In this document: positions 1-64,000 of the stretch, piece by piece
Layout: each line of letters starts with the position of its first letter
Position numbering within the stretch: position 1 is the stretch's first letter
Assembly (NCBI GenBank): GCA_046348995.1
Contig: JAXMDB010000008.1
Location: 211,525 to 275,524, forward strand
Direction: 5' to 3'
DNA: 64,000 bases
Source of the DNA: Hyphomicrobiaceae bacterium
Lineage (GTDB): Bacteria > Pseudomonadota > Alphaproteobacteria > Rhizobiales > Hyphomicrobiaceae
Notes under the pieces: generated by a model
Database searches by the model: none
What the model was told of the DNA's origin: nothing
What the model saw: only the letters and a program-made list of their open reading frames with translations
Made by a program: the position numbers and the translations under genes

Positions 1-41
1 CCCAGCCCAAGCTTCTCCGCACGCCAACCGCCGGGGGAGCC

Positions 42-1265
42 GTGGTCCAGTTTCTCGTCTTCCTGCTCTCCTACGCCCTCAGTCAGTTCTACCGCTCGTT
101 CCTCGCCGTCATCGCGCCCGAGCTCGGCGCGGATCTCGGGTTGGATGCGACCGGTCTCGGCACATTGTCGATGGCGTGGTTTCTCGCCTTCGCGCTCGCC
201 CAATTCGCGGTCGGAGCAGCGCTCGACAACTTGGGCCCGCGCCGCACGATGCCGGCGTTCATGGGGGTCGCCGTCGTCGGTGCCGCGGTTTTTGCCTCGT
301 CGAGCAGCTACCCCAGCGCGGTCGCGGGGATGGTGCTGATCGGCGCCGGCAGCGCGGCCATCTATATGGGGGCGGTGTACACCTTCGCCCGCACCGTCGC
401 GCCTGAGAAATTTGCCCAGGCCTGCTCCTGGCTGCTCGGCCTCGGCAGTCTCGGCAATCTCCTGTCGGCGACCCCGCTCGCCTATGCGGCCGAGACGCTC
501 GGCTGGCGCACGACATTCCTCGCCATCGCCGTGCTGACGGCGCTATCGGCGCTGCTCATTCTGCTGTTGATCCGCGACCCGGTGCCGGCGGCTCCCTCCA
601 GCACGGAGCCGGCCCCCGGATTCTGGCGAGGTCTCAGAAAAATCGCCGGTATCTCAGCCCTTTGGCCGATGGTGCCGCTGATATTCGTCAGCTACGCCGT
701 GATGCTCGCCGAGCGGGGATTGTGGATCGGCCCCTACTTCAGCCAAGTCCACAATCTCGGTCCGACCGAGCGCGGCAACGCCATCCTGGCGATGGCCGCC
801 GCGATGTCGCTCGGGGCTCTCCTCTACGGCCCGGCCGATCGACTATTCGGCACGCGCAAATGGGTGGTGATCGTGGGCACTGTCGTGACGGCGGGGCTGT
901 TCGCGGCGCTCGGGTTTCACCCCCAGGCCCCACTGTCGACCTCGGTCGCGCTGGTCACCTCCATCGGGGCCGCCGGCATGACCTACGCGGTGCTGCTCGC
1001 CCACGCCCGCGCATACCTCCCCGAGAACCTCCTCGGACGCGGTATCACCTTGATCAACTTCCTGTTTTTCGCGGGCGCAGTGGCTCTCCAACCGCTCTCG
1101 GGACGCGCCGTGGATGCTCTACGAGCGGCCGGACACACACCAGCGGAGATATTCGCCACGCTGCATTGGAGCTTCGCCGGTCTTTTGCTCGCGGGCCTGC
1201 TCTTCTACCTCGGCTCTCAGGAGCCCGACCGCGGCCAATCGGCAACGCCCAGCCACAGACGATAG
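42..1265 (+). CDS. MFS family transporter (12-TM-like, Gly/Ala-rich hydrophobic)
   Basis: 407-aa ORF with repeated hydrophobic helices and a typical MFS composition. The start lies at the window edge and may be 5'-truncated. Stop TAG at 1263-1265. Confidence 0.8.
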   Translation: MVQFLVFLLSYALSQFYRSFLAVIAPELGADLGLDATGLGTLSMAWFLAFALAQFAVGAALDNLGPRRTMPAFMGVAVVGAAVFASSSSYPSAVAGMVLIGAGSAAIYMGAVYTFARTVAPEKFAQACSWLLGLGSLGNLLSATPLAYAAETLGWRTTFLAIAVLTALSALLILLLIRDPVPAAPSSTEPAPGFWRGLRKIAGISALWPMVPLIFVSYAVMLAERGLWIGPYFSQVHNLGPTERGNAILAMAAAMSLGALLYGPADRLFGTRKWVVIVGTVVTAGLFAALGFHPQAPLSTSVALVTSIGAAGMTYAVLLAHARAYLPENLLGRGITLINFLFFAGAVALQPLSGRAVDALRAAGHTPAEIFATLHWSFAGLLLAGLLFYLGSQEPDRGQSATPSHRR

Positions 1266-1389
1266 GGGCCGACGGCCTCTGCCGATTGAGCGGATAACCC
1301 GAGATGCGCTAATGCTCCGCTTTGGGCGGAAGGGCGAAGCTGCGCCCGCTCCGCGGTTGGGTTTCGTTGCGTCAGTGGGGTCCAGGGGC

Positions 1390-3816
1390 ATGGAGTTTCT
1401 GAACTGGGTCGCCAACGTGCTGAAGCACGTCGTGACGCCGATCTACGTGCTCCGGGCGATGATCATCGCCGTCGTCCTGGCATCGGTGATGCTGGCGCTG
1501 CCCGATCAGACGATCGAGATGTATCGCTCGCTCGCGCTCGACCGTGACGCGCGCATGCCGCAGATCGTGCTGGCCTTTCTCTCGCTCACCTTCGCCGGCT
1601 CGCTCATCTGGTACATCGGCCGCAACCTCACTCTGCGCTGGCAGCAGGACGCCTTGGTCGCCAACGATGCGACGGGCATCATGCTGCGCTGGCTGCCGCG
1701 GGTGCTGGGCGCCACCCCCCTGTTCGCTGCCGCGTACGGATTGTGGACCGCAGGCAGCGTGTTGCGGCCGATCGACCTGCCGTCCTGGGTGCAGGCGCAG
1801 ATGCCGTCCGTCGCTCAGACGGTGGCGGCCGCCGCGGACGCACACGCCCAGACGCGCCACCAGCTCTACGTCGCGGCCGGCATGGCCGTCGCGCTCGGCC
1901 TGTTGCTGATTTTGGCGACCTTCCTCAGGTCCTATCGCAAGCACTGGAAGTACGCGCTGCCCAATCCGTGGCTGTTCGGGTTGCCGATCCGGCTGTTCTT
2001 CTACGCGCTCACCTTTGCCCTCGTGCTGTTGTTCTCGGCGACTTTCTTGGGCTCGCCAGGGCGCTACGGCATCATCGCCGAGCAGCTCGGCGCCTTCACG
2101 ATCTTCAATCTGTTCGTGATCTGCCTCGCCTTTTTCCTGAGCTTCACGACGAACCTTTACGACCGCACGCGCTTTCCGGCGCTGTCGCTGATCGTGCTCA
2201 TGGGGATCGGCTCGACGGCCTTCGACCTCAATGACAACCACGAGATCCGTACGACGAAGCGCGCCTTCCTGCCGCTTCCCAATGCGGCGGGCGGCTTCAA
2301 GACCTGGCTCGAGAGCCGGCCCGACCGCGCTTACTTCAAGAGCCGCGGCGAGCCCTATCCGGTCTACATCGTCGCCGCCGAGGGCGGCGGCCTCTACGCC
2401 GCCCAGCACGTCGCCATGACGCTCGCCCGCATGCAGGATCGTTGTGGCGGCTTCTCACAGCACATTTTCGCCATCTCAGGCGTTTCGGGCGGCAGCCTCG
2501 GCTCGGCGCTCTTCACCTCGCTCGCGAGCCAGAAGGCGGAGCTCGTCGCCCAGCCGACCTGCCGCTTCGGCGAGCAGAAGGCCGGTTGGTTCGAGGAGCG
2601 CACGCAGGCCTTCCTCGCACGCGATTTCATGTCGCCGCTCGCGGCCGCAGGTCTCTTCCCGGATTTCCTCCAGCGGTTCGTGCCTTGGCCGTTCCCGGCC
2701 TTCGACCGGGCCCGGGCGCTCGAGGCCGCCTTCGAGCGCGCCTGGCACGAGACATCGCCCGATATCGACGTCAATCCCTTCGCCGACAGCTTCTACGACC
2801 AGTGGAAACAAACCGGCGCGGTGCCGGCCCTCGTCCTCAACACGACGCACGTGCAGACGGGATCGCGTGTCGTCATCGCGCCCTTCCGCTTCTATCGGCA
2901 ATCGACGGCGCGGCTCGGTACGCTCAACTCGATGGTGCGAGCCGATCTGCCGCTGTCGACGGCCGTCGGCGTCAGCGCGCGCTTTCCGTGGATCCTGCCC
3001 CCCGCCTCCTGGCGGCGTGGCGAGGAAGAGCAATATCGCTTCGTCGACGGCGGTTACTTCGAGAGCTCGGGCATCGATACCGCGCTCGATCTCGTCGACG
3101 TGCTCGAGGACGTGAAGGCGCAGACGCTGGAGGACCAGGCGACCGATCTCGATTTCGAGGTCAACCTGATCGTATTGACGACCGACGACATTCTGGAGGA
3201 CCCGATCAACACGGCGAACGCCGACGTGCTCCGGCAAGCGCGCGTCAAACGCTCGGGCTTCGACGAGCTGCTCTCGCCGGTGTCGACACTGCTCAACGCG
3301 CGCTGGGAGCGCGGCGTCGTCTCGGTCGCCCGTGCCCACAACAAGTTCTGCAAGGACTGCTTCCGCGATCGCGCCGACCGCAGACTCTATGCCGGCATCG
3401 ACGGCAACGTGCGGCTGATGCGGCTCAATTTCACCGATTTCGAGCTGACGCTCGGCTGGCAGCTCTCGACGGTGTCGCAGACGCTGGTCTCCGCGCACAG
3501 CGGCTATCCCGATCGCTGCCTTGCCGCGCGCCCGAGCCTGCGGGATCGCTGGCCCTGGGCGGCGCGCGTGCTCAACGAGAACAACTGCGCGGCCTGCCAG
3601 ATGATGTATGTGCTGACGGGGCGGGCGAACGAGCTCGATCAGATTGCGCCCTCGATCACCCGCAATGCCGGCCGCAATCGCGCCTTCTCGACCGAGCCGG
3701 AGGCGCTTCCGACCTGGGTGCAGCTCTGCCGCGCCTCCGCCGGCAATCCGTCGATGCCGACCTACCAGCGTGGCGCCATCGAGCAGAGCGGCGTTCGAAA
3801 GGATCTCGGAGGTTAG
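1390..3816 (+). CDS. Membrane-anchored patatin-like phospholipase (N-terminal polytopic membrane domain plus C-terminal patatin domain)
   Basis: The six-frame ORF 1114..3816 overlaps the upstream MFS gene. An in-frame ATG at 1390 (alternative 1312) removes the overlap. The first ~330 aa are highly hydrophobic with several predicted TM helices. It has an oxyanion-hole-like AAEGGG motif, a GXSXG nucleophile motif (GVSGGS) and a downstream DGG/DGGY motif (FVDGGYFESSG), which is the patatin Ser-Asp dyad signature. Confidence 0.75.
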   Translation: MEFLNWVANVLKHVVTPIYVLRAMIIAVVLASVMLALPDQTIEMYRSLALDRDARMPQIVLAFLSLTFAGSLIWYIGRNLTLRWQQDALVANDATGIMLRWLPRVLGATPLFAAAYGLWTAGSVLRPIDLPSWVQAQMPSVAQTVAAAADAHAQTRHQLYVAAGMAVALGLLLILATFLRSYRKHWKYALPNPWLFGLPIRLFFYALTFALVLLFSATFLGSPGRYGIIAEQLGAFTIFNLFVICLAFFLSFTTNLYDRTRFPALSLIVLMGIGSTAFDLNDNHEIRTTKRAFLPLPNAAGGFKTWLESRPDRAYFKSRGEPYPVYIVAAEGGGLYAAQHVAMTLARMQDRCGGFSQHIFAISGVSGGSLGSALFTSLASQKAELVAQPTCRFGEQKAGWFEERTQAFLARDFMSPLAAAGLFPDFLQRFVPWPFPAFDRARALEAAFERAWHETSPDIDVNPFADSFYDQWKQTGAVPALVLNTTHVQTGSRVVIAPFRFYRQSTARLGTLNSMVRADLPLSTAVGVSARFPWILPPASWRRGEEEQYRFVDGGYFESSGIDTALDLVDVLEDVKAQTLEDQATDLDFEVNLIVLTTDDILEDPINTANADVLRQARVKRSGFDELLSPVSTLLNARWERGVVSVARAHNKFCKDCFRDRADRRLYAGIDGNVRLMRLNFTDFELTLGWQLSTVSQTLVSAHSGYPDRCLAARPSLRDRWPWAARVLNENNCAACQMMYVLTGRANELDQIAPSITRNAGRNRAFSTEPEALPTWVQLCRASAGNPSMPTYQRGAIEQSGVRKDLGG

Positions 3817-4013
3817 CGCGCGGCTCCGCGGGGACGCTGGGGCCGTGGGGGCATCAGACTGTCGAGGGCCTTGCGGGCCGCCGCCGTGCGCGCTTGGCCC
3901 AGATCGATGATGCGGGCGCCGCCCGTCACCGTCCGTGCCGCCCGCCCGGCGCCTACGCGCACGAAGTCGACGCGGATGATGGTGCACTCGTGAGTGGTCT
4001 CTCTCGTTTCCAT
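3813..4013 (-). CDS. Small hypothetical protein (66 aa, Ala/Arg-rich)
   Basis: Internal ATG of ORF 3813..4223(-), METRETTHEC.... It lies between convergent genes. No recognisable domain and its composition follows GC bias. Confidence 0.2.
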   Translation of the reverse strand: METRETTHECTIIRVDFVRVGAGRAARTVTGGARIIDLGQARTAAARKALDSLMPPRPQRPRGAAR

Positions 4014-4312
4014 GGCACGCCTCCCGAAGGCTTGCTTGCTACATAGCTCCCAAGATGGGCCGCCTCCGTCGCCGGCGCTGTTACGTGCGTAACCCACGGG
4101 CGAGATAACGCGCGAGATGGCGATTTGGACGGCGGGTTGTACCTTCTCCGTCGAGCCGAAGGGCGCAATAGGCCTCTCAAGGCCGTATTGCGCCGACTGC
4201 GACGACGGCGCTGCCTCGCCCAACGAATGCCTATTCGTGGTGGCGCAATACGGCCCCCGAAATTGGGGCCTATTGCGCCCTACGTTTGCGGGCCGATCAG
4301 CCGGCTTCGGTA

Positions 4313-6187
4313 TTACAGCTCACCCACGGCCCGTGCGGCTTCGGCGATGGCCGAATGCGCGTAGGCGTCGAAGGCGGTGTCGGAGTTGGCGAAAGCGATC
4401 TTGCCGATCGGCTTCTTGGCCTCGACAGCGTCCGCCTCGCCCTTCTCCGTGTCGTCGTAGAGGCTGTTCCAATAATAGGAATAGCCGTGCGACCAGCGAT
4501 TGACGGTCAGCGCCAGGATATCGCGCTGATGATCGAATCCGCCGGGCCCGAGCATCTTCTGCAGGTCAGACCGGATCAGTCCCTCGATGGTCTCGAACGG
4601 CGTCTTGACGAGCCAAGAGCGGCCCATCTTGCACTGCGCGCGGGCATCCTTACCCGACCCCGGTGCGAGCGGCACGTGCACCATGTGCACGACCATCGGC
4701 TCCTTGGGATCCTTGGGAAAAGCGTAGCTGCCGAGGCTGACGGGATAGTCCAGCTTGACAGTAGTCAAGAAGCTCATCGGCGCGGCGATGTTGTGCACGC
4801 CGAGCTTCGCAAAGCATTCCCAATTGCGGATCAGCGCCTTGCAGTAGAGGAGCGGCGATTTCGAGTTGCTCGACATCGTCTTCTTGGCCTCGGCGCCCAT
4901 CTCGGGGACGATGTAGGGCATCACCATGCCGTAGCAGGCGACGACCGCACGACCCGCGCGGGCCCGCCGCTTCGTGCCCTGATCGACGTAGCCGACCACC
5001 ACCCCGTCGCCATCGTTCTTCACCTGCACGGCCGTCGAGCGCAGGCGGATGCGGACCTTGCTGTCCGCCGTATCGAGCTTGCTGTAGTCGAAGCGGGCGG
5101 TGACGACGTCCGCCATGTCCTTGCCGGGCGGTGCGATCGCAGGGATGAGGGAGCGCACGATGAGGCGCGCGATCGTCGAATTCCCATCCGGGAAGTGATG
5201 AACGTAGGGCTCGGCATCGTCACTCTCGAACTCGTCCGAGATGCCGAGGCCCTCGCCGCCCGGCAGTCCGCCCTCCATCGCATCGAAGGCCGCAATGGTA
5301 TCGATGCCGAGGCCGAAATTGTCGTTGAGGCGGCCTTGGAAATAGTCGGCGGCGTCCTTGGGGAGACCGGCCGTCTTCTCGAGAAACTCACGGTAGCTGA
5401 TCTTGCCGAGGTGCTCGATCTTCTCCTCCTTCGACTTGTCCGCGAGGTAATCCTTCTTGCCGCTCGAAAGCTCGAGGATGGCGGCCTTCGCCTGATCCGA
5501 AAGCGGACAGTCGGCGAGGAAGGCATCGAGCGGCCGGCTGTTGGGGGAATCCGGCGAGAACTCGTCGTAGCCAAGCACCATCGGATCGCCGGCGACGAGC
5601 TTGTCGGCCCCGAAGGCTTTCGCATCGAAGAAGACGCCGCGCGCAAGCTTCAAGCCCGGATAGAGCGTCTTGTGGAACACGCCCTCGTCGTAGAAGCGCT
5701 CGGTGTCGAGGCCGAGCGCCTTGAACATCCGATGCGCGTCATCGCCGTACTCGGTGCGCGGCGAGACCATGCTTTCCGAGCCCCCGTAGGAGAGCAGCAT
5801 GCGGCCGTTCGCATCGAACTCGTTGCGCCGGGCGTGCCCGCCGAAGTCGTCGTGATTGTCGAGAATGAGGATGGACGCATCCGGGTTCTTCTCGCGGTAG
5901 AACCAGGCGGCCGACAAGCCGGCGAGCCCAGAGCCGACGACGACGAGGTCGTAGGTTTCCTCGGCACTGATCGCATCGAAGGAATACGTGTCGTAGTCGA
6001 AGGCGATGCCGTGCATCACCGCGTTGGCCGCATCCGTCGATCCGCGCAGGCCGGTCAGCGCCGGGGGATAGGGCGCGGCTTCAGCGGCGGCAGCGGCTGC
6101 CATGAACTCGTCGAGCGGGAGGGCGCTCGCACCGATCGTCAAAGCAACGCCGTTGAGAAAATCCCGTCGCGTAACAATCGACCTCAT
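4313..6187 (-). CDS. Tat-exported FAD/NAD(P)-binding oxidoreductase (flavin amine-oxidase/spermidine-dehydrogenase-like)
   Basis: N-terminal twin-arginine motif (RRDFLNG) followed by a hydrophobic stretch. Rossmann dinucleotide fold motif VVVGSGLAGLSAAW. 624 aa. Confidence 0.8.
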   Translation of the reverse strand: MRSIVTRRDFLNGVALTIGASALPLDEFMAAAAAAEAAPYPPALTGLRGSTDAANAVMHGIAFDYDTYSFDAISAEETYDLVVVGSGLAGLSAAWFYREKNPDASILILDNHDDFGGHARRNEFDANGRMLLSYGGSESMVSPRTEYGDDAHRMFKALGLDTERFYDEGVFHKTLYPGLKLARGVFFDAKAFGADKLVAGDPMVLGYDEFSPDSPNSRPLDAFLADCPLSDQAKAAILELSSGKKDYLADKSKEEKIEHLGKISYREFLEKTAGLPKDAADYFQGRLNDNFGLGIDTIAAFDAMEGGLPGGEGLGISDEFESDDAEPYVHHFPDGNSTIARLIVRSLIPAIAPPGKDMADVVTARFDYSKLDTADSKVRIRLRSTAVQVKNDGDGVVVGYVDQGTKRRARAGRAVVACYGMVMPYIVPEMGAEAKKTMSSNSKSPLLYCKALIRNWECFAKLGVHNIAAPMSFLTTVKLDYPVSLGSYAFPKDPKEPMVVHMVHVPLAPGSGKDARAQCKMGRSWLVKTPFETIEGLIRSDLQKMLGPGGFDHQRDILALTVNRWSHGYSYYWNSLYDDTEKGEADAVEAKKPIGKIAFANSDTAFDAYAHSAIAEAARAVGEL

Positions 6188-6261
6188 GAATGCGCTCTCC
6201 GGACCATGGCTGATCCGGAGAGCTTAGCCGAAAATCCGCCACCTGATGGTGACGATTTGTA

Positions 6262-8850
6262 TCACGCCGCCGCGCGCACGGCCTCACCGTTAATGACCAG
6301 TTTACCGCCCGCAACGCTGATCTTCACGCGGTCGCCATCCTTGACCTTGCCGGAGAGGATCTGCTCGGCGAGCGGATCCTGGACCTGGCGTTGGATCACG
6401 CGCTTCAACGGGCGCGCGCCATAGGCCGGGTCGTACCCCTGATTGGCGAGCCAGGTCTTGGCGGCCGCATCGAGCTCGAGCGTGATCTTGCGATCCGCCA
6501 AGAGCTTCCCGAGCCGGCCGAGCTGGATGTCGACGATCGCCGTCATCTCCTCCTTCTTCAGCCGCTGGAAGAGAATGATCTCGTCGATGCGGTTCAGGAA
6601 CTCCGGACGGAAGCTCGCCTTCACCGCACCCATCACGAGGTCGCGCACTTTCTCGATGTCCTGCGAGGTGTCGAGCAGATACTCCGAGCCTAAGTTCGAC
6701 GTCATGATGATCAGCGTGTTCTTGAAGTCGACGGTGCGGCCCTGGCCGTCGGTGAGGCGGCCGTCGTCGAGCACCTGCAAGAGCACGTTGAAGACGTCCG
6801 GATGCGCCTTCTCGATCTCGTCGAACAGCACGACCTGATACGGCCGGCGCCGAACGGCTTCCGTCAACACGCCGCCCTCCTCGTAGCCGACGTAGCCGGG
6901 AGGCGCGCCAATCAGCCGCGAGACCGAGTGCTTCTCCATGAACTCCGACATGTCGACACGCACCATCGCGTGCTCGTCGTCGAACAGGAACTGCGCGAGC
7001 GCTTTCGTCAGCTCGGTCTTGCCGACGCCGGTCGGACCCAAGAACATGAACGAGCCGATCGGCCGGTTGGGATCCTGCAATCCCGCCCGCGCGCGGCGAA
7101 CAGCCGTCGAGACGGCGCGCACCGCATCCATCTGGCCGATGACGCGCTTACCGATCGCCTCCTCCATGCGGAGCAGCTTGTCGCGCTCGCCTTCGAGCAT
7201 CCGATCGACGGGAATGCCCGTCCAACGCGAGACGACGCCCGCGATATGATCCGGCGTGACCGCCTCCTCGACCATCGGCGAGGCTTTGCCCTCGCTCTCC
7301 TCGATCGCAGCGAGCTTCGTCTCGAGATCGCGGATGAGGCCGTATTTGAGCTCGCCCGCCTTGTTATAGTCACCACGCCGCTCGGCTTTCGCCAGCTCGA
7401 TGCGGGCGTCGTCGAGCGCCTCTTTGATCTTGGTCGCCTCGCCGAGCTTCGACTTTTCGGCCTGCCAGCGCTGCGTCAGCGACGCCGAGCGCTCCTCGAG
7501 ATCGGCGAGCTCCTTCTCGAGGCGTTGCAGACGCTCCTTCGAGGCCGCATCGTCCTCCTTGCGCAGCGCCTCGCGCTCGATCTTCAACTGGATCACGCGC
7601 CGGTCGAGCTCGTCGAGCTCCTCGGGCTTGGAGTCCACCCGCATCCGCAGCCGCGACGCCGCCTCGTCGACGAGGTCGATCGCCTTGTCCGGCAGGAAGC
7701 GGTCGGTGATGTAGCGGTTGAGAGGGTTGCCGAGACCAGCGGAATCGGTGATGCGGATGCCGTGATGCAGCTCGTACTTCTCCTTCAAGCCGCGCAGGAT
7801 CGAGATCGTGTCCTCGACCGTCGGCTCCTCGACGAAGATCGGCTGAAAGCGCCGGGCCAGTGCCGCGTCTTTCTCGACGTTCTTGCGATACTCATCCAGC
7901 GTCGTCGCGCCGACGCAGTGCAGCTCGCCACGGGCGAGCGCGGGTTTGAGCAGGTTCGAGGCGTCCATCGCGCCGTCCGCCTTCCCGGCGCCGACGATGG
8001 TGTGCATCTCGTCGATGAAGAGAATGATGCGCCCGCCCTCAGCCTGCACCTCGGAGAGCACGGATTTGAGCCGCTCCTCGAACTCGCCGCGATACTTCGC
8101 ACCGGCGATGAGCGCGCCCATGTCGAGCGCGAGCAGCTTCTTGTTCTTGAGGCTCTCCGGCACGTCGCCCTTGACGATGCGCTGCGCCAAGCCTTCGGCG
8201 ATCGCGGTCTTGCCGACACCGGGCTCGCCAATGAGGACGGGGTTGTTCTTCGTGCGCCGCGAGAGCACCTGAATAGTGCGGCGGATCTCCTCGTCGCGGC
8301 CGATGACCGGATCGACCTTGCCGGAGGCAGCCGCCTCGGTGAGGTCGCGGGCATACCGCTTCAAGGCGTCGTAGGATTGCTCGGCGGAGGCGCTGTCAGC
8401 CACGCGGCCCTTCCTCAAATCGTTGATGGCTTGGTTGAGAGACGCGGGCGTAACGCCGGCCTCGGCGAGCGCCTTAGCGGCATCCGTATCCTTCTCCATG
8501 GCGATGGCGAGCAGCAGCCGCTCGGCGGTGACGAAGCTGTCGCCGGCCTTGTCGGCGATCTTCTGCGCATTGTCGAAGAGCCGTGCCGTCGCCGGCGCGA
8601 GGTAGAGCTGGCCCGCCCCGCCACCCGAGACCTTCGGCATCTTGGCGAGGACCCGCTCGACGCGGGCGAGCGCATCCTGCGGACGGCCCTGGGCCTTCTG
8701 CATGAGACCCGCGGCCAGGCCCTCCTCGTCGTCGAGGAGCACCTTGAGGATATGCTCTGGGGTGAACTGCTGGTGCCCTTCACGCAGGGCGAGATTTTGC
8801 GCGGCCTGCACGAATCCCCGCGCGCGGTCGGTATATTTCTCGAAATTCAT
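6262..8850 (-). CDS. clpB: ATP-dependent chaperone ClpB (AAA+ disaggregase)
   Basis: Clp N-domain, two Walker A motifs (GEPGVGKT and GPTGVGKT) and a coiled-coil middle domain. The true start [13 protein letters not shown] is at ATG 8850, preceded by GGAGA. The ORF track start at 8964 is an upstream extension. Confidence 0.95.
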
Positions 8851-9116
8851 ATCTGTCTCCTCAGCGCATGACCGCCGCCCAGATGGCGCGACTGCCACAC
8901 CGTCGTCGAAAACCCTCGAGGTCGACCCTTCGAGCCCGGACTCCCGGCGCCCCATCAACCCCACGGCTCATATGGGGATGCAGTGGCTTGGCCGGAAGAG
9001 GCTGCGGCCCGTTGGCCTCATGCTCTTTCGCATCTCGGTGGCGACGGCGGGTACACGAAAGTGCTATGGTTAATTCTGGCCGCCGACGGCCGGTTCATAT
9101 CTGGGGGTATCCTACC

Positions 9117-9416
9117 ATGAGGAAGCTCGTTCTTTCGACAGTTGCAGTTGCTACGCTGACGCTCGCCGGCGCCGTGCCTGCCCTGGCCGATTGCGTGACC
9201 AAGGCCGCCATCGCCACCTCGGGCAGCGAGGATTCGGCCAAGTGGTACGCTAAGGAGACGATGGTCCAGTCGGTCAGCTGGTCGCTCTGGCCGGCCTACC
9301 TGTCGGACGGCAGCGTGCCGGGCTACAAGGTCAGGAACGAGTTCTACAAGTGCACGAAGGACGGTGGCAGCGTGACCTGTCACGGCCAGGCGACCTTCTG
9401 CAAGACCGGCGGCTGA
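9117..9416 (+). CDS. Small secreted hypothetical protein (about 99 aa, signal peptide, 4 Cys)
   Basis: ATG at 9117 inside ORF 8868..9416. The N-terminus MRKLVLSTVAVATLTLAGAVPALA is a classic Sec signal peptide with an AXA cleavage site. The mature part contains 4 Cys. Confidence 0.5.
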   Translation: MRKLVLSTVAVATLTLAGAVPALADCVTKAAIATSGSEDSAKWYAKETMVQSVSWSLWPAYLSDGSVPGYKVRNEFYKCTKDGGSVTCHGQATFCKTGG

Positions 9417-9445
9417 CAACGCCACATGAGGAGTGACGCGCGGGC

Positions 9446-10231
9446 ATGAGCGAAGACAATCCGGGCTCAGCCAGCGCGCCTCCGAGTGTGACGGGCCTCT
9501 ATCGCTATCCGCTCAAGGGCTTCTCGCCGGAGCCGCTCGATCACGTCGCGCTCGTGCCCGGCGAGACCTTTCCGCGCGACCGCGCCTACGCGGTCGAGAA
9601 CGGGCCCGGACGCTTCGATCCCGATCATCCGGCGTACCTGCCCAAGATCCATTTCCTGATGCTGATGCGCAACGAGCGCTTGGCGACGCTCGCAACCCAC
9701 TTCGACGATGCGACGGAAACGCTGACGATCGCGCGGGCTGGAAAGCAGGTGGCGCGCGGGCAGCTTTCGACCAAGCTCGGCCGGCAAATGATCGAGCAGT
9801 TCTTGAGTGCCTATCTCAAGGCCGAGCTACGCGGGCCGCCCAAGATCGTTTCGGCGCCGGGGCACAGCTTCTCGGATCACACGGAGAAATGCGTGCACCT
9901 CGTCAATCTGGCGACGGTTCGCGATATCGAGCGCACGCTCGGCAAGCCCGTCGATCCGTTGCGATTCCGCGCGAACATTTACTTCGATGGGGCCGAGCCT
10001 TTCGCCGAGACGAAATGGATCGGGCGGGATGTTTCGATCGGCAGCGTGCGGCTTCAGGCCTTCGCGACGACAACGCGCTGCGAGGCGACGAACGTCGATC
10101 CCGTGACCGCCGCGCGTGACCTCGCCATCCCACAGCATCTGCAGCGAACGTACAATCATACCGACGTCGGCATCTACGCGCGGGTCGTCGAGGGCGGACG
10201 GATTGCAACGGGCGACGCGATCGCTGTGTGA
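9446..10231 (+). CDS. MOSC domain-containing protein (YcbX-like molybdenum cofactor sulfurase C-terminal domain family)
   Basis: 261 aa. The N-terminal beta-barrel-like region (LYRYPLKGFSPE) and C-terminal MOSC region with a conserved Cys (TTRCEATNVDP) match the MOSC family architecture. Confidence 0.75.
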   Translation: MSEDNPGSASAPPSVTGLYRYPLKGFSPEPLDHVALVPGETFPRDRAYAVENGPGRFDPDHPAYLPKIHFLMLMRNERLATLATHFDDATETLTIARAGKQVARGQLSTKLGRQMIEQFLSAYLKAELRGPPKIVSAPGHSFSDHTEKCVHLVNLATVRDIERTLGKPVDPLRFRANIYFDGAEPFAETKWIGRDVSIGSVRLQAFATTTRCEATNVDPVTAARDLAIPQHLQRTYNHTDVGIYARVVEGGRIATGDAIAV

Positions 10232-10315
10232 TTGCTCCCGAGTGTCCTTCGAGTCATGCTCGAGGCTTCGACGATGGCTCGCCATTGAGCGGGCCCATAG
10301 CATTCGGGGGACATC

Positions 10316-11956
10316 ATGGCTGCGGCGTCGAGCTACGACTACGTCATCGTCGGCGCGGGCTCGGCTGGATGCGTGCTCGCTTCCAAGCTCAGCGCCGATC
10401 CCAAGAACCGCGTGCTCGTGCTCGAGGCAGGGCCCATGGATCGCAATCTGATGATCCACATCCCGGCGGGCGTTCATAAGGCGCACAAGGATCCGAGCAT
10501 CAACTGGAACTACATGACGGAGGCCGAGGCCGCGCTGTTCGACCGGCCGGTTCCCATGCCGCGCGGCAAGGTCGTCGGCGGCTCGTCGTCGATCAACTCC
10601 ATGGTCTACATGCGCGGTCAGCCGCAGGACTACGACCGCTGGGCGGACGAGCTCGGTTTGACCGCATGGCGCTACGCCAACTGCCTGCCGTACTTCAAGG
10701 CAGGCGAAACATGCGATCGGGGAGCCAGCGATTGGCGCGGCGGCTCGGGCCCACTCGGCGTCACCAAGGGTACGCTCGAATGCCCCCTATTCGACGCCTT
10801 TCTAGAGGCAGGCGAGCAGGCGGGCCAAGGCCGGACGGACGATCCGAACGGCTATCGGCCCGAAGGCGTCACCCGCTACGACGCGACGAAGCGCGACGGC
10901 CGCCGGTGCAGCGCGGCGGTCGCCCATCTGAAGCCGGCGCTGTCACGCCCGAACCTCACGCTCGTTACGGACGCGCTGGTCGAGAAGATCGCCGTCGACG
11001 GCAATCGTGCGACCGGCCTCACCTTTGTTCATCGCGGCCAGCGCCAGAAAGTCGAGGCCGAGCGCGAGGTGATCCTGTCGGGCGGCGCGATCAACTCGCC
11101 GCAGTTGCTCATGCTCTCAGGGATCGGCCCGGCCGATCATCTGCGCGCGCTCGGCATCACGGTGCGGCACGATTTGCAAGGCGTCGGCCGCAATCTGTCC
11201 GATCACGGCTCGATCGTCGTGCAGTGCCGATCGACGAAGGCTTTCCCGATCCACACCGTCGACCGGCCGCTCAAGAAAGCGCTCGCCGGCATGCAATGGA
11301 TGCTGAGCCGCACCGGCATTGCCGCGTCCAACATCTGGGAGGCGGGTGGGCTCATCCGCGGCAACGACGAGGCGGACTATCCGAACTTGCAATATCACTT
11401 TGGCCCGGTCGGTTTCGAGTACGAGGGCGAGAAGATCAAGCTGCGTCAGGCCTTCGCACTGCACATCGACCAGCTTCGCCCGAAAAGTCGCGGCCGCATT
11501 ACGCTCAAGTCGGCCGATCCGGCCACCAAGCCGATCATGCATTTCAACTATCTCTCCGATCCACATGACGTGAAGGAGATGGTCGAGGGCATTCACAAGG
11601 CCCGCGAGCTGATCGCGCAGCGGGCCTTCGACGGCTTCCGCGGTGTCGAGATCGATCCCGGTCCCGATGTCAAGACGGACAAGGACATCGAGCGCGCGGT
11701 CCGCAACATGACGACGACCGACTTCCACCCGTGCAGCACCTGCCGGATGGGAACCGATGCCGGCGCGGTCGTCGATCCGGAGCTGCGTGTCCACGGCATT
11801 GAGGGCTTACGCGTCGTCGACGCCTCCGTCATGCCGCAGATCATCAGCGCGAACCTGAACGCGCCGACCCAGATGATCGCATCGCGCGCCGCCGACTATA
11901 TCCTCGGCAAGCCGCAACTGCCGCCGTTCGAAGCGAAGTTCGCATTCCAAATCTAG
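10316..11956 (+). CDS. GMC family FAD-dependent oxidoreductase (choline/alcohol dehydrogenase-like)
   Basis: N-terminal YDYVIVGAGSAGCVLA FAD-binding fold, GMC signature regions and C-terminal active-site His/Asn region (HPCSTCRMG). 546 aa. Confidence 0.85.
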   Translation: MAAASSYDYVIVGAGSAGCVLASKLSADPKNRVLVLEAGPMDRNLMIHIPAGVHKAHKDPSINWNYMTEAEAALFDRPVPMPRGKVVGGSSSINSMVYMRGQPQDYDRWADELGLTAWRYANCLPYFKAGETCDRGASDWRGGSGPLGVTKGTLECPLFDAFLEAGEQAGQGRTDDPNGYRPEGVTRYDATKRDGRRCSAAVAHLKPALSRPNLTLVTDALVEKIAVDGNRATGLTFVHRGQRQKVEAEREVILSGGAINSPQLLMLSGIGPADHLRALGITVRHDLQGVGRNLSDHGSIVVQCRSTKAFPIHTVDRPLKKALAGMQWMLSRTGIAASNIWEAGGLIRGNDEADYPNLQYHFGPVGFEYEGEKIKLRQAFALHIDQLRPKSRGRITLKSADPATKPIMHFNYLSDPHDVKEMVEGIHKARELIAQRAFDGFRGVEIDPGPDVKTDKDIERAVRNMTTTDFHPCSTCRMGTDAGAVVDPELRVHGIEGLRVVDASVMPQIISANLNAPTQMIASRAADYILGKPQLPPFEAKFAFQI

Positions 11957-12396
11957 ATCAGCCCCACCCGCGACAGCACGAGCTTCCGCCCAGGCCCGTG
12001 CGCGGCCGCAAACAGCAGCCCGGCCATGAACGTGAAGTGGTCGATGAACGAGCCGAACTCGGCTTGATTCGTCTGCCAGTGACTCGGGCCGTGGAAGGCG
12101 AAGGCGAGGAAGACGACGTAGACCGCCGCAATGATCGACGCCTCGCTGAAAAAAGCTCCCGTCAGGAAGGCGATCACGAGAGCGATCTCGAGCACCGCAG
12201 CGAGCCAGGCGAGCACGAGGGGAATGGGAAAGCCTGCCGCCGCGATATAGCTTGCCGTCTCGTTGATGCCGATGAGCTTGAACGTCACCGCCATCAGGAA
12301 CAGGCCCGCGAACACGAGCCGGGCGACGATGATCGCCACATCCCGCCACGACCACGCTGACGTTCCAAGTGTCTCGACGACCATGGCGCTCTCCAT
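11953..12396 (-). CDS. DoxX family membrane protein
   Basis: Four hydrophobic helices, about 147 aa from the internal ATG at 12396 (MESAMVVETLG). The ORF track extends to 12447. Confidence 0.65.
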   Translation of the reverse strand: MESAMVVETLGTSAWSWRDVAIIVARLVFAGLFLMAVTFKLIGINETASYIAAAGFPIPLVLAWLAAVLEIALVIAFLTGAFFSEASIIAAVYVVFLAFAFHGPSHWQTNQAEFGSFIDHFTFMAGLLFAAAHGPGRKLVLSRVGLI

Positions 12397-12460
12397 TCCG
12401 GCGGTTTGTGTATTCCAAGGACGGTGGGCCTCGAGCCATCCCGACACCGCCTCCTCGAAT

Positions 12461-13393
12461 TTACGCGGCTGGCTCGCTGTTAGAGCTGCGGACCCGTAAC
12501 CGCCGCTCTCGGTGGAACGTGTAGAGACCGGCTGCCGCCACGATCATCACGCCGAGGACGGTCCAGCGGTCCGGCACCTCGCCCCAGATGGCGTAACCGG
12601 TGCCGATGGCGAACAGGACTACCGAATAGCGGAAGGGAGCCACCGCCGAGATCTCACCGGTGCGCAGCGCGATGGTGCTGGTAAAATAGCCCATGACGAG
12701 GAATACGGCCGCGCCGAGGAGATGCATGAGGCCCGCCTGATCGGGCGCCCTCCAAGGCTCGAACAGCGACAGGCCGAGCCCGAACACCGTCACCGATACG
12801 GACGACAGAGTCGCCAGCAGCAGCGTCGGAATGCCCGTCGTGATCTGGCGCGTGCCCAAATCCCTCACCACCACGCAGAGCACCGAGCCGAAGAGAGGCA
12901 GCGAATACCAGCTGAAGGCGCCGGTGCCGGGGCGGATGATCATGACCACGCCGATGAGGCCGATCATGGCGGCGAGCCATCGCCGCCAGCCGACCCGCTC
13001 GCGCAAGAAAACTGCCGAAGCCGCGGTGACCGCAAGCGGCGTGAACTGCAGGACGGAGTTGGCCTCAGCGAACGGCATGTTCATGAGGCCAAGCAGGAAC
13101 AGGCCCGTCGCCGAGGTTTCACCAAGCACGCGCATCAGCACCGGGACCTGGATCAGTTGCGGCACGTAGCGCAGCACCCCGAACCAGAGCGCGAGCGGCG
13201 CCAGGATCAGAAACGCGAAGAGGCCCCGGATGGTGATGATCTGCGCGATCGGCAGGCTAGGCCCGACGAGCTTCACGAATGCGTCGTTGAAGCAGAAGCA
13301 GCCCATGGCCGCAGTCATCGTCACCATGCCCAAGACGTTGCCGGAGAGGCGGCGCGACTCGGTCGAGGTCGTGCCGGACGCCGGCGAGGTCAC
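12461..13393 (-). CDS. DMT superfamily transporter (EamA-like, 10 TM)
   Basis: Two EamA-like repeats of hydrophobic helices. 310 aa. Confidence 0.8.
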   Translation of the reverse strand: MTSPASGTTSTESRRLSGNVLGMVTMTAAMGCFCFNDAFVKLVGPSLPIAQIITIRGLFAFLILAPLALWFGVLRYVPQLIQVPVLMRVLGETSATGLFLLGLMNMPFAEANSVLQFTPLAVTAASAVFLRERVGWRRWLAAMIGLIGVVMIIRPGTGAFSWYSLPLFGSVLCVVVRDLGTRQITTGIPTLLLATLSSVSVTVFGLGLSLFEPWRAPDQAGLMHLLGAAVFLVMGYFTSTIALRTGEISAVAPFRYSVVLFAIGTGYAIWGEVPDRWTVLGVMIVAAAGLYTFHRERRLRVRSSNSEPAA

Positions 13394-13422
13394 GTCGCTA
13401 TCCCCCTCAGAAGTGCGGCAGC

Positions 13423-14442
13423 CTAGCCGCCCGTCACCGACATATGCCGGCCGACGGCAGGACGCGCGCTGCGGCGGTCGATGACGAAGTCGTGGCCCTT
13501 CGGCTTACGGGATATGGCTTCCGTGATGGTGGCGTGAAGCGCATCGTCGGAAACGTTGGCGCGGAGCGGCGCCCGCAGGTCGGCCGCATCCTCTTGGCCC
13601 AAGCACATGTAGAGCGTGCCCGTGCAGGTGAGCCGAACGCGATTGCAGCTTTCGCAGAAGTTGTGGGTCAACGGCGTGATGAAGCCGAGACGGCCGCCGG
13701 TCTCCTTCACCTGCACATAGCGGGCGGGCCCGCCGGTCTTGTAGGGAATGTCTTGAAGGGTGAAGCGATCCATCAGCCGCGCGCGCACGATCGAGAGCGG
13801 CAGATACTGATCCGTCCGGTCGTCCTCGATCTCGCCCAAGGGCATCGTCTCGATCAGCGTCAGGTCCATGCCCTGGCCGTGCGCCCAGGTCAGCATGTCC
13901 GCGATCTCGTCCTCGTTGACGCCCTTGAGCGCCACCGCGTTGATCTTGATCGCGAGCCCGGCCTTCTGCGCGGCTTTCAGCCCAGCCTCGACCTTGGTGA
14001 AATCGCCCCAACGCGTGATCGCTTGGAATTTTGCCGGGTCGAGCGTGTCGATCGAAACGTTAATGCGCTTGATGCCAATGGCGGCAAGCTCGTCGGCATA
14101 GCGCGCGAGCTGGCTGCCGTTGGTCGTCAGCGTCAGCTCGTCCAGCGCGCCGGTGCCGAGATGGCGCGAGAGCTGCCGGAGCAGCCATAGGATGTTCTTC
14201 CGCACCAGCGGCTCGCCACCGGTGATGCGAAGCTTCTTGACGCCCCGATCGACGAACGCCGAGCAGAGCCGATCGAGCTCTTCCAGCGTCAGAAGCTCGG
14301 CCTTCGGCAGGAACGTCATGTGCTCGGACATGCAATAGACGCAGCGGAAATCGCAGCGGTCGGTGACCGAGACGCGCAGATAGGTCACATGCCGCCCGTA
14401 GGGGTCGATCATGGGGGTCGTTGTCGATGCGCTCATTGCCAT
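13423..14442 (-). CDS. moaA: GTP 3',8-cyclase MoaA (molybdenum cofactor biosynthesis, radical SAM)
   Basis: CDFRCVYC radical-SAM cluster motif, and a C-terminal second-cluster Cys triad ([18 protein letters not shown]). 339 aa. Confidence 0.9.
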
Positions 14443-14602
14443 AGCTATCTCTGAGGGTCAGACCCGCCGGGTCTGACCCCAAATGCACCTCTCACCGCCT
14501 CGAGCGGCTTTTGAACCAGCGTATCAAATCAAGCCCGTTCAGGCCAGGACGCCAGCCCGTTCGTTAGATAGTCTCGAAAATTATGAAATGGAGCCCCGAC
14601 GC

Positions 14603-15133
14603 ATGGCCAAGCTCGTGTTCGCAATGAACGTGTCACTCGACGGCTATGTCGACCATGATGGGTTCGCCCCCGACGCTCAGCTGTTCCGCCATTGGATCGA
14701 GCAGGTGCGCGGCCTGACCGGCAGCCTGTACGGGCGTCGCCTCTACGAGATCATGCGCTACTGGGACGAGGATCAGCCGGGATGGACCTCGGAGGAGCGC
14801 GATTTCGCGACCGCATGGCGCAAGCATCCGAAGTGGGTCGCATCGCAATCGCTGACGTCGGTCGGGCCCAATGCCACGCTCGTGCCTGGCGACGTCGCGG
14901 CTTTCACCGCCGACCTGAAGACTCGTCTCGACGGCGAGATCGCCGTCGGAGGACCGGTCCTCGCGCAAGCCCTCACCGAGCTCAGCCTGATCGACGAGTA
15001 CCGGCTCTACTTCCACCCAGTCGTGCTCGGGAGCGGCAGACCCTTCTTCGCCGGCCCGCGACCGCCGCTCCGGCTGGTGGCAAACGATCACTTCAGCGGG
15101 GACGTCATCAGACTGACCTACGTGCCGGCCTGA
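14603..15133 (+). CDS. Dihydrofolate reductase family protein (RibD C-terminal domain-like)
   Basis: ATG at 14603 (MAKLVFAMNVSLDGY...), the typical start of YwjB/RibD_C-like reductases. The ORF track start at 14483 is an upstream extension. Confidence 0.7.
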   Translation: MAKLVFAMNVSLDGYVDHDGFAPDAQLFRHWIEQVRGLTGSLYGRRLYEIMRYWDEDQPGWTSEERDFATAWRKHPKWVASQSLTSVGPNATLVPGDVAAFTADLKTRLDGEIAVGGPVLAQALTELSLIDEYRLYFHPVVLGSGRPFFAGPRPPLRLVANDHFSGDVIRLTYVPA

Positions 15134-15294
15134 GGCCTCCCATGACGGGCGCATCCCGTGTGCGCAGCCGGTCGCGGCGCCACATGCCGAGGCAGGCATT
15201 CACCGTTGCTTTACCAAGCTCAGTGAGCGGGTCTTCAGGTCCGTACGCTACCATCTCGTATGGTGAGTCTCGAGGGATAAGGAAGCTGCTGGTC

Positions 15295-15861
15295 ATGGCG
15301 ATCACTGAAATGCTCGCACTGGGCGCCGTCGTCGTCGGCGGTCTCATCGTGATGTCGATCTACAATCGCTTGGTCGCGCTGAACCTGCGCTGCACCCAAG
15401 CCTCGTCGGACATCGACGTTCAGTTGAAGCAGCGCCACGATCTGATCCCAAACCTGGTCGAGACCGTGAAGGCCTACGCTGGGCACGAGCGCGGCACGCT
15501 CGAGGCGGTCATGAAGGCGCGCAACGCCGTCGTTGCTGCGCCTACGGCAGCACAAGCAGCCCAGGCCGAAAAGACTCTGGGTGCCGCCATCGGCCGCCTG
15601 ATGATGGTCGCCGAGGCCTATCCAGACCTGAAAGCCTCGACCAACTTCTCGGAGCTGCAGGCCGAGCTTTCCGACATCGAGAACAAAATCGCCGCCGCAC
15701 GCCGCTACCTCAACAGCGCAGCCAACGAGTACAACACGAGCCGCGCGCAATTTCCCTCCAACATCGTCGCGGGATTGTTCGGCTTTGTCGCTCGTGAGGT
15801 CGAGGTGGTGGCGAAGGAGCACCGGGCACAGGTGGAAGCGGCTCCCGCGGTGCGGTTCTGA
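15295..15861 (+). CDS. LemA family protein
   Basis: ATG at 15295 preceded by AAGGAAG. An N-terminal TM helix is followed by the conserved LemA region (YNRLVALNLRCTQASSDIDVQLKQRHDLIPNLVETVK...). The ORF track start at 14692 is an upstream extension. Confidence 0.85.
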   Translation: MAITEMLALGAVVVGGLIVMSIYNRLVALNLRCTQASSDIDVQLKQRHDLIPNLVETVKAYAGHERGTLEAVMKARNAVVAAPTAAQAAQAEKTLGAAIGRLMMVAEAYPDLKASTNFSELQAELSDIENKIAAARRYLNSAANEYNTSRAQFPSNIVAGLFGFVAREVEVVAKEHRAQVEAAPAVRF

Positions 15862-15914
15862 AAACGCTTGCAATGTCGATCAATATGAGCTGACCCGAGC
15901 GAAAAGGAGCACCG

Positions 15915-17069
15915 ATGTTCGCGGTCAACGGCCTCTACGGTCATGTCCAACGCAACGCCATGAAGTCGGTGCTGTTGATCGCAGGCTTCGTCGGACTGGT
16001 CGCACTGTTCTGGCTCGCGTGGTGCCTGATCGTCGTCGGCGTCTCGGAGTGGATCTCGCCTCGTCACGCGACCGCTGATATGCCGACGAGCGTGGCCGTC
16101 ACGAGTCTTCTTTCGTTAGCACTCGAAAATGCGATCTCACGCTGGTGGTTGCCGGTATTGTCCTCCGGCATCTGGTTCGTCGTCGCTTGGTTCTGGCATA
16201 AGCGCCTCATCCGTACGGCGACGGGAGCCCGCCACGTGTCGCGTCGCGAAGCCTCGCGCCTCTACAATATCGTCGAGAATCTCTCGATCGCCGCCGGCCT
16301 GCCGATGCCCCGCGTCGAGATCATGGCGAGTGCATCACTCAACGCCTACGCCGCTGGCCTCACTCCATCCGATAGCGTTGTCGCGGTTACGCAGGGTCTG
16401 CTCGATACGCTCGACGACGACGAGCTCGAGGCGGTGATCGCCCACGAGATCACCCACATCAAGAACCGTGATGCGCAGCTGATGGTCGTGGCCGCGATAT
16501 TCGTCGGCGGCCTCACCTCGGCAGGCGACCTGGCCAGTCGTATGCTCGCTGGCAGCGGCGACCATGTCTCACTGCCGCGCGCGTCGCGGAGGTTCGGCCT
16601 TCGCAGTGGCGGGAAAAACGACGGGCGCGCTGTCGTTGCGATCCTGATCGTCATCGCGCTCGCGATGGTGCTGCTCGCGGCAACCCATCTTTTCGCTCAG
16701 ATGGCACGTTTCGCTATCTCTCGCTCGCGCGAATACATGGCGGACGCCGGCGCCGTCGAGCTGACCAAAAACCCGGATTCCCTGATCTCGGCGCTGATGA
16801 AAATCTCGGGTCACGATAAGATCGAGGGGCTTCCGGCGACCATGCAGGCGATGATGATCTCGTTCGACGCTGATCACCTCTTCGCCACCCATCCGCCGAT
16901 CACCGAGCGCATTGACGCGTTGCAGAAGCACGCGGGAGGGAAAGTCGTGACCCGGCGCTCGCGTATGCGGTCTTCGGGACGGGCGTCCACGTCAGACATG
17001 GCAGACGGGCTGCTTGAGGCGAAAGCCGGATTTGTGGGCGCTCGGCCTGTCTTCGGCCGGCGAGTGTGA
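15915..17069 (+). CDS. M48 family zinc metallopeptidase (HtpX-like), membrane
   Basis: HEXXH zinc motif (HEITHIKNRD) and a downstream glutamate in a hydrophobic context. It has several TM helices and sits immediately downstream of LemA, a conserved pairing. Confidence 0.8.
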   Translation: MFAVNGLYGHVQRNAMKSVLLIAGFVGLVALFWLAWCLIVVGVSEWISPRHATADMPTSVAVTSLLSLALENAISRWWLPVLSSGIWFVVAWFWHKRLIRTATGARHVSRREASRLYNIVENLSIAAGLPMPRVEIMASASLNAYAAGLTPSDSVVAVTQGLLDTLDDDELEAVIAHEITHIKNRDAQLMVVAAIFVGGLTSAGDLASRMLAGSGDHVSLPRASRRFGLRSGGKNDGRAVVAILIVIALAMVLLAATHLFAQMARFAISRSREYMADAGAVELTKNPDSLISALMKISGHDKIEGLPATMQAMMISFDADHLFATHPPITERIDALQKHAGGKVVTRRSRMRSSGRASTSDMADGLLEAKAGFVGARPVFGRRV

Positions 17070-17098
17070 CGTAAGCCGTGCGACGGCGCCGGCCACCC

Positions 17099-17872
17099 TC
17101 ACCGCCCCGCCATTCCCTCGACCGTCGCCAGCAGCAGTGCGATGTCCTCCGGCCGCGAGAGCCGGTGATCGCCATCCTTGACGAGGGTGAGGCGGACGTT
17201 GCCGCCGCCGATGAGGTCGAGGAGGCGTAAAGACCCCTGCCAGGGCACGTCCGGGTCCTGCATGCCTTGGAGGATTTGCACCGGCGCCCCGACCTTCAGC
17301 CCCGTCTCGCCAATGAGGTGCTCGCGGCCTTCCTCGATGAGACGCCGGGTGATCGGATAGCCTTGCTCCGAATAGGCCGAGGGCTCGTACCAGATGCCCT
17401 TGTCCATGACCTCGCGCCGCTGCGCGAAGGTCATCTCGCCCCACATCAACCGCTCGGTCATGTCCCAGGCGGGCGCGATGAGGATCATGCCGGCGAGACG
17501 GCCTTCGAGTTGCCTATCCCGCGCGAGCAGCAGGCTGATCCAGCCGCCCATGCTGGAGCCGATGAGGATCAAGGGGCCCGCGGTCAGCTGCAGGATCGCC
17601 TGCCGGGCATCGTCGAGCCACAGCCCTATCGACCCGTCCTCGACGTGGCCGCTGGAACGCCCATGCCCCGAATAGTCGAGCCGCAGCAGCGCCTGCTCGC
17701 GCCCGCGCGCCCAATCGGCGAGCGCCGACGCCTTCGTCGAGGCCATGTCCGAGAGGAAGCCTTGTAGCCAGACGACCGTCGGGCCGCGGCCTCTCGCCTC
17801 CAGATAGGCGATCTTGCGGCGGCCATGGACCGCATCGTCAAGCTCCAAGAAGCGTGGTTGCTCGTTCGCCAT
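17099..17872 (-). CDS. Alpha/beta hydrolase fold protein
   Basis: GSSMGG nucleophile elbow (GXSXG). About 257 aa from MANEQPRF. Confidence 0.75.
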   Translation of the reverse strand: MANEQPRFLELDDAVHGRRKIAYLEARGRGPTVVWLQGFLSDMASTKASALADWARGREQALLRLDYSGHGRSSGHVEDGSIGLWLDDARQAILQLTAGPLILIGSSMGGWISLLLARDRQLEGRLAGMILIAPAWDMTERLMWGEMTFAQRREVMDKGIWYEPSAYSEQGYPITRRLIEEGREHLIGETGLKVGAPVQILQGMQDPDVPWQGSLRLLDLIGGGNVRLTLVKDGDHRLSRPEDIALLLATVEGMAGR

Positions 17873-17910
17873 TCCCTTGAGTCCTTTTCGCACCAGCTTA
17901 AGGAGCGCCC

Positions 17911-19110
17911 GTGCCGCGCCCGACCATACTCCAGATCATCCCCAAGCTCGACACCGGCGGCGCCGAGATCTCGACGCTCGAGATCGTCGATGCGCTGGTG
18001 AAATGCGGTGCCACGGCCTTGGTTGCGACCGAGGGCGGACGGCTGATGGGCGAGGTCGAGAAGCTCGGTGGCGAGATCGTGCCGATGGCAGCGGCCACCA
18101 AGAACCCACTGACGATGTGGGCCAACTCGGGAAAGCTCGCCGCACTCATCCGGCAGCGATCTGTCGGGATCATTCATGCCCGCAGCCGCGCCCCGGCGTG
18201 GAGCGCGCTGATCGCGGCGCGGCGCACCGGCATTCCCTTCGTCACCACCTATCACGGGGCCTACGGTGGCACGTCGGGGCTGAAGAACGCCTACAATGGC
18301 GTCATGGCGCGGGGCGATGCGGTGATCGCGAACTCGGCCTATACGGCCAAGCTCATTACAGAGCGGCACGCGCCGCCCGCCGGCCGGGTGCGCATCATCC
18401 ACCGCGGCGTCGATCTTGCGAAGTTCGATCCCAAAGCGATCCCAGCGGATCGCTTGGCGGCGCTCAAGGCATCGTGGGGCGTGCCCGAGGGCCGGCCGAT
18501 CATCCTGCAGGCGGCCCGGCTCGCGAGCTGGAAGGGTCACCACACGGTCATCGAGGCTATCCATCTTCTGGCCCAGCGCGGTCAGCTCGGCGAGGCGGTC
18601 GTCGTCATGGCGGGCGATGCTCAAGGTCGCGACGGCTATCGGGAGGGGCTCATCGCCCGCATTCAAGACTACGGGCTCGAAAGCCGTATCCTGCTTCCCG
18701 GCCATTGCGCCGATATGCCTGGCGCCTTCGCCCTCGCCGATTTGGCCGTCGTCGCCTCGACCGAGCCCGAGGCCTTCGGGCGGGCGGTGACGGAAGCCTC
18801 CTCGATGGGCGCGCCGGTGATCGCGACCGACATCGGCGCGCCGCCGGAAACGGTTAAGATCGCCCCCGACGCGGAGCGAACCGGCTGGCTCGTCCCGCCC
18901 GGCAACGCCGAGGCTTTGGCCCAAGGCATAGCCACCGCATTTGCGCTCACCTCCGCGGACCGAGCGGCCTTGCGGGTGCGGGCGCGGGCCCATGTCGCCG
19001 CATCTTTCTCGGTCGAGCGGATGCAGGCGGCGACCATGACCGTTTACGATGAGCTGCTGGGCACCAGCCTCGCCCAAGCCTTCGCGGCCACCACACTCCA
19101 CCGCAATTAA
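17911..19110 (+). CDS. Glycosyltransferase family 4 (GT-B, group 1)
   Basis: N-terminal sugar-acceptor domain and C-terminal EX7E-like region (EPEAFGRAVTEASSMGAPVIATDIG). 399 aa. Confidence 0.8.
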   Translation: MPRPTILQIIPKLDTGGAEISTLEIVDALVKCGATALVATEGGRLMGEVEKLGGEIVPMAAATKNPLTMWANSGKLAALIRQRSVGIIHARSRAPAWSALIAARRTGIPFVTTYHGAYGGTSGLKNAYNGVMARGDAVIANSAYTAKLITERHAPPAGRVRIIHRGVDLAKFDPKAIPADRLAALKASWGVPEGRPIILQAARLASWKGHHTVIEAIHLLAQRGQLGEAVVVMAGDAQGRDGYREGLIARIQDYGLESRILLPGHCADMPGAFALADLAVVASTEPEAFGRAVTEASSMGAPVIATDIGAPPETVKIAPDAERTGWLVPPGNAEALAQGIATAFALTSADRAALRVRARAHVAASFSVERMQAATMTVYDELLGTSLAQAFAATTLHRN

Positions 19111-19225
19111 CGTCCGGTTCACCCCAAGAGCTTGACTTACCCGCGTTTCTTCGGAGATTTTGTACTGTCGGGTGCTAGAGTGGCTCCCGCCATAGAACCA
19201 ACGGCCAGACGAGGCGCGAGACGGG

Positions 19226-19816
19226 GTGAAAAACCCGCTGTCGCCTCCAACGGCAAGAGAGGAGATCGACCCCATACCCCGACGTCCAACGACAGGCACG
19301 CCCGAGCGTGCCACCGACGGCCCCCGCATCAACGGCGCGATCCGGGCCAGAGTCATTCAGCTGATCACCGAGAGCGGCGACAATCTCGGCCCGACCGATC
19401 GCGACGAAGCGATCCGCCGGGCGACGGAAGCCGGCCTCGATTTGGTCGAGATCGCGCCCAACAGCGATCCGCCCGTCTGCAAGATCCTCGACTTCGGCAA
19501 GTACAAATACCAAGCGCAGAAGAAGGCCGCCGAGGCGCGCAAGAAGCAGAAGGTCGTCGAGATCAAAGAGATCAAGATGCGGCCGAACATCGACGATCAC
19601 GACTACGGCGTGAAGGTGAAGGCGATCCACCGCTTCTTCGAGGAAGGTGACAAGGTCAAGATCACCCTGCGCTTCCGCGGTCGCGAGATGGCCCACACCG
19701 AGCTCGGCATGGATCTCATGCGGCGCGTCAAGGCCGACTTCGAGAATGTCGCCAAGATCGAATCCGAGCCGCGCTACGAAGGCCGGCAGATCGTCATGGT
19801 GATGGCGCCGCGCTGA
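19226..19816 (+). CDS. infC: Translation initiation factor IF-3
   Basis: Strong match to IF-3 N- and C-domains (VRLI-like [60 protein letters not shown]). The annotated GTG at 19226 is probably an upstream extension. See the finding on a non-AUG start near 19274. Confidence 0.9.
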
Positions 19817-19932
19817 TCGCCTGCGGCTCCATCTCCGTCCAGACGGCGCATGGCGGGTGTGAGCCCGCCATGCTTGTTTCTGGGGGCTGAGCGGCTACGA
19901 CTGAGACGCCAACAGCGAAAGCCCTCGACGAC

Positions 19933-20901
19933 ATGAGCACGCTCACCGCCAGCGATGCCGGCGCCAGCCGCAATCTCGCCGGCATCGCCTATGTCATTGC
20001 CGGCATGGCAGCCTTCTCGCTACAGGACGTCATCATCAAGCTGCTGTCCGGCGGCTATGCCATCCACCAGATCGTGCTGATCCGCAGCCTCGTGTCGCTG
20101 CCGATCCTGCTGGTGCTTGCGGGCATGCAGGGCGGCTGGCGCGCTTTCGTCGGCAAGCGGCTCGGAATGCTGACGATCCGCGGCATGCTGCTCTACACCG
20201 CCTATACCTGCTACTACCTCGCCGTCGCGGCGCTGCCGATCGCCGACGCGCTGGCGATCACGTTCCTGTCGCCGCTGATCGTGACGGCGTTGGCCAAGCC
20301 GATGCTCGGCATCGACGTCGATGCCAAGCGCTGGCTCGCGATCTCGATCGGCTTCCTCGGCACCGTGATCATGCTGAGGCCCGGCTTCGGCATCTTCGAG
20401 CCGGCGGCGCTCTTCGCGGTCGGCTCGGCGAGCTGCTATGCGCTGGCCTCGACGATGACGCGGATGCTCGGTCCTGGCGTTTCGAGCGCCACCATGTCGC
20501 TCCACTCGATGTTGGTCTACATCGTCGCGGCGGGGCTTACGGGGCTGCTGATCGGCGACGGGCATCTGGCCGCGAGCACCCATCCGAGCCTCGCCTTCCT
20601 GCTCCGCGCCTGGACTTGGCCGACGCCCCACGACTGGGGTCTGATCCTGGCGACGGGAATTGTCGCGACGTTCGGCATGCTGTGTCTCGCGCAAGCCTAT
20701 CGCCTCGGCGAGCCGCCGATCGTCGCGCCGTTCGAATACACGGGTCTGATCTGGGCGCTGACCTCCGGCTATGTCATTTGGAGCCGCGTCCCCGATGCCA
20801 TCTCGGTCGCCGGCATGGTGATCATCATCGCCGCGGGTCTGTTCCTGGCGAGCCTCGAAAGGCTCCGCAGGCCGGGATCCCGTGGCGGTGGTCAGCCTTG
20901 A
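19933..20901 (+). CDS. DMT superfamily transporter (EamA-like)
   Basis: 10 hydrophobic helices in two EamA repeats. 322 aa. Confidence 0.8.
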   Translation: MSTLTASDAGASRNLAGIAYVIAGMAAFSLQDVIIKLLSGGYAIHQIVLIRSLVSLPILLVLAGMQGGWRAFVGKRLGMLTIRGMLLYTAYTCYYLAVAALPIADALAITFLSPLIVTALAKPMLGIDVDAKRWLAISIGFLGTVIMLRPGFGIFEPAALFAVGSASCYALASTMTRMLGPGVSSATMSLHSMLVYIVAAGLTGLLIGDGHLAASTHPSLAFLLRAWTWPTPHDWGLILATGIVATFGMLCLAQAYRLGEPPIVAPFEYTGLIWALTSGYVIWSRVPDAISVAGMVIIIAAGLFLASLERLRRPGSRGGGQP

Positions 20902-21109
20902 ACCCACGGGAAACGCGGCCTGCGGAGGACGGCTCCGGGCCGGTGAGAGCTCGGAAGCGACGAACCAGGCTGATCGGAGCAGCGGGTTCGTAACACCAAC
21001 CCTAAACACAGGAGCCTGACAGCGTCCTGACCGGAGCTGTCAGCATTTTCTCAGCTAAGACGGGTGTATAGTCCCCGGTTTAGCGCCCTTCGGGCCGGAG
21101 ATTGCGCGG

Positions 21110-21598
21110 GTGACCCTGTCGTTGAACCGTCGAATGCTGCTGCTGGCCGTCGCTGGCGCCCTCCTGGGGTTTGCCGGCGCGCCGGACCATGCCTTTGCCA
21201 AAGGAGGCGGGGGCAGCGGCAGTGGCGGGGGTGGTAGCGGCAGCAGTGGCGGTGGCGACAGCGGGGGCGGGGATAGCAGCGGCGGCGGGGACAGCAGCGG
21301 CAAAGGCGGCGGCGACGACGGTGGCGGCGACGACAACGGCGGCAACAACAGCGGTCACGGCAAGCACAACGATCACAAGCGGGCGAAGGATGCCGTCAAG
21401 AGCGGCTCGGCCCGTCCGCTGCCCGAGATCCTGAGCGTCGTCTCGCGGCAATATCCCGGCAAGGTTATCGACGTGAGCCTCAACCGCCGCAGCAATGTCC
21501 TCATGTACGATGTGAAGCTGATCACGCCGGAGGGCAAGATCATCCGCGTCCGCGTCGATGCGGAGAGCGCCGTCATTCTCGGCATCAAGGGGATCTAG
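21110..21598 (+). CDS. Secreted PepSY domain protein with Gly-rich low-complexity linker
   Basis: Signal peptide (LLLAVAGALLGFAGAPDHAFA), then a (GGGS/GGGD) run, then a C-terminal PepSY-like fold (YPGKVIDVSLNRRSNVLMYDVKLITPEGKIIRVRVDAESAVI). Confidence 0.7.
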   Translation: MTLSLNRRMLLLAVAGALLGFAGAPDHAFAKGGGGSGSGGGGSGSSGGGDSGGGDSSGGGDSSGKGGGDDGGGDDNGGNNSGHGKHNDHKRAKDAVKSGSARPLPEILSVVSRQYPGKVIDVSLNRRSNVLMYDVKLITPEGKIIRVRVDAESAVILGIKGI

Positions 21599-21600
21599 CG

Positions 21601-22266
21601 ATGCGCATGCTGGTTGTCGAGGACGAGCCCAAGATCGCGCTCGACGTCTCTCGCGCGCTCGAATCCGCTGGCTACGTCGTCGAGGTGGCGCGGGACGGCG
21701 AGGATGCCTGGTTCCGGGGCGACACGGAGGACTTCTCTCTCGTCGTTCTCGACTTGGGCCTGCCCAAACTCGACGGACTGACCGTGCTGAAACGCTGGCG
21801 TGGCGAAGGCAACCGGACGCCGGTTCTCGTGCTGACGGCCCGGGGCAGCTGGACGGAGCGGGTCGAGGGGATCGACGCCGGCGCCGACGACTATCTCCCC
21901 AAGCCTTTCCAAATGGAGGAGCTGCTCGCCCGGGTCCGCGCGCTCGTGCGCCGCACCAGCGGGGAGGCGACCTCGACCTTGCGGGCCGGCAGCGTGGCGC
22001 TCGACTTGAAGCAGAAGCGCGTCTCGGTCGACGGCATTCCGCTCAATCTCTCGCCGCTCGAGTTCCGCCTGATCAACTTCCTCATGCACAATCGCGGCCG
22101 CGTGGTCTCCCAGCAGGAGCTTACCGAGCAGCTCTACAATCAGGACTTCGAGCGCGAGAGCAACTCGATCGAGGTGCTGATCGGGCGCTTGCGCCGCAAG
22201 CTCAAGGTCGATCTCATCGAGACCCGCCGCGGCCACGGCTATGTGGTGCCGGACGAAAGCCCATGA
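21601..22266 (+). CDS. OmpR family two-component response regulator
   Basis: Receiver domain with the phospho-acceptor Asp (LVVLDLGLP) and a winged-helix DNA-binding C-terminus (HGYVVPD). Its stop overlaps the kinase start (ATGA). Confidence 0.9.
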   Translation: MRMLVVEDEPKIALDVSRALESAGYVVEVARDGEDAWFRGDTEDFSLVVLDLGLPKLDGLTVLKRWRGEGNRTPVLVLTARGSWTERVEGIDAGADDYLPKPFQMEELLARVRALVRRTSGEATSTLRAGSVALDLKQKRVSVDGIPLNLSPLEFRLINFLMHNRGRVVSQQELTEQLYNQDFERESNSIEVLIGRLRRKLKVDLIETRRGHGYVVPDESP

Positions 22267-23639
22267 AGGCGCCGTCTCTCAAGCTCCGCTTTCTCGCCGC
22301 TGCCGCGCTGACGATCGCCCTCGCGCTGGGGCTCGCCGGCTTGGCGCTCTCCGCCATGTTCGAAAACCACGTCGAGCGGCGCGTCGTCGGCGAGCTCGGC
22401 ACTTATCTCGACCAGCTCGCGGCAGGCCTTGAGATCGGCGAGGACGGGGTGCCGAGCGTCAATCCGGATCTGCCGGAGGCGCGGTTCGAGCAGCCGCTCA
22501 GCGGACTTTACTGGCAGGTGACCGAGAGCGGGACGACGATCGGCTCCTCACGCTCGCTCTGGGATCAGTCGCTCGCGGTCCCCGAGCTTGCCGACCTCAA
22601 GATCGGCGAGAGCCGCCACATCACGATCCCGGGCCCGTCGGGCAATCCGCTCTACGTGCTCGTCCGCAAGCTTTCCGTCGATGCGGGCACGGGTAGCCGC
22701 GTCCTCACCCTGTCCTCGGGCATCGACGTCGCCGAGCTGCGCGTGATCCAGCGCGATTTCGATACCGAGCTGGCACTCATGCTCGGCCTGCTGGGCGCGT
22801 TCCTGCTCGGCGCCGCCTGGCTGCAGGTCGGGCTCGGCTTGCGGCCGCTCTCGTTGTTGCGCGAGCGCTTGGGGCACGTCGTCGGCGGCACCGAGAAACG
22901 GCTCGCCGGCAATTTCCCGGCCGAGGTCCTGCCGCTGGTCGAGGAGCTCAACGCGCTGCTCGCCTCGCAGGAAAGCTCGATTGCGCGCGCAAGGGCCAGG
23001 GCCGGCGATCTGGCGCATGGCTTGAAGACGCCGCTGACCATTCTTTCGGGCCGCGCGCGCGAGCTTTCCGCAGCCGGCATAGGCGATGCGGCGCGCGACA
23101 TCGCGGAGCAAGTGGAGGCCATGCGCCGTCACGTCGAGCGGGAGCTTGCACGGGCTCGTGTCTCGCATGCCCGGGCGCCGGAGCCAGTGACGCTCGCGCC
23201 GCTCATCGACAAGGTCGTGCGCACCATGCAGCGCATGCCGCGTGGCGATGAAATCACCTGGACGCGCGACATCGAGCCGGGCCTGATGGCCCGTATCGAT
23301 GCCGTCGATGGCGCGGAGCTTCTCGGCAACCTGCTCGACAACGCCCGCAAATGGACGCGCTCGACGATCCGCATCGCCGGCCACCAGAACGGCAAAGGCG
23401 TCGAGCTCAGCCTCGAGGACGACGGGCCGGGTGTGCCGGACGAGAAGCTCACGGTGGTCGTCGAGCGTGGACAGCGTTTGGACGAGACCGTGCAGGGCAC
23501 CGGCCTTGGCCTCGCTATCGCGAGCGACATCGTCGAGGCGGTGGGAGCGGAAATGTCGCTCTACCGCTCGAGCCTCGGCGGTCTCGGGGTTCGCCTCACA
23601 CTGCCGAGCGGACGGCCTGGCGCGAGCGCGGGCGAGTAG
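22263..23639 (+). CDS. Sensor histidine kinase (periplasmic sensor, HAMP-like, HisKA, HATPase_c)
   Basis: ATG at 22263. Two TM helices flank a periplasmic domain. H-box (LAHGLKTPLT) and the N, G1, G2 boxes (NLLDNARKWT, DDGPGVP, GTGLGLAI). The ORF track start at 21558 is an upstream extension. Confidence 0.85.
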   Translation: MKAPSLKLRFLAAAALTIALALGLAGLALSAMFENHVERRVVGELGTYLDQLAAGLEIGEDGVPSVNPDLPEARFEQPLSGLYWQVTESGTTIGSSRSLWDQSLAVPELADLKIGESRHITIPGPSGNPLYVLVRKLSVDAGTGSRVLTLSSGIDVAELRVIQRDFDTELALMLGLLGAFLLGAAWLQVGLGLRPLSLLRERLGHVVGGTEKRLAGNFPAEVLPLVEELNALLASQESSIARARARAGDLAHGLKTPLTILSGRARELSAAGIGDAARDIAEQVEAMRRHVERELARARVSHARAPEPVTLAPLIDKVVRTMQRMPRGDEITWTRDIEPGLMARIDAVDGAELLGNLLDNARKWTRSTIRIAGHQNGKGVELSLEDDGPGVPDEKLTVVVERGQRLDETVQGTGLGLAIASDIVEAVGAEMSLYRSSLGGLGVRLTLPSGRPGASAGE

Positions 23640-23645
23640 AGTCCG

Positions 23646-25262
23646 CTATTTCCCGACCATCCACGGCCCGGTCTCGATGATCACGGGCACCTCGGTCTTG
23701 GCGTGTTTCTTCAGCGCGGCGCCGAGCTCGACTAGCGAGGCTGGACGCGCATAGGGGATGCCGACGGACTCGGCCGCCTTGCCGAAGTCGGGCGGCGGGA
23801 TGTCGACGGCGACCGGCTTGATCTCCTTGGAAACCATGTAGTCCTTGATCTCGCGGTAGCCGTTGTTGTTCCAGATGATGACGATGACGCCGGCCTTCGC
23901 CTCACGGCCTGACATCAGCTCGGGCAGCGTGAACTGGATGCCGCCGTCGCCGGTGACGACGACGACATGCCGGTCAGGGCGGGCGATCTTGGCGCCGATG
24001 CCGGCGGGAAGCGCGTAGCCGAGCGTGCCGAAGCCGGTGCCGGCGCCGAAATAGCTGCGCGGGCTAGGGGCCCGATAGGTGAGAGCGCCGCGGTAGGCGA
24101 CCTTGGTCGAGTCGCCGATGACGATCGGGTCCGGCAGCGTGGCACGGATCAGCTCGAGGAATTCGTCGTAGAAGGGATCCTCGGGCTCGCGCGTCTGGCG
24201 GGCGATCGTGGTCATGCGGGCGACCGCGTCCTTGGCCCAGGCGGTGTCGTGTTTGCCGGCCTTCGCCCCGTCGAGCCGGGCAACGAGCCCCTCGACCGCG
24301 AGCTTGGCATCGGCGACCACCGAGAAGGCGACGCGCGGCCCGATGGCGATCTGCCTGGGATCGATGTCGATGCGGGCAGTCGGCGGCTTCGGATTGAGCT
24401 GGCCTGTCGCGTAGAACTCGTAGTCCGTCTCGCCGAGCTCGGTGCCGATCATCAGCACGAAGTCGGCCTCGTCGACGATGGCGCGGCCGCTGTCGCGATT
24501 GACGGCGAACTCCGTGCAGAGCGGATGCTCGGGGGCTAAGATGCCGCGCGCGTTCTGCGTCATGATGACGGGCGCATCGAGGCGCTCGGCGAGCGTCCGA
24601 ATACCGGCTGCCGCGTCGCTCGCGCCACCGCCGCAGACGATCATGACGCGCTTGGCGCCGGCGAGCTTGGCCGCGACCTTGTCGAGCATCGCCGGATCGG
24701 CCGCCGGACGCGACGGCAGATCGCCGACGCCGTCGATTTTCCACTCCTGACGCGCGACGCCGACGTCGATCGGGATCTCGATGTGCACGGGACGCGGGCG
24801 CGAGGAGTTGAAGACCGCGAAGGCCGCGCGCAACACGTCCGGCATCTCGTCGGGCCGGAGCAGCGTATGGGAGAACGCCGTGAGCCCCGCCGAAAGATTC
24901 CGCTGGTTCGGCATCTCGTGCAGATAGCCTTTGCCGAGGCCGAGCTCGTGGCGCTGATTGACGGAGGAGAAGACGAGCAGCGGGATCGAATCGCCGTAGG
25001 CCTGCCCCATGGCGGTGGCGATATTGGTCAGGCCCGGACCAGTGATCACCATGGCGACGCCCGGCTTGCCGGTCGCCCGCGCATAGCCGTCCGCCATGAA
25101 CCCCGCGCCCTGCTCGTGGCGGGGGCTGATGTGCCGGATCTTCGTATCCCAAAGCCCGCGATAGAACTCGACGTTGTGGACGCCCGGAATGCCGAAGACG
25201 TGGCGAACGCCATGGGCTTCGAGAAGGTGGGCGAGGGCGACGCCGGTTGCGAGCGTGGGCAT
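23646..25262 (-). CDS. Thiamine pyrophosphate-dependent enzyme (acetolactate synthase/benzoylformate decarboxylase-like)
   Basis: TPP N-terminal PYR domain (GIPGVHNVEFY, GPGLTNIATAM), a middle domain and a C-terminal TPP-binding GDG motif (VVVTGDGGIQFTLPEL...NNNGY). 538 aa. Confidence 0.85.
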   Translation of the reverse strand: MPTLATGVALAHLLEAHGVRHVFGIPGVHNVEFYRGLWDTKIRHISPRHEQGAGFMADGYARATGKPGVAMVITGPGLTNIATAMGQAYGDSIPLLVFSSVNQRHELGLGKGYLHEMPNQRNLSAGLTAFSHTLLRPDEMPDVLRAAFAVFNSSRPRPVHIEIPIDVGVARQEWKIDGVGDLPSRPAADPAMLDKVAAKLAGAKRVMIVCGGGASDAAAGIRTLAERLDAPVIMTQNARGILAPEHPLCTEFAVNRDSGRAIVDEADFVLMIGTELGETDYEFYATGQLNPKPPTARIDIDPRQIAIGPRVAFSVVADAKLAVEGLVARLDGAKAGKHDTAWAKDAVARMTTIARQTREPEDPFYDEFLELIRATLPDPIVIGDSTKVAYRGALTYRAPSPRSYFGAGTGFGTLGYALPAGIGAKIARPDRHVVVVTGDGGIQFTLPELMSGREAKAGVIVIIWNNNGYREIKDYMVSKEIKPVAVDIPPPDFGKAAESVGIPYARPASLVELGAALKKHAKTEVPVIIETGPWMVGK

Positions 25263-25410
25263 GGGACCATCCTGGCGAGCTGGAACAAGGCTGTGGATGA
25301 GAGGCTAGCAGCGGCGGCGGCGCTCCGATAGGGGAGCAGGACCGCCGTAAGGCTGTCATGAGCCTGTGACAGAGCCTTGCGCGCGATCCGTCGGTCAAGG
25401 AGGGCAAGCC

Positions 25411-26217
25411 ATGTCGACTTCGAACGGGACTACACCATCCGGCGACGACCATTCGAAGGAGCGCAAGAAGCGAGGTGGCCTCTTCCGCTGGTACGACCGC
25501 GCGGACAACGCCAACGACTGGTACCAGGCGCTGAGCTCGTTCATCGCCAGCAAGACAGGGGCTGCGACGGTGACGCTCGCGCTCGCGGCTGGTGGTGTCG
25601 GCGGCGTCGCGATGCTCAAGCCCGATCTCATCCGCTCCTTCCTCAAGAGCGATGTCGAGGTCGCCACCGAGCGGTGGGGCGACAGCTCGGTCGTCTATCC
25701 GATCGAGGGCGTCGACAAGGCCGGCCGCCGCGCCCGCTTCGACGTCGTGCTGCTGACGAAGCAGTACACGTGGCTCTGGGGCAGCGACCTCTACCTCATG
25801 AAGAATGGCGGGTCGCTGTCGCAGGAGGACATAGTCAAGACGGTGCTCGGCGGCGATCTCAAGGCCGGGCTGTCGCGCTCGCCGGAGGTCATCGCGGTCG
25901 GCGTCGCCTCCCAGGAGGGCGCGTCCAACAGCGAGCTGACGCGGGCGCGCCGTCGCGCCGAGACCTCCGCCAAATGGCTGAAACAGGTGCTGCCGTCGAC
26001 CGCGAAGGTGTCTCAGCTGAACCTCGGCCAGTACAAGACCGATTGCGGCGCCGCTGGACAAGACTCGAGCTGGCAGCGCCCCTTCATGATGATCGGCGTG
26101 CGCGAGCAGGATCAGGGCGTCGTGCTGACGGAGGCCTTGGCGGACGCGCTGTCGGGCAAATCCAACATGCCGGGCCCGGCCTGCTACTCGTCTTTCGAGA
26201 TGACGAAGCAGGGCTGA
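25411..26217 (+). CDS. Hypothetical membrane-anchored protein
   Basis: ATG at 25411 preceded by AAGGAGGG. One predicted TM helix (TGAATVTLALAAGGVGGVAML). No recognisable catalytic motifs. Confidence 0.45.
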   Translation: MSTSNGTTPSGDDHSKERKKRGGLFRWYDRADNANDWYQALSSFIASKTGAATVTLALAAGGVGGVAMLKPDLIRSFLKSDVEVATERWGDSSVVYPIEGVDKAGRRARFDVVLLTKQYTWLWGSDLYLMKNGGSLSQEDIVKTVLGGDLKAGLSRSPEVIAVGVASQEGASNSELTRARRRAETSAKWLKQVLPSTAKVSQLNLGQYKTDCGAAGQDSSWQRPFMMIGVREQDQGVVLTEALADALSGKSNMPGPACYSSFEMTKQG

Positions 26218-26250
26218 GCCCCGCTTCGTCGGATTTCGATACGTCGCGGC

Positions 26251-26853
26251 TCAGCCCTTGGCGAGCTTGGCCGCGATCTGAGCGACGTGCTTGCCCTGGA
26301 AGCGGGCGCCGGCGAGCTCGTTGGCGGAGGGCTGACGCGAGCCGTCGCCGTCCGAGATCGTCGATGCGCCGTAGGGCGAGCCGCCCGTCACCTCTTTGAC
26401 GCCCATCTGGCCCTGCCAAGAATAGGGCAGGCCGACGATCACCATGCCGTGGTGCAGCAGGACCGTGTGGGTGGAGAGGATCGTGCTCTCCTGGCCGCCG
26501 TGCTGAGTCGCGGTCGAGGAGAACACGCTGCCGACCTTGCCGATCAGCTTGCCGGCGAACCAGAGGCCGCCGGTCTGATCGAGGAAGTTCTTCATCTGCG
26601 CCGGCATGTTGCCGAAGCGGGTCGGCACGCCGACGACGATGGCGTCATAGTTGGGGAGCTCGTCGACGGTGGCGATCGGCGCCGCCTGGTCGGTCTTGAA
26701 GCCGGACGCCTTGGCGACCTCGGCCGGGACCAGCTCCGGCACCCGCTTGACCACGACCTCGGCGCCGGCTTCCCGGGCTCCTTCGGCAACGGCGCCGGCC
26801 ATGGTCTCGATGTGGCCGTAGCTCGAATAATAGAGGACAAGGACTTTGGTCAT
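26251..26853 (-). CDS. wrbA: NAD(P)H:quinone oxidoreductase WrbA (flavodoxin-like)
   Basis: [19 protein letters not shown] flavodoxin-like start and the WrbA signature through the C-terminus. 200 aa from ATG 26853. Confidence 0.9.
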
Positions 26854-26937
26854 GGACGGCTCCGTTATATGCAGGTGCATCAGATTGAATGCAGTGGCAT
26901 ATAATGGAGCACGGACGAAAGTCAATCGGCAACCGGA

Positions 26938-27864
26938 TCAAGTTCCCGGATGCTTGACCTCCCAGGGCTTCACCCAGTCGCCCGCCACCCGCAAGTCGAT
27001 GCCCGCATCATCCTCGATGACCTTGCAAACGGTCATCTCCCCGGCCCCGGTTCCGTAGCGGGCGCCCGCCTCCTTGAAGCGCGCATGCGTCGCCTCCGTC
27101 AGCTCGTTGCGCGTGCCGACCTCGTCCATCAGCTCCTTGATGAGCGATAGATCCTTCAAGCACAGCGCGATGGGGAAGGAAGGATCGTAATGACCGGCGA
27201 AGATCGAGGGCACGTCGTGTTGCAGCACGAACGAATCTGCAGCCCCGCCCTTCATGACGTCCCACCAGAGCTTAGGATCGAGACCCGCGAGCTTGGCCGT
27301 CACCATCGCCTCGCCGATCGCCGCGGCGTGGATCTTCCAGAGCTGATTATTGACGAGCTTCGCCACATAGCCGTTGCCGTATTGGCCGACACGGCGCAGC
27401 TGACCCATCGCCTCGATGATCGGACGGGCGATCTCGACGTCCTTGTCCTCGCCGCCGACGAACATCGGCATGTCGCCGCGAATCGCGGCATCGACCGAGC
27501 CGGTGACCGGCGCATCGACCGGCCCGCCGCCCTTCGCCTGAAACTCGGCGGCGAGCGCGCGCATGAGCTTCGGGCTGGACGTCGTCATGTCGATCCAGGT
27601 CTTGCCCTGGCAGCGCGTCGCGAGGAAGCCGCTCTCGCCCCGCACGACCTGCTCGACCTCTTTGGGCCCGAACACCATCGTCACGACGATATCGCAGCGA
27701 TCGAGAACATCGGCGGGGCTCTTGCCGGCCTGAGCGCCCGTCTCGAGCAGGGGCTTCAGAGCATCGGGGCGAACGTCGAAGACAACCATGTCGTAGCCCG
27801 CGCGCCGCACGTTCAGCGCCGCGTTGCGACCCATCGTGCCCAAGCCGATGAAACCAACTTTCAT
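26938..27864 (-). CDS. NAD(P)-dependent oxidoreductase, 3-hydroxyisobutyrate dehydrogenase (HIBADH) family
   Basis: MKVGFIGLGTMGRNAALN Rossmann start and the 6-PGDH-like NAD-binding fold. Catalytic Lys region (GNGYVAKLVNNQL). Confidence 0.85.
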   Translation of the reverse strand: MKVGFIGLGTMGRNAALNVRRAGYDMVVFDVRPDALKPLLETGAQAGKSPADVLDRCDIVVTMVFGPKEVEQVVRGESGFLATRCQGKTWIDMTTSSPKLMRALAAEFQAKGGGPVDAPVTGSVDAAIRGDMPMFVGGEDKDVEIARPIIEAMGQLRRVGQYGNGYVAKLVNNQLWKIHAAAIGEAMVTAKLAGLDPKLWWDVMKGGAADSFVLQHDVPSIFAGHYDPSFPIALCLKDLSLIKELMDEVGTRNELTEATHARFKEAGARYGTGAGEMTVCKVIEDDAGIDLRVAGDWVKPWEVKHPGT

Positions 27865-27896
27865 GATGTCTCCTGGATAGCTTCGGGTGCTGGGGC

Positions 27897-28184
27897 TTAG
27901 ATGCCCTCGATGATCACGAGATCCGACTCAGCCGCGCGATCGAAGATCGCTTTCGCCTCGGCATATTCGGGCGAGTGGTAGCAGGCTTTCGCGGCCTCGT
28001 AGCTCGGGAACTCGACGATCACATGCCGCTCGCGCGATGCGCCCCGCGTCACCTCGTGCTGACCGCCGCGCACGAGAAACCGGCCGCCATACGTGTCGAA
28101 TGCCTTCGAGTTGACGGAGCGGTAGCTCTCGTAGATTTGCGGGTCTTTGACAGTGATGTGGGCGATCCAATACCCCTTAGGCAT
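27897..28184 (-). CDS. DUF1330 domain protein
   Basis: 95 aa, MPKGYWIAHITVKDPQIYESY...EFPSYEAAKACYHSPEYAEAK. It is a paralog of the gene at 38001-38295. Confidence 0.7.
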   Translation of the reverse strand: MPKGYWIAHITVKDPQIYESYRSVNSKAFDTYGGRFLVRGGQHEVTRGASRERHVIVEFPSYEAAKACYHSPEYAEAKAIFDRAAESDLVIIEGI

Positions 28185-28193
28185 GTCGCGACC

Positions 28194-28907
28194 TCACCCC
28201 ACCGTCAGCGACTGTAAATTGATCAACTCACCGATGCCCTTCTTGGCGAGGATCATGAGCTGGTCGAAGCTCCCCTGGCTGAACGGGTGGGCTTCCGCCG
28301 TGCCTTGGATTTCGACGATGCCGCCCTTGCCGGTCATCACGAAGTTGGCGTCGGCCTCGGCGTTGGAATCCTCGGCATAGTCGAGGTCGAGCACCGCCTC
28401 GCCCTGGTAGATGCCACAGGAGACGGCCGCGACCTGATCGCGCAGCACCTCGGCGCCGATCATGTTGCGTGCCCGCATCCAGGCGAGGCAATCGCTCAAG
28501 GCGACCCAGGCGCCTGTGATGGACGCCGTCCGCGTACCGCCGTCCGCCTGGATGACGTCGCAGTCGACCGTGATCTGGCGCTCGCCAAGCTTCTGGAGAT
28601 CGACGACAGCCCTGAGCGAGCGGCCGATCAGGCGCTGAATCTCGTGCGTCCGGCCCGAGGGATGCCCCTGCGTCACCTCCCGCCGGGTGCGGTCGGCAGT
28701 AGCACGGGGCAACATCGAATACTCGGCGGTCACCCAGCCGCGCCCCTGGCCCTTGAGCCAGGGCGGCAACCGCTCCTCGAGACTCGCCGTGCACAGAACA
28801 TGCGTGTTGCCGAAGCGGATGAGGCATGAGCCCTCGGCGTGCATGGATACCGCGCGCTCGATATGCACGGGACGGAGCTCATCGGCCTGACGCTTCGACG
28901 GTCGCAT
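28194..28907 (-). CDS. rph: Ribonuclease PH
   Basis: Start [14 protein letters not shown] at ATG 28907. The RNase PH signature runs throughout ([17 protein letters not shown]...). The ORF track start at 29141 is an upstream extension. Confidence 0.9.
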
Positions 28908-29043
28908 TCTGAACGTCTCTTTGTGGAACAGGGGTGGAAAGGATGACGGACCGGCCGGGACCGGGGCCGGCAACCTCTTAGCATCGCCGGCCGCAGTCGT
29001 GTATGGAAAAAGCGAACGGGGCACCCCATATGACGCGACTGCC

Positions 29044-30132
29044 ATGACGACACTCCGCACACCAGGCCCCGCCGCCGGAAAAGGCGGCCCGAGCGAGCTC
29101 ACCGAGCTCAACCAGCGCTCGCGCGAAATCTTCCGGCACATCGTCGAGACCTATTTGTCGACCGGCGAGCCCGTCGGCTCGCGCAACCTCGCGCGCGGTC
29201 TGCCAATGACGCTGTCGCCGGCGTCCGTCCGCAACGTCATGGCGGACCTGGAAGGCTTAGGGCTCATCTACGCCCCCCATACCTCCGCCGGCCGCCTGCC
29301 GACCGAGACGGGCCTGCGCTTGTTCGTCGACGCGCTGCTCGAGGTCGGCGACCTGTCGCCGGAAGAGCGTAAGCAGATCGAGGCGCAGGTCGGCTCAAAG
29401 CCCCGCAAGGGCTCGATCGAGGCCGTGCTAGCGGAAGCCAGCGAGATGATCTCGGGGCTCTCGCAGTGCGCGGGCGTGGTGCTGACCGAAAAGCAGTCGG
29501 CCAAGCTCAAGCAGGTGGAGTTCGTCCGCATCGAGCCCGAGCGGGCGCTCGTCGTGCTCGTCAGCGAGGACGGCCGGGTCGAGAACCGGGTCATCGACGT
29601 CGCCAAGGATTTGCCGACCTCGGCCCTTGTCGAGGCGGCGAACTTCTTCAACGCCATGATCCGCGGCCTGACGCTGCCGGAGGCGCGCAGCCGCATCGAG
29701 CGCGAGATCGCCGCCCGCCGTGCCGAGGTCGATCAACTGACCGCCAAGGTCATCGAGGCGGGGCTCGCCACCTGGTCGGGCGGGGAGACGCGGAGCCTCA
29801 TCGTGCGCGGGCAGTCGCGGCTGCTCTCGGACGTGACGGCGCTCGAGGACTTGGAGCGCGTCCGCAAGCTGTTCGACGACCTCGAGACCCAGCAGGAGCT
29901 GCTTGAGCTTTTGGCTGCGGCCGAAAGCGCCGACGGCGTGCGCATCTTCATCGGCTCGGAAAACCGGCTGTTCTCGCTGTCGGGCTCCTCGACCATCGTC
30001 GCACCCTTCCGTGACGCGGAGAACAACATCGTCGGCGTGCTCGGCGTCATCGGCCCGACCCGCCTCAACTACGCCCGGATCATTCCCATGGTCGACTTCA
30101 CGGCCAAGCTGCTCGGCAAGCTCGTGACTTGA
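29044..30132 (+). CDS. hrcA: Heat-inducible transcription repressor HrcA
   Basis: ATG at 29044 ([13 protein letters not shown]...). HrcA winged-helix N-terminus ([25 protein letters not shown]) and a C-terminal dimerisation domain. Divergent from rph and upstream of grpE. Confidence 0.9.
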
Positions 30133-30232
30133 TCGCGCGCAAGGGCAGAGGTAACCCCACGGACCTATACGATTTTGCGGCCTCACGCGTTTCATAAATC
30201 GACCAACACCGAACGTGCGACAGGATCATCCA

Positions 30233-30936
30233 TGAGCAGCGATACGAACCGGCCCGATCCCGACGAGGATGAGATGGCGGCAGCCAACGGCAACCAGCCG
30301 GACGACCCCGGTGCCGAGCCCATGGATATGGGAGAGGACGGCGTGCTGACGCCCGAGGCGCTCGAAGCCGCCTTCCAGGCGCTGGCCGACGAGCGCGACA
30401 GCTACAAGGACCGCTACATGCGGACGTTCGCCGAGATGGAGAACATCCGCAAGCGCGCCGAGCGCGAGAAGGCGGACATCCGCAAGTATGCGATCTCGGA
30501 TTTTGCCCGCGACGTGTTGGGCTTGGGCGACAACATTCAGCGCGCGATCGCTGCCGTGCCCGCCGAAGCCGCAGCCCAGGACGGAAATCTCAAGGGATTT
30601 CTGGAAGGCGTGCAGCTGCTCGAGCGCGAGCTGCTGCAGATGCTCGAGCGCCATGGCGTCACCCGCATCGACCCTCAGGGCCAGCGCTTCGATCCCAACC
30701 AGCATCAAGCCGTGATGGAGATGGAGCGGCCCGATTTGCCGGCCGGCGCCGTCGCCGAAGTCTTCCAATCGGGCTACATCATCGGCGAGCGGGTGCTGAG
30801 ACCGGCGATGGTGGCCGTGGCGCGGGGTGGAGCGAAGGTGCCCAAAGAGGCCGCTCCGGCGGCCGCACCCGAAGCGCCGGCGCCAGACGAGCCGGGAGCA
30901 ACCGAGCCCCCGGCCGAGGAAGGCTCCCCGTCCTAA
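30233..30936 (+). CDS. grpE: Nucleotide exchange factor GrpE
   Basis: GrpE coiled-coil and beta-sheet domain motifs (RYMRTFAEMENIRKRAERE; VFQSGYIIGERVLRPAMVAVA). Confidence 0.9.
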
Positions 30937-30940
30937 GTCT

Positions 30941-31100
30941 GGATGCGCCTTCGGCGAAGACTCTCTCCTGGATCCCCACGCTTGGCTCACGCGCTTCGCG
31001 CTCGCGCGTGAGGATGACGAAAGTCTTCGTCATCCTCATTCAAGCGAGCATCGCGAGCGCCGAATGGGGATCCAGGAGAGTGCCTTCGCCGAAGGCCCCT
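30941..31100. repeat. Nested-palindrome intergenic repeat element, copy A
   Basis: Outer inverted repeat CCTTCGGCGAAG/CTTCGCCGAAGG, middle inverted repeat CTCTCCTGGATCCCCA/TGGGGATCCAGGAGAG and an inner perfect hairpin GAGGATGACGAAAG/TCTTCGTCATCCTC. It shares motifs with the copy at 36445-36625. Confidence 0.7.
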
Positions 31101-32944
31101 TATTGCGGCTGGGCCACCGGTTGCGGGGCGGGCTGCGGCGCACTTGCCCGCATCGCGTTGCCGAGGATCGCGGCGGCGCCTTCTAGGCCCGAGCCGCCGC
31201 TCGTCACCACCGTATTCGGCACGAGCCGTGAGATCAGGCTGACGAGCTCGGGCTTGCGCTCGAGCGTGACCAGCGTTTTGTCCAGCGCCTGCAGCATCGC
31301 CACCCGATCCTGGCCGAGCACATTGGCTTGGGCGAGCTGACCACGCGCGAGCTCCTCCAGATATTGCCGCTCGGCGCGCCCCAGCGCCGCCCGCTCGGCT
31401 TCCCGCTGTTGGGCCACCTGCACGGCGATCTGAGATTCGACGAGACGCGGCTGCTCGTTGGCGGTGGCGCGCGCTTGCTCGGTCTCGATTCGCTTGGCCT
31501 GGCTTTCCGTCTCGCGCTGATAGGCGATGGCGAGTTGCTGGGCCAATTGCTCGCGCTGGCGCGAGATCAACAGCTCCGGCGGAATGGCCGGCTCGCCGAG
31601 CCTGATCTGCTGGATGTCGACTCCGGCCTTGAGGCCTTCGCGCTTCACCAGAGCCTCGATCGTCCGCTCGATGGCGTCGCGGTTCTCGATCAAGTCGATC
31701 GCATGCGTGCGGCGGCGGATCGTCTTCGTCGTGTCGGCAGGATCGGGGACGACGATCTCGGAGCCCGCGACATTGCGCACGATCGAGCGGATGACCGGGA
31801 TGAGGATGCGATCGCGCACCTCGTCGAGGCCACCGACGGCTCCGACCACCACAGGCGCGTTCTTGGGCGACACCTGCACGAGCACGCGCAGCTCTTGCGG
31901 GATGTCCCAGCCCTCGACTTTCAGGAAGACAGCGCGGTCGGCGGCGTCGCGGATCTCGGGATGCGGCTCCGTTCGCTCGGTCTGTCGAATGTTGCCCTGC
32001 TGGTCGACGGAGAGGTCGATTAGGCGCTTGATGAAGCCGCCCTTGAAGTCCCAGGTCTGCACGCGGGTGTCGACGAGCGTCACCTCGTAGGCGCGGCGAT
32101 TGAGATAGTAGGCGCCGGGCAGCAGCGCATCCCGCCAGATGCCGACGCACCCCGTCGGGACCAGCGGGACCGACAAGGCGCCTTCGAGCCCCCGCGCCTC
32201 GGCCGCCTTCACCTCCTCCTCGACGCAGTGCGCACCCGGCCGCGAAACGTTGGATTTGACGACGCCGACGCTGCCCGCCGGGATGATCGTGGCCGGCGTG
32301 GCCTCCTGAGTGGAGGTCACGCGGAAGAGGTAGCGGTTGAGGCGGTAGCTGCCCGGTTTCAGCACGGTTTCTTGCGGGCCGCGATAGCCGCCTTTGGTCA
32401 GAAACGTCTCGGCCGTCAGCATGCTCTCGACCTGGTCGTCGGCGATCTGGGGCGCGATGAACATGCCCGCCGGCATCGGCAGCCCGTCGAGCGCGGTCAG
32501 CTCCCCATATTGGCCTTGAGGGATGACGACGACGTCGTACTCCTCGACCTCGTAGAGGACGCGGACGAGCGGGATGAAATGGAAGCCGGGGCCGAGAATC
32601 TTGGCCTGCGGCCCTTTCTCGCCCGAGAGACCGATGATGCGGCCCGGCGGCAGCTCGCTGAAGCCGTAGACCCGCTTCAAGTGCCCGACACGGTCGGCGT
32701 CGATGAAGACGTAGGAGGTCTGCGCGATCAGGAAGAGGCCAGCCACGATGAGGGCCAGCGACCCGAAGCGGCTGTTCATGAGCTGCGTGAGCCCGCCGAG
32801 CCGCCCGGTGCCCGGCGTCTGCGGCGGCGTAGCGCCGCGCCGCCAGACGAGGAGGACGATGCCCGCGATGAAGGCCAGGATGCCGATGGTCGCGCCGAGC
32901 ATAGGTATCTCCCCGAAAAGGCGATTCGCCGTTTCCTTGGACAA
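31100..32944 (-). CDS. SPFH/band-7 domain membrane protein (flotillin-like), with a C-terminal Glu/Gln/Ala/Arg-rich coiled-coil
   Basis: N-terminal TM segment (LGATIGILAFIAGIVLLVW), a large SPFH-like beta/alpha region, then an EQAR-rich coiled-coil (QREQLAQQLAIAYQRETESQAKRIETEQARA). 614 aa; the start could be 32944 or an internal ATG. Confidence 0.6.
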   Translation of the reverse strand: MSKETANRLFGEIPMLGATIGILAFIAGIVLLVWRRGATPPQTPGTGRLGGLTQLMNSRFGSLALIVAGLFLIAQTSYVFIDADRVGHLKRVYGFSELPPGRIIGLSGEKGPQAKILGPGFHFIPLVRVLYEVEEYDVVVIPQGQYGELTALDGLPMPAGMFIAPQIADDQVESMLTAETFLTKGGYRGPQETVLKPGSYRLNRYLFRVTSTQEATPATIIPAGSVGVVKSNVSRPGAHCVEEEVKAAEARGLEGALSVPLVPTGCVGIWRDALLPGAYYLNRRAYEVTLVDTRVQTWDFKGGFIKRLIDLSVDQQGNIRQTERTEPHPEIRDAADRAVFLKVEGWDIPQELRVLVQVSPKNAPVVVGAVGGLDEVRDRILIPVIRSIVRNVAGSEIVVPDPADTTKTIRRRTHAIDLIENRDAIERTIEALVKREGLKAGVDIQQIRLGEPAIPPELLISRQREQLAQQLAIAYQRETESQAKRIETEQARATANEQPRLVESQIAVQVAQQREAERAALGRAERQYLEELARGQLAQANVLGQDRVAMLQALDKTLVTLERKPELVSLISRLVPNTVVTSGGSGLEGAAAILGNAMRASAPQPAPQPVAQPQ

Positions 32945-33077
32945 TCCTTAACGGTGAAGGTTCATGAAAATTTAACCCCCTCCGAGGGGCCGGGCGGGAG
33001 GGGGTATCCCGCCATTGTCGAGCCGCTTTTGCGGGCTCATCTGCCGCTGCTCCAGGGCTCCGTTCGGGGGGCAAGAC

Positions 33078-33108
33078 GGTTGAAGCGTCAATCCGCCGTG
33101 CCTATATA
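33078..33108 (+). promoter_or_regulatory. Candidate RpoH (sigma-32)-type heat-shock promoter upstream of dnaK
   Basis: GTTGAAG -35 and CCTATATA -10 elements with a ~16-nt spacer, matching the alphaproteobacterial sigma-32 consensus CTTGAA-N16-18-CCYATNT. About 125 nt upstream of the dnaK ATG. Confidence 0.45.
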
Positions 33109-33232
33109 CGCGGAGGAATTCCTGATTCATCACCATCAGGGGGCCGGGCCTTTTGCCGGCAGGACGGCAGGGGCGGCAACGGGCGCCACAACGGGTCCGG
33201 ACGGTCCGCCGCAGCTAAGGGACTGATTTGAC

Positions 33233-35158
<1,926 letters not shown>

Positions 35159-35274
35159 TCGAGAGCGCGGGGACGAGATGATCCTCGCTGCAGGGACAAG
35201 CCGGCGGCGAGGATCGCCGGATGAGGAAGCAGGCGCTGAACGCGCAGGCGGCTTCCACCATTTGGGCGGCACAC

Positions 35275-36432
35275 ATGGCGAAACGTGACTATTATGAAGT
35301 GCTCGGGCTGTCGCGCGGCGCGACCGAGCAGGACATGAAGAATGCGTTCCGCAAGCTCGCCAAAGAGCATCACCCGGATCGCAATCCGGGTAACGCGGAC
35401 GCCGAGCGCAAGTTCAAAGAGCTGAACGAAGCCTATCAAGTTCTCTCCGACCAGCAGAAGCGGGCGGCCTACGACCAGTTCGGCCACGCGGCCTTCGATC
35501 CGGCCATGGGCGGCGGTGGAGCGGGCGGCTTCGGTGCCGATTTCGGCGCCTCCATGTCCGACATCTTCGACGACATCTTCGGCGAGTTCATGGGCGGCCG
35601 CCGCGGCGGTGGTAGCGGCGGCGGTCGAGGCCGGTCCTCGCGCGAGCGTGGCGATGATCTGCGCTACAATCTCGAGATTGCGCTGAAGGACGCCTACGAG
35701 GGCAAGACGGCGCAGATTCGCGTTCCGACCAGCGTCACCTGCGAGACCTGCACGGGCACCGGGGCCAAGTCCGGCACGCGGGCCACGACCTGCACGACCT
35801 GCGGCGGCATCGGCAAGGTGCGTGCGAGCCAGGGTTTCTTCACGATCGAGCGGACCTGTCCTGCGTGCCAGGGCCGCGGCGAGAAGATCGAGAACCCCTG
35901 CGGCTCCTGCAACGGCACCGGCCGCACGACCAAGGAGCGCACGCTCTCGGTCAACATTCCGGCCGGTGTCGAGGACGGCACGCGGATTCGCCTCGCCGGC
36001 GAGGGCGAGGCCGGCGTGCGCGGTGGGCCGGCGGGCGACCTCTACATTTTCCTCGCCATCAAGCCGCACGAGTTCTTCCAGCGCGACGGCGCCGACATTT
36101 TCTGCAAGGTGCCGATCTCGATGGTGACCGCGGCGATCGGCGGCCAGGTCGAGGTGCCGACGGTCGACGGCGGGCGCACGCGGGTGAAGATCCCGGAAGG
36201 TACGGAAACCGGCAAGCAGTTCCGGTTGAAGTCGAAGGGCATGCCGGTGCTGCGGTCCAAATCGACCGGCGACATGTACATCCAGGTCGAGGTCGAGACG
36301 CCGAAGAACCTGACGCGGCGCCAGCGCGAGTTGCTGGACGAATTCGAGAAGGCGTCCAACAAGGAAACGAGCCCCGAGAGCGCCGGCTTCTTCGCCAAGG
36401 TGGCCGCGTTCTTCGACGGGAAAAGCAGCTGA
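35275..36432 (+). CDS. dnaJ: Molecular chaperone DnaJ (Hsp40)
   Basis: J-domain with HPD ([10 protein letters not shown]), G/F-rich region and four CxxCxGxG zinc-finger repeats. ATG at 35275. Confidence 0.95.
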
Positions 36433-36444
36433 GGTCGGCCTTTG

Positions 36445-36625
36445 GCCGGAGTGTCACGCTGGATCCCCGGCTCACTCGGCCTGATGGCCGTCGCTTGCCG
36501 AGGATGACGGATACTGTCTCTTTCATTCAGAAAGCCCGACTTCCGTCATCCTCACGCGCGAGCGCGCAGCGGCGAGCAAGGCGTGGGGATCCAGCGTGAG
36601 AGTCCGGCCGAAGGCCGCCTTTGAT
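36445..36625. repeat. Nested-palindrome intergenic repeat element, copy B
   Basis: Inverted repeat CCGGAGTGTCACGCTGGATCCCC/GGGGATCCAGCGTGAGAGTCCGG and inner GAGGATGACGG...CCGTCATCCTC. It shares the GGATCCCC and GAGGATGACG cores with copy A. Confidence 0.7.
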
Positions 36626-36669
36626 TTTGGGGTTGGACACCGCCAGCGCTGACGGCTAAGCAGCCGCTC

Positions 36670-37389
36670 ATGACCCGGCTCACCCCCCAAGACCGCCTGA
36701 TCCTCGCCCTCGACGTACCCACGATCGAGGCGGCGCGCGCCCTCGTACGGCAGACCGAGACTGCGATCTCCTTCTTCAAGATCGGCCACGAGCTGCTGTT
36801 CGGCGGCGGGCTGGAGCTCGCTCAAGAGCTCAAGCGCCAGGGCAGCCAAGTGTTCCTCGACATGAAGCTGCTCGACATCTCCAACACGGTGGAGAAGGGA
36901 ACGGCGAACGTCGCGCGGCTCGGGGTCGATCTCCTGACCGTGCACGGTCACGACCGCAAGACGTTGGATGCCGCCGTCAAAGGGCGCGGCAGCTCTCCCC
37001 TCAAGCTCCTCTCGGTGACGGTGATGACGCATCTGACCGCCGCCGATTTGACCGAGCAGGGCATCGCCGAAAGTCCCGCCGATCTTGTCGTGCGACGCGC
37101 ACTCATGGCGCAAGACGCGGGCTTCGATGGCGTCATCGCATCTGGCGAGGAGGCGGCCCGCATCCGCGCGGCGACCGGCTCTGGCTTCGAAATCGTCACC
37201 CCCGGCATTCGGCCCGCAGGCGAGGCCAAAGGCGATCAGGCTCGCGTCATGACGCCCTCTGCCGCCATCGCCGCCGGCGCCACCCGCCTCGTCGTCGGGC
37301 GGCCGATCACTGCTGCCACCGATCCACTCGCCGCCGCGAAAGCGATCCTCGCCGAGATCGAGAGCGTCAGTGGTGATGGACGAGGATGA
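36670..37389 (+). CDS. pyrF: Orotidine 5'-phosphate decarboxylase
   Basis: LILALDVP start, catalytic K in FFKIGHEL and the DMKLLDI and GIRP motifs. 239 aa. Confidence 0.9.
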   Translation: MTRLTPQDRLILALDVPTIEAARALVRQTETAISFFKIGHELLFGGGLELAQELKRQGSQVFLDMKLLDISNTVEKGTANVARLGVDLLTVHGHDRKTLDAAVKGRGSSPLKLLSVTVMTHLTAADLTEQGIAESPADLVVRRALMAQDAGFDGVIASGEEAARIRAATGSGFEIVTPGIRPAGEAKGDQARVMTPSAAIAAGATRLVVGRPITAATDPLAAAKAILAEIESVSGDGRG

Positions 37390-37912
37390 AGTAGGCCGGC
37401 ACCGCGACGAACGCCGCCGCGGCCCCGCCGAGTGCGAGCCTACTCCAGAGCGACTCATAGCGCCGCCACAACACGGCGATCGATACCGCGACGATCGCCG
37501 CCTCGATCGGCAACATGACAGTGCCGTAGTGGGCCGGATCCCAATAAGAGACCGGCGAGACGAATTTACAATCGCTGAACGGCCATAGATGCGCGTGCCC
37601 GTCCTCGCGATGGAACGGAAAGTCGAAGGCGATGTGCAGCAGACCCGCTAGCGCGAACACCTTCAGCCAATCGAGCCGCGCGGCGAGGGCCAGCCCAAGC
37701 AAGGCGAGATAGACCGGCAGCGAATGCGCGGCGTTGATCCAGGCCTGCCACACCGAATTCCAGTAGAGCCCATACGGCTCGGGCCACAGATCGGCGTGGC
37801 CGAGCCCTGCGAGCTTGGCATAAGCGAACATCACGAACATCGGCGCATCCGGCAGGAAGGAGCCCGCCAATGCGGCCGTGGCGCTCCACCGGCGCTCGGG
37901 GCGCGCCAGCAC
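37367..37912 (-). CDS. Hypothetical His-rich integral membrane protein
   Basis: Several hydrophobic helices with conserved-looking His residues (HIAFDFPFHREDGHAHLWPF and a C-terminal HHH). It may be a membrane-bound metal-dependent hydrolase-like protein. It overlaps the pyrF 3' end by 23 nt, so the true start is probably internal. Confidence 0.45.
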   Translation of the reverse strand: MLARPERRWSATAALAGSFLPDAPMFVMFAYAKLAGLGHADLWPEPYGLYWNSVWQAWINAAHSLPVYLALLGLALAARLDWLKVFALAGLLHIAFDFPFHREDGHAHLWPFSDCKFVSPVSYWDPAHYGTVMLPIEAAIVAVSIAVLWRRYESLWSRLALGGAAAAFVAVPAYFILVHHH

Positions 37913-38000
37913 CGCGGTTCCAATCAGCAGATGCGTTGGTGTATGAATGGCGCCGGTCCTCGCGTGAGCGTGGCCGCAACCTTCTCACAGAAGAGACTCC

Positions 38001-38295
38001 CATGCCAAAGGCCTATTGGATCGCGCGCGTCACCGTCACCAACCCGGATCAGTACAAGGGCTACGCGGAGCTGGCGCCCGTCGCCTTCAAAAAATTCGGC
38101 GCCAAGATTCTCGCCCGTGGTGGACGCCACGAAGGGCTCGAAGGCGAGACGCGCCCGCGCAACGTCGTCATCGAGTTCCCGAGCTACGACGAGGCCATCG
38201 CCTGCTATCACTCGCCCGAGTACCAGGCAGCGAAGGCGAAGCGGACCGGGGCGGGCATTGCCGAGATCGTCATCGTCGAAGGCGTCGAGGGATGA
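38001..38295 (+). CDS. DUF1330 domain protein
   Basis: ATG 38001, MPKAYWIARVTVTNPDQYKGY...EFPSYDEAIACYHSPEYQAAK. It is a paralog of 27897-28184. Confidence 0.7.
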
Positions 38296-38711
38296 CGGCG
38301 CTCAGGCCGGCGGGAGTTCTGGAAACGGTGCTCTATGCGAGTGACCTCGCCGCAGCCGAAGACTTCTATTCGGACGTGCTCGGGCTCGAGCTCTACAGCC
38401 GGATGCCCCCGCGCCAGCTTTTCTACCGCTGTGGCAACGCCATGCTGCTGATCTTCAATCCTAGCGTCACGGAGCTGCCACCGGCGTCGACCGCGTTGCC
38501 CGTGCCGCCACATGGCAGCCGTGGCACGGGACATGTGTGCTTCAAGGCCTCCGCGCAAGAGATTGATCGCTGGCACGCGCATCTCGTGGCAAAGGGTATC
38601 GCCATCGAATCCGATTTCGCCTGGCCCGGGGGTGGCCGCTCCATCTACTTCCGCGACCCCGCCGGCAACTCGCTCGAATTCGCCGAGCCGAAGATCTGGA
38701 AGCTCCCATGA
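38292..38711 (+). CDS. VOC family protein (glyoxalase/bleomycin-resistance fold)
   Basis: ATG 38292 overlaps the upstream stop. Paired beta-alpha-beta-beta-beta modules with metal ligand-like His/Glu (HVCF, LEFAEP). Confidence 0.75.
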
Positions 38712-39328
38712 TGCGTAGGCTCACACGCGGCACGCGGCTCGTGCTCGCCAGTCACAACCCGGGCAAGCTGCGCGAGATCGCGGAGTTGCTGGCCCCCTAT
38801 GGCGTCGACGTCGTCTCGGCGGGCGCGCTCAAACTGCCGGAGCCGGACGAAACGGAGACGACGTTCGCGGGGAACGCGCGGCTGAAATCGGTTGCAGCGG
38901 CGACGGCGTCGGGGCTGCCGGCGCTCTCCGATGACTCGGGCCTCGAGGTCGCGGCGCTCGGCGGTGAGCCGGGCATCTACTCGGCGCGATGGGCAGGCCC
39001 GGCCAAGGATTTCGCGCACGCGATGCGGCTTGTCGAGGAGGGGCTGCAGAAAGCAGGCGCGACGACACCCGGCCAGCGTCGCGCCAACTTCACCGCCGTA
39101 TTGTCGCTCGCCTGGCCGGATGGGACGTCGCAAGAGTTCGAGGGCAAGGTCTTCGGGACGCTCGTCTGGCCACCGCGCGGGACACGGGGCTTCGGCTACG
39201 ATCCGATGTTCCTGCCCGATGGCCGCAATGAGACCTTCGGCGAGATGGAGCCCGAGGCGAAGCATGCCATCTCGCATCGCGCGATCGCATTCGCCAAATT
39301 CGTCGAGGCATGCCTTGCCGCCTCGTGA
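38708..39328 (+). CDS. rdgB: dITP/XTP pyrophosphatase RdgB (Ham1 family)
   Basis: [14 protein letters not shown] start, plus the [17 protein letters not shown] and HAISHRA motifs. 206 aa. Confidence 0.9.
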
Positions 39329-40487
39329 CCCCGGCCACGCCGTCTATGTGCATTGGCCGTTCTGCGCGGCGAAGTGCCCGTACTGCGATTTCAATAGTCA
39401 CGTCCGGCATGGTGGTGTCGACGAGGGCTCGTTCGTTGCAGCGCTCGCGCGCGAGCTGGCCTTCCAACGCGAGATGTCGCGCAGCGACGACGTACAGAGC
39501 ATCTTCTTCGGCGGCGGCACGCCCTCGCTGATGTCGCCGAAGGCCGTCGATACGATCCTCGAAGCCATCGCAAGGCTTTGGCCCGTCGCCGCGGATGCCG
39601 AGATCACGCTCGAGGCCAATCCGTCGAGCGTCGAAACGGACCGCTTCGCCGGCTATCGCGCCGCCGGCATCAATCGCGTCTCGCTCGGCATCCAGGCCTT
39701 GAACGATCCCGACCTCAAATCGCTCGGCCGGTTGCACAATCTGGCGGAGGCGAAGGCTGCCCTCGCGACCGCCTTCAAGACCTTCGACCGCGTCTCGTTC
39801 GATCTGATCTACGCCCGCCCCGGCCAGACGCCGGAGCGTTGGCGCGACGAGCTTGGCGAAGCCCTCACCTACGGCGCGTCGCATCTCTCGCTCTATCAGC
39901 TCACCATCGAGGAGGGCACGCCGTTCGCGGCGCTGCACGCCTCGGGCAAGCTCGTGACGCCACCCGATACCCAGGCCGCCGCGCTCTACGAGATCACGCA
40001 GGAGCTCACCGAAGCTTCCGGACTGCCAGCTTACGAGATCTCCAACCATGCGCGCCCTGGTCAAGAATGCCGGCACAATCTCGTCTATTGGCGCTACGGC
40101 ACGTATGCCGGCGCCGGCCCCGGCGCCCACGGCCGGCTGCTCACGCCCGATGGCCGCCGCATCGCGACCTCCACCGAGCGCAATCCCGAGCGCTGGCGCG
40201 ATCTGGTCACGCGGCAAGGTCACGGGATGATCGAGCAAGTGCCCGTGTCGGCGGCCGAGCAGACGGACGAGATGCTGCTGATGGGGCTGCGGCTCGCCGA
40301 GGGCATCGACCTCGACCGGATCGCGGCGATGGCGGGCCGGCCCGTGCGCGTCGCACGCCTGCAGGGCTTGCTCGACGAGGGGCTCGTCACGCTCGAAGGG
40401 CGCCGTCTGCGCGCCACGCCCGTGGGCCGTCCGATCCTCAACCACATTGTCCTTGCGGTTGCCGAAGCGGCCGGCCGAACGGACTGA
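39315..40487 (+). CDS. hemW: Radical SAM family heme chaperone HemW (oxygen-independent coproporphyrinogen-III oxidase-like)
   Basis: [10 protein letters not shown] radical-SAM motif followed by the HemN-like fold. The start is uncertain: TTG at 39315 or a GTG shortly downstream, overlapping the rdgB stop. Confidence 0.85.
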
Positions 40488-40498
40488 CCCCGTCCCCA

Positions 40499-42031
40499 CT
40501 ACGCTGCCTCGACGGCGCTCCCCGTCGCATTCTCGAGCTCGAACGGCAGCTCGATGGTGAAGCGGCTGCCGGTGCCGGGCGTGCTTTCGACCGCGATCGT
40601 GCCGCCCAGCAGATGAACGAGATCGCGCGTGATGGCGAGGCCGAGGCCCGAGCCTTGATGGCGCCGCGTGTTGGAGGGATCGGCCTGCCGGAATCGCTCG
40701 AACACCACGGCGAGGAAAGCGTCGTCCATGCCGATGCCGGTGTCCTCCACGTCGATGCGGACGATCGCCCGATCGCCATCGCGCGAGACAAGCCGGCCCT
40801 CGAGACGGACATGGCCGCGATCGGTGAACTTCACGGCATTGCCCAGCAGGTTGACGATGATCTGCCTCAGCCGCCACGGATCGCCGACGAGCATCGGCGG
40901 GACGTCGTCGCCGATCACGCAGACGAGCGCGATGCCCTTGGCCTTGGCCGCCGGACCGATCAGATCGCCGACGCCCGCAACGACCTCGCGGATGCTGAAC
41001 GCCGAGGGATCGAGCGTGAGCTTTCCAGCCTCGATCGCCGAAAGATCGAGCATGCCGTTGATCATGTGCAGGAGCGACTGCCCTGCCTCCGAGATGACAT
41101 TGGCGAACGCGCGGTGCTCGGTGCTCGCAGCTTCCCTCGCGATCAGGCCCGAGAGCCCGAGAATGCCGTTGAGCGGTGTCCTGAGCTCATGACTCATCAA
41201 GGCGAGAAAGTCGGATTTGGCCCGGCTCGCCCGCTCGGCCGCCTGCGCGGCGGCTTCCGCGTACGCCCGCGCGGTCTCGAGAGCGGCGGACGTCCGCCGG
41301 TGCTCGTCTATCTCATCCGCCAGATACCTGGCGTGCTCGGCGACGCTTCGCGTCTCGGCATCGATGCGATCCTGCATCTCGGAGAATGCGGTCATCAGGC
41401 GGCCGATCTCGTCACGCGGCGCGCCGCCACTCAGGCGCTTGAACTCGGTCGTCGAGGTGCCACGCACGGCCTCGAGGACGGCGCCTAGCGGCCGGCCGAC
41501 CGAGCGGCGGAACCCGTAGGCGCTGACGGCGACCGCGAGGAGAAAGGCCACGCAGATGGCGAGCGTTGAAAACTCCCGGCTCATCAGGGCAACCTGCTGG
41601 ATCTCTGCTTCCGAGACGCGGACGGAGAAGACGTTCTCGCCCGACACCCCGGCTTTCAGAGCGACCGTCTCGTACTGCCCCTGCCCTTTGCAGCCGATCA
41701 CTGCCGGCGCCGCCAGCACGACGTTCAGGGCGTTGTCACGCCAATACTCGGCGCAGACGATGGCCGGATCGGTCAGCAGCGTCGCGATGAGCACCTGAGC
41801 GGCCTCGACATGTCGCTCCTCCAGCTCGTGCTCGATCGCCGAGGCGACACTGGCGATCTGGCTCCCGACGCGCGCGGTCAGCCGCTCCTTGGCGGCGCGG
41901 ACGTCGTAGGTCGAGATCATCGACATGGCGACTGCGCTCAGCACCAGGAAGGCCGGTGCGAAATATGCCAGGAACTTCAGAAACAGCCTGCCGCAGCAGA
42001 TACGCCGCGTGATGCCCGATAACCAGCCCAT
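40499..42031 (-). CDS. Sensor histidine kinase (HisKA and HATPase_c, no adjacent response regulator)
   Basis: H-box LMSHELRTPLNGI. The N box (NLLGNAVKFT), G1 (EDTGIGM) and G2 (GSGLGLAI) are all present. 510 aa. Confidence 0.85.
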   Translation of the reverse strand: MGWLSGITRRICCGRLFLKFLAYFAPAFLVLSAVAMSMISTYDVRAAKERLTARVGSQIASVASAIEHELEERHVEAAQVLIATLLTDPAIVCAEYWRDNALNVVLAAPAVIGCKGQGQYETVALKAGVSGENVFSVRVSEAEIQQVALMSREFSTLAICVAFLLAVAVSAYGFRRSVGRPLGAVLEAVRGTSTTEFKRLSGGAPRDEIGRLMTAFSEMQDRIDAETRSVAEHARYLADEIDEHRRTSAALETARAYAEAAAQAAERASRAKSDFLALMSHELRTPLNGILGLSGLIAREAASTEHRAFANVISEAGQSLLHMINGMLDLSAIEAGKLTLDPSAFSIREVVAGVGDLIGPAAKAKGIALVCVIGDDVPPMLVGDPWRLRQIIVNLLGNAVKFTDRGHVRLEGRLVSRDGDRAIVRIDVEDTGIGMDDAFLAVVFERFRQADPSNTRRHQGSGLGLAITRDLVHLLGGTIAVESTPGTGSRFTIELPFELENATGSAVEAA

Positions 42032-42046
42032 GATGCGGCACAGGCG

Positions 42047-42442
42047 CTAGTTGGCCGGCTGGGCGGCGTGCTTCTCGAACTGCGCCTCGAAGGCCTCGTC
42101 CTCGCCGAACAGGGTGTGGAAGAAGACATACTTGCCGCTCTGCTTGGCGACGTAGAAGTTGACCATCACCTCCGTACCGGCATCGTCTCTGAAGTTCGCG
42201 CACAGGTAGTAGTACGGCCCGACCTGCATGATTTTCGGATGCGCTTTGGCCGGATAGAAGGACTGCACGATCCCGGTGACCGGGTCGATATGGAGCAGCG
42301 CTCCGTCGACGAGATTGGCCTCAATATGCCGCTGCATCGCCGCCTGCAATCCGATCGCCTCGGCAGCAGGAACCTCGGTCTCTGCCTTTGCAGGTGTGAT
42401 GGAAACCGAGAACGCCAAAAGCGCGAGCGCTATGCGCGACAT
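42047..42442 (-). CDS. Secreted hypothetical protein (131 aa)
   Basis: Signal peptide MSRIALALLAFSVSITPAKA. It lies immediately upstream of the histidine kinase on the same strand and may be a periplasmic accessory protein. Confidence 0.5.
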   Translation of the reverse strand: MSRIALALLAFSVSITPAKAETEVPAAEAIGLQAAMQRHIEANLVDGALLHIDPVTGIVQSFYPAKAHPKIMQVGPYYYLCANFRDDAGTEVMVNFYVAKQSGKYVFFHTLFGEDEAFEAQFEKHAAQPAN

Positions 42443-42606
42443 CTATCCCTCCCGAGGTCGAAGCGACCGCCAACCCGCTCGACGCGGCTGGGGAGAGGCT
42501 ATGCGCGTCCACGTGCCATACCTTTAACGGGCCGGCAAAAAGGCCCCGATTGGCTTCCTCGAAGCTAACCGGATCGTGCGAATTTTCTTTAAACTGAGGT
42601 TCGGCC

Positions 42607-43509
42607 CTACTTCACGATGCTGCGGCGAACCGGCAGCGTCTTGACGTTGGCCGGCGGCGCGTCGGCGCGGCGCGGTTGGGCGAGCGCGCCCAGGCCGTCG
42701 AGATAGGCCGTGTCGAAGCCCTCGCGATAGACGGGGAACTGCGTGGGCCGGTCGCGGAAGCTCTTGGCCATTTGTCCGAGACCGCGAAGCCCACGCTCCC
42801 GAGAGCGCCGAACCTGCTCCAAATCGATCTCGACGGGGATGATCTGCTCGGTGGCGTCGGCGCGATGCAACGCCCGGCCGGACGGATCGAACACGGCCGA
42901 CTGGCCGTTGCCGCCGGCGCCGAGCCCGTTGATGTCGAAGATGTAGCACTGCATCATCGCCGAGGTCGCATGTGCGACGGCGAGATCGACATCGCGATCG
43001 ATCGTGTGCGTCATCACCGGATGCAAGATGACCTCGACGCCCGAAGCCGTCAGCTGCCGTGATGTCTCCGGGAACCACATGTCGTAGCAGTTGAGAATGC
43101 CGAAGCGGCCGACGCCCTCGACATCGAAATGGAAGAACTGATCGCCTGGCTCGACGCCCTGCTCCAACGGCGTGAACGGGAACATCTTGCTGTAGCGCCC
43201 GACCACCTCGCCTTCGGGGTCGATCACCGAGGTCGTATTGTAGATCGCGCCGTCACGCCGCTCGTACATCGAGCCGTTGACGAGCCAGATGCGATGCTTC
43301 TTCGCCATCTCCTGCAGCTGCTCCTCGGCGGCGCCTGGCAGCGGCTGGGCGTGCTGAAGCAGGGGACCGAAGCAGGCGAGCTCGGAGAACATCACCATCT
43401 GCACCCACGGATAGAGATGCATGGTGAGATCGAGCCGGTGACGCATGGTCTCCAGATTAGAATGCGTCGTCAGCCACATCTGGATGCCGGCGATCGAGAA
43501 AGGCGTCAT
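42607..43509 (-). CDS. Carbon-nitrogen hydrolase family protein (nitrilase/amidase superfamily)
   Basis: Catalytic E-K-C triad context (FSELACFGP ... RYSKMFPF ... GILNCYDMWFPE). 300 aa. Confidence 0.8.
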   Translation of the reverse strand: MTPFSIAGIQMWLTTHSNLETMRHRLDLTMHLYPWVQMVMFSELACFGPLLQHAQPLPGAAEEQLQEMAKKHRIWLVNGSMYERRDGAIYNTTSVIDPEGEVVGRYSKMFPFTPLEQGVEPGDQFFHFDVEGVGRFGILNCYDMWFPETSRQLTASGVEVILHPVMTHTIDRDVDLAVAHATSAMMQCYIFDINGLGAGGNGQSAVFDPSGRALHRADATEQIIPVEIDLEQVRRSRERGLRGLGQMAKSFRDRPTQFPVYREGFDTAYLDGLGALAQPRRADAPPANVKTLPVRRSIVK

Positions 43510-43656
43510 GGTCTGCTCCGGGTCGGCCCGCAGTTCGGTCGCCGAGGCTCGTCAGCGGAGGGCTGGCTGTCAAGGCGGCATGCTGGATGGCTGTGATGAA
43601 TTTATCACGCCCCCGTCGGTGGCCGGTAAAGAGGAATGCGGTCGCTGCGAGCGTGG

Positions 43657-44706
43657 TTAACCGGCAGCGTTCGTCTTGGTGCCGGGGCGTGTCCGTGGCG
43701 CATTGCCGCCGGCCTCCCGCCAGCCGAGCCGGCCGGCGAGCGAGACGAGTCCGTTCGGCAGCAAGAGCACCGTCGCCACGACCACGACGCCGAGCACGAT
43801 CAGCCGATAATTGTCGAAGGAGCGCAGCAGCTCGTTGCCGATGATGACGATGAAGGCACCGATGAGAACGCCCGGAAACCGGCCCATGCCGCCGACGGCG
43901 AGCATCACCATCGCCATCAGGAAGAACTCGTTGCCGAGGATCTTGGGCGTCACCACCGTCGTGTAGTGGGCATAGAGCGCACCCGCCAACCCCGCGAAGG
44001 CCGCCGAGATCGTGAAGGCCAACAGCTTGTACTTGAAATCGTCGATACCGAGCGCGCGGGCGAAGCCTTCCGAATCGCGCAACGCCACGAAGGCGTGACC
44101 GAGCCGGCTCCTCAGCAGCACAAAGTAAATGAGGTAGACCGAGACCGCCGCGACCGCGAGCGCGAGATAGTACCAGCCGAGCTTGTCGAGCGGACCGATG
44201 ACGTAGCCGAACAGGTTGACCGGCGGGATGCCGAGGAGACCCGTGTTGCCGCCGAGGCCGAGGTCGCGGCCTTGCTGGATGACGGGCGGCATGGCGAGAT
44301 GCACCGCGAAGGTGAAGAGCGCCACGTACTCCCCGCGCAGTCTCAGACACGGCAGACCCATCAGCACGCCGATCAGCCCGGTCGCCGCCGCACCGATCGC
44401 CATCGACACCAGCGGCGTCACGCCGAGCTTTGCTGCAAGAAACCCGGACGTGTAGGCGCCGAAGGCGAAGAACACGAGCTGGCCGTAGTTCATGATGCCG
44501 GCATAGCCGACGACGAGGTCCCAGGAGGCGGCGACCATCGCCCACAGGAAGCAGAGGATCAGGATGTGCAGCACATAGCTGCTGCCGACGAAGAACCCGG
44601 CCACGGCGAGCGCCGCGACGGCGAGCCAGAACCATGGGCCCGCCCAAGCCGGCGGCATGCCGGTGCCGGCGAGCGAGGCGGACGAGGAGCGCGATGCCGA
44701 TGCCAT
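43657..44706 (-). CDS. livM: Branched-chain amino acid ABC transporter permease LivM-type
   Basis: Polytopic permease with the conserved LivM core. 349 aa. Confidence 0.85.
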   Translation of the reverse strand: MASASRSSSASLAGTGMPPAWAGPWFWLAVAALAVAGFFVGSSYVLHILILCFLWAMVAASWDLVVGYAGIMNYGQLVFFAFGAYTSGFLAAKLGVTPLVSMAIGAAATGLIGVLMGLPCLRLRGEYVALFTFAVHLAMPPVIQQGRDLGLGGNTGLLGIPPVNLFGYVIGPLDKLGWYYLALAVAAVSVYLIYFVLLRSRLGHAFVALRDSEGFARALGIDDFKYKLLAFTISAAFAGLAGALYAHYTTVVTPKILGNEFFLMAMVMLAVGGMGRFPGVLIGAFIVIIGNELLRSFDNYRLIVLGVVVVATVLLLPNGLVSLAGRLGWREAGGNAPRTRPGTKTNAAG

Positions 44707-44710
44707 GCCG

Positions 44711-45583
44711 TCAGGCCTCCCACTTGCCGAGCAGGCCCTTGGGGCGGACCATGAGGACGACGAGCAGCGTCAGAAGCCAAATCGGCAGCGTCCAGACCGG
44801 CCCGACGTAGAACACGACGAACGCCTCGATGAGCGCCAGCAGGAACGCCGCGATACAAGCGCCACGTGTGCTCCCTAGCCCGCCGAACACGACGATGACG
44901 AAGGCCTTGAGGAACGGCGCCCAACCGCCGAGCGGAGAAACAAGATAGAGCGGCGCGAGCAGCACGCCGGCGAGCCCCGTCAGCACCACCGAGAGACCGA
45001 AGGTGAAGGCGAACACCTGGTTGACGTCGATGCCGACCTGCGCCGCGCCTTGCATATCTTGCGCAACCGCCCGGACCGCTTGTCCGAACATCGTCGCGGT
45101 GAGAAAGACCTCCAGCGCCAGCACGATACCGAGCGCGATCATCAGCATCCATAGCCGATAGATCGCGATCGTAGTGCCGAGGACCTGGACCGTCCCGTCC
45201 GCAAAGGCAGGGATGACTTGCGGCACGGCGCCGAACATGACCTGGAACAGATTATCGAGCAGGAAGGCGAGCCCCAGCGTCGCCATCATGATCGTCGTCT
45301 TCCAGTTCGGCCCCGCACGCAGCGGCCGGACGATGCCGCGCTCGAGCGCGACGCCGATCAGGAAGAGGATGGGGATGAGCAAAAGGATGCCCGCCCATAG
45401 CGGCAGTCCGAGATAGCCGGCTGTCAGCACCCAGCAGATGTAGCCGCCGGCCGTGTAGAGCGAGCCATGAGCGAAGTTGAGCACCCGCGCCGTGCCGTAG
45501 ACCATCGACAGACCGACGGCGATGACGCAATAGACGGCACCTTGTGCGATGCCGCCGAACACCACCTCGATGATCTGTTGCAT
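44711..45583 (-). CDS. livH: Branched-chain amino acid ABC transporter permease LivH-type
   Basis: MQQIIEVVFGGIAQGAVYCVIAVGLSMVYG is the canonical LivH start. 290 aa. Confidence 0.9.
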   Translation of the reverse strand: MQQIIEVVFGGIAQGAVYCVIAVGLSMVYGTARVLNFAHGSLYTAGGYICWVLTAGYLGLPLWAGILLLIPILFLIGVALERGIVRPLRAGPNWKTTIMMATLGLAFLLDNLFQVMFGAVPQVIPAFADGTVQVLGTTIAIYRLWMLMIALGIVLALEVFLTATMFGQAVRAVAQDMQGAAQVGIDVNQVFAFTFGLSVVLTGLAGVLLAPLYLVSPLGGWAPFLKAFVIVVFGGLGSTRGACIAAFLLALIEAFVVFYVGPVWTLPIWLLTLLVVLMVRPKGLLGKWEA

Positions 45584-45593
45584 GAGGGGTCTC

Positions 45594-46262
45594 CTAGCCG
45601 GCCGCCGTGGCCGGAGCGGCTAAACGAATGACGCCCTCCTCCAGCGTGTAGACGCGGCGGACGAGCCCTTCGATGAGCGCCAGGCTCTGCTCCACGAGCA
45701 GGATCGTGATCCCCTGCTGGTTCAAGCGCGACACCGTCTCGAGCATCGACTCGACGAGATTGGGGGCGAGGCCGAGCGAGGGCTCGTCGATGGCGAGGAG
45801 CTCAGGCGCCGACATCAGCCCGCGGCCAAGCGCCAGCATCTGCGCTTCGCCACCGCTGAGCGTCCGGGCGAGCTGCGACTGCCGCTCCGCCAGCCGCGGA
45901 TAGAGGCCGAGCACGAGATCGAGGTTTTCCTGCCGTTTCGCGCGAGCGTGCGGGGCGTACGCCCCGAGCATCAGGTTCTCTTTCACCGTCATGTCGGGAA
46001 ACAGCCGCCGATCCTCGGCGACGTAGGCGATGCCCTCACGGACGAGATCGGGCGCCTTGCGGCCGCGAATGCTCTTTCCCTTGTAGGCGATGTCGCCACT
46101 GGCAATCGGCACGAGGCCCGAGATCGCCTTGAGCAGGGTGCTCTTGCCGTGCCCGTTGGCGCCGACGACGGCGACGAGCTCGCCTTGGCCGACATCGAGG
46201 GAAACCCCGTGCAGCACGTGGAAATCACCGTAGAAGACGTCGATATCCCGGACGCTAAGCAA
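45594..46262 (-). CDS. livF: Branched-chain amino acid ABC transporter ATP-binding protein LivF-type
   Basis: Walker A GANGHGKST, signature LSGGEAQML and Walker B LLAIDEPS. Probable TTG start at 46262 (LLSVRDIDVFYG), which overlaps the livG stop. Confidence 0.8.
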   Translation of the reverse strand: MLSVRDIDVFYGDFHVLHGVSLDVGQGELVAVVGANGHGKSTLLKAISGLVPIASGDIAYKGKSIRGRKAPDLVREGIAYVAEDRRLFPDMTVKENLMLGAYAPHARAKRQENLDLVLGLYPRLAERQSQLARTLSGGEAQMLALGRGLMSAPELLAIDEPSLGLAPNLVESMLETVSRLNQQGITILLVEQSLALIEGLVRRVYTLEEGVIRLAAPATAAG

Positions 46263-47049
46263 GGTTGCGCTTCCCGAGATAGATGCGGATGACGTTGTCG
46301 TCCTTGAGCACCCGCTCGGGCGTATCGAGGATGAGGACGCTGCCGAAGTTGAGGATGAGCATGCGCTGCGAGATCGCCGAAAGCGCGCGGATCTTGTGCT
46401 CGACCACCACGAAGGTGACCCCGAGCTTCGCATAGAGGTCCTTCACGAGCGCCGCGAAACTGTCGACCTCCTCCGCGTTGAGGCCGCCGAACGGCTCGTC
46501 CATGAAGACGAGCTTCGGCCCGGTCGCCAGCGCCGCCGCCAGCATGACACGCTTGCGGGTCAGGAGATCGGCGCTCGAGACCGGCCGGCCGGCGTCGCTC
46601 GAAAGCCCGGTAACGGCGAGCGCCGCCTCGACCGCGTCGCTCAAATCGGCGCCGCCTGATTTGTCGGCGAGCCCGAAGCGGGCGCCGGTCCAGACGTTGT
46701 CGCGCACCGACATCGAGTGAAAGACCTGCGGGATCTGGAAGGTGCGGGCGACGCCGGCGCGGCAGAAGATGTGCGGCCGCCGTCCGGCAAGATCGCCGCC
46801 CTCGACGAGGACGCGGCCCGAGCTCGGCGCGAGCGCGCCCGTGCAAACGTTGAGGAGCGTCGTCTTCCCCGCCCCGTTCGGCCCGGCGATGCCGAGGATC
46901 TCGTGAGGGCGAATGTCGAAGGAGACGTCGGAGAGCGCCTTGAGCGCGCCGAACCGGCGTCCGACCGCGTCGAGACGCATCAAAGGCGACGCGACGGCCT
47001 GTGCCGCCCCGTCCGCGCCGTGTCCTGCGATCGCCTCCGCCGATGCCAT
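46255..47049 (-). CDS. livG: Branched-chain amino acid ABC transporter ATP-binding protein LivG-type
   Basis: Walker A GPNGAGKTT, signature and Walker B (LVFMDEPFGGL). 264 aa. Confidence 0.85.
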   Translation of the reverse strand: MASAEAIAGHGADGAAQAVASPLMRLDAVGRRFGALKALSDVSFDIRPHEILGIAGPNGAGKTTLLNVCTGALAPSSGRVLVEGGDLAGRRPHIFCRAGVARTFQIPQVFHSMSVRDNVWTGARFGLADKSGGADLSDAVEAALAVTGLSSDAGRPVSSADLLTRKRVMLAAALATGPKLVFMDEPFGGLNAEEVDSFAALVKDLYAKLGVTFVVVEHKIRALSAISQRMLILNFGSVLILDTPERVLKDDNVIRIYLGKRNLA

Positions 47050-47160
47050 CGGCCTCGCCCCCGAAATGTCAGGCGCGGACCATAGGGGATCGGGGAGCGG
47101 CGGGGAAGGGGCGGGGATGGAAATCAGAAGGCGCTCTTACCGCCCCCAGCACCCACCCCA

Positions 47161-48522
47161 CTACTCGTCCGCCAGCGCATACTTCTTGAGCAGCCGGTAC
47201 GTATTGCGCTCGCTGATGCCGAGCACCTCGGCGATGCGGGAGCGGTGGCCGTTGTATTTGACGACGAGGTCGCCGATGTAGCGGCGCCTGATTTCCTCGA
47301 GCGTCGGCTCGTGGTCGAAGCTCAGCACCGACTGATCGGCTCCCGCGCCCGGCGTGCCCTGCAGCATGATGTGGCCGGCATGGATGACCGGTGCGTCGCC
47401 CGAGACGAGGATCGCGCGCTCGATGACGTTCCTGAGCTCGCGGATGTTGCCGGGCCACGCGTAGCTCGTCAGCAGGTCGATCGCATCCTTGCCGAGCCGC
47501 TTCATCTTCGCGCGCTGGAACGAGCGCGTCTCGAGGAAGCGGTCGGCGATGAGCGCGATGTCCTCGCGCCGGTGGCGGAGCGGCGGCACATTGATGAGCA
47601 CGGTCGCCAGGCGATAGTAGAGGTCGGAGCGGAAGCGGGCGTCGTCGATGAGCCCGAGCAGGTTGCGGTTGGTCGCGGCGACGAAGCGGACGTCGCTCGA
47701 CAGGCTCTGCACGCCGCCGACGCGCCGGAACTCTCCCGTCTCGAGCACGCGCAGCAACTTCGCTTGCATGCCCGCCGGCAGCTCGCCGATCTCGTCCAGG
47801 AAGACGGTGCCGCCTTCGGCAACCTCGATGAGGCCGTCCTTGCGGCGCTCGGCCCCCGTGAAGGCGCCGCGCTCGTGGCCGAACAGCTCCGACTCGAACA
47901 GCGTGTCCTGCAGCGTCGTCGCGTCGATGGCGACGAAGTTCGATTTTGCCCGCTGCGACAGGAGATGGATCGACTTCGCCACCAGCTCCTTGCCGACTCC
48001 ACTCTCGCCCTCGATCAGGATCGTCGAGTTGGAGGGCGCGACGAGCTCGATCAGGCGCACCATCTCGAGGAAGGCCGGGCTGCGGCCCACCATCAATTGT
48101 GTGAGGCTCGGATTGAGCTGATCGCGGTAGTAGTCGAAGCTGCGCTTGAGCGAGCTCGTCTCCAGAACGCGATTGACGGCGAGCTCGAGCTCGGACGGAT
48201 TGACCGGCTTGACGAGGTACTCGGCGGCGCCCGCCCGCATGCTCTCGACCGCCTGCTTGATGCTGCCGCTCGCCGTCAGCACGATGACCGGGCAATGCGT
48301 CGTCAGCTCCGGCAGGCACGCGCTGCCTTCGGCATCCGGCAGCTTCATGTCGAGCATCACGAGCGAGGGGTCGCCGGCATGCAGCGCCGCCTTGGCCTCG
48401 ACCCAGGTGTGCGCACTCGTCGTGAAGTGCCCCATGCGCCGCATCTGCTCGACGAGCAGCCGGTTGAGAGTCCGGTCGTCCTCGATGACGAGAACGCGCT
48501 TGCTGTGACGTGCCGCTTTCAT
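47161..48522 (-). CDS. Sigma-54-dependent response regulator (NtrC/Fis family enhancer-binding protein)
   Basis: Receiver domain (D in MLDMKLP). AAA+ sigma-54 interaction domain with Walker A GESGVGKE, the GAFTGA motif (ERGAFTGAE) and Walker B (FLDEIGEL). C-terminal Fis-type HTH. 453 aa. Confidence 0.9.
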   Translation of the reverse strand: MKAARHSKRVLVIEDDRTLNRLLVEQMRRMGHFTTSAHTWVEAKAALHAGDPSLVMLDMKLPDAEGSACLPELTTHCPVIVLTASGSIKQAVESMRAGAAEYLVKPVNPSELELAVNRVLETSSLKRSFDYYRDQLNPSLTQLMVGRSPAFLEMVRLIELVAPSNSTILIEGESGVGKELVAKSIHLLSQRAKSNFVAIDATTLQDTLFESELFGHERGAFTGAERRKDGLIEVAEGGTVFLDEIGELPAGMQAKLLRVLETGEFRRVGGVQSLSSDVRFVAATNRNLLGLIDDARFRSDLYYRLATVLINVPPLRHRREDIALIADRFLETRSFQRAKMKRLGKDAIDLLTSYAWPGNIRELRNVIERAILVSGDAPVIHAGHIMLQGTPGAGADQSVLSFDHEPTLEEIRRRYIGDLVVKYNGHRSRIAEVLGISERNTYRLLKKYALADE

Positions 48523-50369
48523 GGGAGAGCCGCCTGTCGATCGGCCGACGGCATGGTGATGCGGAATCGCGTGCCCGAACCGCTCTTGCTCTCGACCGTG
48601 ATGGTGCCGCCCCAGCTTTTCAGGATCTCGCGACAGATCGGCAGGCCGAGGCCGGTGCCGTGCGCGCCATCGGCCCGGCGGCTCCAGAACGGCTCGAAGA
48701 TGCGCTGCTGATGCTCGAGAGGAATGCCGCAGCCGGTGTCGGCGAAATCGATCTCGAGGGAGTCGCCCGCGCGGCGGCCGGTGATCGTCAGCACGCCGCC
48801 TTCGGGCATGGCGTGAAACGCGTTCTGGGCGATGTTGAGCGCGAGCATGCGCATGTCGCTGTCGCTGGCGATGACTCTGAGATCGGGCGCGATCGCAGAC
48901 CGGATCTCGATCTTGCCCCCTAGAGCCTCGGCCGACAGGAGCGAGAGCGTATCGGCGACCACGTCGTTGAGGACGACGAGCTCGGGCTCTCCGCTCGACG
49001 GCGAGGACAGTTTGAGAAGCCGCTCCGTCACCTCGATGCAGCGGCCGATCTGCTGCTCGATCACCGGCACATAGGTGCGCGCGCCATCAAACCGCTCCTC
49101 GGCGATCTCGCGGCTGACGGCGCTCAGGCCGAACTGGATGGACGCCAGCGGATTGTGAATCTCGTGGGCGACGCCGGCGGCGAGGTAGCCGATCTCCGAC
49201 AGCCGCTGCTCCTGCGAGACCTTCAAGTCCTGGCTCAGATCGCGCACGACCTCGACGATCACATCGCGCCGCTCGCCCTTCACCTCGATCGACAACGGGG
49301 CGGCGGACACCTCGACATAATACTGCGTCGCGTCCTTGCGCACGTGACGATGCCGGCAGCTGACTTGGGATTGGCCCTTGCGCATCTCCTCGAGCGGACA
49401 CGTGACAAGCGTCGGCGCGCAGGGCCGGTCGCGACCGTGGCTCGAGAGGTAGCAAGGTCCGCCGACGATCTCGCCGCGTGCGTAGCCCGTCTGCGCCGCG
49501 AAGGCCGTGTTCGCCATAAGTACGGTGTAGTCGGCGTCGATGACGCGCACGCCGTCGGGCATGCCGTCGATGAGCGCCTGCAGGTTGGCCTCGCGCCGCT
49601 CGATGCTGCGAATGCCGTCGCCGATCTTTGCGGCCATGGCGTTGAACGATCTGGCGAGCGCTGCCATCTCGTCATGACCGCGCTCGGGCAGGCGCTCTTC
49701 CAAATAGCCATGCGCGATCGCCGCAGTCGCCGCGTCGAGACGCGCGAGCGGCGCGAGCACTGCCCGGTGCAGAACCGAAGCGATGCCGGCGATGGCGACC
49801 GCGAGCACCGTGCCGCCGGCGCCGCCGAGTGCCAAGGTCGCGCGGAGGATGTTGCCGAGGATGGAGCCGTCGGCATAGTCGACGACGATCGTGGACGCGG
49901 CGTCCCCGCCGCGGGCAAGCGTCGCCACGGTTCGCATGACGTCGCCTCGGTCGCCCTCGACGACACCGGCGCGTATCCCCTCACGCCCCTCGACCGGCCG
50001 GCACTCCGGACAGGTCCGATCCGTGACAGCTACCGTGGCTGTCCCGGTCGCGGCAAGCACCGTTCCATCGCGCGCCAAAACCGCGATTCCCACGACACCC
50101 GGATGCTGGCCGGCCGCGTCGATGGCCGTCCGCAGGGCCGCGCGATCGGACAGCGGCGCGCGGCTCTCGAGCGTGGCCTGTGCGAGATCGCTGATCGCTA
50201 CCGCGGCGTTCGTGCGATCCGACAGCATGTGGTTGCGATAGGCGAGCATCAGGATGAGGAGAAAGAAGAGCGAGGCGAGTGACGGGATGACGATCACGGT
50301 CATGAGCAGCCGGCGGCGCAGGCTGCCTGCTATCCAGTCCCGAACCGCTGAGACCGCTCGCATGCTCAT
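48519..50369 (-). CDS. PAS domain sensor histidine kinase (membrane; HAMP-like, PAS, HisKA, HATPase_c)
   Basis: TM helix (LLMTVIVIPSLASLFFLLILMLA), several Cys clusters (CPECRP; CYLSSHGRDRPCAPTLVTCP), H-box (GVAHEIHNPLASI) and ATPase boxes (DTGCGIP, GTGLGLPI). The probable start is the internal ATG at about 50369, adjacent to the upstream gene's stop. The ORF track extends to 50441. Confidence 0.85.
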   Translation of the reverse strand: MSMRAVSAVRDWIAGSLRRRLLMTVIVIPSLASLFFLLILMLAYRNHMLSDRTNAAVAISDLAQATLESRAPLSDRAALRTAIDAAGQHPGVVGIAVLARDGTVLAATGTATVAVTDRTCPECRPVEGREGIRAGVVEGDRGDVMRTVATLARGGDAASTIVVDYADGSILGNILRATLALGGAGGTVLAVAIAGIASVLHRAVLAPLARLDAATAAIAHGYLEERLPERGHDEMAALARSFNAMAAKIGDGIRSIERREANLQALIDGMPDGVRVIDADYTVLMANTAFAAQTGYARGEIVGGPCYLSSHGRDRPCAPTLVTCPLEEMRKGQSQVSCRHRHVRKDATQYYVEVSAAPLSIEVKGERRDVIVEVVRDLSQDLKVSQEQRLSEIGYLAAGVAHEIHNPLASIQFGLSAVSREIAEERFDGARTYVPVIEQQIGRCIEVTERLLKLSSPSSGEPELVVLNDVVADTLSLLSAEALGGKIEIRSAIAPDLRVIASDSDMRMLALNIAQNAFHAMPEGGVLTITGRRAGDSLEIDFADTGCGIPLEHQQRIFEPFWSRRADGAHGTGLGLPICREILKSWGGTITVESKSGSGTRFRITMPSADRQAALP

Positions 50370-50839
50370 TGCCGCGCGAGCCGGAGCAGGAGCGATTCTT
50401 GGGGTGCCTCGTCGGCATCGATCTCGACCACGCGCGAGCATCGCGCCGGCAAATCGGCCTCGTGCGCGGCAATCGGGATGACGACGGGGTGGCCCCGCGG
50501 CGTATCGAGGAAATGCGCGAGAAACGCACGACGCTCGCTCGCGGGCTTCGTCGCCAAGAGCGCCTCGGCATTCTGCAACACCAGACCGGAGGGCGCGATG
50601 CCATCGGCGATCGCCTCGTCGATGGCGGTGAGGGGCAAGCGTGCGGCGTCCCAGCCGAGCGGCTTCAGGCGCTCAGCACGGAAATCCACATACGCAAGTC
50701 CCAGCGCGCGCGCCATCTCCTCGACGAGTGCGGGGTGATAGCGCGTCAGCTTGGCGATGAAGCCACCCCGGCGGCCGTGCGCATCGAGGCATGCCTCGAT
50801 GGCGGTCAACCAGCGCGGTGCACCGGGCTGCTGGGTCAT
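50366..50839 (-). CDS. Hypothetical protein (157 aa), first gene of the kinase/EBP operon
   Basis: It is co-oriented with, and abuts, the kinase gene. No signal peptide or recognisable motif. Confidence 0.45.
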   Translation of the reverse strand: MTQQPGAPRWLTAIEACLDAHGRRGGFIAKLTRYHPALVEEMARALGLAYVDFRAERLKPLGWDAARLPLTAIDEAIADGIAPSGLVLQNAEALLATKPASERRAFLAHFLDTPRGHPVVIPIAAHEADLPARCSRVVEIDADEAPQESLLLRLARQ

Positions 50840-51193
50840 CTCCTAATCTCTCGCGATTCCATTTGGGTAAGCGCCCCCACGGCGTCCCCCGATCGGGACG
50901 CCCTCTGCGCTCACGATGTGTGCATTGTTTCTCTGCTAATGGGCTCGCGCTTTGCGCCCGATCAATTCGGATGAGCGAGTTGATCAGCGCTCGTCCTACC
51001 CGATCGGCGCTACCCCCGAAGCGAGCCTGACAAGTTGTCCGAAGCGAAAAGCGAGGCGAAACAAGGCAAACCGGTTGGCAACCCAAAAGCGACCCGACAG
51101 AATGGCAGATTCGCTGAGCCGATCCGGAGTTGAAATCACCCAGGCTAAGTCATAAGCTATTGTTTTTAAATCACTATTTTATCGTCGGTAAGG

Positions 51194-51210
51194 TTGGCAC
51201 ACGGCTTGCT
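51194..51210 (+). promoter_or_regulatory. Sigma-54 (RpoN) -24/-12 promoter
   Basis: TTGGCACacggcTTGCT matches the TGGCAC-N5-TTGCW consensus with the conserved GG and GC dinucleotides correctly spaced. It sits ~50 nt upstream of the ATG at 51258 and is preceded by an unusually AT-rich stretch (51150-51185) with an IHF-like AATCACTATTTTA. Confidence 0.65.
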
Positions 51211-51257
51211 GTGACGAGGTTCGTTAACGAATTCTCACTCGAGCAAGGTCGCATCGT

Positions 51258-51587
51258 ATGTTCGCAGCCGATCGCCGTCGGGTCGCAAATCTCCGCTCCG
51301 TGTTCGCCGCATCGCTCATCGTGCCATGTCTCGCCGTGCCCGCAGTCGCTGCGGGGCAGGCGTGGATCGCGGGGACTGCTCCCTCCATGCGCCCGGCCGA
51401 CGCGCCAGTGCTGGCGGCGGTCGACCACGACAAGGCTTGGTTCAAGCGAGCGCTGGCTGGCGTCTCGAAACCGGTACCGCCGAGCCTCGATTTTCTGAAG
51501 GATCAGGGCGGCTGGTTCACACCGTTCACGCACCCCGGAATGACGGGGCGCTACGACATTCGCAACCTCCACAACCAAGAGCCCTAG
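51258..51587 (+). CDS. Small secreted hypothetical protein (109 aa), first gene of the sigma-54 operon
   Basis: Signal peptide (AASLIVPCLAVPAVAAGQA). The conserved-looking C-terminus (GWFTPFTHPGMTGRYDIRNLHNQEP) matches no family I recognise. Confidence 0.5.
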   Translation: MFAADRRRVANLRSVFAASLIVPCLAVPAVAAGQAWIAGTAPSMRPADAPVLAAVDHDKAWFKRALAGVSKPVPPSLDFLKDQGGWFTPFTHPGMTGRYDIRNLHNQEP

Positions 51588-51719
51588 CCAACCGAACGTC
51601 TGGCAGAGCGCCAATCCCTTGGTGCGCTGCCGATAGCTGATCGCTGGGCTGCGATCGAACGCATGTGGCGGCCCCCAGCCCGAAACCGGGACCGCCTCGC
51701 AATACAGGAGCTTGAAACT

Positions 51720-52184
51720 ATGAAACGTATCGCAGCTGTCGCCGCCATCGCCCTCCTCTCCTCGTTCGGCGCTGCCTTCGCCGAGGACGAGCAGGCCGGC
51801 ATGTCCGGCATGAGCGGCATGTCCGGCATGGCCGGCGGCAACGCCGACTGGGTTTGCACGATGTGGGTCGACGCCGGCCAGATCGGCATGTCCGGGATGG
51901 GCGGCATGTCGGGCATGGGCGGCATGAATGGCATGAGTGGCATGGACGGCATGTCGGGCATGAATGGCATGTCGGGCATGGACGGCATGAGCGGCATGAA
52001 TGGCATGTCCGGCATGGATGGCATGAACGGCATGTCCGGGATGGATGGCATGAGCGGCATGAACGGCATGTCGGGCATGAACGGCATGTCCGGGATGGAC
52101 GGCATGTCGGGCATGAGCGGCATGGGCGGTCAGCCCGGCCAGGCTTGCGCTCAGTGGACGCACAAGACGCAGGTGAAGCAGTAA
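51720..52184 (+). CDS. Secreted methionine-rich Gly-Met-X tripeptide-repeat protein
   Basis: ATG 51720 preceded by CAGGAG. Signal peptide MKRIAAVAAIALLSSFGAAFA. About 31 GM(S/N/D/G) tripeptide repeats are bracketed by Cys residues (DWVCTMW ... QACAQWTHK). The underlying DNA is a 9-bp tandem array ggcatg(tcc/agc/aac/gac). Confidence 0.8.
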   Translation: MKRIAAVAAIALLSSFGAAFAEDEQAGMSGMSGMSGMAGGNADWVCTMWVDAGQIGMSGMGGMSGMGGMNGMSGMDGMSGMNGMSGMDGMSGMNGMSGMDGMNGMSGMDGMSGMNGMSGMNGMSGMDGMSGMSGMGGQPGQACAQWTHKTQVKQ

Positions 52185-52283
52185 TCGCACCTGCCCGGGT
52201 GGAGGCTGCGGAACCCGCGTCCGCGGTCTCTACCCGGACTTCTCAGATCCTTTGCATGCGAATGCGTTTCGCGAGGGGGCGAA

Positions 52284-53201
52284 ATGAAAAGGCAGTATGG
52301 CCTCGTGCCAGTCGTCGGAGCCGTTGCGATTTTGGCGGCAGGTCTGCTGCTCAGTCTGGGGGAGGGCGGCCGGTCAGGTGCTGGAGCTCAAGCAGGCCAG
52401 ACCGGATCGACCTCTCCCAGCGCCATCGAGGAGCTCGCCAAGGCGAAAAAGTCCTATCCCCGCGCCGTGTGGACACCATTGCACTTCACGCCCGCCATCG
52501 ACACGGCGACGAACGAGCAATGCCTCACCTGCCATCAGGAGATTCTGAAAGCGAAGGTTCGCGAGGTGTCGCCAGCCGGTCTTGCCGCCGCGGACACCAC
52601 CGCTTGGTATCAGACGCTCGACACCTATGCGGGCAAGCAGGAAACCTTCCACGCCCGCCACTTGAAGACGCCGCTCGCCAAGGAGGTCATGAACCTCACC
52701 TGCAATTTCTGCCATCGCGGCCACGATCCGCGTGAGGAGATGCCGGGCTCGAGCGCGACGACGACAGCAGCGGCCCTCGGCGATTTCACTTTCCGCAAGA
52801 CCGTCAATCCGTCGAAAACCTGCCTCCTTTGCCACGGCCGCTACCCGCAAGAGGTCATGACCGGAGTTGAGGGCTCCTGGCCCGAGGCCCGCAAGACCAT
52901 CGAGGATGCGTCCTCGCCGGATACACAGAACGGCTGCCTCGTCTGCCACAACATGGACGCCGGCATCCGCACAGTTCGCCATCAGGTGAGCTACCTCAAG
53001 GCCGACGCCATCGAGGCGCGGGCCAAGAAAGGCTCCTCCGACCTCTGCTACGGCTGCCACGGCGGACGTGCCTGGTACCGCATCAGCTACCCCTACCCGC
53101 GCCACCCGTGGAAGGACATGCCGGACGAGATGCCCGACTGGGCCAAGAGCCGGCCGACCGCCTCCGACCCGCGCTACGCGCTCGACAAGAAGACACCGTG
53201 A
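52284..53201 (+). CDS. Pentaheme c-type cytochrome (membrane-anchored or secreted)
   Basis: N-terminal hydrophobic segment (LVPVVGAVAILAAGLLLSL). Five CxxCH motifs: CLTCH, CNFCH, CLLCH, CLVCH, CYGCH. RBS GAGGGG. Confidence 0.85.
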   Translation: MKRQYGLVPVVGAVAILAAGLLLSLGEGGRSGAGAQAGQTGSTSPSAIEELAKAKKSYPRAVWTPLHFTPAIDTATNEQCLTCHQEILKAKVREVSPAGLAAADTTAWYQTLDTYAGKQETFHARHLKTPLAKEVMNLTCNFCHRGHDPREEMPGSSATTTAAALGDFTFRKTVNPSKTCLLCHGRYPQEVMTGVEGSWPEARKTIEDASSPDTQNGCLVCHNMDAGIRTVRHQVSYLKADAIEARAKKGSSDLCYGCHGGRAWYRISYPYPRHPWKDMPDEMPDWAKSRPTASDPRYALDKKTP

Positions 53202-53212
53202 GGGATGCCGTC

Positions 53213-55807
53213 ATGATCGACCCGAAACACGCGGGCAGCTGGCACGTCGAGACGCCCGTTCGCCTGAACCTCAATCGCCGCGATGTGCTCCGCGGACTGC
53301 TGGCGTCGAGCGCCATCGGCCTCGTGCCGCTCACCACGCTGACCTCGAGCAAGCCAGCCGCGGCCTTCGCCTACGAGCCATACCCAAAGGACGACGAGCT
53401 GACGACGGTCGTCACCAGCTGCGCGCACAATTGCGGCTCGCGTCATATGCTGGTCGCGCACAAGAAGGGCGACGTCATCGTCCGTCTGTCGACCGACGAC
53501 GGCCGCTATCAGGAGGACGGCTTCTTCGGCAAGGACACCGAGGAGGAGCCGCAGATCCGTGCCTGCCTGCGCGGCCGCTCCTACCGCTCGCGCCTCTATT
53601 CGCCCGAGCGCCTGCTCTATCCGATGAAGCGGGTCGGCAAGCGCGGCGAGGGCAAGTTCAAACGCGTGTCGTGGGACGAGGCGTTGGGCGGCATCGCCGA
53701 GAAGATGACGGAGATCAAGGCAAAGTACGGCCCGACCGCGCTGCTCGACCAGAGCTACGCCGGCGCCTCCTATGGCGTGCTGCACAAGTCGGATCAGATC
53801 GAAGGCCTGCTCGGCCGCTTCCTCGGCATGTTCGGCTGCCGCACGAACTCGTGGTCGGTGCCGTCCTATCAGGCGACGACCTTCTCCTCGCGCATGACCT
53901 TCGGCACCATCGAGGATGGCAACGAGGACGACACCTTCGCGCACTCCAAGCTCATCATCATGTGGGGCTGGAATCCGGCCTACACCTTCCACGGCGGCAA
54001 CACGTTCTACTACATGCGGCTCGCCAAGCAGCGCGGCTGCAAGTTCGTGCTCGTCGACCCGCAATACACGGACTCGGCCTCTGTCTATGACGCCTGGTGG
54101 ATCCCGATCCGGCCCAACACGGACGCCGCGATGCTTGCCGGCATGGCCCACCACATCTTCACCAACAACTGGCACGACCAAGCCTTCATCGACCGCTTCT
54201 GCCAGGGCGTGGATGCCGGCACGATGCCCCAGTGGGCCAAGGGCAAGGAGAGCTTCAAGGACTATATCCTCGGCACCATGGACGGGCAGCCGAAGACGCC
54301 CGAGTGGGCGGCCGAGATTTGCGGCGTCAAAGCCGAGGACATCAAGAAGCTCGCCGAGATGTATGCGACGACGAAGCCTGCGGCATTGAAAGCGTCGTGG
54401 GCGCCCGGCCGCAATGCATACGGCGAGCAGTACAGCCGCATGGCCGCCGCCGTGCAGGCGATCACCGGCAACATCGGCAAGCTCGGCGGGTCGTCGGAAG
54501 GCGTCGGCAAGGCCTGGCATCCGGAGGCGGTCGCCTATCCCTACGACGAGAACGCCAACATCTGGTTCGCCTCGATCAAGTCGGACCGCTGGGCGCACTG
54601 CGTGCTGAACTACCCCAACGTCAAGCGCGAGGAGATCGGTTGCTGGCCGAGGAACGACAAGCTCGACGGCACCATTCCCAACATCAAGGGGATCTTCTGG
54701 CAGGGCTCGGACTGGTTCAACCAGCTGACGAACATCAACAAGATGATCGAGGCGGTGCAGAAGCTCGAGCTCGTCGTCTGCATGGACTCGACGATCACGC
54801 CGTCAGGACTTTGGGCCGACTACCTGATCCCGATCGCCACGCATTTCGAGCGGCATGACACGGCGCTGCCCTGGTACAAGGGCCACTACTACATCCATCG
54901 CCCGCGTGTGATTGCCCCGCTCGGCGAGAGCCGCACGGATATCCAGGTCTTCACCGAGCTCGCCTATCGCCTGGAAGAGCTCGATCCGAAGACCCTCAAA
55001 GACTTCGGCAAGCGCTACAATCCGCGCGCGACCCGGGACTATTTCAACGACAATACCGCCGTCGACGAGGAGTATCTGACCCACTGGTGGAACGAGAAGG
55101 TGATGAAGCACCAGGGCGTCACCATGAGCTGGGAGGACTTCAAGAAGCACGGCGTCTACAAATTCAAGCTCGCCGAGCCGCACGTGGCTTTCCGCCAGCA
55201 GATCGAGACCGGGCTGCCGTTCTTGACCCCGTCGGGCAAGATCGAAATCCTCTCCTCGACCCTCGCGCAATACAAGGACTGGACGAAGACCGCCTACGGC
55301 TACGAGATTCCGGCGATCCCGAAGTGGATCGAGCCGTGGGAGTGGCTCGGCAACAAGGAGAAGACGGGCAAGCACCCGTTCCATCTGATCTCGCCGCATC
55401 CACGCTGGCGGACACACTCGATCTTCAACAACATCCCGTGGCTGCGCGAGACCTTCGAGCAGGAGGTGACGCTCAACGCCGCCGACGCCGCCAAGCTCGG
55501 CATCAAGACCGGCGACACGGTCGAGGTGTTCAACGATCGCGGCAAGTGCGTCGTGCCGGCCTACGTCACCGAGCGCTGCATGCCGGGCGTCGCGGTGTTG
55601 CACGAAGGGGCGTGGATGGATCTCGACAAGAACGGCGTCGACCGCGCGGGCAACCCGGACTTCCTGACCTTGGACGAGCCCTCGCCAGCCGGTGCCTTCG
55701 CCTACAACACCGTGCTCGTGAACATCGCCAAGTCGGAGCTCGAGCATCGCCCGGGCTGGGACCGGCTCGCGACCGCGCGCTCGTCCGTCTTCCGCCGCGA
55801 CATGTAA
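53213..55807 (+). CDS. Tat-exported molybdopterin oxidoreductase catalytic subunit (DMSO reductase family)
   Basis: Twin-arginine signal (NRRDVLRGLLASSAIGLVPL). It has the molybdopterin oxidoreductase fold, a molybdopterin dinucleotide-binding C-terminal domain and an atypical N-terminal Cys motif (SCAHNCGSRH...IRAC). 864 aa. Confidence 0.9.
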   Translation: MIDPKHAGSWHVETPVRLNLNRRDVLRGLLASSAIGLVPLTTLTSSKPAAAFAYEPYPKDDELTTVVTSCAHNCGSRHMLVAHKKGDVIVRLSTDDGRYQEDGFFGKDTEEEPQIRACLRGRSYRSRLYSPERLLYPMKRVGKRGEGKFKRVSWDEALGGIAEKMTEIKAKYGPTALLDQSYAGASYGVLHKSDQIEGLLGRFLGMFGCRTNSWSVPSYQATTFSSRMTFGTIEDGNEDDTFAHSKLIIMWGWNPAYTFHGGNTFYYMRLAKQRGCKFVLVDPQYTDSASVYDAWWIPIRPNTDAAMLAGMAHHIFTNNWHDQAFIDRFCQGVDAGTMPQWAKGKESFKDYILGTMDGQPKTPEWAAEICGVKAEDIKKLAEMYATTKPAALKASWAPGRNAYGEQYSRMAAAVQAITGNIGKLGGSSEGVGKAWHPEAVAYPYDENANIWFASIKSDRWAHCVLNYPNVKREEIGCWPRNDKLDGTIPNIKGIFWQGSDWFNQLTNINKMIEAVQKLELVVCMDSTITPSGLWADYLIPIATHFERHDTALPWYKGHYYIHRPRVIAPLGESRTDIQVFTELAYRLEELDPKTLKDFGKRYNPRATRDYFNDNTAVDEEYLTHWWNEKVMKHQGVTMSWEDFKKHGVYKFKLAEPHVAFRQQIETGLPFLTPSGKIEILSSTLAQYKDWTKTAYGYEIPAIPKWIEPWEWLGNKEKTGKHPFHLISPHPRWRTHSIFNNIPWLRETFEQEVTLNAADAAKLGIKTGDTVEVFNDRGKCVVPAYVTERCMPGVAVLHEGAWMDLDKNGVDRAGNPDFLTLDEPSPAGAFAYNTVLVNIAKSELEHRPGWDRLATARSSVFRRDM

Positions 55808-55819
55808 GGGGGCACCACG

Positions 55820-56491
55820 ATGGCCAACGCCAAAAAGCTCGACAGGACGCAGGTGGACGAGGCAATCGCGCGCCGCGACCGCGCCACCTACGAGCCCGTC
55901 AAACCCGAATTGCAGCTCGGCTTCATTCACAACAACGTCGACTGCATCGGTTGCCGCGCCTGCGAGATCGCCTGCAAGGACAAGAACGGACTGCCGCCGG
56001 GCCCGCGCTTCCGCCGCGTCATGTACGTCGAGGGCGGCACGTTCCCGGAGGTCTTCGCCTACAAGGTGAACATGTCATGCAACCACTGCGCGGAGCCGGC
56101 CTGTCTGCCGTCGTGCCCGACGGGCGCGATCTTCAAACGTGAGAAGGACGGTATCGTCGATATCGACTCGACGCTGTGCATCGGCTGCCGCCGGTGTGAG
56201 GCAGCCTGCCCGTTCGGGGCGCCGCAGTACATCCCCGAGTCCAACATCGTCGCCAAGTGCAACATGTGCGTCGACGAGATCGAAGCCGGCCGCAAGCCCT
56301 ACTGCGTCATGGCCTGCATGATGCGCGTGCTCGACATCGGCCCGATCGACAAGTTGCGGGACGGCACCTGGGAGACGAAGGCGCGCGGCCCTCAGGATAC
56401 GGTCGTCGGCCAAGTGCAGAACATGGCCGACCCCGAGCTCACCCATCCCTCGATCGTCTACGTGGCCCATCCGAAAGGCGTGGTGAAGTGA
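55820..56491 (+). CDS. 4Fe-4S ferredoxin-type electron-transfer subunit (DmsB-like, four clusters)
   Basis: Four Cys clusters: CIGCRACEIAC...C, CNHCAEPACLPSCP, CIGCRRCEAACP, CNMCVDEIEAGRKPYCVMAC. No signal peptide, as expected for Tat hitch-hiking with the catalytic subunit. Confidence 0.9.
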   Translation: MANAKKLDRTQVDEAIARRDRATYEPVKPELQLGFIHNNVDCIGCRACEIACKDKNGLPPGPRFRRVMYVEGGTFPEVFAYKVNMSCNHCAEPACLPSCPTGAIFKREKDGIVDIDSTLCIGCRRCEAACPFGAPQYIPESNIVAKCNMCVDEIEAGRKPYCVMACMMRVLDIGPIDKLRDGTWETKARGPQDTVVGQVQNMADPELTHPSIVYVAHPKGVVK

Positions 56492-57246
56492 TGCGCACAG
56501 TGTCGATCGCGAGGCGCGAGGAGCCGTCTGCTGAGAGCCAGCTCCGCCAAGCGGTCGCCGCCGATCTGCGACTGCTCGCTGCCCTTCACGATCGAGAGCC
56601 GACGGCCGCCCTGCTCGACGAGTTGCGGCGCGCACCGTTCGCCTCGCGACTCGGTCTCGTGCTCGACAGCGAAGGCGCGCGGCAGGCGCTTGCGGCCTTC
56701 GACGGTGCGCTCGCTGCACTGCCGGCCACCATCGATGGGAGCGTCGTCGACGATCTTGCGGCAGGATACGCCGACATCTACCTGACGCATCACTTGCGTG
56801 CGTCGCCCCTCGAGTCGGTCTGGCTCGACGAGGATCACCTCGTCCGCCAGGAGCCGATGTTCGAGGTTCGCAAGTGGTACCGGCACTACGGCCTCGGCAC
56901 CGCCGATTGGCGCAACCGGCCGGACGATCACCTCGTGCTCGAGCTTCAGTTCATCGCCGAGCTCGTCAGTCTGGAAGCAGCGCCTGCCGCACTTGGCGAT
57001 GCGGCCCGCTTCCTCGACGAGCACCCTCTCAAATGGATCGGCCTGTTCGCAGAGCGTGTGGCCACGAAGGGCGGACACGACTATTTCGCGGCGCTGGCGC
57101 TCTTGACCTCGGGCTATCTGCACGAGCTGCGGGCACGGCTGACGACCATTACCGGGATCGGCGTTCCCCTTGTCGCCGAGGCCAAGGACTCGGACAGGCT
57201 CCGGACATCCCCGGATCCGTCAAAACCTCAGACGGCGGGGTGCTGA
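56491..57246 (+). CDS. TorD/DmsD family redox-enzyme maturation chaperone
   Basis: ATG 56491 overlaps the upstream stop. All-helical, with TorD-like conserved Trp/Asp/His context (RPDDHLVLELQFIAEL). Confidence 0.7.
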   Translation: MRTVSIARREEPSAESQLRQAVAADLRLLAALHDREPTAALLDELRRAPFASRLGLVLDSEGARQALAAFDGALAALPATIDGSVVDDLAAGYADIYLTHHLRASPLESVWLDEDHLVRQEPMFEVRKWYRHYGLGTADWRNRPDDHLVLELQFIAELVSLEAAPAALGDAARFLDEHPLKWIGLFAERVATKGGHDYFAALALLTSGYLHELRARLTTITGIGVPLVAEAKDSDRLRTSPDPSKPQTAGC

Positions 57247-57284
57247 GCCGAGCTTCCGGAGGTGCCGGGGTGCCGTCCGGCCCG

Positions 57285-57722
57285 CTATTTGTTCCGGTCA
57301 CCCTTGCCCAGCTCATCGACGTAGAACCGCACGAGCTTCACCAGCCGGTCCCGGCTTTCCGACGTCGGCAAGCTCGTGAGCAGTTGGGCGACCTCCCGGC
57401 ATTGGGCCTCCAGGCGGGTCTCGCTGAGCTGGCTTTCGAGCTGCGCCTCTCCATCGCCGGGGGTCTCGAAGAACCACTCGATCGGCGTCGACAGCGCCTT
57501 GGCGATATCGAGCAAGCGCATCGCGGGAACGCGATTGACGCCCGTTTCGTACTTGTGCAGCTGCTGGAACGAGACGCCGAGTTGATCGGCCAATTGCCAC
57601 TGCGTTATGCCAAGCACTGCGCGCCGCCGCTTGATTTGGCGGCCGATGCCCGCGTCGTGCTCTGTGACACTCCGGGAGGCCCCGGTACCCTCTGCAGGAC
57701 GTGCACGCCTCGAACTGCTCAC
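57285..57722 (-). CDS. XRE family (Cro/C1-type HTH) transcriptional regulator
   Basis: HTH LGITQWQLADQLGVSFQQLHKYETGVNRV. The N-terminal extent is uncertain. Confidence 0.7.
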   Translation of the reverse strand: MSSSRRARPAEGTGASRSVTEHDAGIGRQIKRRRAVLGITQWQLADQLGVSFQQLHKYETGVNRVPAMRLLDIAKALSTPIEWFFETPGDGEAQLESQLSETRLEAQCREVAQLLTSLPTSESRDRLVKLVRFYVDELGKGDRNK

Positions 57723-57870
57723 AGCATCGCCTCTTGCTCAGGTATTTCGCGGGGAATGCATCCTCCTAACACGGGGTAGCCGTGAGGGAAACACCTGTGA
57801 AGCTTAACATGCCGCAAGTATCGGCGGCCGGCCCACGAGCTAGCCGCCGATCCTGAGTGAAGGCGATCGC

Positions 57871-58023
57871 CTATTTCGACAGCTCGTCGACGAGGTTGAC
57901 CGGGATCATCACGATGCCCTCGGCGGCCTTGACGATGTCGCCGACGGGATCGGGCTCGCCAGCCATCACGGCCGGGCTCGAAAAGGCGACGAGAACGCAC
58001 GCAAGCATGAGCTTCTTCACCAT
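57871..58023 (-). CDS. Candidate 50-aa secreted small protein (not in the ORF track, which has a 60-aa cutoff)
   Basis: The reverse-complement reads MVKKLMLACVLVAFSSPAVMAGEPDPVGDIVKAAEGIVMIPVNLVDELSK*. It has a signal-peptide-like N-terminus with an AXA site. Confidence 0.3.
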   Translation of the reverse strand: MVKKLMLACVLVAFSSPAVMAGEPDPVGDIVKAAEGIVMIPVNLVDELSK

Positions 58024-58145
58024 GTGGTACCCCCCAAAGGTGGTTGCGACGCACGTAGGCTAGCATATTTGCTCTGCTGCACGTGGGACATGTCTGCATC
58101 GGTGGACGCCTTGCGAGCGAGGCTGGCGCATGCGAGCGTCGGCTG

Positions 58146-58724
58146 ATGACCACAGCGACGACAGTTTGGCGGCGCGTCGGTGAGCACCGCGTCATGCCCT
58201 GGAAGAACGGCTTGGGCGAGACGATCGAGATCGCTCGCTCGCCCGATGGAGAGAGTCTCGACGGCTTCGATTGGCGCGTCAGTGTCGCCCCGGTCGTCGC
58301 CGACGGGGCATTCTCGGTTTTCCCGGGCATCGATCGGACGATCGCGGTCATCGAAGGGGCCGGCATGGCGCTCGATGTGGCGGGACGCAGCGTCGTGCTG
58401 CGGCCGGGCGTTCCCTTCACCTACGACGGTGGGCTCGCCGTGCATGGCCGGCTCGTCGACGGCCCCGTCCGGGACATCAACGTCATGGTGCGCCGCGGTC
58501 GCTGCACCTGCGAGATGATCCTGGTGTCGGGTGCGAGCGCGATTGCTGCCGTTGCGGCGACTGTCGTCGCTTACGGCCTCGAGGGCGAATGGGACGTTAC
58601 TGCCGAAAATGAGGGCCGCCGGATGGGCTCGGGCTGCTCCGTCACGACGGACGGCTCGCCGCTGACGTTCTTGCCCGCATCGCCCCGGGCGCGCCTTGCG
58701 ATCGCGGTGATCCGGCCGATCTGA
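58146..58724 (+). CDS. HutD/Ves family protein
   Basis: ATG 58146 (MTTATTVWRRVGEHRVMPWKNGLGETIEIA), which is the HutD N-terminal signature. About 192 aa. Confidence 0.75.
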   Translation: MTTATTVWRRVGEHRVMPWKNGLGETIEIARSPDGESLDGFDWRVSVAPVVADGAFSVFPGIDRTIAVIEGAGMALDVAGRSVVLRPGVPFTYDGGLAVHGRLVDGPVRDINVMVRRGRCTCEMILVSGASAIAAVAATVVAYGLEGEWDVTAENEGRRMGSGCSVTTDGSPLTFLPASPRARLAIAVIRPI

Positions 58725-58738
58725 CCGGAAGCTCGGCC

Positions 58739-59020
58739 CTACGCCGCCGGAGACGTCGCCATCCGGCCGCCGGTGATGACCTGGAATCGCCGTACAGGCT
58801 TCTCAGCCGCCGGCCCATTCATGGCCGCGCTCAACAACTTGCGGGCCCTGAGCAATGCCGCCGCCTCGGTCAGGAATCGCTTCGCGCCGGGGTGTGCTTC
58901 GGATCGCGCCATGCACTCGATGAGGCGCTTGGCGCCCGCTTCGCTGCCTTCGAGCTCCACCGCCAGGCGCAGCAGTTGCCTGTCGAGATTGAGAGCGGCG
59001 GATTTGATCAGATCGTCCAT
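58739..59020 (-). CDS. Hypothetical protein (93 aa)
   Basis: Internal ATG at 59020 with GGAAGAAG RBS (MDDLIKSAALNLDRQLLRLAVELEG...). The upstream part of the ORF-track call overlaps the neighbouring gene. Confidence 0.45.
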   Translation of the reverse strand: MDDLIKSAALNLDRQLLRLAVELEGSEAGAKRLIECMARSEAHPGAKRFLTEAAALLRARKLLSAAMNGPAAEKPVRRFQVITGGRMATSPAA

Positions 59021-59096
59021 GGCTTCTTCCAAAACGGAGAAGAAGCCTTGCCGATTCCCCGTTAATGAAGAGTTTATTGCCGGCGCGCTCCGGCGG

Positions 59097-59678
59097 TCAC
59101 GGATAGGAAAATCCGAAACCGAAGCGTACGAGCCGGTCGCCCTTGAACGTGTACTCGGCGGCGTAGGACGGCATGTTGTGGGCCTTGAGGAAGTCCGACG
59201 CGGTCGCGTCGGCGACCTCGTAGCGAATGACCTCGGTGCCATCGCCGGCATCGGACGGCGCCGCCGCACACGCGCCGAACCGGTCGAGGACGTCCTTGCG
59301 CGTCATGCCCAATCGGACACCGCGACCGGTGCGGAACAGGGGCGTGTCGAGCACCGTCGCCTCGACATCGGCGTCGAGGTCCTCTGCGGGGAGCACCTCG
59401 GCCGATTCGAATACGTCGGCCTTGTCCCCGAACAGCCGGTGCAAGAGCAGGATCTCGGTCTCGGTCGTGTTCGTGAAAGCGGCCGTATCGGTGCCGCTCT
59501 CGTCCTCGGCGACCTGATAGTCGCTGCCGAGCTGGAGCACCGTGCTCAACGGATCGCCGAGCTCGATGCCGTGCACGGCGATGTCGGGATTGGTGGGCGT
59601 GCAGGCCGCGTGGGCCGGCATGCGCATCGACAGCATTCCGGCGAGCGCCAGAACGGCAAATCCCCCTTGTGTCCGCAT
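59097..59678 (-). CDS. Secreted hypothetical protein (193 aa)
   Basis: Signal peptide (FAVLALAGMLSMRMPAHA). Acidic mature region with a C-terminal FGFGFSYP. Confidence 0.55.
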   Translation of the reverse strand: MRTQGGFAVLALAGMLSMRMPAHAACTPTNPDIAVHGIELGDPLSTVLQLGSDYQVAEDESGTDTAAFTNTTETEILLLHRLFGDKADVFESAEVLPAEDLDADVEATVLDTPLFRTGRGVRLGMTRKDVLDRFGACAAAPSDAGDGTEVIRYEVADATASDFLKAHNMPSYAAEYTFKGDRLVRFGFGFSYP

Positions 59679-59682
59679 CCGC

Positions 59683-62682
59683 CTAATGCGCCGCCTCCCA
59701 GTTGTCCGCGGCCTTGGCGTCGACCTTGAGGGGCACGGCGAGCTTCAAAACCGGCTCCGGACTCCGCTCCATGATCTTGGCGACGAGCGGCAGGGTCTTG
59801 GCGACCTCCGCCTCCGGGACCTCGAACACGAGCTCGTCGTGCACCTGCAAGAGCATGCGCGCGGCAAGCCCTGCCTCGACGAGCGCACCCTGCATGCGCG
59901 CCATGGCGCGGCGGATGATGTCGGCGGCCGAGCCCTGGATCGGTGCGTTGATCGAGGCGCGCTCGAGGAATCCGCGCATTGACGGGTTCTTCGTGTTGAT
60001 CTCGGGGAAATGGATCTTGCGTCCGAACAGCGTCGTCACGAACCCCTGCTCGTGGGCCAACCGCTTCGTCGCCTCCATGTAGTCGCGGATGCCGGGGAAG
60101 CGCTTGAAGTAGGTGGTGATGTAGTCGCCGGCCTCTTGCTTGGAGATACCGAGCTGGTTGGCGAGCCCGAACGCCGAGATGCCGTAGATGATGCCGAAGT
60201 TGATCGCCTTGGCGCGGCGGCGCACCTCCGCCGGCATGCCCTCGATCGGCACGCTGAACATTTCGGAGGCCGTCATCGCGTGAATGTCGAGCCCCTTGTC
60301 GAAGGCGGCCTTGAGCTGCGGGATCTCCGCCATGTGCGCGAGCACCCTGAGCTCGATCTGCGAGTAGTCGGCCGAGACGAGCTTGTTGCCTGCTTCCGCG
60401 ATGAAGGCGGTGCGGATCTCGCGGCCTTCCTTCGTGCGGACGGGAATGTTCTGCAGGTTGGGATCGGTCGAGGCCAAGCGCCCGGTCGAGGTCGCCGCCA
60501 TCGAGAAACAGGTGTGGATGCGGCCCGTCTCGGGATGGATGTAGGTCGGCAGCGCGTCCGTGTAGGTCGAGCGGAGCTTGGAGAGCTGCCGCCACTCGAG
60601 CATCGTGTTGACGAGCCGGCGCGCGTCGTCCGGCAGCTCCTCGTTGTTGGCGAGGTCGTCGAGGAGGCCGGCGCGCGTCTCCCATTGGCCGGTTTTCGTT
60701 TTCTTGCCCCCAGGCAGTTTCAACTTGTCGAACAGCAGCTCGCCCAGCTGTTTGGGCGAGCCAAGATTGAAGCTCTGGTCGCCGATCAGCTCCTTGACCT
60801 CCGCTTCGAGCGCTCCGCAACGCTGCGCGAAAGCGCCCGAAAGCCGGGAGAGAATGTTCCGATCGACCTTGACGCCCACACGCTCCATGTCCGCGAGCAC
60901 CGGCGACAGCGGCCGCTCCAAGGTTTCATAGACTGAGGTCATCCGCTCGGCCGCGAGCCGGGGCTTCAGCACATGCCAGAGCCGCAGCGTCACGTCGGCA
61001 TCCTCGGCCGCGTACTCGGTGGCGTCCGGCACCGGCACCTCGGCGAAGGTACGCTCGGCTTTCTTCGGCCCCGGCGGCACCTTGGCGAGGGCGTCCTTGA
61101 AGGGGATGGTCACATGGCCGAGGTGACGCTCGGAGAGCTCGTCCATGCCATTGCCGCCCTTCCCCGAGTCGAGCACGTAGGAGAGTAGCATGGTGTCGTC
61201 ATAGGGCGCGACGCGTATGCCATAGCGGGCAAGCACGGTGACGTCGTATTTGAGATTGTGCCCGATCTTGAGCGTGGCCATGTCCTCGAGCATCGGCTTC
61301 AGCACGTCGAGGGCATCGCGCAACGGGAGTTGTACCGGCCCTGCGCCCATGCCGGCGAAGTCGAAGCCATCGGCCGAGCGATGGCCGAGCGGAATGTAAC
61401 AGGCCCTGCCGGGCGCGAGCGCCAGCGACACACCGACGAGATTGGCGCGCATGGCGTCGAGGCTGTCGGTCTCGGTGTCGACCGAGATGCGGCCTTGAGT
61501 TTGCGCCGCCTCGACCCAGTGCCGGAGGCAGTCCATGGTCGTGACCGTCTCGTAGGCCTTGCGATCGATCGGCGTGTCCTTGCCGAGGGTAAGCCCGAAG
61601 GCGACGCCGGCGCCGGGTGAGTTGGTGCCGCCGTTGCGCTTGCCGGCAGCGGGCGGCGTCGAGCCGGCGTCTTTGCGCGGGAGGCTGCTGCCGACGGATT
61701 TGTCCAGAGGTGCCGGAGCATCGACGCCCAAACCCTCGGCGACGCGTTTGGCGAGTGAGTTGAACTCCATCAGCCGCATGAAGCCGAGCAGATCGTTGGA
61801 GTCCGGATCCTTGACGGCAATCTCGTCGAGGCCGATCTCGACGGGAACGTCCTGCTTCAGCCGCACCAGCTCACGGCTCATGCGCGCCTGATCGGCGAAT
61901 TCGAGCAAGCGCTCGCGGCGCTTGGGCTGTTTGATCTCGCCGGCGCGGGCGAGCAGCGTGTCGAGGTCACCATATTCCTTGATGAGCTCGGCAGCCGTCT
62001 TGATGCCGATGCCCGGTACGCCTGGCACGTTGTCGGTCGAGTCGCCGGCGAGCGACTGGATATCGACGACCTTGTCGGGGCCGACGCCGAACTTCTCCTC
62101 GACCTCGGCCGTACCGATGCGCTTGTTCTTCATCGTGTCGAGCATGCCGATGCCCGGCTTGACGAGCTGCATCAGATCTTTGTCGGAGGAGACGATGGTG
62201 ACGTCGCCACCAGCTTCGAGCGCCTGCCTTGCATAGGTCGCGATGAGATCGTCGGCCTCGTAGCCATCTTGCTCGATGCAGGCGACGCAGAAGGCTTTGA
62301 CCGCGTCACGGATCAGCGGGAATTGCGGGACCAGCTCTTCGGGGGCGGGTGGCCGGTGCGCCTTGTAGTCCTTGAAGATCTCGTTGCGGAAGGTCTCGCG
62401 GGAGGCGTCGAAGATGACGGCGATATGGGTCGGTTTGTCGGCTTCGCGGCTATCCCGGAGCAGCTTCCAAAGCATCTGGCAGAAGCCGTGCACGGCCCCG
62501 ACCGGCAGTCCATCCGAAGGCCGCGACAGAGGCGGAAGGGCGTGAAAGGCCCGGAAGATGTAGCCCGAGCCGTCGATCAGGAAGACGTGGCTGCCTTTGC
62601 CGACGGGGGCGTCGGTCGAGGAGCGATGATTGGCGATGACGCGCTTGGCGCGCGGTTCCGTGGGCTTGGCGGTGTCGGTCAT
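59683..62682 (-). CDS. polA: DNA polymerase I
   Basis: The 5'-3' exonuclease domain (FLIDGSGYIFRAFHAL), the 3'-5' exonuclease domain and polymerase motifs A, B and C (DYSQIELR, RRRAKAINFGIIYG, QVHDELVFE) are all present. 999 aa. Confidence 0.95.
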   Translation of the reverse strand: MTDTAKPTEPRAKRVIANHRSSTDAPVGKGSHVFLIDGSGYIFRAFHALPPLSRPSDGLPVGAVHGFCQMLWKLLRDSREADKPTHIAVIFDASRETFRNEIFKDYKAHRPPAPEELVPQFPLIRDAVKAFCVACIEQDGYEADDLIATYARQALEAGGDVTIVSSDKDLMQLVKPGIGMLDTMKNKRIGTAEVEEKFGVGPDKVVDIQSLAGDSTDNVPGVPGIGIKTAAELIKEYGDLDTLLARAGEIKQPKRRERLLEFADQARMSRELVRLKQDVPVEIGLDEIAVKDPDSNDLLGFMRLMEFNSLAKRVAEGLGVDAPAPLDKSVGSSLPRKDAGSTPPAAGKRNGGTNSPGAGVAFGLTLGKDTPIDRKAYETVTTMDCLRHWVEAAQTQGRISVDTETDSLDAMRANLVGVSLALAPGRACYIPLGHRSADGFDFAGMGAGPVQLPLRDALDVLKPMLEDMATLKIGHNLKYDVTVLARYGIRVAPYDDTMLLSYVLDSGKGGNGMDELSERHLGHVTIPFKDALAKVPPGPKKAERTFAEVPVPDATEYAAEDADVTLRLWHVLKPRLAAERMTSVYETLERPLSPVLADMERVGVKVDRNILSRLSGAFAQRCGALEAEVKELIGDQSFNLGSPKQLGELLFDKLKLPGGKKTKTGQWETRAGLLDDLANNEELPDDARRLVNTMLEWRQLSKLRSTYTDALPTYIHPETGRIHTCFSMAATSTGRLASTDPNLQNIPVRTKEGREIRTAFIAEAGNKLVSADYSQIELRVLAHMAEIPQLKAAFDKGLDIHAMTASEMFSVPIEGMPAEVRRRAKAINFGIIYGISAFGLANQLGISKQEAGDYITTYFKRFPGIRDYMEATKRLAHEQGFVTTLFGRKIHFPEINTKNPSMRGFLERASINAPIQGSAADIIRRAMARMQGALVEAGLAARMLLQVHDELVFEVPEAEVAKTLPLVAKIMERSPEPVLKLAVPLKVDAKAADNWEAAH

Positions 62683-62805
62683 GGGGCGCGAGTATAGGGG
62701 GGAGGGGGCCCAAGACCAAGACGGCAGGTTAAGGCCGGGAGGCGGCCATCCCCACCCCGTGTTTGCGATCCTGGCCGACTTCGGCTACACGTATCGGCGG
62801 CCTAA

Positions 62806-62882
62806 GCACCCATAGCTCAGCTGGATAGAGCGCTGCCCTCCGAAGGCAGAGGTCAGAGGTTCGAATCCTCTTGGGTGCGCCA
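62806..62882 (+). tRNA. tRNA-Arg (anticodon CCG)
   Basis: 77-nt cloverleaf. Acceptor GCACCCA/TGGGTGC, D-arm GCTC-AGCTGGATA-GAGC, anticodon arm CTGCC-CTCCGAA-GGCAG (anticodon CCG), T-arm AGAGG-TTCGAAT-CCTCT, discriminator G, encoded CCA. Confidence 0.9.
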
Positions 62883-62917
62883 AACTCCCCGATGAGCCGT
62901 CGACCTTTGAATTCGCG

Positions 62918-63658
62918 TCATCGCGCCTCGAGCCAAGCAGCGATATCCCGGACACTCAACGCGCTGAAGTCTCGCACCACCAGACTTGCACCAGACAGAT
63001 CGTCAGCTTGCGTGTACCGGCTGGGGGACGCAATGCAGGCGAGGCCGGCTGCTCGAGCGGAGGTGAGGCCATTCCAGGAGTCCTCGAACGCCATGCACGC
63101 AGACGCAGGAAGCGAGAGCAGCTCCAGCGCCCGCTCGTAAACGTCCGGCGCCGGCTTCTTCCGCGCAACCTCGTCGCCCGCACAGATCACGGAGAAGACC
63201 TCGCCGGCGTCGCGTCCGAAGCAGCTGCGAACCAGGGCGTCGACATTGGCGCGGCTGGTCGTCGTGGCAATCGCCGTGACGACCCCGGTGCGATGAGCCT
63301 CCGCGACGAGCTCACGGATTCCAGGCCTCAGGGATAGGGCCCCATCGTCGACGAGGCTGGCGTAGATCTTCGTCTTCGCGCGATGGATCGACTCGATGTG
63401 CGACGCATATGGCCCCGGATCGACGCCAAGATGATCGCGAAGATAGGCCGCGATGCGCTCCTTGCCGCCGGTTGTTCTGAGCAATGCGCCATAGAGCGGC
63501 TCATCCCACACCCAACCGTTCTTCAGGTCGGGCGCCCTGTCATGAATTTTCTCTTGAGCGAATGCGGAATTGAAGGCCTGGCGATGCAGCTCCTCCGTCT
63601 CCGCCAGCGTCCCGTCCACGTCGAAGATGAGGGCCGCGAGGCGCATAGCGTCAGCCAC
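62918..63658 (-). CDS. HAD superfamily hydrolase (subfamily IA, CbbY/phosphatase-like)
   Basis: Motif I, FDVDGT, plus a C-terminal HAD core. The start is 63658 or 63646. Confidence 0.8.
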
Positions 63659-64000
63659 GTCCAGCCAGCGCTTGAATCGCGAAGCCCAGCTCGTCGAGCG
63701 TGTCGATGACGATATCGGCCCCCAATAGCTCGACGGGGATGTTCGTGTAACCGCCCCGAACGGCGATGCTCGCGACCCCTGCCGCGCGGGCCGCCTCGAT
63801 GTCGGCTGGGCTGTCGCCGACCATCACGGCGGACCCGATCGCAACGTCGAGCCGATGCAGGGCAAACAGCAGCATGTCTGGCGCAGGCTTGCGCGCCGGC
63901 CCCGTATCGCCGCCGACGATCACATCCGTATCAGCCGACCACCCTAAGGCCTCGACGATGGTGCGCGAGAACGTCTCCGGCTTGTTCGTCACCACACCGG
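63651..64000 (-). CDS. HAD superfamily hydrolase (phosphoglycolate phosphatase-like). C-terminal part only, since the N-terminus lies beyond the window end
   Basis: HAD motifs III and IV (KPAPDMLLFALHRL, MVGDSPADIEAARAAG). The ORF is open at the window edge. Confidence 0.7.
   Translation of the reverse strand, partial: GVVTNKPETFSRTIVEALGWSADTDVIVGGDTGPARKPAPDMLLFALHRLDVAIGSAVMVGDSPADIEAARAAGVASIAVRGGYTNIPVELLGADIVIDTLDELGFAIQALAGRG

Follow-up and report, generated by a model that had tools for sequence, protein, structure and literature searches.

The question raised by this locus is what a two-component system that faces a sigma-54 promoter across a divergent intergenic region controls, and to which signal it responds. 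The initial annotation of the 64-kb stretch of DNA analysed here (the window) had described a divergent cassette of a 157-aa protein (p157), a PAS histidine kinase (HK) and a sigma-54 enhancer-binding protein (EBP) facing such a promoter, and had named no target. Every gene was found as described (Table 1), and the target of the promoter is a previously undescribed operon that encodes a Met-rich protein together with a DMSO-reductase-type enzyme. As the promoter appears to be real and conserved and drives an undescribed operon, the wiring is of the textbook kind and the controlled system is new.

Table 1. Features of the regulatory cassette, the intergenic region and the target operon, in window coordinates.
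Feature	Position	Strand	Basis or remark
EBP, NtrC-type sigma-54 enhancer-binding response regulator, 453 aa	47161..48522	-	
HK, sensor histidine kinase, 616 aa from ATG 50369 (most likely start)	48519..50369	-	Pfam, ATGA overlaps, hydropathy, AlphaFold
HK, PAS site C306-x3-H310-x6-C317-x6-C324-P325, codons	49398..49454	-	candidate Cys3His metal or Fe-S site
HK, in-frame deletion removing the haem-c motif (C-x2-C-H-G)	49890..49920 (approximate)	-	alignment of operon-linked kinases
HK, CPEC (C120, C123)	50001..50012	-	between both TM segments by hydropathy
p157, 157-aa ORF, cytoplasmic orphan	50366..50839	-	first gene of the regulatory operon
Inverted repeat GATCAATTCG-N6-CGAGTTGATC	50960..50985		repeat search; conserved block in alignment with L013, L015, L016
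UAS1 TGACAAGTTGTCC, predicted EBP binding site	51028..51040		167 bp upstream of the -24 element
UAS2 CGACAGAATGGCA, predicted second EBP binding site	51095..51107		100 bp upstream of the -24 element
AT-rich spacer, 34% GC, with IHF-like core	51130..51194		composition, comparative enrichment
Sigma-54 promoter TGGCACACGGCTTGCT (TGGCAC-N5-TTGCT)	51195..51210	+	GG 51196-7, GC 51208-9
p109, small exported (periplasmic) protein, first gene of the target operon	51258..51587	+	
Met-rich periplasmic repeat protein, 154 aa from MKRIAAV	51720..52184	+	sequence
Membrane-anchored pentahaem c-type cytochrome, 5 CXXCH	52284..53201	+	sequence
Tat-exported molybdopterin catalytic subunit, DmsA/DorA type	53213..55807	+	PF00384, PF01568
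DmsB-like four-cluster Fe-S subunit	55820..56491	+	PF13247; TIGR02951 195.7 bits vs. cut-off 214.1
TorD/DmsD-family Tat-proofreading chaperone, last gene of the operon	56491..57246	+	PF02613 E 1.9e-22

Regulatory cassette

The kinase ORF at its full extent covers 48519-50441 (-), and the ATG at 50369 is, judging from the sequence, most likely the true start. With this start there are ATGA overlaps at both junctions, p157/HK and HK/EBP. Equivalent start/stop coupling of the cassette genes was seen in relatives, and p157, HK and EBP are predicted to be a single translationally coupled minus-strand operon.

The regulator had been considered an NtrC-type AAA+ activator with a GAFTGA loop, and this identification holds. 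Pfam searches detected a receiver domain (PF00072, Response_reg), the activation domain (PF00158, Sigma54_activat, 213 bits, E 2.9e-63) and PF25601 (AAA_lid_14), and the AAA+ domain carries the motifs GESGVGKE, GAFTGA (encoded from 47868) and FLDEIGE. The C-terminal Fis-type HTH gave a weak match to PF02954 (HTH_8; 16.8 bits vs. the Pfam cut-off of 22). Identity to EBP orthologues ranged between 50 and 68%. The best NCBIfam matches of the pair were AtoSC and ZraSR, which share with it the HAMP-PAS-HisKA-HATPase membrane kinase and the receiver-AAA+-HTH sigma-54 activator but differ in sensor domain, UAS and target genes. Scores against the equivalog cut-offs were 210 vs. 646 for AtoS, 155 vs. 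479 for ZraS, 375 vs. 714 for AtoC and 313 vs. 760 for ZraR; the EBP fell under every NCBIfam equivalog cut-off, AtoC being its best match.

The product of the first gene, p157, is an orphan protein of rare occurrence; its predicted fold is an ASCE/AAA+-like alpha/beta core that has no Walker A loop (P-loop-less) and in which LxNAEALL is invariant at the Walker-B position. It might be non-regulatory, an enzyme-maturation or assembly factor comparable to the NapF-like polyferredoxin that neighbours it in relatives and located upstream of the kinase by happenstance. In most relatives p157 indeed comes after a cytoplasmic poly-[4Fe-4S] protein and a TorD chaperone, and many operon-linked HK/EBP pairs do without it. 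We consider this role unlikely, however, in view of its translational coupling to the kinase and of its presence with HK-EBP wherever the cassette sits apart from the enzyme operon (the window, L013-16, L067, L017-22 and the convergent locus L078).

Sigma-54 promoter and upstream sites

The sequence TGGCACACGGCTTGC (TGGCAC-N5-TTGC; 51195-51209, +) is the sole exact match in the 64 kb, with 0.10 expected per window from shuffles. The predicted transcription start lies near 51221, and 49 nt separate the promoter GC from the ATG of the first plus-strand gene. The distance of 420 bp that had been given between cassette and promoter is roughly that of the whole intergenic region (418 bp), whereas the distance from the p157 ATG to the start of the -24 element is 356 bp. 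The promoter is invariant in L013, L015 and L016, while its flanks, including the adjacent AT tract, drift. Upstream of the homologous first gene, 37 of 77 related metagenomic loci carry a -24/-12 element matching at least 10 of 11 positions (0.0088 expected), an enrichment of about 55 times over background; 16 of these 37 promoters match at all positions, whereas 816 kb of background contained no perfect element. In Sterolibacteriaceae and Dechloromonas, too, the orthologous operon is preceded by the promoter, which was not found at an Azospirillum locus that has the operon without the EBP. These comparisons strongly support a real promoter that is widely conserved, in dozens of lineages. A single weak sigma-70-like match at 51075-51103 could be taken to mean that a sigma-70 promoter transcribes the operon and that the TGGCAC-N5-TTGC match is due to chance. 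This is very improbable given the low number of matches expected, the recurrence of the element at the homologous position with co-positioned UAS and bend, and its absence where the EBP is missing. Genes for rpoN and IHF were not found within the 64-kb window.

UAS1 is the only TGACA-N3-TGTC of the window and is conserved in L013-L016, and palindromes of its type ranked top in a de novo enumeration over 36 promoters. At least one TG[AC]CA-N3-TG[GT]CA site, allowing up to one mismatch, was present in 34 of 37 promoters (background 0.036 per 300 nt). The palindromes cluster at about -100 and about -165, each position being occupied in most loci; the window carries both. The G+C content, 0.62-0.72 in the flanking genes, is about 0.51 over 51000-51299 and 0.34 over 51130-51194, where the IHF-like core AATCACTATTTTA (51169-51181) has one mismatch to WATCAANNNNTTR. 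Over 36 promoters the mean spacer G+C content was 0.46 vs. 0.58 locus-wide, and in 16 of them an IHF-like core with at most one mismatch was located within the 88-nt spacer (0.038 expected), mostly 20-31 nt upstream of TGGCAC. Both the AT-rich, IHF-like tract before the promoter and the order of activator sites, bend and -24/-12 element, which the initial annotation had proposed, are borne out by this comparison, with UAS at fixed distances, an AT-rich spacer and a conserved promoter. In addition, the inverted repeat located nearer to p157 could be an operator or the promoter region of the regulatory operon.

Target operon

The target operon extends over 51258-57246 (+), from p109 to the TorD chaperone, and no plus-strand terminator-like site was found inside it. 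Alignment of p109 revealed the conserved motif GGWFTPFxxPGMTGxYDLRxxH; it has 24 homologues and at least 277 metagenomic relatives, and gave no match in Pfam or NCBIfam. The Met-rich protein has a signal peptide, 33 Met (21%), GMSGM[GNDS] repeats and two Cys in WVCTxW/ACAQW. Genes with GMSGM repeats are found at this position in the majority of related loci, the highest number being 56 repeats (L097). A Pfam 'Collagen' match of this protein was rejected as a Gly-repeat artefact.

The pentahaem cytochrome gave weak multihaem Pfam matches, including NapC/NirT (E 0.0047), shares 46-61% identity with its orthologues and is probably where electrons enter from the quinol pool. The Mo subunit, with 72-85% identity across classes, reached 602 bits against TIGR02166 (dmsA_ynfE), under the cut-off of 777.7, with similar YnfE and DmsA scores, and its best solved relative is the Rhodobacter DMSO reductase 1eu1. 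Its active site retains the Mo-ligand Ser147 and Tyr114 but has Gly in place of Trp116; Ser147 and Tyr114 would fit an enzyme of the S-/N-oxide reductase type, whose substrate we only infer. The Dechloromonas variant of the operon carries an additional NrfD/Fe-S quinol module. The cassette adjoins cytC-MoA-FeSB-TorD in every arrangement seen, whether colinear, divergent or convergent.

Met-only MxxM/MxM repeats are Cu(I) ligands in the Mets motifs of Ctr1 and in the Met-rich regions of CopA/PcoA, and the GMSGM-type motifs could equally bind Cu(I). The locus might accordingly mediate a metal (Cu/Ag) response, with the GMSGM protein as a periplasmic Cu(I) sponge and the kinase, which bears a periplasmic CxxC plus the Cys3His site, as a metal sensor. 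Such a response seems improbable, since no copper-resistance gene (multicopper oxidase, CusF or P-type ATPase) lies beside the operon in any locus examined, the GMSGM repeats are devoid of His and the partner genes that are conserved code for a Mo S-oxide-type reductase and a cytochrome.

As to the output, we tentatively propose quinol-driven methionine sulfoxide reduction on the co-expressed Met-rich protein, which would act as a sink for oxidants in the periplasm. Comparable cases are known from MrpX/YedY (PMC4436054) and from DmsABC of H. influenzae, which is inducible by HOCl (PMC11024254). With the same wiring, the kinase might instead sense anoxia or an external electron acceptor, be it DMSO, a different S-/N-oxide or an oxyanion (e.g., selenate or chlorate), and induce an anaerobic respiratory reductase, the Met-rich protein being accessory and not the substrate. 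The quinol-linked pentahaem cytochrome, the Fe-S subunit and the TorD chaperone resemble respiratory systems, the Dechloromonas quinol module and the similar YnfE and DmsA scores point the same way, and two-component control is usual for respiratory operons of the DMSO reductase family, e.g., PcrPSR with RpoN for pcrABCD (PMC3884062). This respiratory substrate switch is nevertheless rather doubtful, as it leaves the conserved promoter-proximal p109 and the repeat protein with 20-28% Met unexplained, and the haem-c sensor domain of the kinase family is better suited to redox or gas sensing than to oxyanion binding.

Kinase and candidate sensor sites

Pfam and hydropathy analyses indicated that HK consists of TM1 (about residues 21-44), a periplasmic domain of about 135 aa, TM2 (about 179-205), HAMP, PAS, HisKA (H402) and HATPase_c. 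The AlphaFold model had a pLDDT of 86, with only 56-80 in the periplasmic domain. A Cys cluster had been placed in and around the PAS domain, and C306, C317, C324 and C338 do lie within it; CPEC, by contrast, is periplasmic because it is located between TM1 and TM2, and is neither in nor near the PAS. CPEC was found in some orthologous kinases only, and in certain ones its position corresponds to a second CXXCH.

Across 57 kinases of the same architecture C306, C317, C324 and P325 are invariant, while C338 is not conserved beyond the close family. The PAS Cys motif was recovered in 117 of the 150 top-ranking PAS matches from a search of 1.8 billion representatives, and the triad occurs in many unrelated multi-PAS proteins; it is a feature of a widespread PAS subfamily rather than of this system alone. 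The triad may be structural (zinc) instead of sensing; a Cys-cluster redox or metal sensor is plausible for HK.

The hallmark sensor feature of the kinase family appears from these alignments to be a periplasmic CXXCH haem site, the haem-c motif being at least 90% conserved in the 57 kinases and found in 19 of 19 further operon-linked kinases. The orthologous kinases, which have a single CXXCH within a periplasmic domain of about 135 aa, resemble the periplasmic haem-c PAS/Cache-like sensors (PF21563, Mcp40H-20_sensor; sensors of Geobacter chemoreceptors), and the Sterolibacteriaceae orthologue exceeds the PF21563 cut-off (29.2 vs. 27 bits). Unlike these, the window kinase and its close relatives gave no match to PF21563, and their CXXCH segment is deleted. 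The deletion in HK comprises 12 alignment columns in two blocks and is common to the close relatives L013 and L014. Given the loss of the haem motif and the low pLDDT of the periplasmic domain, the input of HK may differ from that of the family or be degenerate.

Proposed mechanism and closest known systems

The best explanation as a whole, which we consider probable, is that the cassette acts through the UAS pair and the bend on the sigma-54 promoter, and so on the reductase operon. It builds on what sequence and comparison show: which genes are present, the promoter, the distances of the UAS, the bend element and the physical linkage between cassette and operon. The membrane kinase would phosphorylate the NtrC-type activator, probably on D58, the predicted phospho-acceptor of its receiver domain. 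The activator would bind both palindromes (51028-51040 and 51095-51107), and the IHF-like AT-rich bend (51130-51194) would loop it onto the sigma-54 holoenzyme, closed at 51195-51210. ATP hydrolysis via the GAFTGA loop would open the promoter, and transcription would proceed from p109 and the Met-rich gene into the genes for the pentahaem cytochrome, the DmsAB-like reductase and the TorD chaperone. The signal of the family would most likely be of the redox or oxidant type, perceived in the periplasm by the haem-c sensor domain, and we suggest a cue of this type with some reserve. Since the haem site is deleted in the window lineage, input would there occur via the periplasmic CxxC, the cytoplasmic Cys3His PAS site or p157.

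TorS-TorR/TorCAD and DorS-DorR/DorCDA serve S-/N-oxide respiration and are induced by two-component systems; the window operon resembles them in its pentahaem membrane cytochrome, its periplasmic reductase of S-/N-oxide type (PDB matches), its TorD chaperone and its two-component system. The Tor and Dor regulators are OmpR-type and sigma-70 dependent, the enzymes have no DmsB subunit and Met-rich or p109 genes are absent, whereas the window system has a sigma-54 activator, a DmsB-like subunit and both of these genes. An envelope sensor with a periplasmic molybdoenzyme is comparably found in HprSR-MsrPQ of E. coli. The MrpX/YedY(MsrP) system with SigF-NrsF likewise has a dedicated envelope sensor, and its periplasmic molybdoenzyme is expressed together with an exported protein of about 20% Met, sacrificial Met oxidation being followed by re-reduction (PMC4436054). 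It differs in the YedY/sulfite-oxidase fold with YedZ, in place of the bis-MGD DmsAB-type enzyme, Fe-S subunit and pentahaem cytochrome of the window, whose Met-rich protein is moreover a long GMSGM tandem repeat. Control in MrpX/YedY and HprSR is by an ECF sigma or an OmpR-type two-component system, as opposed to a two-component system with sigma-54 in the window.

PcrPSR/RpoN of Azospira suillum PS is similar in its three-gene cassette (accessory protein, HK and sigma-54 regulator) and in the adjoining DMSO-reductase-family operon, pcrABCD, with multihaem cytochrome, NarJ/TorD chaperone and RpoN-type promoter (PMC3884062). Its enzyme, however, is of type II (NarG-like) and that of the window DmsA/DorA-like, and its periplasmic domains, of about 250-270 aa, are unrelated to that of the window kinase. 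Its kinase PcrS has no PAS, such domains being carried by another membrane protein, PcrP, while the window kinase has its own Cys3His PAS and the accessory protein p157 is a cytoplasmic AAA+-like orphan.

Regulatory cassette

The minus-strand cassette had been described in the initial annotation as a 157-aa protein (p157), a PAS-containing histidine kinase and a GAFTGA-bearing NtrC-type sigma-54 enhancer-binding protein (EBP), and its ORFs, Pfam domains and motifs were all present. The coordinates of these and the other features are provided in the table.

Features of the regulatory cassette, the intergenic region, the target operon and related loci (window coordinates unless a related locus is named)
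Feature	Coordinates	Strand	Description
Transporter-like ORFs	43657-47049	minus	Adjoin the EBP 3' end; resemble a LivFGHM-type branched-chain amino-acid ABC transporter (translations read by eye)
EBP	47161-48522	minus	453 aa; Pfam Response_reg, Sigma54_activat, AAA_lid_14, weak HTH_8
Kinase ORF	48519-50441	minus	Pfam HAMP, PAS, HisKA, HATPase_c
p157 ORF	50366-50839	minus	157 aa
Inverted repeat	50960-50985		GATCAATTCG-N6-CGAGTTGATC; strongly conserved among close relatives
UAS1 (predicted)	51028-51040		TGACAAGTTGTCC; at -167 from TGGCAC; sole TGACA-N3-TGTC in window
Sigma-70-like match	51075-51103		
Second GG-N10-GC element	51076-51091		TGGCAACCCAAAAGCG; 7/11
UAS2 (predicted)	51095-51107		CGACAGAATGGCA; at -100 from TGGCAC
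IHF-like core	51169-51181		AATCACTATTTTA; one mismatch to WATCAANNNNTTR
Sigma-54 promoter (predicted)	51195-51210	plus	16-mer TGGCACACGGCTTGCT; 49 nt before p109 ATG
p109	51258-51587	plus	Small exported protein
Met-rich GMSGM-repeat protein	51720-52184	plus	154 aa; signal peptide
Pentahaem cytochrome		plus	Membrane-anchored
Mo subunit	53213-55807	plus	Tat-exported molybdopterin protein
Fe-S subunit		plus	DmsB-like
Chaperone		plus	TorD family
Polymerase-like ORF	59683-62682		Beyond the operon; resembles DNA polymerase I (translation read by eye)
Cytoplasmic poly-[4Fe-4S] protein, locus L002	5842-6882		Upstream of p157
Same, locus L003	1153-2196		Upstream of p157
Same, locus L017	487-1482		Upstream of p157
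Same, locus L078	10605-11597		Upstream of p157
Additional operon genes, locus L023 (Dechloromonas sp. HYN0024)	15508-18486		Fe-S/NrfD quinol-dehydrogenase pair and another multihaem protein

The AAA+ domain of the EBP scored 213 bits against PF00158 (cut-off 20.2) and carries GESGVGKE and FLDEIGE in addition to GAFTGA. Its receiver domain (PF00072, 66 bits) has D58 within LVMLDMKLPD, kept in all orthologues, and its C-terminal Fis-type helix-turn-helix matched PF02954 weakly (16.8 bits vs. a cut-off of 22), with the helix ISERNTYRLLKKY conserved among orthologues. Its NCBIfam scores were below every curated cut-off (AtoC 375/714, NtrC 346/559, ZraR 313/760 and NtrX 321/600, score/cut-off). Given these scores and its domains and motifs, the protein was placed among the NtrC-type enhancer-binding response regulators, with no named orthologue. 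The catalytic part of the kinase matched PF00512 (36 bits) and PF02518 (90 bits), H402 and E403 being invariant, and it too scored below the curated cut-offs (AtoS 210/646, ZraS 155/479). An AtoSC or ZraSR identity of the pair is ruled out by these cut-offs.

The p157 stop codon and the kinase ATG at 50369 share the overlap ATGA, as do the kinase stop codon and the EBP ATG. Therefore, the kinase was read as a protein of 616 aa and p157, kinase and EBP as one translationally coupled operon. Gene overlaps of 4 nt or 1 nt were seen again in the relatives. No minus-strand sigma-54 element for the regulatory operon was found in the window, so sigma-54 autoregulation is unsupported there; rpoN and a second EBP were also absent from the window. 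Judged from their translations, the genes flanking the cassette and the operon are ordinary.

Sigma-54 promoter and upstream region

The exact TGGCAC-N5-TTGC pattern occurs once in the 64-kb window, against 0.10 occurrences expected from shuffles, and its GG and GC dinucleotides are 10 nt apart within TGGCAC-N5-TTGCW, oriented toward the downstream gene. Three metagenomic relatives share this divergent layout, with 79-85% identity in p157; across them the element does not change while the adjacent upstream AT-rich tract drifts. The orthologous operon is preceded by TGGCACGCAAGCTGCA in Sterolibacteriaceae genomes and by TGGCATGGCTTGTGCA in Dechloromonas sp. HYN0024. In an Azospirillum locus, where the operon is present with a dCache hybrid kinase and the EBP is absent, the -24/-12 element was not found.

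A metagenome scan with the p109 alignment gave at least 277 relatives, from which 80 loci were kept, 77 of them with at least 150 nt of upstream sequence. An element scoring at least 10/11 was present within 380 nt in 37 of the 77 loci (background 0.0088 per 380 nt), and in 16 of these 37 it was perfect, compared with no perfect element in 816 kb of background. The exact pattern had no match in the first 12 loci; this result was not counted against the promoter because those contigs end before the 5' region of the operon. On the strength of its sequence the predicted sigma-54 promoter is real, as had been proposed: it is unique in the window, conserved at the homologous position and missing from the EBP-less Azospirillum locus.

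Candidate upstream activator sequences (UAS) were sought by listing every 5+5 palindrome within the 300 nt preceding 36 of these promoters. TGACA-N3-TGTCA headed the ranking (13 loci), followed by TGCCA-N3-TGGCA (8 loci). With one mismatch allowed, TG[AC]CA-N3-TG[GT]CA lay upstream of 34 of the 37 promoters, against a background of 0.036 per 300 nt. The predicted sites are strikingly fixed in position, at approximately -100 and -165 from TGGCAC, and sometimes a third is found near -235 to -260. Between UAS2 and the -24 element of the window the GC content falls to 0.34 (51130-51194), and among the 36 promoters the mean spacer GC was 0.46 vs. 0.58 locus-wide. The IHF-like core was present in 16 of the 36 spacers (0.038 expected), in most cases 20-31 nt before TGGCAC. 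The proposed layout of activator sites, bend and -24/-12 element was thus recovered as a predicted arrangement, with two fixed palindromes and an AT-rich, IHF-like spacer enriched across related promoters. Drawn from about 37 independent promoters, this map, which combines the -24/-12 element, the IHF-like bend and a pair of palindromes at constant spacing, is precise, and it marks a regulon without prior description.

The wiring that these data outline is well supported: the kinase would act on the EBP, which would bind the two palindromes and, through the bend, activate the sigma-54 promoter and the target operon. The architectural interpretation given earlier to cassette and promoter was right, and the finding behind it real. 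The regulatory device is a variant of a well-known kind and its logic is standard.

Some further elements were observed in the region. The second GG-N10-GC element, whose GG and GC are kept in the close relatives L013 and L015, overlaps the sigma-70-like match and a near-palindrome, GCAAACCGGTTGGC. A TCAATTC-CC-GAATTGA palindrome upstream of the Sterolibacteriaceae promoter is similar to the inverted repeat at 50960-50985. The detached polyferredoxin-p157-kinase group of loci L017, L018 and L022 has a perfect UAS palindrome, TGCCAATCTGGCA, some 110 nt upstream (positions 373, 580 and 103, respectively) and no sigma-54 element nearby; the EBP may autoregulate there by another mechanism. Rfam gave no match in 46500-58000.

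Sensor domains of the kinase

The CPEC motif of the kinase had been assigned to the PAS region and its surroundings, which is not correct: hydropathy places C120 and C123 in a periplasmic loop. The aligned operon-linked kinases carry a nearly invariant C-x2-C-H-G ... P-x-N-G-x-L-V-V-D-Y segment, which is a motif for haem-c attachment. Among 57 kinases of this architecture CXXCH conservation is at least 90%, and all 19 further operon-linked kinases carry it too. The window kinase is without this segment through an in-frame deletion of 12 alignment columns in two blocks, which it has in common with L013 and L014. The Mcp40H-20 haem sensor domain (PF21563) was above the Pfam cut-off in one orthologue and gave no match in the window kinase, whose periplasmic domain was modelled with moderate confidence (pLDDT 56-80). 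The family provides a natural experiment in haem-containing vs. haem-deleted sensor domains.

With respect to the cytoplasmic PAS domain, the window kinase fits C-x3-H-x6-C-x6-CP (C306, H310, C317, C324 and P325). C306, C317, C324 and P325 are invariant in the alignment of 57 kinases, and the motif listing shows H310 to be conserved as well; outside the close family C338 varies. A word-indexed query for homologues of the PAS segment gave 3 proteins; the exhaustive search of representatives that took its place found C-x(9-13)-C-x6-CP in 117 of its 150 best-scoring PAS hits, including numerous large multi-PAS proteins. None of the solved structures carries the Cys-triad motif. The suggestion that the cysteine cluster is a sensor is plausible. 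From its sequence it is a genuine conserved site, probably metal- or Fe-S-binding, with Zn and Fe-S as the candidate cofactors; it is also generic to a large PAS subfamily and alone does not identify the signal. This Cys3His PAS site is very widespread and uncharacterised.

The best PDB sequence matches of the PAS domain were LOV domains (E 3e-7), with C306 aligned to the LOV cysteine. The flavin-binding motif of LOV domains is GXNCRFLQG. A LOV photoreceptor reading was rejected, as this motif is absent and the segment reads GGPCYLSSHG.

p157 and cassette arrangement

No match to p157 was found in Pfam, NCBIfam, PADLOC or PDB sequences, and a search of 5.8 billion proteins gave only 14 homologues, all of them lacking Pfam domains. 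It was considered a real gene because it has conserved columns (Y34, P36, DFR, LPL and L-x-NAEALL) and a confident model (pLDDT 86). A Walker A motif, GxxxxGK[ST], is absent after strand 1, the link between strand 1 and helix 1 being T-R-Y-H-P alone, with Y34 and P36 invariant; the invariant NAEALL occupies the expected Walker B position. By its model, p157 may be an orphan AAA+-like partner.

The full cassette of the relatives runs from a polyferredoxin (the poly-[4Fe-4S] protein of the table, 331-347 aa) through p157 and the kinase to the EBP, all translationally coupled and kept together as a unit in different settings. It was found colinear after the TorD-family gene, convergent (L078) or detached from the enzyme operon (L017-22). 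In the window, L013-16 and L067 it is divergent and without the polyferredoxin, for which tblastn gave no match in the window (E <= 1e-3). Most operon-linked kinase/EBP pairs in metagenomes are without p157, and we infer that it acts as an optional, clade-specific component modulating the kinase or the activator. A role in maturation is a live rival to modulation.

Target operon and proposed function

The plus-strand operon contains, in this order, the genes of p109, the GMSGM-repeat protein, the pentahaem cytochrome, the Mo subunit, the Fe-S subunit and the chaperone, with no plus-strand terminator-like site within 51258-57246. Neither this operon nor the GMSGM-repeat proteins were found described in the literature, and no description was found of a haem-c/sigma-54 kinase linked to a Mo enzyme. 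The metagenomic p109 relatives, at least 277, span Hyphomicrobiales, Azospirillum, Dechloromonas, Sterolibacteriaceae and Chromatiales. The interest of the system lies in a widespread undescribed operon with a defined cis-code, a haem-deleted sensor variant and an orphan partner of predicted AAA+-like fold.

p109 contains the motif GGWFTPFxxPGMTGxYDLR and had no match in Pfam, NCBIfam, PADLOC or PDB sequences. The GenBank call U1E49_16165 (P0020), of 66 aa and 100% identical over the matching part, appears to be initiated too late in the ORF, leaving out the signal peptide.

The Met-rich gene was found in most related loci, with up to 56 repeats. The Mo subunit scored 602 bits against TIGR02166 (dmsA_ynfE), below the cut-off of 777.7, and among solved structures it is closest to Rhodobacter DMSO reductase (1eu1). 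Aligned with that structure (DorA numbering), the enzyme keeps both the Mo-ligand Ser147 and the active-site Tyr114, two residues of S-/N-oxide reductases of the DorA/TorA/DmsA type, and has Gly in place of Trp116. Between loci of Alpha-, Beta- and Gammaproteobacteria the subunit keeps 72-85% identity, compared with only 30-49% for p157.

With regard to the signal, the haem-c sensor of the family and the Cys-rich PAS domain may point to redox or oxidant sensing. As for the output, a Met-rich exported protein is conserved beside an S-oxide-type reductase that would be fed by a quinol-linked cytochrome. Two precedents bear on this pairing by analogy. MrpX/YedY forms a hypochlorite-scavenging cycle (PMC4436054), and DmsABC of H. 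influenzae is inducible by HOCl (PMC11024254). The likeness to MrpX-MsrP is in the exported Met-rich protein (21% Met here vs. 20% in MrpX); the reductase differs, being of the YedY/MsrP type (sulfite-oxidase fold) with YedZ in that system and a bis-MGD DmsAB-like enzyme here. The main alternative is that the cassette is a respiratory substrate switch, for which PcrPSR/RpoN is the precedent (PMC3884062).

Our joint reading, which we put forward tentatively and hold as possible rather than probable, is that the cassette serves a periplasmic "methionine battery", so far undescribed and widespread in the environment, as its dedicated switch. Reactive chlorine or oxygen species would oxidise the long GMSGM-repeat protein as a sacrificial target, and a DmsAB-type methionine-sulfoxide reductase drawing on the quinol pool through the pentahaem cytochrome would then reduce it again. 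The trigger would be sensed by a new kinase family combining periplasmic haem c and a cytoplasmic Cys3His PAS site, and in one alphaproteobacterial clade p157, as a P-loop-less AAA+ mimic, and the polyferredoxin would modulate it. Should the Met-rich protein prove to be what the DmsAB-like enzyme reduces, periplasmic oxidant scavenging would have a second route next to MrpX/MsrP, one coupled to the respiratory chain.

Several other traits of the operon were recorded. The GMSGM tandem-repeat exported proteins of the window, L097, L060, L043 and L024 contain 20-28% Met, reach about 460 aa and always lie beside a DmsAB-like operon; their matches to Pfam "Collagen" and NCBIfam "Scl" were dismissed as Gly-repeat artefacts. 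The N-terminal FS0 motif of the Mo subunit is SCAHNCGSRH (C-x3-C-x3-H), kept in L007 and L009, while the corresponding Fe-S motif of E. coli DmsA ends in Cys, not His. At about position 2808 of L002 a TGA splits the Mo gene where all others have a Trp codon; selenocysteine was rejected and the TGA was read as a sequencing error or pseudogene. In Dechloromonas sp. HYN0024, whose operon gains the genes listed in the table, the Met-rich gene precedes p109 and the kinase is preceded by a different small protein of 113 aa.

Follow-up and report, generated by a model that had tools for sequence, protein, structure and literature searches.

We found that a six-gene operon in a 64-kb stretch of DNA from a Hyphomicrobiaceae bacterium (the whole stretch is referred to here as the window) pairs a secreted, methionine-rich repeat protein with a Tat-exported molybdoenzyme of a DmsA-like clade. 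This association follows the enzyme clade and is widespread. Judging from sequence evidence, the operon may constitute a periplasmic methionine/methionine sulfoxide redox cycle, in which the repeat protein would act as a recyclable methionine sink that is re-reduced by the enzyme. We advance this reading tentatively, with slightly less than even confidence.

The six codirectional genes (51258 to 57246, + strand) lie downstream of a sigma-54 promoter, with intergenic gaps of 132, 99, 11, 12, and -1 nt in order from gene 1 to gene 6 (Table 1). The original prediction, made from the nucleotide sequence, had proposed these genes and their identities, and all six were found as described; the promoter, which it had called near consensus, proved to be a perfect match. 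This was the sole perfect match in the window (chance expectation, 0.04), and 49 nt separate the end of its -12 element from the first ATG. Of 53 related loci, 37 have an equivalent upstream site (at most one mismatch) on the operon strand; the antisense control gave 5 sites.

Table 1. Coordinates of the operon, its promoter, and the divergent upstream genes within the 64-kb window
Feature	Position	Strand	Supporting evidence
Sigma-54-dependent response regulator, NtrC class	47161..48522	-	Response_reg, Sigma54_activat, and AAA_lid_14 above Pfam cutoffs
Sensor histidine kinase, HAMP-PAS-HisKA-HATPase	48519..50441	-	Pfam domains
Conserved 157-aa protein	50366..50839	-	Immediately precedes kinase gene
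Sigma-54 (-24/-12) promoter, TGGCACACGGCTTGCT	51195..51210	+	TGGCAC-N5-TTGCT
Small secreted protein, 109 aa	51258..51587	+	Conserved motif GGWFTPFTHPGMTGRYD(I/L)R
Secreted GM-repeat protein, 154 aa	51720..52184	+	Signal peptide, 31 Gly-Met-X triplets, two W-x-C-x-x-W motifs
Pentaheme c-type cytochrome, 305 aa	52284..53201	+	Five CxxCH motifs
Tat-exported Mo-bisPGD catalytic A subunit, DmsA-like clade	53213..55807	+	Pfam Molybdopterin and Molydop_binding
Four-cluster Fe-S B subunit, DmsB-like, 223 aa	55820..56491	+	Four Cys groups
TorD/DmsD-type maturation chaperone, 251 aa	56491..57246	+	Pfam Nitrate_red_del

Genes for a histidine kinase and a sigma-54 activator are located upstream of the operon in divergent orientation, and in most related loci these two genes and that for the small secreted protein are syntenic. 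The activator carries a GAFTGA motif at residue 219; its HTH_8 (Fis-type) match was under the Pfam cutoff (16.8 versus 22 bits). With a -24 GG/-12 GC promoter and a GAFTGA-motif activator, the locus has the features of a sigma-54 regulon, in agreement with the proposed control by a sigma-54 EBP. The sensor kinase is also confirmed; its conserved part is the cytoplasmic PAS domain, with invariant Cys330, Cys341, and Cys348, and not the periplasmic domain, which is weakly conserved. The three Cys residues suggest that the kinase senses redox state or O2 through this domain. Translation of the kinase probably begins at Met25 (near 50369). The 157-aa protein had no family match in Pfam or NCBIfam, and its homologues are encoded directly before the kinase gene in approximately 10 loci, mainly from Hyphomicrobiaceae.

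The triplets of the GM-repeat protein are arranged as one run of 4 and one of 27, and Met accounts for 21% of the whole protein and 24% of the protein without its 21-residue signal peptide (about 31 triplets and 25% Met had been predicted). The mature protein further contains 29% Gly and 12% Ser. At the DNA level, the repeats form a tandem array of 18/27-nt units (51884 to 52129). The AlphaFold2 model had a pLDDT of 46 and assigned no structure to the repeats, and the protein is predicted to be unstructured. The homologues were 91 to 353 aa long; 50 of the 55 complete ones had a signal-peptide-like N terminus, and their pooled composition was 35% Gly, 24% Met, 15% Ser, 0.6% His, and 0.7% Cys. 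At the sequence level, what is conserved is the Met density of a Gly-rich flexible chain, with no specific sequence. The matches to Pfam Collagen and other collagen models are attributable to the three-residue Gly periodicity alone, and a collagen-like (Scl/Lcl) identity was rejected (NCBIfam scores of 38 to 59 versus cutoffs of 325 to 500; repeats without Pro). In Thiodiazotropha endoloripes, the repeat gene is misannotated as "Ffh SRP54." The W-x-C-x-x-W motifs also occur in alpha-type GM-repeat proteins. GM modules were additionally observed as tails of cytochromes c, DsrE-like proteins, and a NapC-type cytochrome, and are thus not exclusive to the operon; a similar stretch occurs in one metagenomic CusB/YtkA-like protein.

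The A subunits form a tight clade, whose members are approximately 80% identical to the A subunit of the window; the closest proteins outside the clade share 54% and 46% identity with that subunit. Alpha-, Beta-, and Gammaproteobacteria all contain the clade, which was found in no fewer than 595 species. Among the carriers are lineages named Dechloromonas, Competibacter, and Hyphomicrobium, as well as large sulfur bacteria and symbionts of lucinids. A synteny search of GM-repeat genes with the enzyme had been suggested in the original prediction. Such genes proved to be the rule, a GM-repeat ORF being found on the operon strand in 66 (92%) of the 72 informative loci (i.e., related loci with enough upstream DNA) from three proteobacterial classes. 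The gene is located 5' or 3' of the small gene; in some loci, an additional copy separates the cytochrome and A-subunit genes, and some contain two GM-repeat ORFs. The gene is missing from the other six loci, and the enzyme may therefore work without the repeat protein, unless the gene is present elsewhere in those six genomes.

Outside the clade, the 54%-identical sister enzyme is directly preceded by genes for a (GPGM)n protein and a multiheme cytochrome. No repeat gene was detected beside the 46%- and 42%-identical relatives within the DNA recovered, which included two other contigs of only 3.5 to 5.5 kb. The 42%-identical relative belongs to a classical dmsABC-plus-chaperone locus that includes DmsC and adjoins a CRP/FNR-type regulator, and one distant relative has the gene order A-D-B, small cytochrome, kinase, sigma-54 activator. 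The only gene clusters widely shared among 80 related loci were those of the operon itself. The repeat in the sister clade, its absence from the distant relatives, and its frequency within the clade give strong comparative support to the claim that the Met-rich protein and the molybdoenzyme act together. Full-text literature searches found no publication describing this pairing, which fits the earlier claim that the architecture is undescribed.

Profile searches, also proposed originally, placed the A subunit in the DMSO reductase superfamily (PF00384, 1.8e-45; PF01568, 3.4e-24), but below the cutoff of every curated substrate-specific model (DmsA, 430 versus 1600; YnfE, 456 versus 1675; TorA, 296 versus 909). 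It also scored below the DmsA/YnfE subfamily model TIGR02166 (602.6 versus 777.7), as did its 54 to 41% identical relatives, and matched TIGR03479 poorly (236 versus 985). The best PDB matches were DMSO and TMAO reductases, headed by Rhodobacter DMSO reductase (1eu1; E = 1.5e-74). Identity was 35% to Escherichia coli DmsA over the full length and approximately 40% to canonical DmsA-like proteins. The gene has a GAGGGA ribosome-binding site ahead of its ATG, and an NRRDVL twin-arginine motif supports the predicted Tat export.

The FS0 motif of the A subunit (SCAHNCGSRH...RACLRG) reads C-x3-C-x3-H, with His in place of the third Cys in the window protein and in 8 of 8 aligned clade members; it thus departs from the four-Cys FS0 motif of DmsA/YnfE, and the Pfam Fe4S4-domain match was under its cutoff. 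Regarding the active site, the equivalent of the Mo ligand Ser147 of DorA lies in WSVPSYQ and that of Tyr114 in SYAGAS, both being conserved among aligned clade members, while the Trp116 equivalent is Gly. The Tyr114 equivalent is present in DmsA, BisC, and DorA and missing from E. coli TorA. The A subunit retains the active-site residues of S-oxide reductases.

The B subunit contains 16 Cys in four ferredoxin groups, as expected for the predicted four-cluster partner, and scored slightly under the cutoff of TIGR02951 (195.7 versus 214.1). The chaperone matched PF02613 (1.9e-22) above the cutoff, and its gene was called in the same way on an identical metagenome contig. No DmsC/NrfD-type membrane quinol-oxidizing subunit was found in the operon or in the gene clusters common to related loci, and neither MsrP (YedY; sulfite-oxidase fold) nor MsrQ (YedZ) is encoded in the operon. 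Each of the five CxxCH motifs of the cytochrome reached at least 95% conservation in an alignment of 41 homologues. The cytochrome gave only weak multiheme matches in Pfam, a weak match to the DmsE decaheme family (TIGR03508; E = 7.8e-6), no significant similarity to any PDB sequence, and only motif-level BLASTP matches to E. coli TorC. A NapC/NirT/TorC quinol dehydrogenase identity was rejected given the subthreshold PF03264 score (17.1 versus 24.1), the lack of TorC similarity, and the cleavable Sec signal peptides of the gammaproteobacterial homologues. Thus, of the proposal that a multiheme cytochrome feeds the enzyme, the pentaheme gene itself stood; the protein is not TorC/NapC-like and probably serves as a soluble carrier of electrons, not as the quinol dehydrogenase. 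Several loci have a class I cytochrome c gene added 3' of the chaperone gene. The small secreted protein had no Pfam, NCBIfam, or meaningful PDB match, although 18 residues were invariant among 24 homologues. Its AlphaFold2 pLDDT was 60, with the minimum over the conserved motif, suggesting that it probably folds only with a partner bound; it is possibly an extra subunit or adaptor.

Published work mentions the enzyme only in lucinid symbionts, as a "DMSO reductase" whose high expression is unexplained. In "Candidatus Thiodiazotropha endoloripes," the operon, equated with that of the window by synteny, is among the most highly expressed, alongside the aa3 oxidase, and was called "intriguing" for an anaerobic reductase. 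Of all mRNA counts, 1.7 to 4.3% belonged to the A subunit and 0.29 to 0.85% to the gene in the repeat position, and the A and B subunits, the cytochrome, and a neighboring protein were abundant in proteomes. A stress defense system would not usually be expressed constitutively at so high a level. In lucinid symbionts, transcripts annotated as dmsB and dmsD increase during upwelling, which is reported to lower oxygen. Together with the Cys-PAS kinase, this increase fits an anaerobic respiratory reductase equally well.

In the proposed redox cycle, the disordered (Gly-Met-Ser)n protein would be exported and would expose approximately 30 thioethers with nothing but small residues on either side. 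Two-electron oxidants would convert these into methionine sulfoxide, the candidates being hypochlorite or chlorite (from cometabolic chlorate reduction), chloramines, peroxynitrite, and host-derived oxidants. The Tat-exported DmsAB-type enzyme would then reduce the sulfoxides to methionine, with electrons passing from the respiratory chain through the pentaheme cytochrome and the four Fe-S clusters of the B subunit to the A subunit, so that oxidants would in effect be drained into the electron-transport chain. Activation of the operon would fall to the kinase and the sigma-54 activator, with the cytoplasmic Cys-PAS as the sensing element. The repeat protein as the substrate, the oxidants, and the electron route are what we infer from these data. 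The cycle is supported by the strong, clade-following association between repeat gene and enzyme. Its chemistry fits the retained Ser ligand and Tyr114 equivalent, and methionine sulfoxide is the protein-bound analogue of DMSO. A flexible, unstructured chain would likewise suit a Mo site buried at the bottom of a funnel. We also count the very high expression of the operon in Thiodiazotropha in favor of the cycle. There are precedents for the parts: MrpX and YedY/MsrP form a sacrificial Met-rich peptide cycle (PMC4436054), PMC7402097 reports the reduction of protein-bound methionine sulfoxide by a periplasmic DMSO reductase, and PMC11024254 reports that Haemophilus influenzae DmsABC is part of a hypochlorite-inducible defense. 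Slightly more doubtful is the broader proposal that a protein-borne Met pool may serve a respiratory-type molybdoenzyme as its dedicated and recyclable substrate, which would be a new module routing two-electron oxidants into the electron-transport chain.

The enzyme might instead be a dedicated respiratory reductase of a small S- or N-oxide or oxyanion (DMSO, free methionine sulfoxide, TMAO, chlorate, or selenate). The repeat protein would then be a mere accessory and not the substrate itself; it might be sacrificed to protect against a reactive product (chlorite, for example) or might bind product or substrate. We regard this as rather unlikely, although the A, B, and TorD-like chaperone set and the active-site residues are of the respiratory DmsA/YnfE type and the dedicated two-component system with its Cys-PAS would suit O2 or redox control. 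The upwelling-season transcripts, a level of expression typical of a main respiratory enzyme, and the six loci without the repeat gene point the same way, as does the membership of many carriers in groups generally regarded as denitrifiers or sulfur oxidizers of oxic-anoxic interfaces. However, a respiratory role would leave unexplained both the retention of a Met repeat in the operon at 92% of loci in three classes and its replacement by another kind of Met repeat beside the sister enzyme. The lack of a repeat gene at the classical dmsABC locus, of a DmsC/NrfD-type subunit in the operon and the shared clusters, and of a curated substrate-specific model that the A subunit satisfies also argues against it.

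Copper offers another explanation, since MxxM-type Met repeats are good Cu(I)/Ag(I) ligands, as in the "Mets" motifs of Ctr1 and the Met-rich segments of CopA, PcoA, and CusB. The GM-repeat protein would then be a periplasmic Cu(I)/Ag(I) buffer or chaperone linked to the molybdoenzyme indirectly, e.g., by shielding Fe-S/Mo or other metalloenzymes from copper. The continuous MxxM spacing gives the appropriate thioether-only pattern, and the CusB/YtkA-like stretch and the W-x-C-x-x-W motifs of alpha-type proteins are compatible with it. We nevertheless consider this improbable. The clusters common to the 80 related loci contain no cop, cus, or pco genes or CopRS/CusRS-type regulators, and His, usual in the Met-rich segments of periplasmic copper resistance proteins, is nearly absent (0.6%). 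Moreover, the repeat gene and the enzyme share sigma-54 regulation, and their association is specific to the clade of one molybdoenzyme. The main alternative of the original prediction, a copper protein beside an unrelated reductase, is thereby disfavored. It is very improbable that the enzyme runs oxidatively, as a dehydrogenase of a thioether or other reduced compound that passes electrons via the pentaheme cytochrome to soluble cytochromes and terminal oxidases, with the repeat protein an unrelated structural or tethering element. The apparently soluble gammaproteobacterial cytochrome, the class I cytochrome c gene that follows the chaperone gene in several loci, and coexpression with the aa3 oxidase in Thiodiazotropha would suit such a direction; to our knowledge, however, Ser-ligated DmsA/DorA-type enzymes are reductases wherever they have been characterized. 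The A subunit is a poor match (TIGR03479) to the Asp-ligated type II group, in which the known thioether dehydrogenases (Ddh) fall, and the Met-repeat partner would again be unexplained.

If the methionine redox cycle is correct, it would give a function to a large, conserved molybdoenzyme clade automatically annotated as "anaerobic DMSO reductase" and to a repeat protein that pipelines miss or mislabel ("Ffh SRP54" or collagen-like). The "anaerobic DMSO reductase" of Thiodiazotropha would be the reductase half of this cycle and not an enzyme of DMSO respiration, which would explain an "anaerobic" enzyme among the most abundant symbiont transcripts and proteins next to an aa3 oxidase.

Among known systems, the Met segments of Ctr1, CopA/PcoA, and the CusB N terminus resemble the GM-repeat protein in being flexible, rich in repeated MxxM, and exposed to the periplasm or the cell outside. 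Here, in contrast, copper resistance genes and regulators are lacking nearby, His is scarce, and the linkage to a molybdoenzyme is consistent. The DorA/DorC and TorA/TorC systems of Rhodobacter and E. coli share with the predicted system of the window a soluble periplasmic reductase, a pentaheme c-type feeder, and a TorD-family chaperone; unlike it, their reductases are monomeric, without an Fe-S subunit or FS0 domain, and have no Met-rich partner, and the cytochrome here lacks significant TorC similarity. Shewanella DmsEFAB likewise has DmsAB without DmsC and draws electrons from a multiheme c-type cytochrome, but with ten hemes instead of five and with an outer-membrane porin component that is missing here; we know of no Met-rich protein in that system. 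DmsABC and YnfEFGH of E. coli and H. influenzae share an A subunit with a Tat signal, the Ser ligand, and the Tyr, as well as a DmsB-like subunit and a DmsD/TorD chaperone. They differ in having a DmsC/YnfH anchor in place of the pentaheme cytochrome and in lacking the co-encoded Met-repeat and small secreted proteins; the His in FS0 throughout the clade, the scores under all curated cutoffs, and the sigma-54 regulation (CRP/FNR type at the classical locus examined) further set the present enzyme apart.

The hypochlorite-scavenging MrpX/MsrP-MsrQ system of Azospira suillum and other Proteobacteria (PMC4436054) also combines a secreted Met-rich protein (20 to 24% Met) in one transcription unit with a Tat-exported periplasmic molybdoenzyme for which sulfoxide reduction is possible in principle. 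The GM-repeat protein corresponds to MrpX in its signal peptide, its 24% Met, and the operon and sigma-54 promoter that it shares with the reductase. MrpX was proposed to be a sacrificial Met sink recycled with respiratory electrons, a logic that we infer for the window. The components differ, however: a Mo-bisPGD DmsAB-type heterodimer here versus MsrP with a sulfite-oxidase fold, a pentaheme cytochrome c as the electron donor versus the heme-b/flavin membrane protein MsrQ, a kinase and sigma-54 activator versus the ECF sigma factor SigF with NrsF, and a Gly-Met-Ser tandem repeat versus Met with 44% charged residues in MrpX, in addition to the extra conserved small protein and chaperone found here. 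If the cycle holds, the Met-sink principle would have evolved independently of MrpX/MsrPQ, with another enzyme scaffold, electron input, and regulation.

Re-analysis of the window bore out the original prediction of a sigma-54 promoter, six codirectional genes, and a sigma-54 activator in every detail. TGGCAC-N5-TTGCT has a single match in the 64-kb window (0.04 expected by chance). The end of its −12 element lies 49 nt from the first ATG, and the intergenic gaps across the six genes are 132, 99, 11, 12, and −1 nt. Inverted repeats were sought upstream of the promoter as activator binding sites, and an intrinsic terminator was sought 3' of the chaperone gene; neither was found. Among 53 related loci, 37 carried the sigma-54 consensus (no more than one mismatch) upstream on the operon strand, compared with 5 sites in the antisense control. 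The stop codon of the 157-aa protein gene abuts the probable kinase start, and homologs of this protein occupy the same position in approximately 10 loci, mostly of Hyphomicrobiaceae. Elsewhere in the window, a moaA gene (radical SAM and Mob_synth_C domains; molybdenum cofactor biosynthesis) is located at 13423 to 14442 (−), 37 kb from the operon. At 21110 to 22266 (+), directly before an OmpR-type response regulator, lies the gene for a secreted protein that combines a Gly/Ser-rich segment (GGGGSGSGGGGSGSSGGG) with a PepSY domain.

Features of the operon region (window positions) and of the corresponding locus of Ca. Thiodiazotropha endoloripes (peg.2060 to peg.2066; expression as percentage of total mRNA counts in five clams, from Petersen et al. 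2016, Supplementary Dataset 1)
Feature	Coordinates	Strand	Evidence or expression
Sigma-54 promoter, perfect TGGCAC-N5-TTGCT	51195-51210	+	Sequence match
Small secreted protein, 109 aa	51258-51587	+	No Pfam, NCBIfam, or meaningful PDB match
GM-repeat protein, 154 aa	51720-52184	+	Ribosome-binding site, 21-residue signal peptide, 31 Gly-Met-X triplets
Cytochrome c	52284-53201	+	Five CxxCH motifs
Molybdopterin subunit A, Tat-exported	53213-55807	+	NRRDVL motif, Pfam domains
B subunit, DmsB-like	55820-56491	+	Four Cys groups
TorD/DmsD-type chaperone	56491-57246	+	Pfam
157-aa protein without family match	50366-50839	-	Directly ahead of kinase gene
HAMP-PAS histidine kinase	48519-50441	-	Pfam; upstream of operon, opposite strand
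NtrC-class sigma-54 activator	Opposite strand, upstream of operon	-	GAFTGA motif
peg.2060, sensor histidine kinase	2266442-2268298	-	0.08-0.17% mRNA
peg.2061, hypothetical (A3193_10180)	2268502-2269281		1.1-2.3% mRNA
peg.2063, hypothetical	2271476-2272231		0.44-1.1% mRNA
peg.2064, anaerobic DMSO reductase chain A (854 aa)	2272257-2274821		1.7-4.3% mRNA
peg.2065, 4Fe-4S ferredoxin	2274839-2275504		0.8-1.15% mRNA
peg.2066, TorD chaperone	2275504-2276277		0.25-0.40% mRNA

The sequence of subunit A places it within the DMSO reductase superfamily and outside every curated DmsA, YnfE, and TorA family. Its closest solved structures were Rhodobacter DMSO reductase (1eu1; E = 1.5e-74) and TMAO reductases, and it was 35% identical to E. 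coli DmsA over the full length. The highest-scoring model, the dmsA_ynfE subfamily, gave 602.6, i.e., below the cutoff of 777.7, and A was far under the cutoffs of the specific DmsA, YnfE, YnfF, and TorA models. We aligned A with E. coli DmsA, YnfE, YnfF, TorA, TorZ, and BisC and with eight members of its clade (relatives approximately 80% identical). The Mo-ligating Ser (DorA Ser147 equivalent) and the active-site Tyr (DorA Tyr114 equivalent; missing from E. coli TorA) were both present in A, and the Trp116 equivalent was Gly. The FS0 motif of A (53390 to 53420) is C-x3-C-x3-H (SCAHNCGSRH): His replaces the third Cys, as in all eight aligned clade members, whereas Cys occupies this position in E. 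coli DmsA, YnfE, and YnfF. The substitution implies a cluster that is altered or has an unusual ligand set. The sigma-54 control and multiheme cytochrome prompted consideration of a perchlorate reductase (PcrABCD-like), which was rejected given that A is DmsA/DorA-like, has the Ser ligand, and scored 236 against the type II model (cutoff, 985).

The catalytic subunit was represented by more than 120 database clusters at 78 to 82% identity, and a genome scan confirmed relatives in at least 595 stretches, the best 80 of which were used for locus comparisons. These 80 loci originated from Hyphomicrobiaceae, Thermopetrobacter, Competibacter, Dechloromonas, Azonexus, Zoogloea, Ca. Thiodiazotropha, Sedimenticola, Beggiatoa/Thiomargarita relatives, Thiothrix, and Chromatiaceae. 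When 50%-identity representatives were searched, the clade proved to be isolated: the two closest full-length proteins beyond it were 54% and 46% identical (others, 42% or less), and the near outsiders were all under the curated DmsA/YnfE cutoff. Most of the best 80 loci shared the order small protein, repeat protein, cytochrome, A, B, chaperone, kinase, and activator. Enough upstream DNA was available for 72 of these 80 loci, and in 66 of them ORF calling by a simple script placed a GM-repeat ORF upstream of A, on the same strand as the operon; the repeat gene of the other six could be elsewhere in their genomes. The repeat gene follows the small gene in Alpha- and Gammaproteobacteria and precedes it in many Betaproteobacteria, and some Hyphomicrobiaceae have a second repeat copy between the cytochrome and A genes.

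Outside the clade, the 54%-identical sister enzyme, on a contig of only 4 kb, is directly preceded by a multiheme cytochrome and the end of a (GPGM)n protein (L087, 1 to 165), a different Met repeat with a truncated ORF. The 46%-identical relative retains the sigma-54 kinase and activator, with no Met-rich ORF anywhere in its 15-kb locus, and the 42%-identical relative is encoded in a classical dmsABC and chaperone locus beside a CRP/FNR-type regulator. Two further outgroup contigs of just 3.5 to 5.5 kb had no repeat gene, which is weak evidence. These outgroup loci indicate that the repeat partnership is specific to this enzyme lineage.

The Gly-Met-X triplets of the window repeat protein form runs of 4 and 27, and the mature protein (signal peptide removed) is 24% Met, 29% Gly, and 12% Ser, with two W-x-C-x-x-W motifs. 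Its gene is an 18/27-nt tandem array, and the protein was predicted to be unstructured (pLDDT, 46; single-sequence prediction). The 55 complete homologous ORFs in related loci ranged from 91 to 353 aa, with a pooled composition of 35% G, 24% M, 15% S, 0.6% H, and 0.7% C. A spurious ORF was rejected on the basis of the ribosome-binding site, signal peptide, GC3 (0.87), and orientation shared with the operon, and a signal-peptide-like N terminus kept in 50 of the 55 homologs likewise indicates a real gene. Long antisense or frame-shifted ORFs at 51174 to 52190 (−) and 51584 to 52123 (−) ("HAHAVHA..." and "PDMPFMPDMP...") are by-products of the tandem array rather than genes, as is the shifted "+1" frame across the repeat, and a collagen-like adhesin was rejected as a periodicity artifact. 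Judging from these sequences, the conserved feature is a high Met density in a Gly-rich flexible chain.

A low-complexity GM-repeat query returned 75 heterogeneous matches, including proteins beyond this operon. GM stretches also formed the tails or linkers of class I cytochromes c, secreted DsrE-like proteins, a NapC-type tetraheme cytochrome, and a CusB/YtkA-like protein (metagenome proteins with such tails or linkers: P0146, P0147, P0150, P0164, P0202, and P0204), showing that the module is more widely used on periplasmic redox and metal proteins. Runs of N break the repeat gene in two related loci (L009, ~8190 to 8900; L079, ~8030 to 8600); such genes are likely undercalled or collapsed in draft genomes.

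The cytochrome has no sequence relative in the PDB, and a TorC/NapC identity was rejected by profile search and comparison with TorC. Its five heme motifs were kept across 41 aligned homologs. The gammaproteobacterial homologs have cleavable Sec signal peptides, which favors a soluble electron shuttle over a quinol dehydrogenase as the role of the cytochrome. The window operon contains no gene for a DmsC-type membrane subunit. Eighteen residues of the small 109-aa protein are invariant, among them the motif W-x-T-P-F-x3-G-M-x3-Y-D-x-R, and alone it was predicted to be mostly unstructured (pLDDT, 60; minimum over the conserved motif); it may be a peptide, for instance a subunit or adaptor, that becomes structured upon binding a partner. 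In the kinase, Cys330, Cys341, and Cys348 (C-x10-C-x6-C) of the cytoplasmic PAS domain are invariant, a possible sign of redox, O2, or metal-cluster sensing, and the periplasmic domain is poorly conserved.

Related loci contain additional genes. In many of them, the chaperone gene is followed by one for a cytoplasmic poly-ferredoxin (approximately 360 aa, several 4Fe-4S motifs; L062, 14167 to 15249, with homologs in 37 loci), which is absent from the window operon; it resembles NapF-type maturation factors and may act as one. Rather than lying downstream, the regulators of the window are divergent and upstream of the operon. Gammaproteobacterial loci encode an extra secreted protein of approximately 260 aa without a family match (L031, 6231 to 7058; homologs in L034, L040, L043, L045, L050, L059, L062, and L071) and a class I cytochrome c. 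A second sigma-54 consensus is located approximately 3.7 to 4.4 kb upstream of A in five of these loci, and in L031 it lies just before the ~260-aa gene. The ~260-aa protein has three "W...DGS.i.Y.P"-like motifs resembling the "YFQITPQGQIFFYP" spacer inside gammaproteobacterial GM-repeat proteins, and by synteny it corresponds to A3193_10180 (peg.2061) of Ca. T. endoloripes.

The Ca. T. endoloripes locus matches the Thiodiazotropha loci L031 and L043 in gene-for-gene spacing, from which, and from the annotation in the case of peg.2062, we infer that peg.2062 is the GM-repeat gene and peg.2063 the cytochrome gene. The label of peg.2062 (A3193_10185, "Ffh SRP54") is probably a misannotation caused by methionine richness. 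In the examined part of the proteome table of this symbiont, peptide-spectrum matches numbered 531 for A, 279 for peg.2061, 159 for B, and 68 for the cytochrome. The repeat protein was not found in that part, an absence that is uninformative because the protein has almost no tryptic cleavage sites. A 2025 study listed dmsB and dmsD among the top transcripts, with higher levels in upwelling, and in a 2025 preprint it is still described as a DMSO reductase whose role is not known.

The original prediction had proposed a methionine sulfoxide-based oxidant-scavenging system, with copper handling as its alternative. Given that A retains S-oxide reductase residues and that methionine sulfoxide is the protein-bound analog of DMSO, methionine sulfoxide reduction appears to be the likeliest working. 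Two-electron oxidants would oxidize the repeat protein in the periplasm, and the enzyme would re-reduce it with electrons passing from the respiratory chain through the pentaheme cytochrome to the B subunit; the Gly/Ser neighbors and disordered chain could allow each Met side chain to reach the buried Mo center. There are precedents: reduction of protein-bound methionine sulfoxide has been reported for a periplasmic DMSO reductase (PMC7402097), H. influenzae DmsABC is reported to be part of a hypochlorite-inducible defense (PMC11024254), and MrpX with YedY (MsrP) exemplifies a recycled sacrificial Met-rich peptide (PMC4436054). A cycle of Met-repeat oxidation and re-reduction is the simplest model for the clade-specific, operon-internal conservation of the repeat, and we adopt it tentatively, at a little under an even chance of being correct.

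The enzyme might instead respire a small S- or N-oxide or an oxyanion, with the repeat protein as an accessory. Such respiration would be in line with the Cys-containing PAS domain of the kinase, the rise during upwelling, the very strong expression, and the lack of a repeat gene at six loci. It leaves the conserved enzyme/repeat partnership unexplained, and we consider it less probable than the cycle. Binding of Cu(I) or Ag(I) by the repeat protein is chemically plausible from the MxxM spacing, and a similar module is found on a CusB/YtkA-like protein; however, His is nearly absent and copper genes or regulators do not co-occur in the related loci, making this role improbable. Least probable is an enzyme operating in the oxidative direction, for which precedent is lacking among Ser-ligated enzymes.

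No published description of the enzyme/repeat pairing was found in the full-text literature, in which few subscription-journal papers were covered, and an earlier account is possible. Compared with the DmsA/YnfE systems, the operon lacks DmsC and its enzyme has an altered FS0 motif. The proposed cycle would be similar in its working to that of MrpX-MsrPQ, here without MsrP, MsrQ, or an ECF sigma factor.

What the first reader, a model, noticed from the sequence alone, without database searches (positions are those of the whole stretch)
51720..52184. Secreted protein made almost entirely of Gly-Met-X tripeptide repeats, encoded by a 9-bp tandem DNA array
After a Sec signal peptide, the protein is GMS GMS GMS GMA ... 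then about 27 consecutive GM(S/N/D/G) units. The repeat block is flanked by single Cys residues that could close it with a disulfide. The DNA is a near-perfect 9-nt tandem repeat (ggcatgNNc) of about 260 bp, which can expand or contract by replication slippage in frame. Met-rich motifs are known both as Cu(I)/Ag(I) ligands (MxxM in CopA/PcoA/CusF-like proteins) and as sacrificial oxidant sinks. The regular tripeptide periodicity is unusual in either case.
Basis: seen in the sequence. Interest (0 to 1): 0.85.

Follow-up and report, generated by a model that had tools for sequence, protein, structure and literature searches.

The report
Methionine-repeat protein partnered with sulfoxide reductase
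This is a real secreted, probably unstructured protein made of Gly-Met-X repeats, one of an apparently undescribed family that sits in front of a distinctive "DMSO reductase"-type molybdenum enzyme in many Proteobacteria, which suggests it is a rechargeable methionine-based oxidant sink.

Summary
Window 51720-52184 (+) encodes a 154-aa protein with a Sec-type leader and 31 Gly-Met-X units (4 + 27). One Cys lies on each side of the 27-unit block.

It is neither an oddity nor an artefact. It is the second gene of a sigma-54-driven operon: orf109, GM protein, membrane pentahaem cytochrome c, DmsA-like Mo-bisMGD subunit with a Ser ligand, DmsB-like FeS subunit and a TorD-like chaperone. A histidine kinase and an NtrC-type regulator are encoded divergently.

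Orthologues of the catalytic subunit (77-83% identical) occur in Hyphomicrobiaceae, Competibacter, Rhodocyclaceae, Thiodiazotropha, Sedimenticola and large sulfur bacteria. About 49 of 56 loci with enough upstream DNA carry one or two signal-peptide GMx-repeat ORFs (11-90 units) just upstream. Searching from the GM side leads back to the same enzyme clade. A strong hairpin follows the GM gene specifically.

My best reading (confidence about 0.45) is an abundant, disordered periplasmic methionine carrier that oxidants convert to Met-sulfoxide and the co-encoded reductase recharges from quinol. That would be a functional analogue of MrpX/MsrPQ built from unrelated parts. Cu(I) binding, by-product scavenging and a scaffold role remain open. 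I found no description of it in the searchable literature.

The parts
51195..51210 (+). Sigma-54 promoter TGGCAC-N5-TTGCT, 48 nt upstream of orf109. It probably drives the whole operon.
   Evidence: It is the only zero-mismatch match in the 64-kb window. With a strict pattern there are 25 + strand hits in 978 kb of related loci, and about 20 of them lie 50-180 nt upstream of orf109. A sigma-54 activator is encoded divergently.
51258..51587 (+). orf109: small exported protein of unknown function, first gene of the operon. It has an invariant C-terminal motif W-x-T-P-F-x-x-x-G-M-x-x-x-Y-D-x-R-x-x-H.
   Evidence: It is conserved next to the GM gene or the cytochrome in nearly all related loci. 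There were 24 homologues, none with a Pfam domain or an informative name. The AF2 model has pLDDT 60, and the conserved motif is predicted disordered. The source genome annotates it as the 66-aa U1E49_16165.
51720..52184 (+). GMx-repeat protein gene, 154 aa including the leader. This is the finding itself.
   Evidence: define the ORF. The orthologue P0001 shares the flanks WVCTxWVDAxQIGM and GQACAQWTHK. L082 has the same N-terminus.
51720..51782 (+). Predicted Sec signal peptide (aa 1-21, with an AFA|E cleavage site).
   Evidence: Read directly from the sequence. Comparable leaders or lipoboxes sit at the N-terminus of the family members inspected.
51798..51833 (+). First mini-block of 4 GMx units (GMS GMS GMS GMA).
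   Evidence: The close relative L082 has 3 units here.
51846..51869 (+). Aromatic/Cys punctuation motif DWVCTMWV, containing Cys46.
   Evidence: The recurrent motif [WY][VI]C[TA]x[WY] appears in alphaproteobacterial and Competibacter family members.
51885..52127 (+). Main block of 27 consecutive GMx units (243 nt, a 9-nt period with 18- and 27-nt higher order).
52140..52166 (+). Second punctuation motif QACAQWTHK, containing Cys143.
   Evidence: It is conserved in P0001.
52195..52237 (+). An 18-bp GC-rich hairpin directly after the GM stop codon. It probably acts as a partial terminator or mRNA-stabilising 3' end that raises the GM:enzyme transcript ratio.
   Evidence: The 111-nt intergenic region folds at -53.7 kcal/mol with z = -4.05. 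Across loci, the 90 nt after the GM stop have a median z of -2.85, and 45 of 63 have z < -2. Only 4-24% reach that after orf109, cyt5, dmsA, dmsB or torD. Many beta- and gammaproteobacterial copies carry a T-run. There was no Rfam match.
52284..53201 (+). Membrane-anchored pentahaem cytochrome c (5 CXXCH, N-terminal hydrophobic helix). It is the likely quinol-side electron donor.
   Evidence: Searches give weak NapC/NirT, c7 and MtrC-type hits. It is 47-65% identical in almost all related loci. It is annotated U1E49_16175, 'hypothetical protein'.
53213..55807 (+). DmsA-like Mo-bisMGD catalytic subunit with a Tat leader (NRRDVLRG).
   Evidence: TIGR02166 dmsA_ynfE scores 1e-180, which is below its cutoff. 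The nearest solved structure is R. sphaeroides DorA; Ser147 and Tyr114 are conserved and Trp116 is Gly. It is 35% identical to E. coli DmsA. Orthologues are 77-83% identical across Alpha-, Beta- and Gammaproteobacteria.
55820..56491 (+). DmsB-like four-cluster FeS subunit.
   Evidence: TIGR02951 5e-58 and Fer4_11.
56491..57246 (+). TorD/DmsD-type Tat-proofreading chaperone. Its ATG overlaps the dmsB stop codon.
   Evidence: PF02613 4e-22, NF003442 TorD and the start codon check.
50366..50839 (-). orf157: conserved unknown protein encoded upstream of the kinase gene, found in alphaproteobacterial versions of the module.
   Evidence: It has no family hits. It is 37-43% identical in 12 related loci, at the same relative position in most of them.
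48519..50441 (-). Sensor histidine kinase (periplasmic domain, HAMP, PAS, HisKA, HATPase). It has a periplasmic CPEC motif and a cytoplasmic PAS with an invariant Cys3 motif.
   Evidence: The gene is conserved beside the operon.
47161..48522 (-). NtrC-type sigma-54-dependent response regulator.
   Evidence: Response_reg, Sigma54_activat and HTH_8. It is conserved beside the operon.

Best explanation
The GMx protein is exported by Sec and stays in the periplasm as an abundant, flexible and largely unstructured chain. Every third residue is a methionine flanked by Gly and a small polar residue, so its thioether is fully exposed.

Oxidants reaching the periplasm (hypohalous acids, chloramines, peroxides, peroxynitrite) would convert these Met to Met-sulfoxide and so spare other envelope proteins. 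The co-encoded periplasmic DmsAB-type molybdoenzyme would then reduce the sulfoxides back to Met. Electrons would come from the quinol pool through the membrane-anchored pentahaem cytochrome. The pair would thus act as a catalytic, quinol-driven oxidant sink.

The two-component system and sigma-54 switch the operon on. The hairpin after the GM gene would keep the substrate protein in stoichiometric excess over the enzyme.

**Shown here:** the protein's anatomy, the operon, the conserved linkage, the promoter, the hairpin and the S-oxide-reductase-type active-site residues.

**Inferred:** export, disorder, Met oxidation, that the enzyme's physiological substrate is this protein, and the inducing signal.
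For: 1. **Linkage from the enzyme side.** Of the 56 DmsA-like orthologue loci (of 80 retrieved) with at least 2.5 kb upstream, 46 carry a + strand ORF with at least 9 Met per 40 aa just upstream. Three more carry small or frameshifted ones. No other such ORF exists in the 64-kb window.

2. **Linkage from the GM side.** P0001, P0008, P0031 and P0011 were found only through repeat similarity. P0008, P0031 and P0011 sit directly upstream of a Mo-oxidoreductase gene. P0001's short contig shows the same operon start (orf109, GM, cytochrome). In L092 the cytochrome partner differs, yet the GM gene still precedes a 74%-identical catalytic subunit. The GM gene therefore tracks the catalytic subunit.

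3. **Enzyme type.** The best family is DmsA/YnfE. The nearest structure is DorA, with the Mo-ligand Ser147 and the S-oxide-associated Tyr114 conserved.

4. **Precedent for the chemistry.** DorA reduces protein-bound Met-sulfoxide about as efficiently as free MetSO. Its best peptide had the context GAGM(O)Q (PMC7402097).

5. **Precedent for the logic.** MrpX is a periplasmic Met-rich peptide that is sacrificially oxidised by hypochlorite and regenerated by a co-operonic Mo enzyme (PMC4436054).

6. **Protein-level selection.** Only Gly, Met and a small polar x are conserved. Ten different x codons are used. Over 67 ORFs the family is 38% Gly, 26% Met and 16% Ser, with 0.1% His. AF2 predicts no structure in the repeat (pLDDT 46).

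7. **Stoichiometry.** The hairpin or terminator is specific to the GM gene's 3' end.

8. **Independent placements.** Some Hyphomicrobiaceae add a second, lipoprotein-type GM gene between the cytochrome and dmsA. Rhodocyclaceae place GM before orf109.
Against: - There are no biochemical or expression data for any member. The substrate of this enzyme clade is unknown, and it is usually assumed to be a respiratory DMSO reductase.
- About five loci that keep orf109 and the cytochrome lack an adjacent GM gene, including Dechloromonas agitata. The enzyme can therefore exist without it, at least locally.
- The DorA 'SYGW' motif, said to be needed for sulfoxide reduction, reads SYAG here. E. coli DmsA also lacks that Trp.
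- The MxxM spacing fits Cu(I)/Ag(I) binding equally well.
- The regulator is not one of the known oxidant-sensing systems. Its invariant cytoplasmic Cys3 PAS motif could mean induction by oxygen or redox state, as for a respiratory enzyme.
Confidence: 0.45

Rival explanations
1. It is a soft-metal sponge or chaperone. The overlapping MxxM motifs would bind Cu(I) or Ag(I) in the periplasm, buffering the metal and protecting the FeS- and Mo-containing reductase, or delivering metal elsewhere.
For: (GMx)n is by construction (MxxM)n, the spacing of known Cu(I) Met motifs (my own knowledge of Ctr1, CopB/PcoB and CusF-type sites). One repeat-similarity hit, P0060, is a Cu(I)/Ag(I) efflux membrane-fusion protein fragment with an M-E/S/K-G-M segment. 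The kinase has a periplasmic CxxC motif in Alphaproteobacteria and Competibacter.
Against: There are no copper or silver homeostasis genes in or beside the module, in the window or in the loci inspected. His is almost absent (0.1%) and Asp is rare (0.6%) across the family, whereas bacterial periplasmic Cu sites usually mix Met with His or Asp. The idea does not explain why the gene tracks one specific S-oxide-reductase clade through three different operon architectures. The periplasmic CxxC is missing in Rhodocyclaceae and Thiodiazotropha, which still have GM proteins.
Confidence: 0.15
2. It is a by-product scavenger rather than a substrate. The reductase's true substrate would be a small oxidised compound, for example a halogen or chalcogen oxyanion, or DMSO. 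Turnover would release a reactive species, the GM protein would mop it up, and repair would be left to other Msr enzymes.
For: In perchlorate reducers MrpX serves exactly this purpose for reactive chlorine made during respiration. The enzyme is annotated everywhere as a respiratory DMSO reductase, and such genes are reported among the most highly expressed in lucinid symbionts. The hairpin-boosted expression of GM fits a consumable.
Against: S- and N-oxide reduction by Ser-ligated DMSO reductases yields harmless sulfides or amines. The known halogen-oxyanion reductases belong to other clades (my own knowledge). No chlorite dismutase or peroxidase is linked to the module. An enzyme of a type shown to reduce Met-sulfoxide sits in the same operon, so self-repair is the simpler reading.
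Confidence: 0.15
3. It has a structural or scaffolding role. The G-X-Y periodicity would give a collagen-like or polyproline-II assembly, or a Met-rich low-complexity condensate. The short aromatic motifs would be docking sites that tether or concentrate the reductase complex, possibly with orf109.
For: Pfam Collagen (PF01391) matches above its cutoff at 3e-14. Conserved aromatic punctuation motifs occur (WVCTQWT, YFKITPQGQIFFYP, QWVWxPSG), and C-termini are often basic. orf109 also looks like a mostly disordered protein with one invariant linear motif.
Against: The repeats contain no Pro, and Gly or Ser sits in the Y position, which disfavours a triple helix (my own knowledge). No trimerisation domain is present. 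NCBIfam collagen-adhesin models score far below their cutoffs. AF2 gives no structure. Rhodocyclaceae versions have no aromatic motifs at all. A scaffold does not explain why Met in particular is invariant.
Confidence: 0.1
4. It is a non-functional or mis-assembled repeat: a slippage-prone DNA array that happens to be open in one frame.
For: Several MAG assemblies break, frameshift or mask inside the array (L008, L013, L018, L019, L040, L043, L076, L082). The exact protein is absent from the 15-billion-protein collection although both neighbouring genes are present.
Against: The reading frame, the leader peptide and the position are conserved across three proteobacterial classes, including complete chromosomes. 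Codons are diversified while the peptide pattern is kept. GC3 is 0.90. An SD sequence, the promoter and a dedicated 3' hairpin are present.
Confidence: 0.02

Closest known systems
MrpX with YedY1/YedZ1 (MsrPQ-type) of Azospira suillum PS (Melnyk et al. 2015, PMC4436054)
   Same: Both are small Sec-exported periplasmic proteins whose main feature is a high Met content. Both are encoded in one operon with a periplasmic molybdoenzyme that can reduce sulfoxides and draws electrons from the membrane. The proposed logic is the same: sacrificial oxidation followed by enzymatic regeneration.
   Different: I could not test for sequence relationship. MrpX is 20% Met and 44% charged with no tripeptide repeat, whereas this protein is 24% Met, about 10% charged and strictly periodic. 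The partner enzyme belongs to the DMSO-reductase family (bis-MGD, plus an FeS subunit and a pentahaem cytochrome), not the sulfite-oxidase family (MsrP with haem-b MsrQ). Regulation is by a sigma-54 two-component system, not the ECF pair SigF/NrsF.
DmsABC (E. coli) and DorCA (Rhodobacter) S-/N-oxide reductases
   Same: All share a Tat-exported Ser-ligated Mo-bisMGD catalytic subunit. The window protein is 35% identical to DmsA and scores 254 bits against DorA. A DmsB-type FeS subunit and a TorD/DmsD chaperone are present. DorA has been shown to reduce protein-bound Met-sulfoxide (PMC7402097).
   Different: There is no DmsC-type membrane anchor; a pentahaem cytochrome only weakly related to NapC/NirT takes its place. 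The FS0 motif is C-x3-C-x3-H instead of C-x3-C-x3-C. The operon has two extra exported proteins (orf109 and GM) and sigma-54 control. The clade is about 80% conserved across classes but scores below the TIGR02166 cutoff.
Methionine 'Mets' motifs of copper proteins (Ctr1 MxxM/MxM, CopB/PcoB, CueO insert, CusB/CusF)
   Same: It has the MxxM spacing, an exported location and a flexible segment.
   Different: It is far longer and strictly periodic, has essentially no His or Asp partners, and is not linked to copper genes. This comparison rests on my own knowledge; I did not test binding.
Bacterial collagen-like proteins (Scl1/Scl2, Lcl; Pfam PF01391)
   Same: Gly is at every third residue over about 90 residues, and Pfam Collagen matches above its threshold.
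   Different: The repeat has no Pro and few charges, Gly or Ser occupies the Y position, and there is no trimerisation or anchoring domain. The NCBIfam adhesin models score far below their cutoffs.
Redox-responsive Met-rich low-complexity domain of yeast Pbp1/ataxin-2 (Kato et al. 2019, cited in PMC7402097)
   Same: It is a low-complexity Met-rich region whose behaviour is set by reversible Met oxidation.
   Different: That domain is eukaryotic and cytosolic, has no tripeptide repeat and has no dedicated reductase gene. This is an analogy only.

Membership tests
MrpX-type sacrificial Met-rich periplasmic peptide | Small protein with a signal peptide, exported to the periplasm | tested here: met
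   It is 154 aa with an N-terminal KR + hydrophobic + AFA|E leader. The family members inspected have a leader or a lipobox. The leader was judged by eye, without a predictor.
MrpX-type sacrificial Met-rich periplasmic peptide | High Met content (MrpX is 20%) | tested here: met
   The mature protein is 24% Met, and the family mean is 26%.
MrpX-type sacrificial Met-rich periplasmic peptide | The remainder is mostly charged residues (44% in MrpX) | tested here: not met
   D+E+K+R+H total 13 of 133 residues (about 10%). The rest is Gly, Ser and Asn.
MrpX-type sacrificial Met-rich periplasmic peptide | Co-operonic with MsrP/YedY (sulfite-oxidase-family Mo enzyme) and MsrQ/YedZ | tested here: not met
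   The partner is a DmsA/DmsB-type enzyme plus a pentahaem cytochrome.
MrpX-type sacrificial Met-rich periplasmic peptide | Oxidised by reactive chlorine species in vivo and re-reduced by the partner enzyme | not testable with these tools
   This needs biochemistry and genetics.
MrpX-type sacrificial Met-rich periplasmic peptide | Sequence homology to MrpX (Dsui_0158) | not tested
Neither Pfam nor NCBIfam has a model that matched.
DmsABC-type DMSO reductase system (for the operon) | Tat-exported Mo-bisMGD subunit with a Ser Mo-ligand, in the DmsA/YnfE family | tested here: met
   An RR leader is present. TIGR02166 scores 1e-180, which is below its curated cutoff (602 vs 778 bits). Ser aligns with DorA Ser147 and with the E. 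coli DmsA Ser of 'DYSS'.
DmsABC-type DMSO reductase system (for the operon) | DmsB four-cluster FeS subunit | tested here: met
   TIGR02951 scores 5e-58, at 196 bits against a cutoff of 214, so slightly below.
DmsABC-type DMSO reductase system (for the operon) | DmsC (NrfD-type) membrane quinol-oxidising anchor | tested here: not met
   No such gene is in the module. A pentahaem cytochrome c precedes dmsA instead.
DmsABC-type DMSO reductase system (for the operon) | FS0 cluster motif C-x3-C-x3-C...C | tested here: not met
   The window has CAHNCGSRH against E. coli CTVNCGSRC, so the third Cys is His. L092 shows the same.
Collagen triple-helix repeat (PF01391) / Scl-type adhesins | Uninterrupted Gly-X-Y periodicity | tested here: met
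   There are 27 consecutive triplets, and PF01391 scores 52.9 bits against a cutoff of 27.2.
Collagen triple-helix repeat (PF01391) / Scl-type adhesins | Pro-rich and/or charged X and Y positions that stabilise a triple helix, plus a trimerisation or anchor domain | tested here: not met
   The repeats contain no Pro. X is always Met, and Y is S, N, D, G or A. No extra domain is present. The NCBIfam SclB, SclA and Lcl models score 38-59 bits against cutoffs of 325-500.
Periplasmic Met-motif Cu(I)/Ag(I) binding proteins | MxxM / MxM motifs | tested here: met
   Every pair of adjacent units gives M-x-G-M.
Periplasmic Met-motif Cu(I)/Ag(I) binding proteins | Genomic association with cop/cus/pco/sil genes, or metal-responsive regulation | tested here: not met
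   No such gene is in the window flanks or in the related loci inspected.
Periplasmic Met-motif Cu(I)/Ag(I) binding proteins | Measured Cu(I)/Ag(I) binding | not testable with these tools
   This needs ITC, ICP-MS or competition assays.

The most novel reading that the evidence does not exclude
The widespread '~80%-conserved DMSO reductase' may not be a DMSO-respiring enzyme. It is found in sulfur-oxidising symbionts, in wastewater polyphosphate and glycogen accumulators, and in Hyphomicrobia, and such genes are reported among the most highly expressed in lucinid symbionts. It may instead be the catalytic half of a two-part periplasmic redox system whose real substrate is its own genetically encoded poly-methionine polymer. 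The GMx protein would act as a protein-bound thioether/sulfoxide mediator that lets the cell reduce diffusible oxidants at the expense of quinol. That would amount to 'respiring' oxidants through a rechargeable protein, possibly with energy conservation.
Probability: 0.3. Interest if true: 0.85.

Novelty: new variant of a known kind. Interest (0 to 1): 0.72.

Why it matters
**A component that has been overlooked.** Annotation and proteomics both tend to miss this protein. It is low-complexity and is often broken or frameshifted in assemblies. This exact protein is absent from a 15-billion-protein collection although both of its neighbours are present. The repeat contains no Lys or Arg, so standard tryptic proteomics cannot see it.

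**A possible re-reading of a common enzyme.** The protein accompanies a molybdoenzyme routinely annotated as a 'DMSO reductase'. That enzyme has been invoked as an electron sink or DMS source in chemosynthetic symbioses. It also occurs in organisms central to wastewater treatment, namely Competibacter, Dechloromonas and Hyphomicrobium. If the enzyme's job is to recharge this protein, those metabolic inferences need revisiting.

**A second solution to the same problem.** It would show that bacteria invented the 'sacrificial methionine plus molybdenum reductase' defence at least twice, from unrelated parts.

**A useful model substrate.** The sequence is minimal and designable (Gly for access, Met for chemistry, a polar residue for solubility). 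It suits studies of Met oxidation, of sulfoxide reductase specificity, and possibly of engineered antioxidant or metal-binding polymers.

Tried and rejected
- **HMMER against 1.84 billion representatives.** The GM protein gave 25,919 hits, but nearly all are long collagen-like G-X-Y proteins at 33-49% identity. The result cannot be used to size the family.
- **AlphaFold2.** The GM protein came out at pLDDT 46 and the orf109 alignment at pLDDT 60. Both are too poor for a fold search, so I ran none.
- **PDB search with orf109.** It returned only spurious alphaRep-type matches.
- **Pfam and NCBIfam on the GM protein.** They gave only collagen-type hits driven by composition. orf109 and orf157 had no hits.
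- **Literature.** 'GMSGMSGM' returned no papers, and 'Gly-Met' + repeat + periplasmic returned one unrelated paper. Methionine-rich combined with molybdopterin, pentaheme or dmsA gave only MrpX/MsrP and DorA work. Nothing covered this family or enzyme clade.
- **Rfam on 50800-52400.** No match, so the hairpin is not a known RNA family.
- **Looking up the source contig through P0081.** It is not on record. The source was identified instead from names attached to P0081 and P0100: a Hyphomicrobiaceae MAG with locus tags U1E49_16165 and U1E49_16175.
- **Phase variation.** I considered and rejected an on/off switch, because a 9-nt unit always slips in frame.
- **Antisense and other-frame ORFs.** I rejected the antisense MP(D/L/F/S) ORF and the other-frame H/R/W-rich ORFs over the array as genes. 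They lack leaders, have lower GC3 and are not conserved independently.
- **Unrelated GM-side contexts.** P0013 and P0063 sit among housekeeping genes. P0006 and P0007 are cytochrome c fusions elsewhere. Not every GMx module belongs to this operon.
Full report
**1. The observation**

Window 51720-52184 (+) is an ORF of 154 codons. An AGGAG lies 9 nt upstream of the ATG. The N-terminus MKRIAAVAAIALLSSFGAAFA|EDEQ has the n-, h- and c-regions of a Sec signal peptide. I judged this by eye because no predictor was available.

The mature part carries 31 Gly-Met-X units. Four lie at 51798-51833. A motif DWVCTMWV (Cys46) follows. An unbroken run of 27 units then spans 51885-52127 (243 nt), followed by GGQPGQACAQWTHKTQVKQ (Cys143). 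The mature protein is 24% Met, 29% Gly and 12% Ser. TRF finds the array at periods 9, 18 and 27 with 71-84% matches.

GGCATG is nearly invariant, but the x codon uses ten different codons, including both Ser codon families. GC3 is 0.90 in this frame. That pattern indicates selection on the peptide rather than a young slippage product. No other stretch in any frame of the 64-kb window reaches 7 Met per 40 residues.

**2. The surroundings**

The gene is the second in a co-directional cluster:

| Gene | Coordinates | Strand | Description |
|---|---|---|---|
| orf109 | 51258-51587 | + | Small exported protein, no family |
| GM protein | 51720-52184 | + | The finding |
| Cytochrome c | 52284-53201 | + | Pentahaem, with an N-terminal membrane helix |
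| DmsA-like | 53213-55807 | + | Tat-exported Mo-bisMGD subunit |
| DmsB-like | 55820-56491 | + | FeS subunit |
| TorD/DmsD-like | 56491-57246 | + | Chaperone |
| orf157 | 50366-50839 | - | Conserved unknown |
| Histidine kinase | 48519-50441 | - | HAMP-PAS sensor kinase |
| Response regulator | 47161-48522 | - | NtrC-type, sigma-54 dependent |

The only perfect sigma-54 promoter in the window (TGGCAC-N5-TTGCT, 51195-51210) lies 48 nt upstream of orf109.

Directly after the GM stop codon is an 18-bp GC-rich hairpin (52195-52237). The 111-nt intergenic region folds at -53.7 kcal/mol with z = -4.05. It matches no Rfam family.

The flanks of this roughly 10-kb module are housekeeping genes: polA, hutD, a HAD hydrolase and a branched-chain amino-acid ABC transporter.

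The source is a Hyphomicrobiaceae MAG. orf109 and the cytochrome are its U1E49_16165 and U1E49_16175. The exact GM protein, with either start codon, is not in the 15-billion-protein collection. The tag numbering does leave room for one feature between those two genes.

**3. The enzyme**

The catalytic subunit scores best against the DmsA/YnfE family model (1e-180, below the curated cutoff). Its nearest solved relative is Rhodobacter sphaeroides DMSO reductase DorA. The alignment conserves the Mo-ligand Ser147 and Tyr114 and replaces Trp116 with Gly. It is 35% identical to E. coli DmsA, which also lacks that Trp. Its FS0 motif is CAHNCGSRH where E. coli has CTVNCGSRC.

There is no DmsC, so the pentahaem cytochrome presumably links the enzyme to quinol. 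Database names for its many close homologues are generic: 'anaerobic dimethyl sulfoxide reductase subunit A' or 'molybdopterin-dependent oxidoreductase'.

**4. Related loci: the key result**

A scan of one genome per species returned at least 595 relatives, and the 80 best are 77-83% identical. They come from Hyphomicrobiaceae and other Hyphomicrobiales, Competibacter, Rhodocyclaceae (Dechloromonas, Azonexus, Zoogloea), Burkholderiaceae, Thiodiazotropha, Sedimenticola, Chromatiaceae, Thiothrix and Thiomargarita/Beggiatoa.

tblastn with the window proteins shows the whole module is conserved: orf109, cytochrome, DmsA, DmsB, TorD, kinase and regulator.

*Linkage from the enzyme side.*
- Of 56 loci with at least 2.5 kb upstream of dmsA, 46 have a + strand ORF with at least 9 Met per 40 aa in that upstream space. 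Three more have small or frameshifted ones.
- These ORFs carry 11-90 GMx units (median 34), and the members inspected begin with a leader peptide or a lipobox.
- Pooled composition is 38% Gly, 26% Met, 16% Ser, 0.1% His and 0.5% Cys. The x position is S in 57% and G in 31%.
- About five loci that retain orf109 and the cytochrome lack an adjacent GM gene, for example Dechloromonas agitata. Two Albibeggiatoa loci have a different context.

*How the blocks are punctuated.*
- Alphaproteobacteria and Competibacter use [WY][VI]C[TA]x[WY], often twice.
- Many Gammaproteobacteria use YFKITPQGQIFFYP and QWVWxPSG.
- Rhodocyclaceae use only Lys-rich linkers.

*Placement varies.*
- Rhodocyclaceae put GM before orf109.
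- Some Hyphomicrobiaceae add a second, lipoprotein-type GM gene between the cytochrome and dmsA.

*Linkage from the GM side.* Proteins found only through repeat similarity lead back to the same enzyme. P0008, P0031 and P0011 lie directly upstream of a Mo-oxidoreductase operon, and P0001's short contig carries orf109, the GM gene and the cytochrome. In L092 the cytochrome arrangement differs, yet the downstream catalytic subunit is 74% identical to the window's. The GM gene therefore follows the catalytic subunit rather than the electron donor.

*Other GMx modules.* They also occur fused to class I cytochromes c, to a DsrE-like domain next to moaE/moaD/moeA, to a NapC-type cytochrome and in a CusB-like fragment. 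GMx is thus a wider periplasmic module.

**5. Regulation and dosage signals are conserved too**

With a strict sigma-54 pattern there are 25 + strand matches in 978 kb of loci, and about 20 sit 50-180 nt upstream of orf109.

The 90 nt after the GM stop fold unusually well. The median z is -2.85, and 45 of 63 loci have z < -2. Many beta- and gammaproteobacterial cases have a T-run typical of intrinsic terminators. The same statistic after orf109, the cytochrome, dmsA, dmsB or torD is near zero, with only 4-24% below -2. This points to more GM transcript than enzyme transcript.

All 45 kinase orthologues share an invariant cytoplasmic PAS motif C-x9-10-C-x6-C-P with a nearby His. A periplasmic CxxC is present only in some lineages.

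**6. Repeat dynamics**

- A close relative of the window locus (L082; orf109 82% identical) has 3 rather than 4 units in the first block, and its contig ends inside the array.
- The orthologue P0001 has about 13 units where the window has 27, with the same flanks.
- Species whose dmsA genes are 91-96% identical differ by 87 vs 72 and by 13/11/12 units. Others are equal at 89/89 and 24/24.

In-frame expansion and contraction therefore happens. A 9-nt unit cannot switch the gene off.

**7. Structure**

AF2 gives pLDDT 46 and no secondary structure in the repeat, which fits disorder. The Pfam Collagen match reflects Gly at every third residue. With no Pro, and with Gly or Ser in the Y position, a stable triple helix is unlikely. 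That last judgement is my own knowledge and was not tested.

**8. Interpretation**

Three things are conserved across the family: an exposed Met every third residue, export, and a place beside a Ser-ligated S-oxide-reductase-type enzyme.

Two published precedents fit. MrpX of Azospira suillum is a Met-rich periplasmic peptide that is sacrificially oxidised by hypochlorite and regenerated by a co-operonic Mo enzyme (PMC4436054). DorA, the nearest structural relative of the enzyme here, reduces protein-bound Met-sulfoxide about as well as free MetSO, and its best peptide had a G-M(O)-Q context (PMC7402097).

I therefore favour a catalytic oxidant sink. The GM protein would be oxidised, and the reductase would recharge it from quinol through the cytochrome. 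A Gly before and a small residue after each Met would let the side chain reach the bottom of a deep active-site funnel. That last point is inference.

I put this at about 0.45. Nothing has been measured, some genomes have the enzyme without an adjacent GM gene, and the regulator could equally signal anaerobic respiration.

The rivals are:
- Cu(I)/Ag(I) binding (0.15). The MxxM spacing fits, but there is no His and no copper context.
- A scavenger for a reactive product of a different substrate (0.15).
- A scaffold or condensate (0.10).
- An artefact or non-gene (0.02).

**9. Novelty**

Searches for the motif, and for Met-rich proteins together with DMSO-reductase-type enzymes, found only MrpX/MsrP and DorA work. 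Papers on lucinid symbionts mention highly expressed 'DMSO reductase' genes and assume DMSO reduction, with no experimental test and no mention of the repeat protein. I did not verify that the genes in those reports are the orthologues found here; that is an inference.

I class the finding as a new variant of a known kind. It follows the MrpX logic with unrelated components, and it belongs to a large, apparently undescribed family.

Noticed in passing
window 51258-51587 (+); alignment A1: orf109 is a small exported protein family with no Pfam or NCBIfam model. It has 18 invariant positions, including W-x-T-P-F...G-M...Y-D-x-R..H at the C-terminus, and it always accompanies this reductase operon. 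AF2 predicts the conserved motif as disordered, which suggests a docking peptide.
   Followed up: partly
window 48519-50441 (-), cytoplasmic PAS domain (protein residues about 325-360): All 45 kinase orthologues keep the motif C-[YH]-x2-(S)-H-x5-C-x2-(T/S)-L-x2-C-P, that is three invariant Cys plus a His. It looks like a metal or FeS site and may be the real signal input, sensing oxygen or redox state.
   Followed up: partly
window 48519-50441 (-), periplasmic domain (CPEC, protein residues about 144-147): A periplasmic CxxC, or Cx3-4C, is conserved in alphaproteobacterial, Competibacter and some Burkholderiaceae kinases. It is absent in Rhodocyclaceae and in Thiodiazotropha/Sedimenticola.
   Followed up: partly
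window 53213-55807 (+), residues about 69-78 of the DmsA-like protein: The FS0 cluster motif reads CAHNCGSRH where E. coli DmsA has CTVNCGSRC, so the third Cys is His. L092 has the same change (CAHNCGARH). This may mean a His-ligated or altered FS0 cluster in this clade.
   Followed up: partly
L001 5420-5887; L007 4684-5796; L020 5357-5794; L028 5350-5850; L031 5506-5817: Some Hyphomicrobiaceae carry a second GMx protein with a lipobox (for example LTVAGC|SEQK) between the cytochrome and dmsA. The window has no such gene; only 12 nt separate the two genes there.
   Followed up: no
L039 3-644: In a Sedimenticolaceae chromosome a third GM protein lies about 5 kb upstream of dmsA. It has 46 units of GMN/GMS/GMA, Asn-rich like the window's, fused to a C-terminal globular-looking domain of about 70 aa.
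   Followed up: no
P0002/L084, P0003, P0006/L083, P0007/L089, P0009, P0012, P0058/L085: GMx modules are fused to class I cytochromes c, to a NapC-type tetrahaem cytochrome (as a C-terminal tail) and to a periplasmic DsrE-like domain. The DsrE fusion gene sits next to moaE, moaD and moeA.
   Followed up: partly
window 50366-50839 (-): orf157 is a conserved protein with no family match. It is encoded upstream of the kinase gene and, in most alphaproteobacterial loci, lies between torD and the kinase gene. Its end overlaps the longest kinase ORF.
   Followed up: no
window 51584-52123 (-) and 51854-52735 (+): The array generates long mirror ORFs: M-P-(D/L/F/S) repeats on the minus strand and H/R/W-rich repeats in another plus frame. 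Gene callers could pick these by mistake. Several MAGs show frameshifts into these frames (L013, L018, L019, L071).
   Followed up: yes
window 51720-52184; The exact GM protein, with either start, is missing from the 15-billion-protein collection. The two flanking genes of the same MAG are present (U1E49_16165 and U1E49_16175). The window's own DmsA-like protein also did not appear among the hits, where the best was 82% identical.
   Followed up: partly
window 51885-52127: The window's protein is atypical for the family in using Asn and Asp at x: 11 of 31 units against about 2% family-wide. The x codons AGC, AAC, GAC and GGC are single-nucleotide neighbours.
   Followed up: partly
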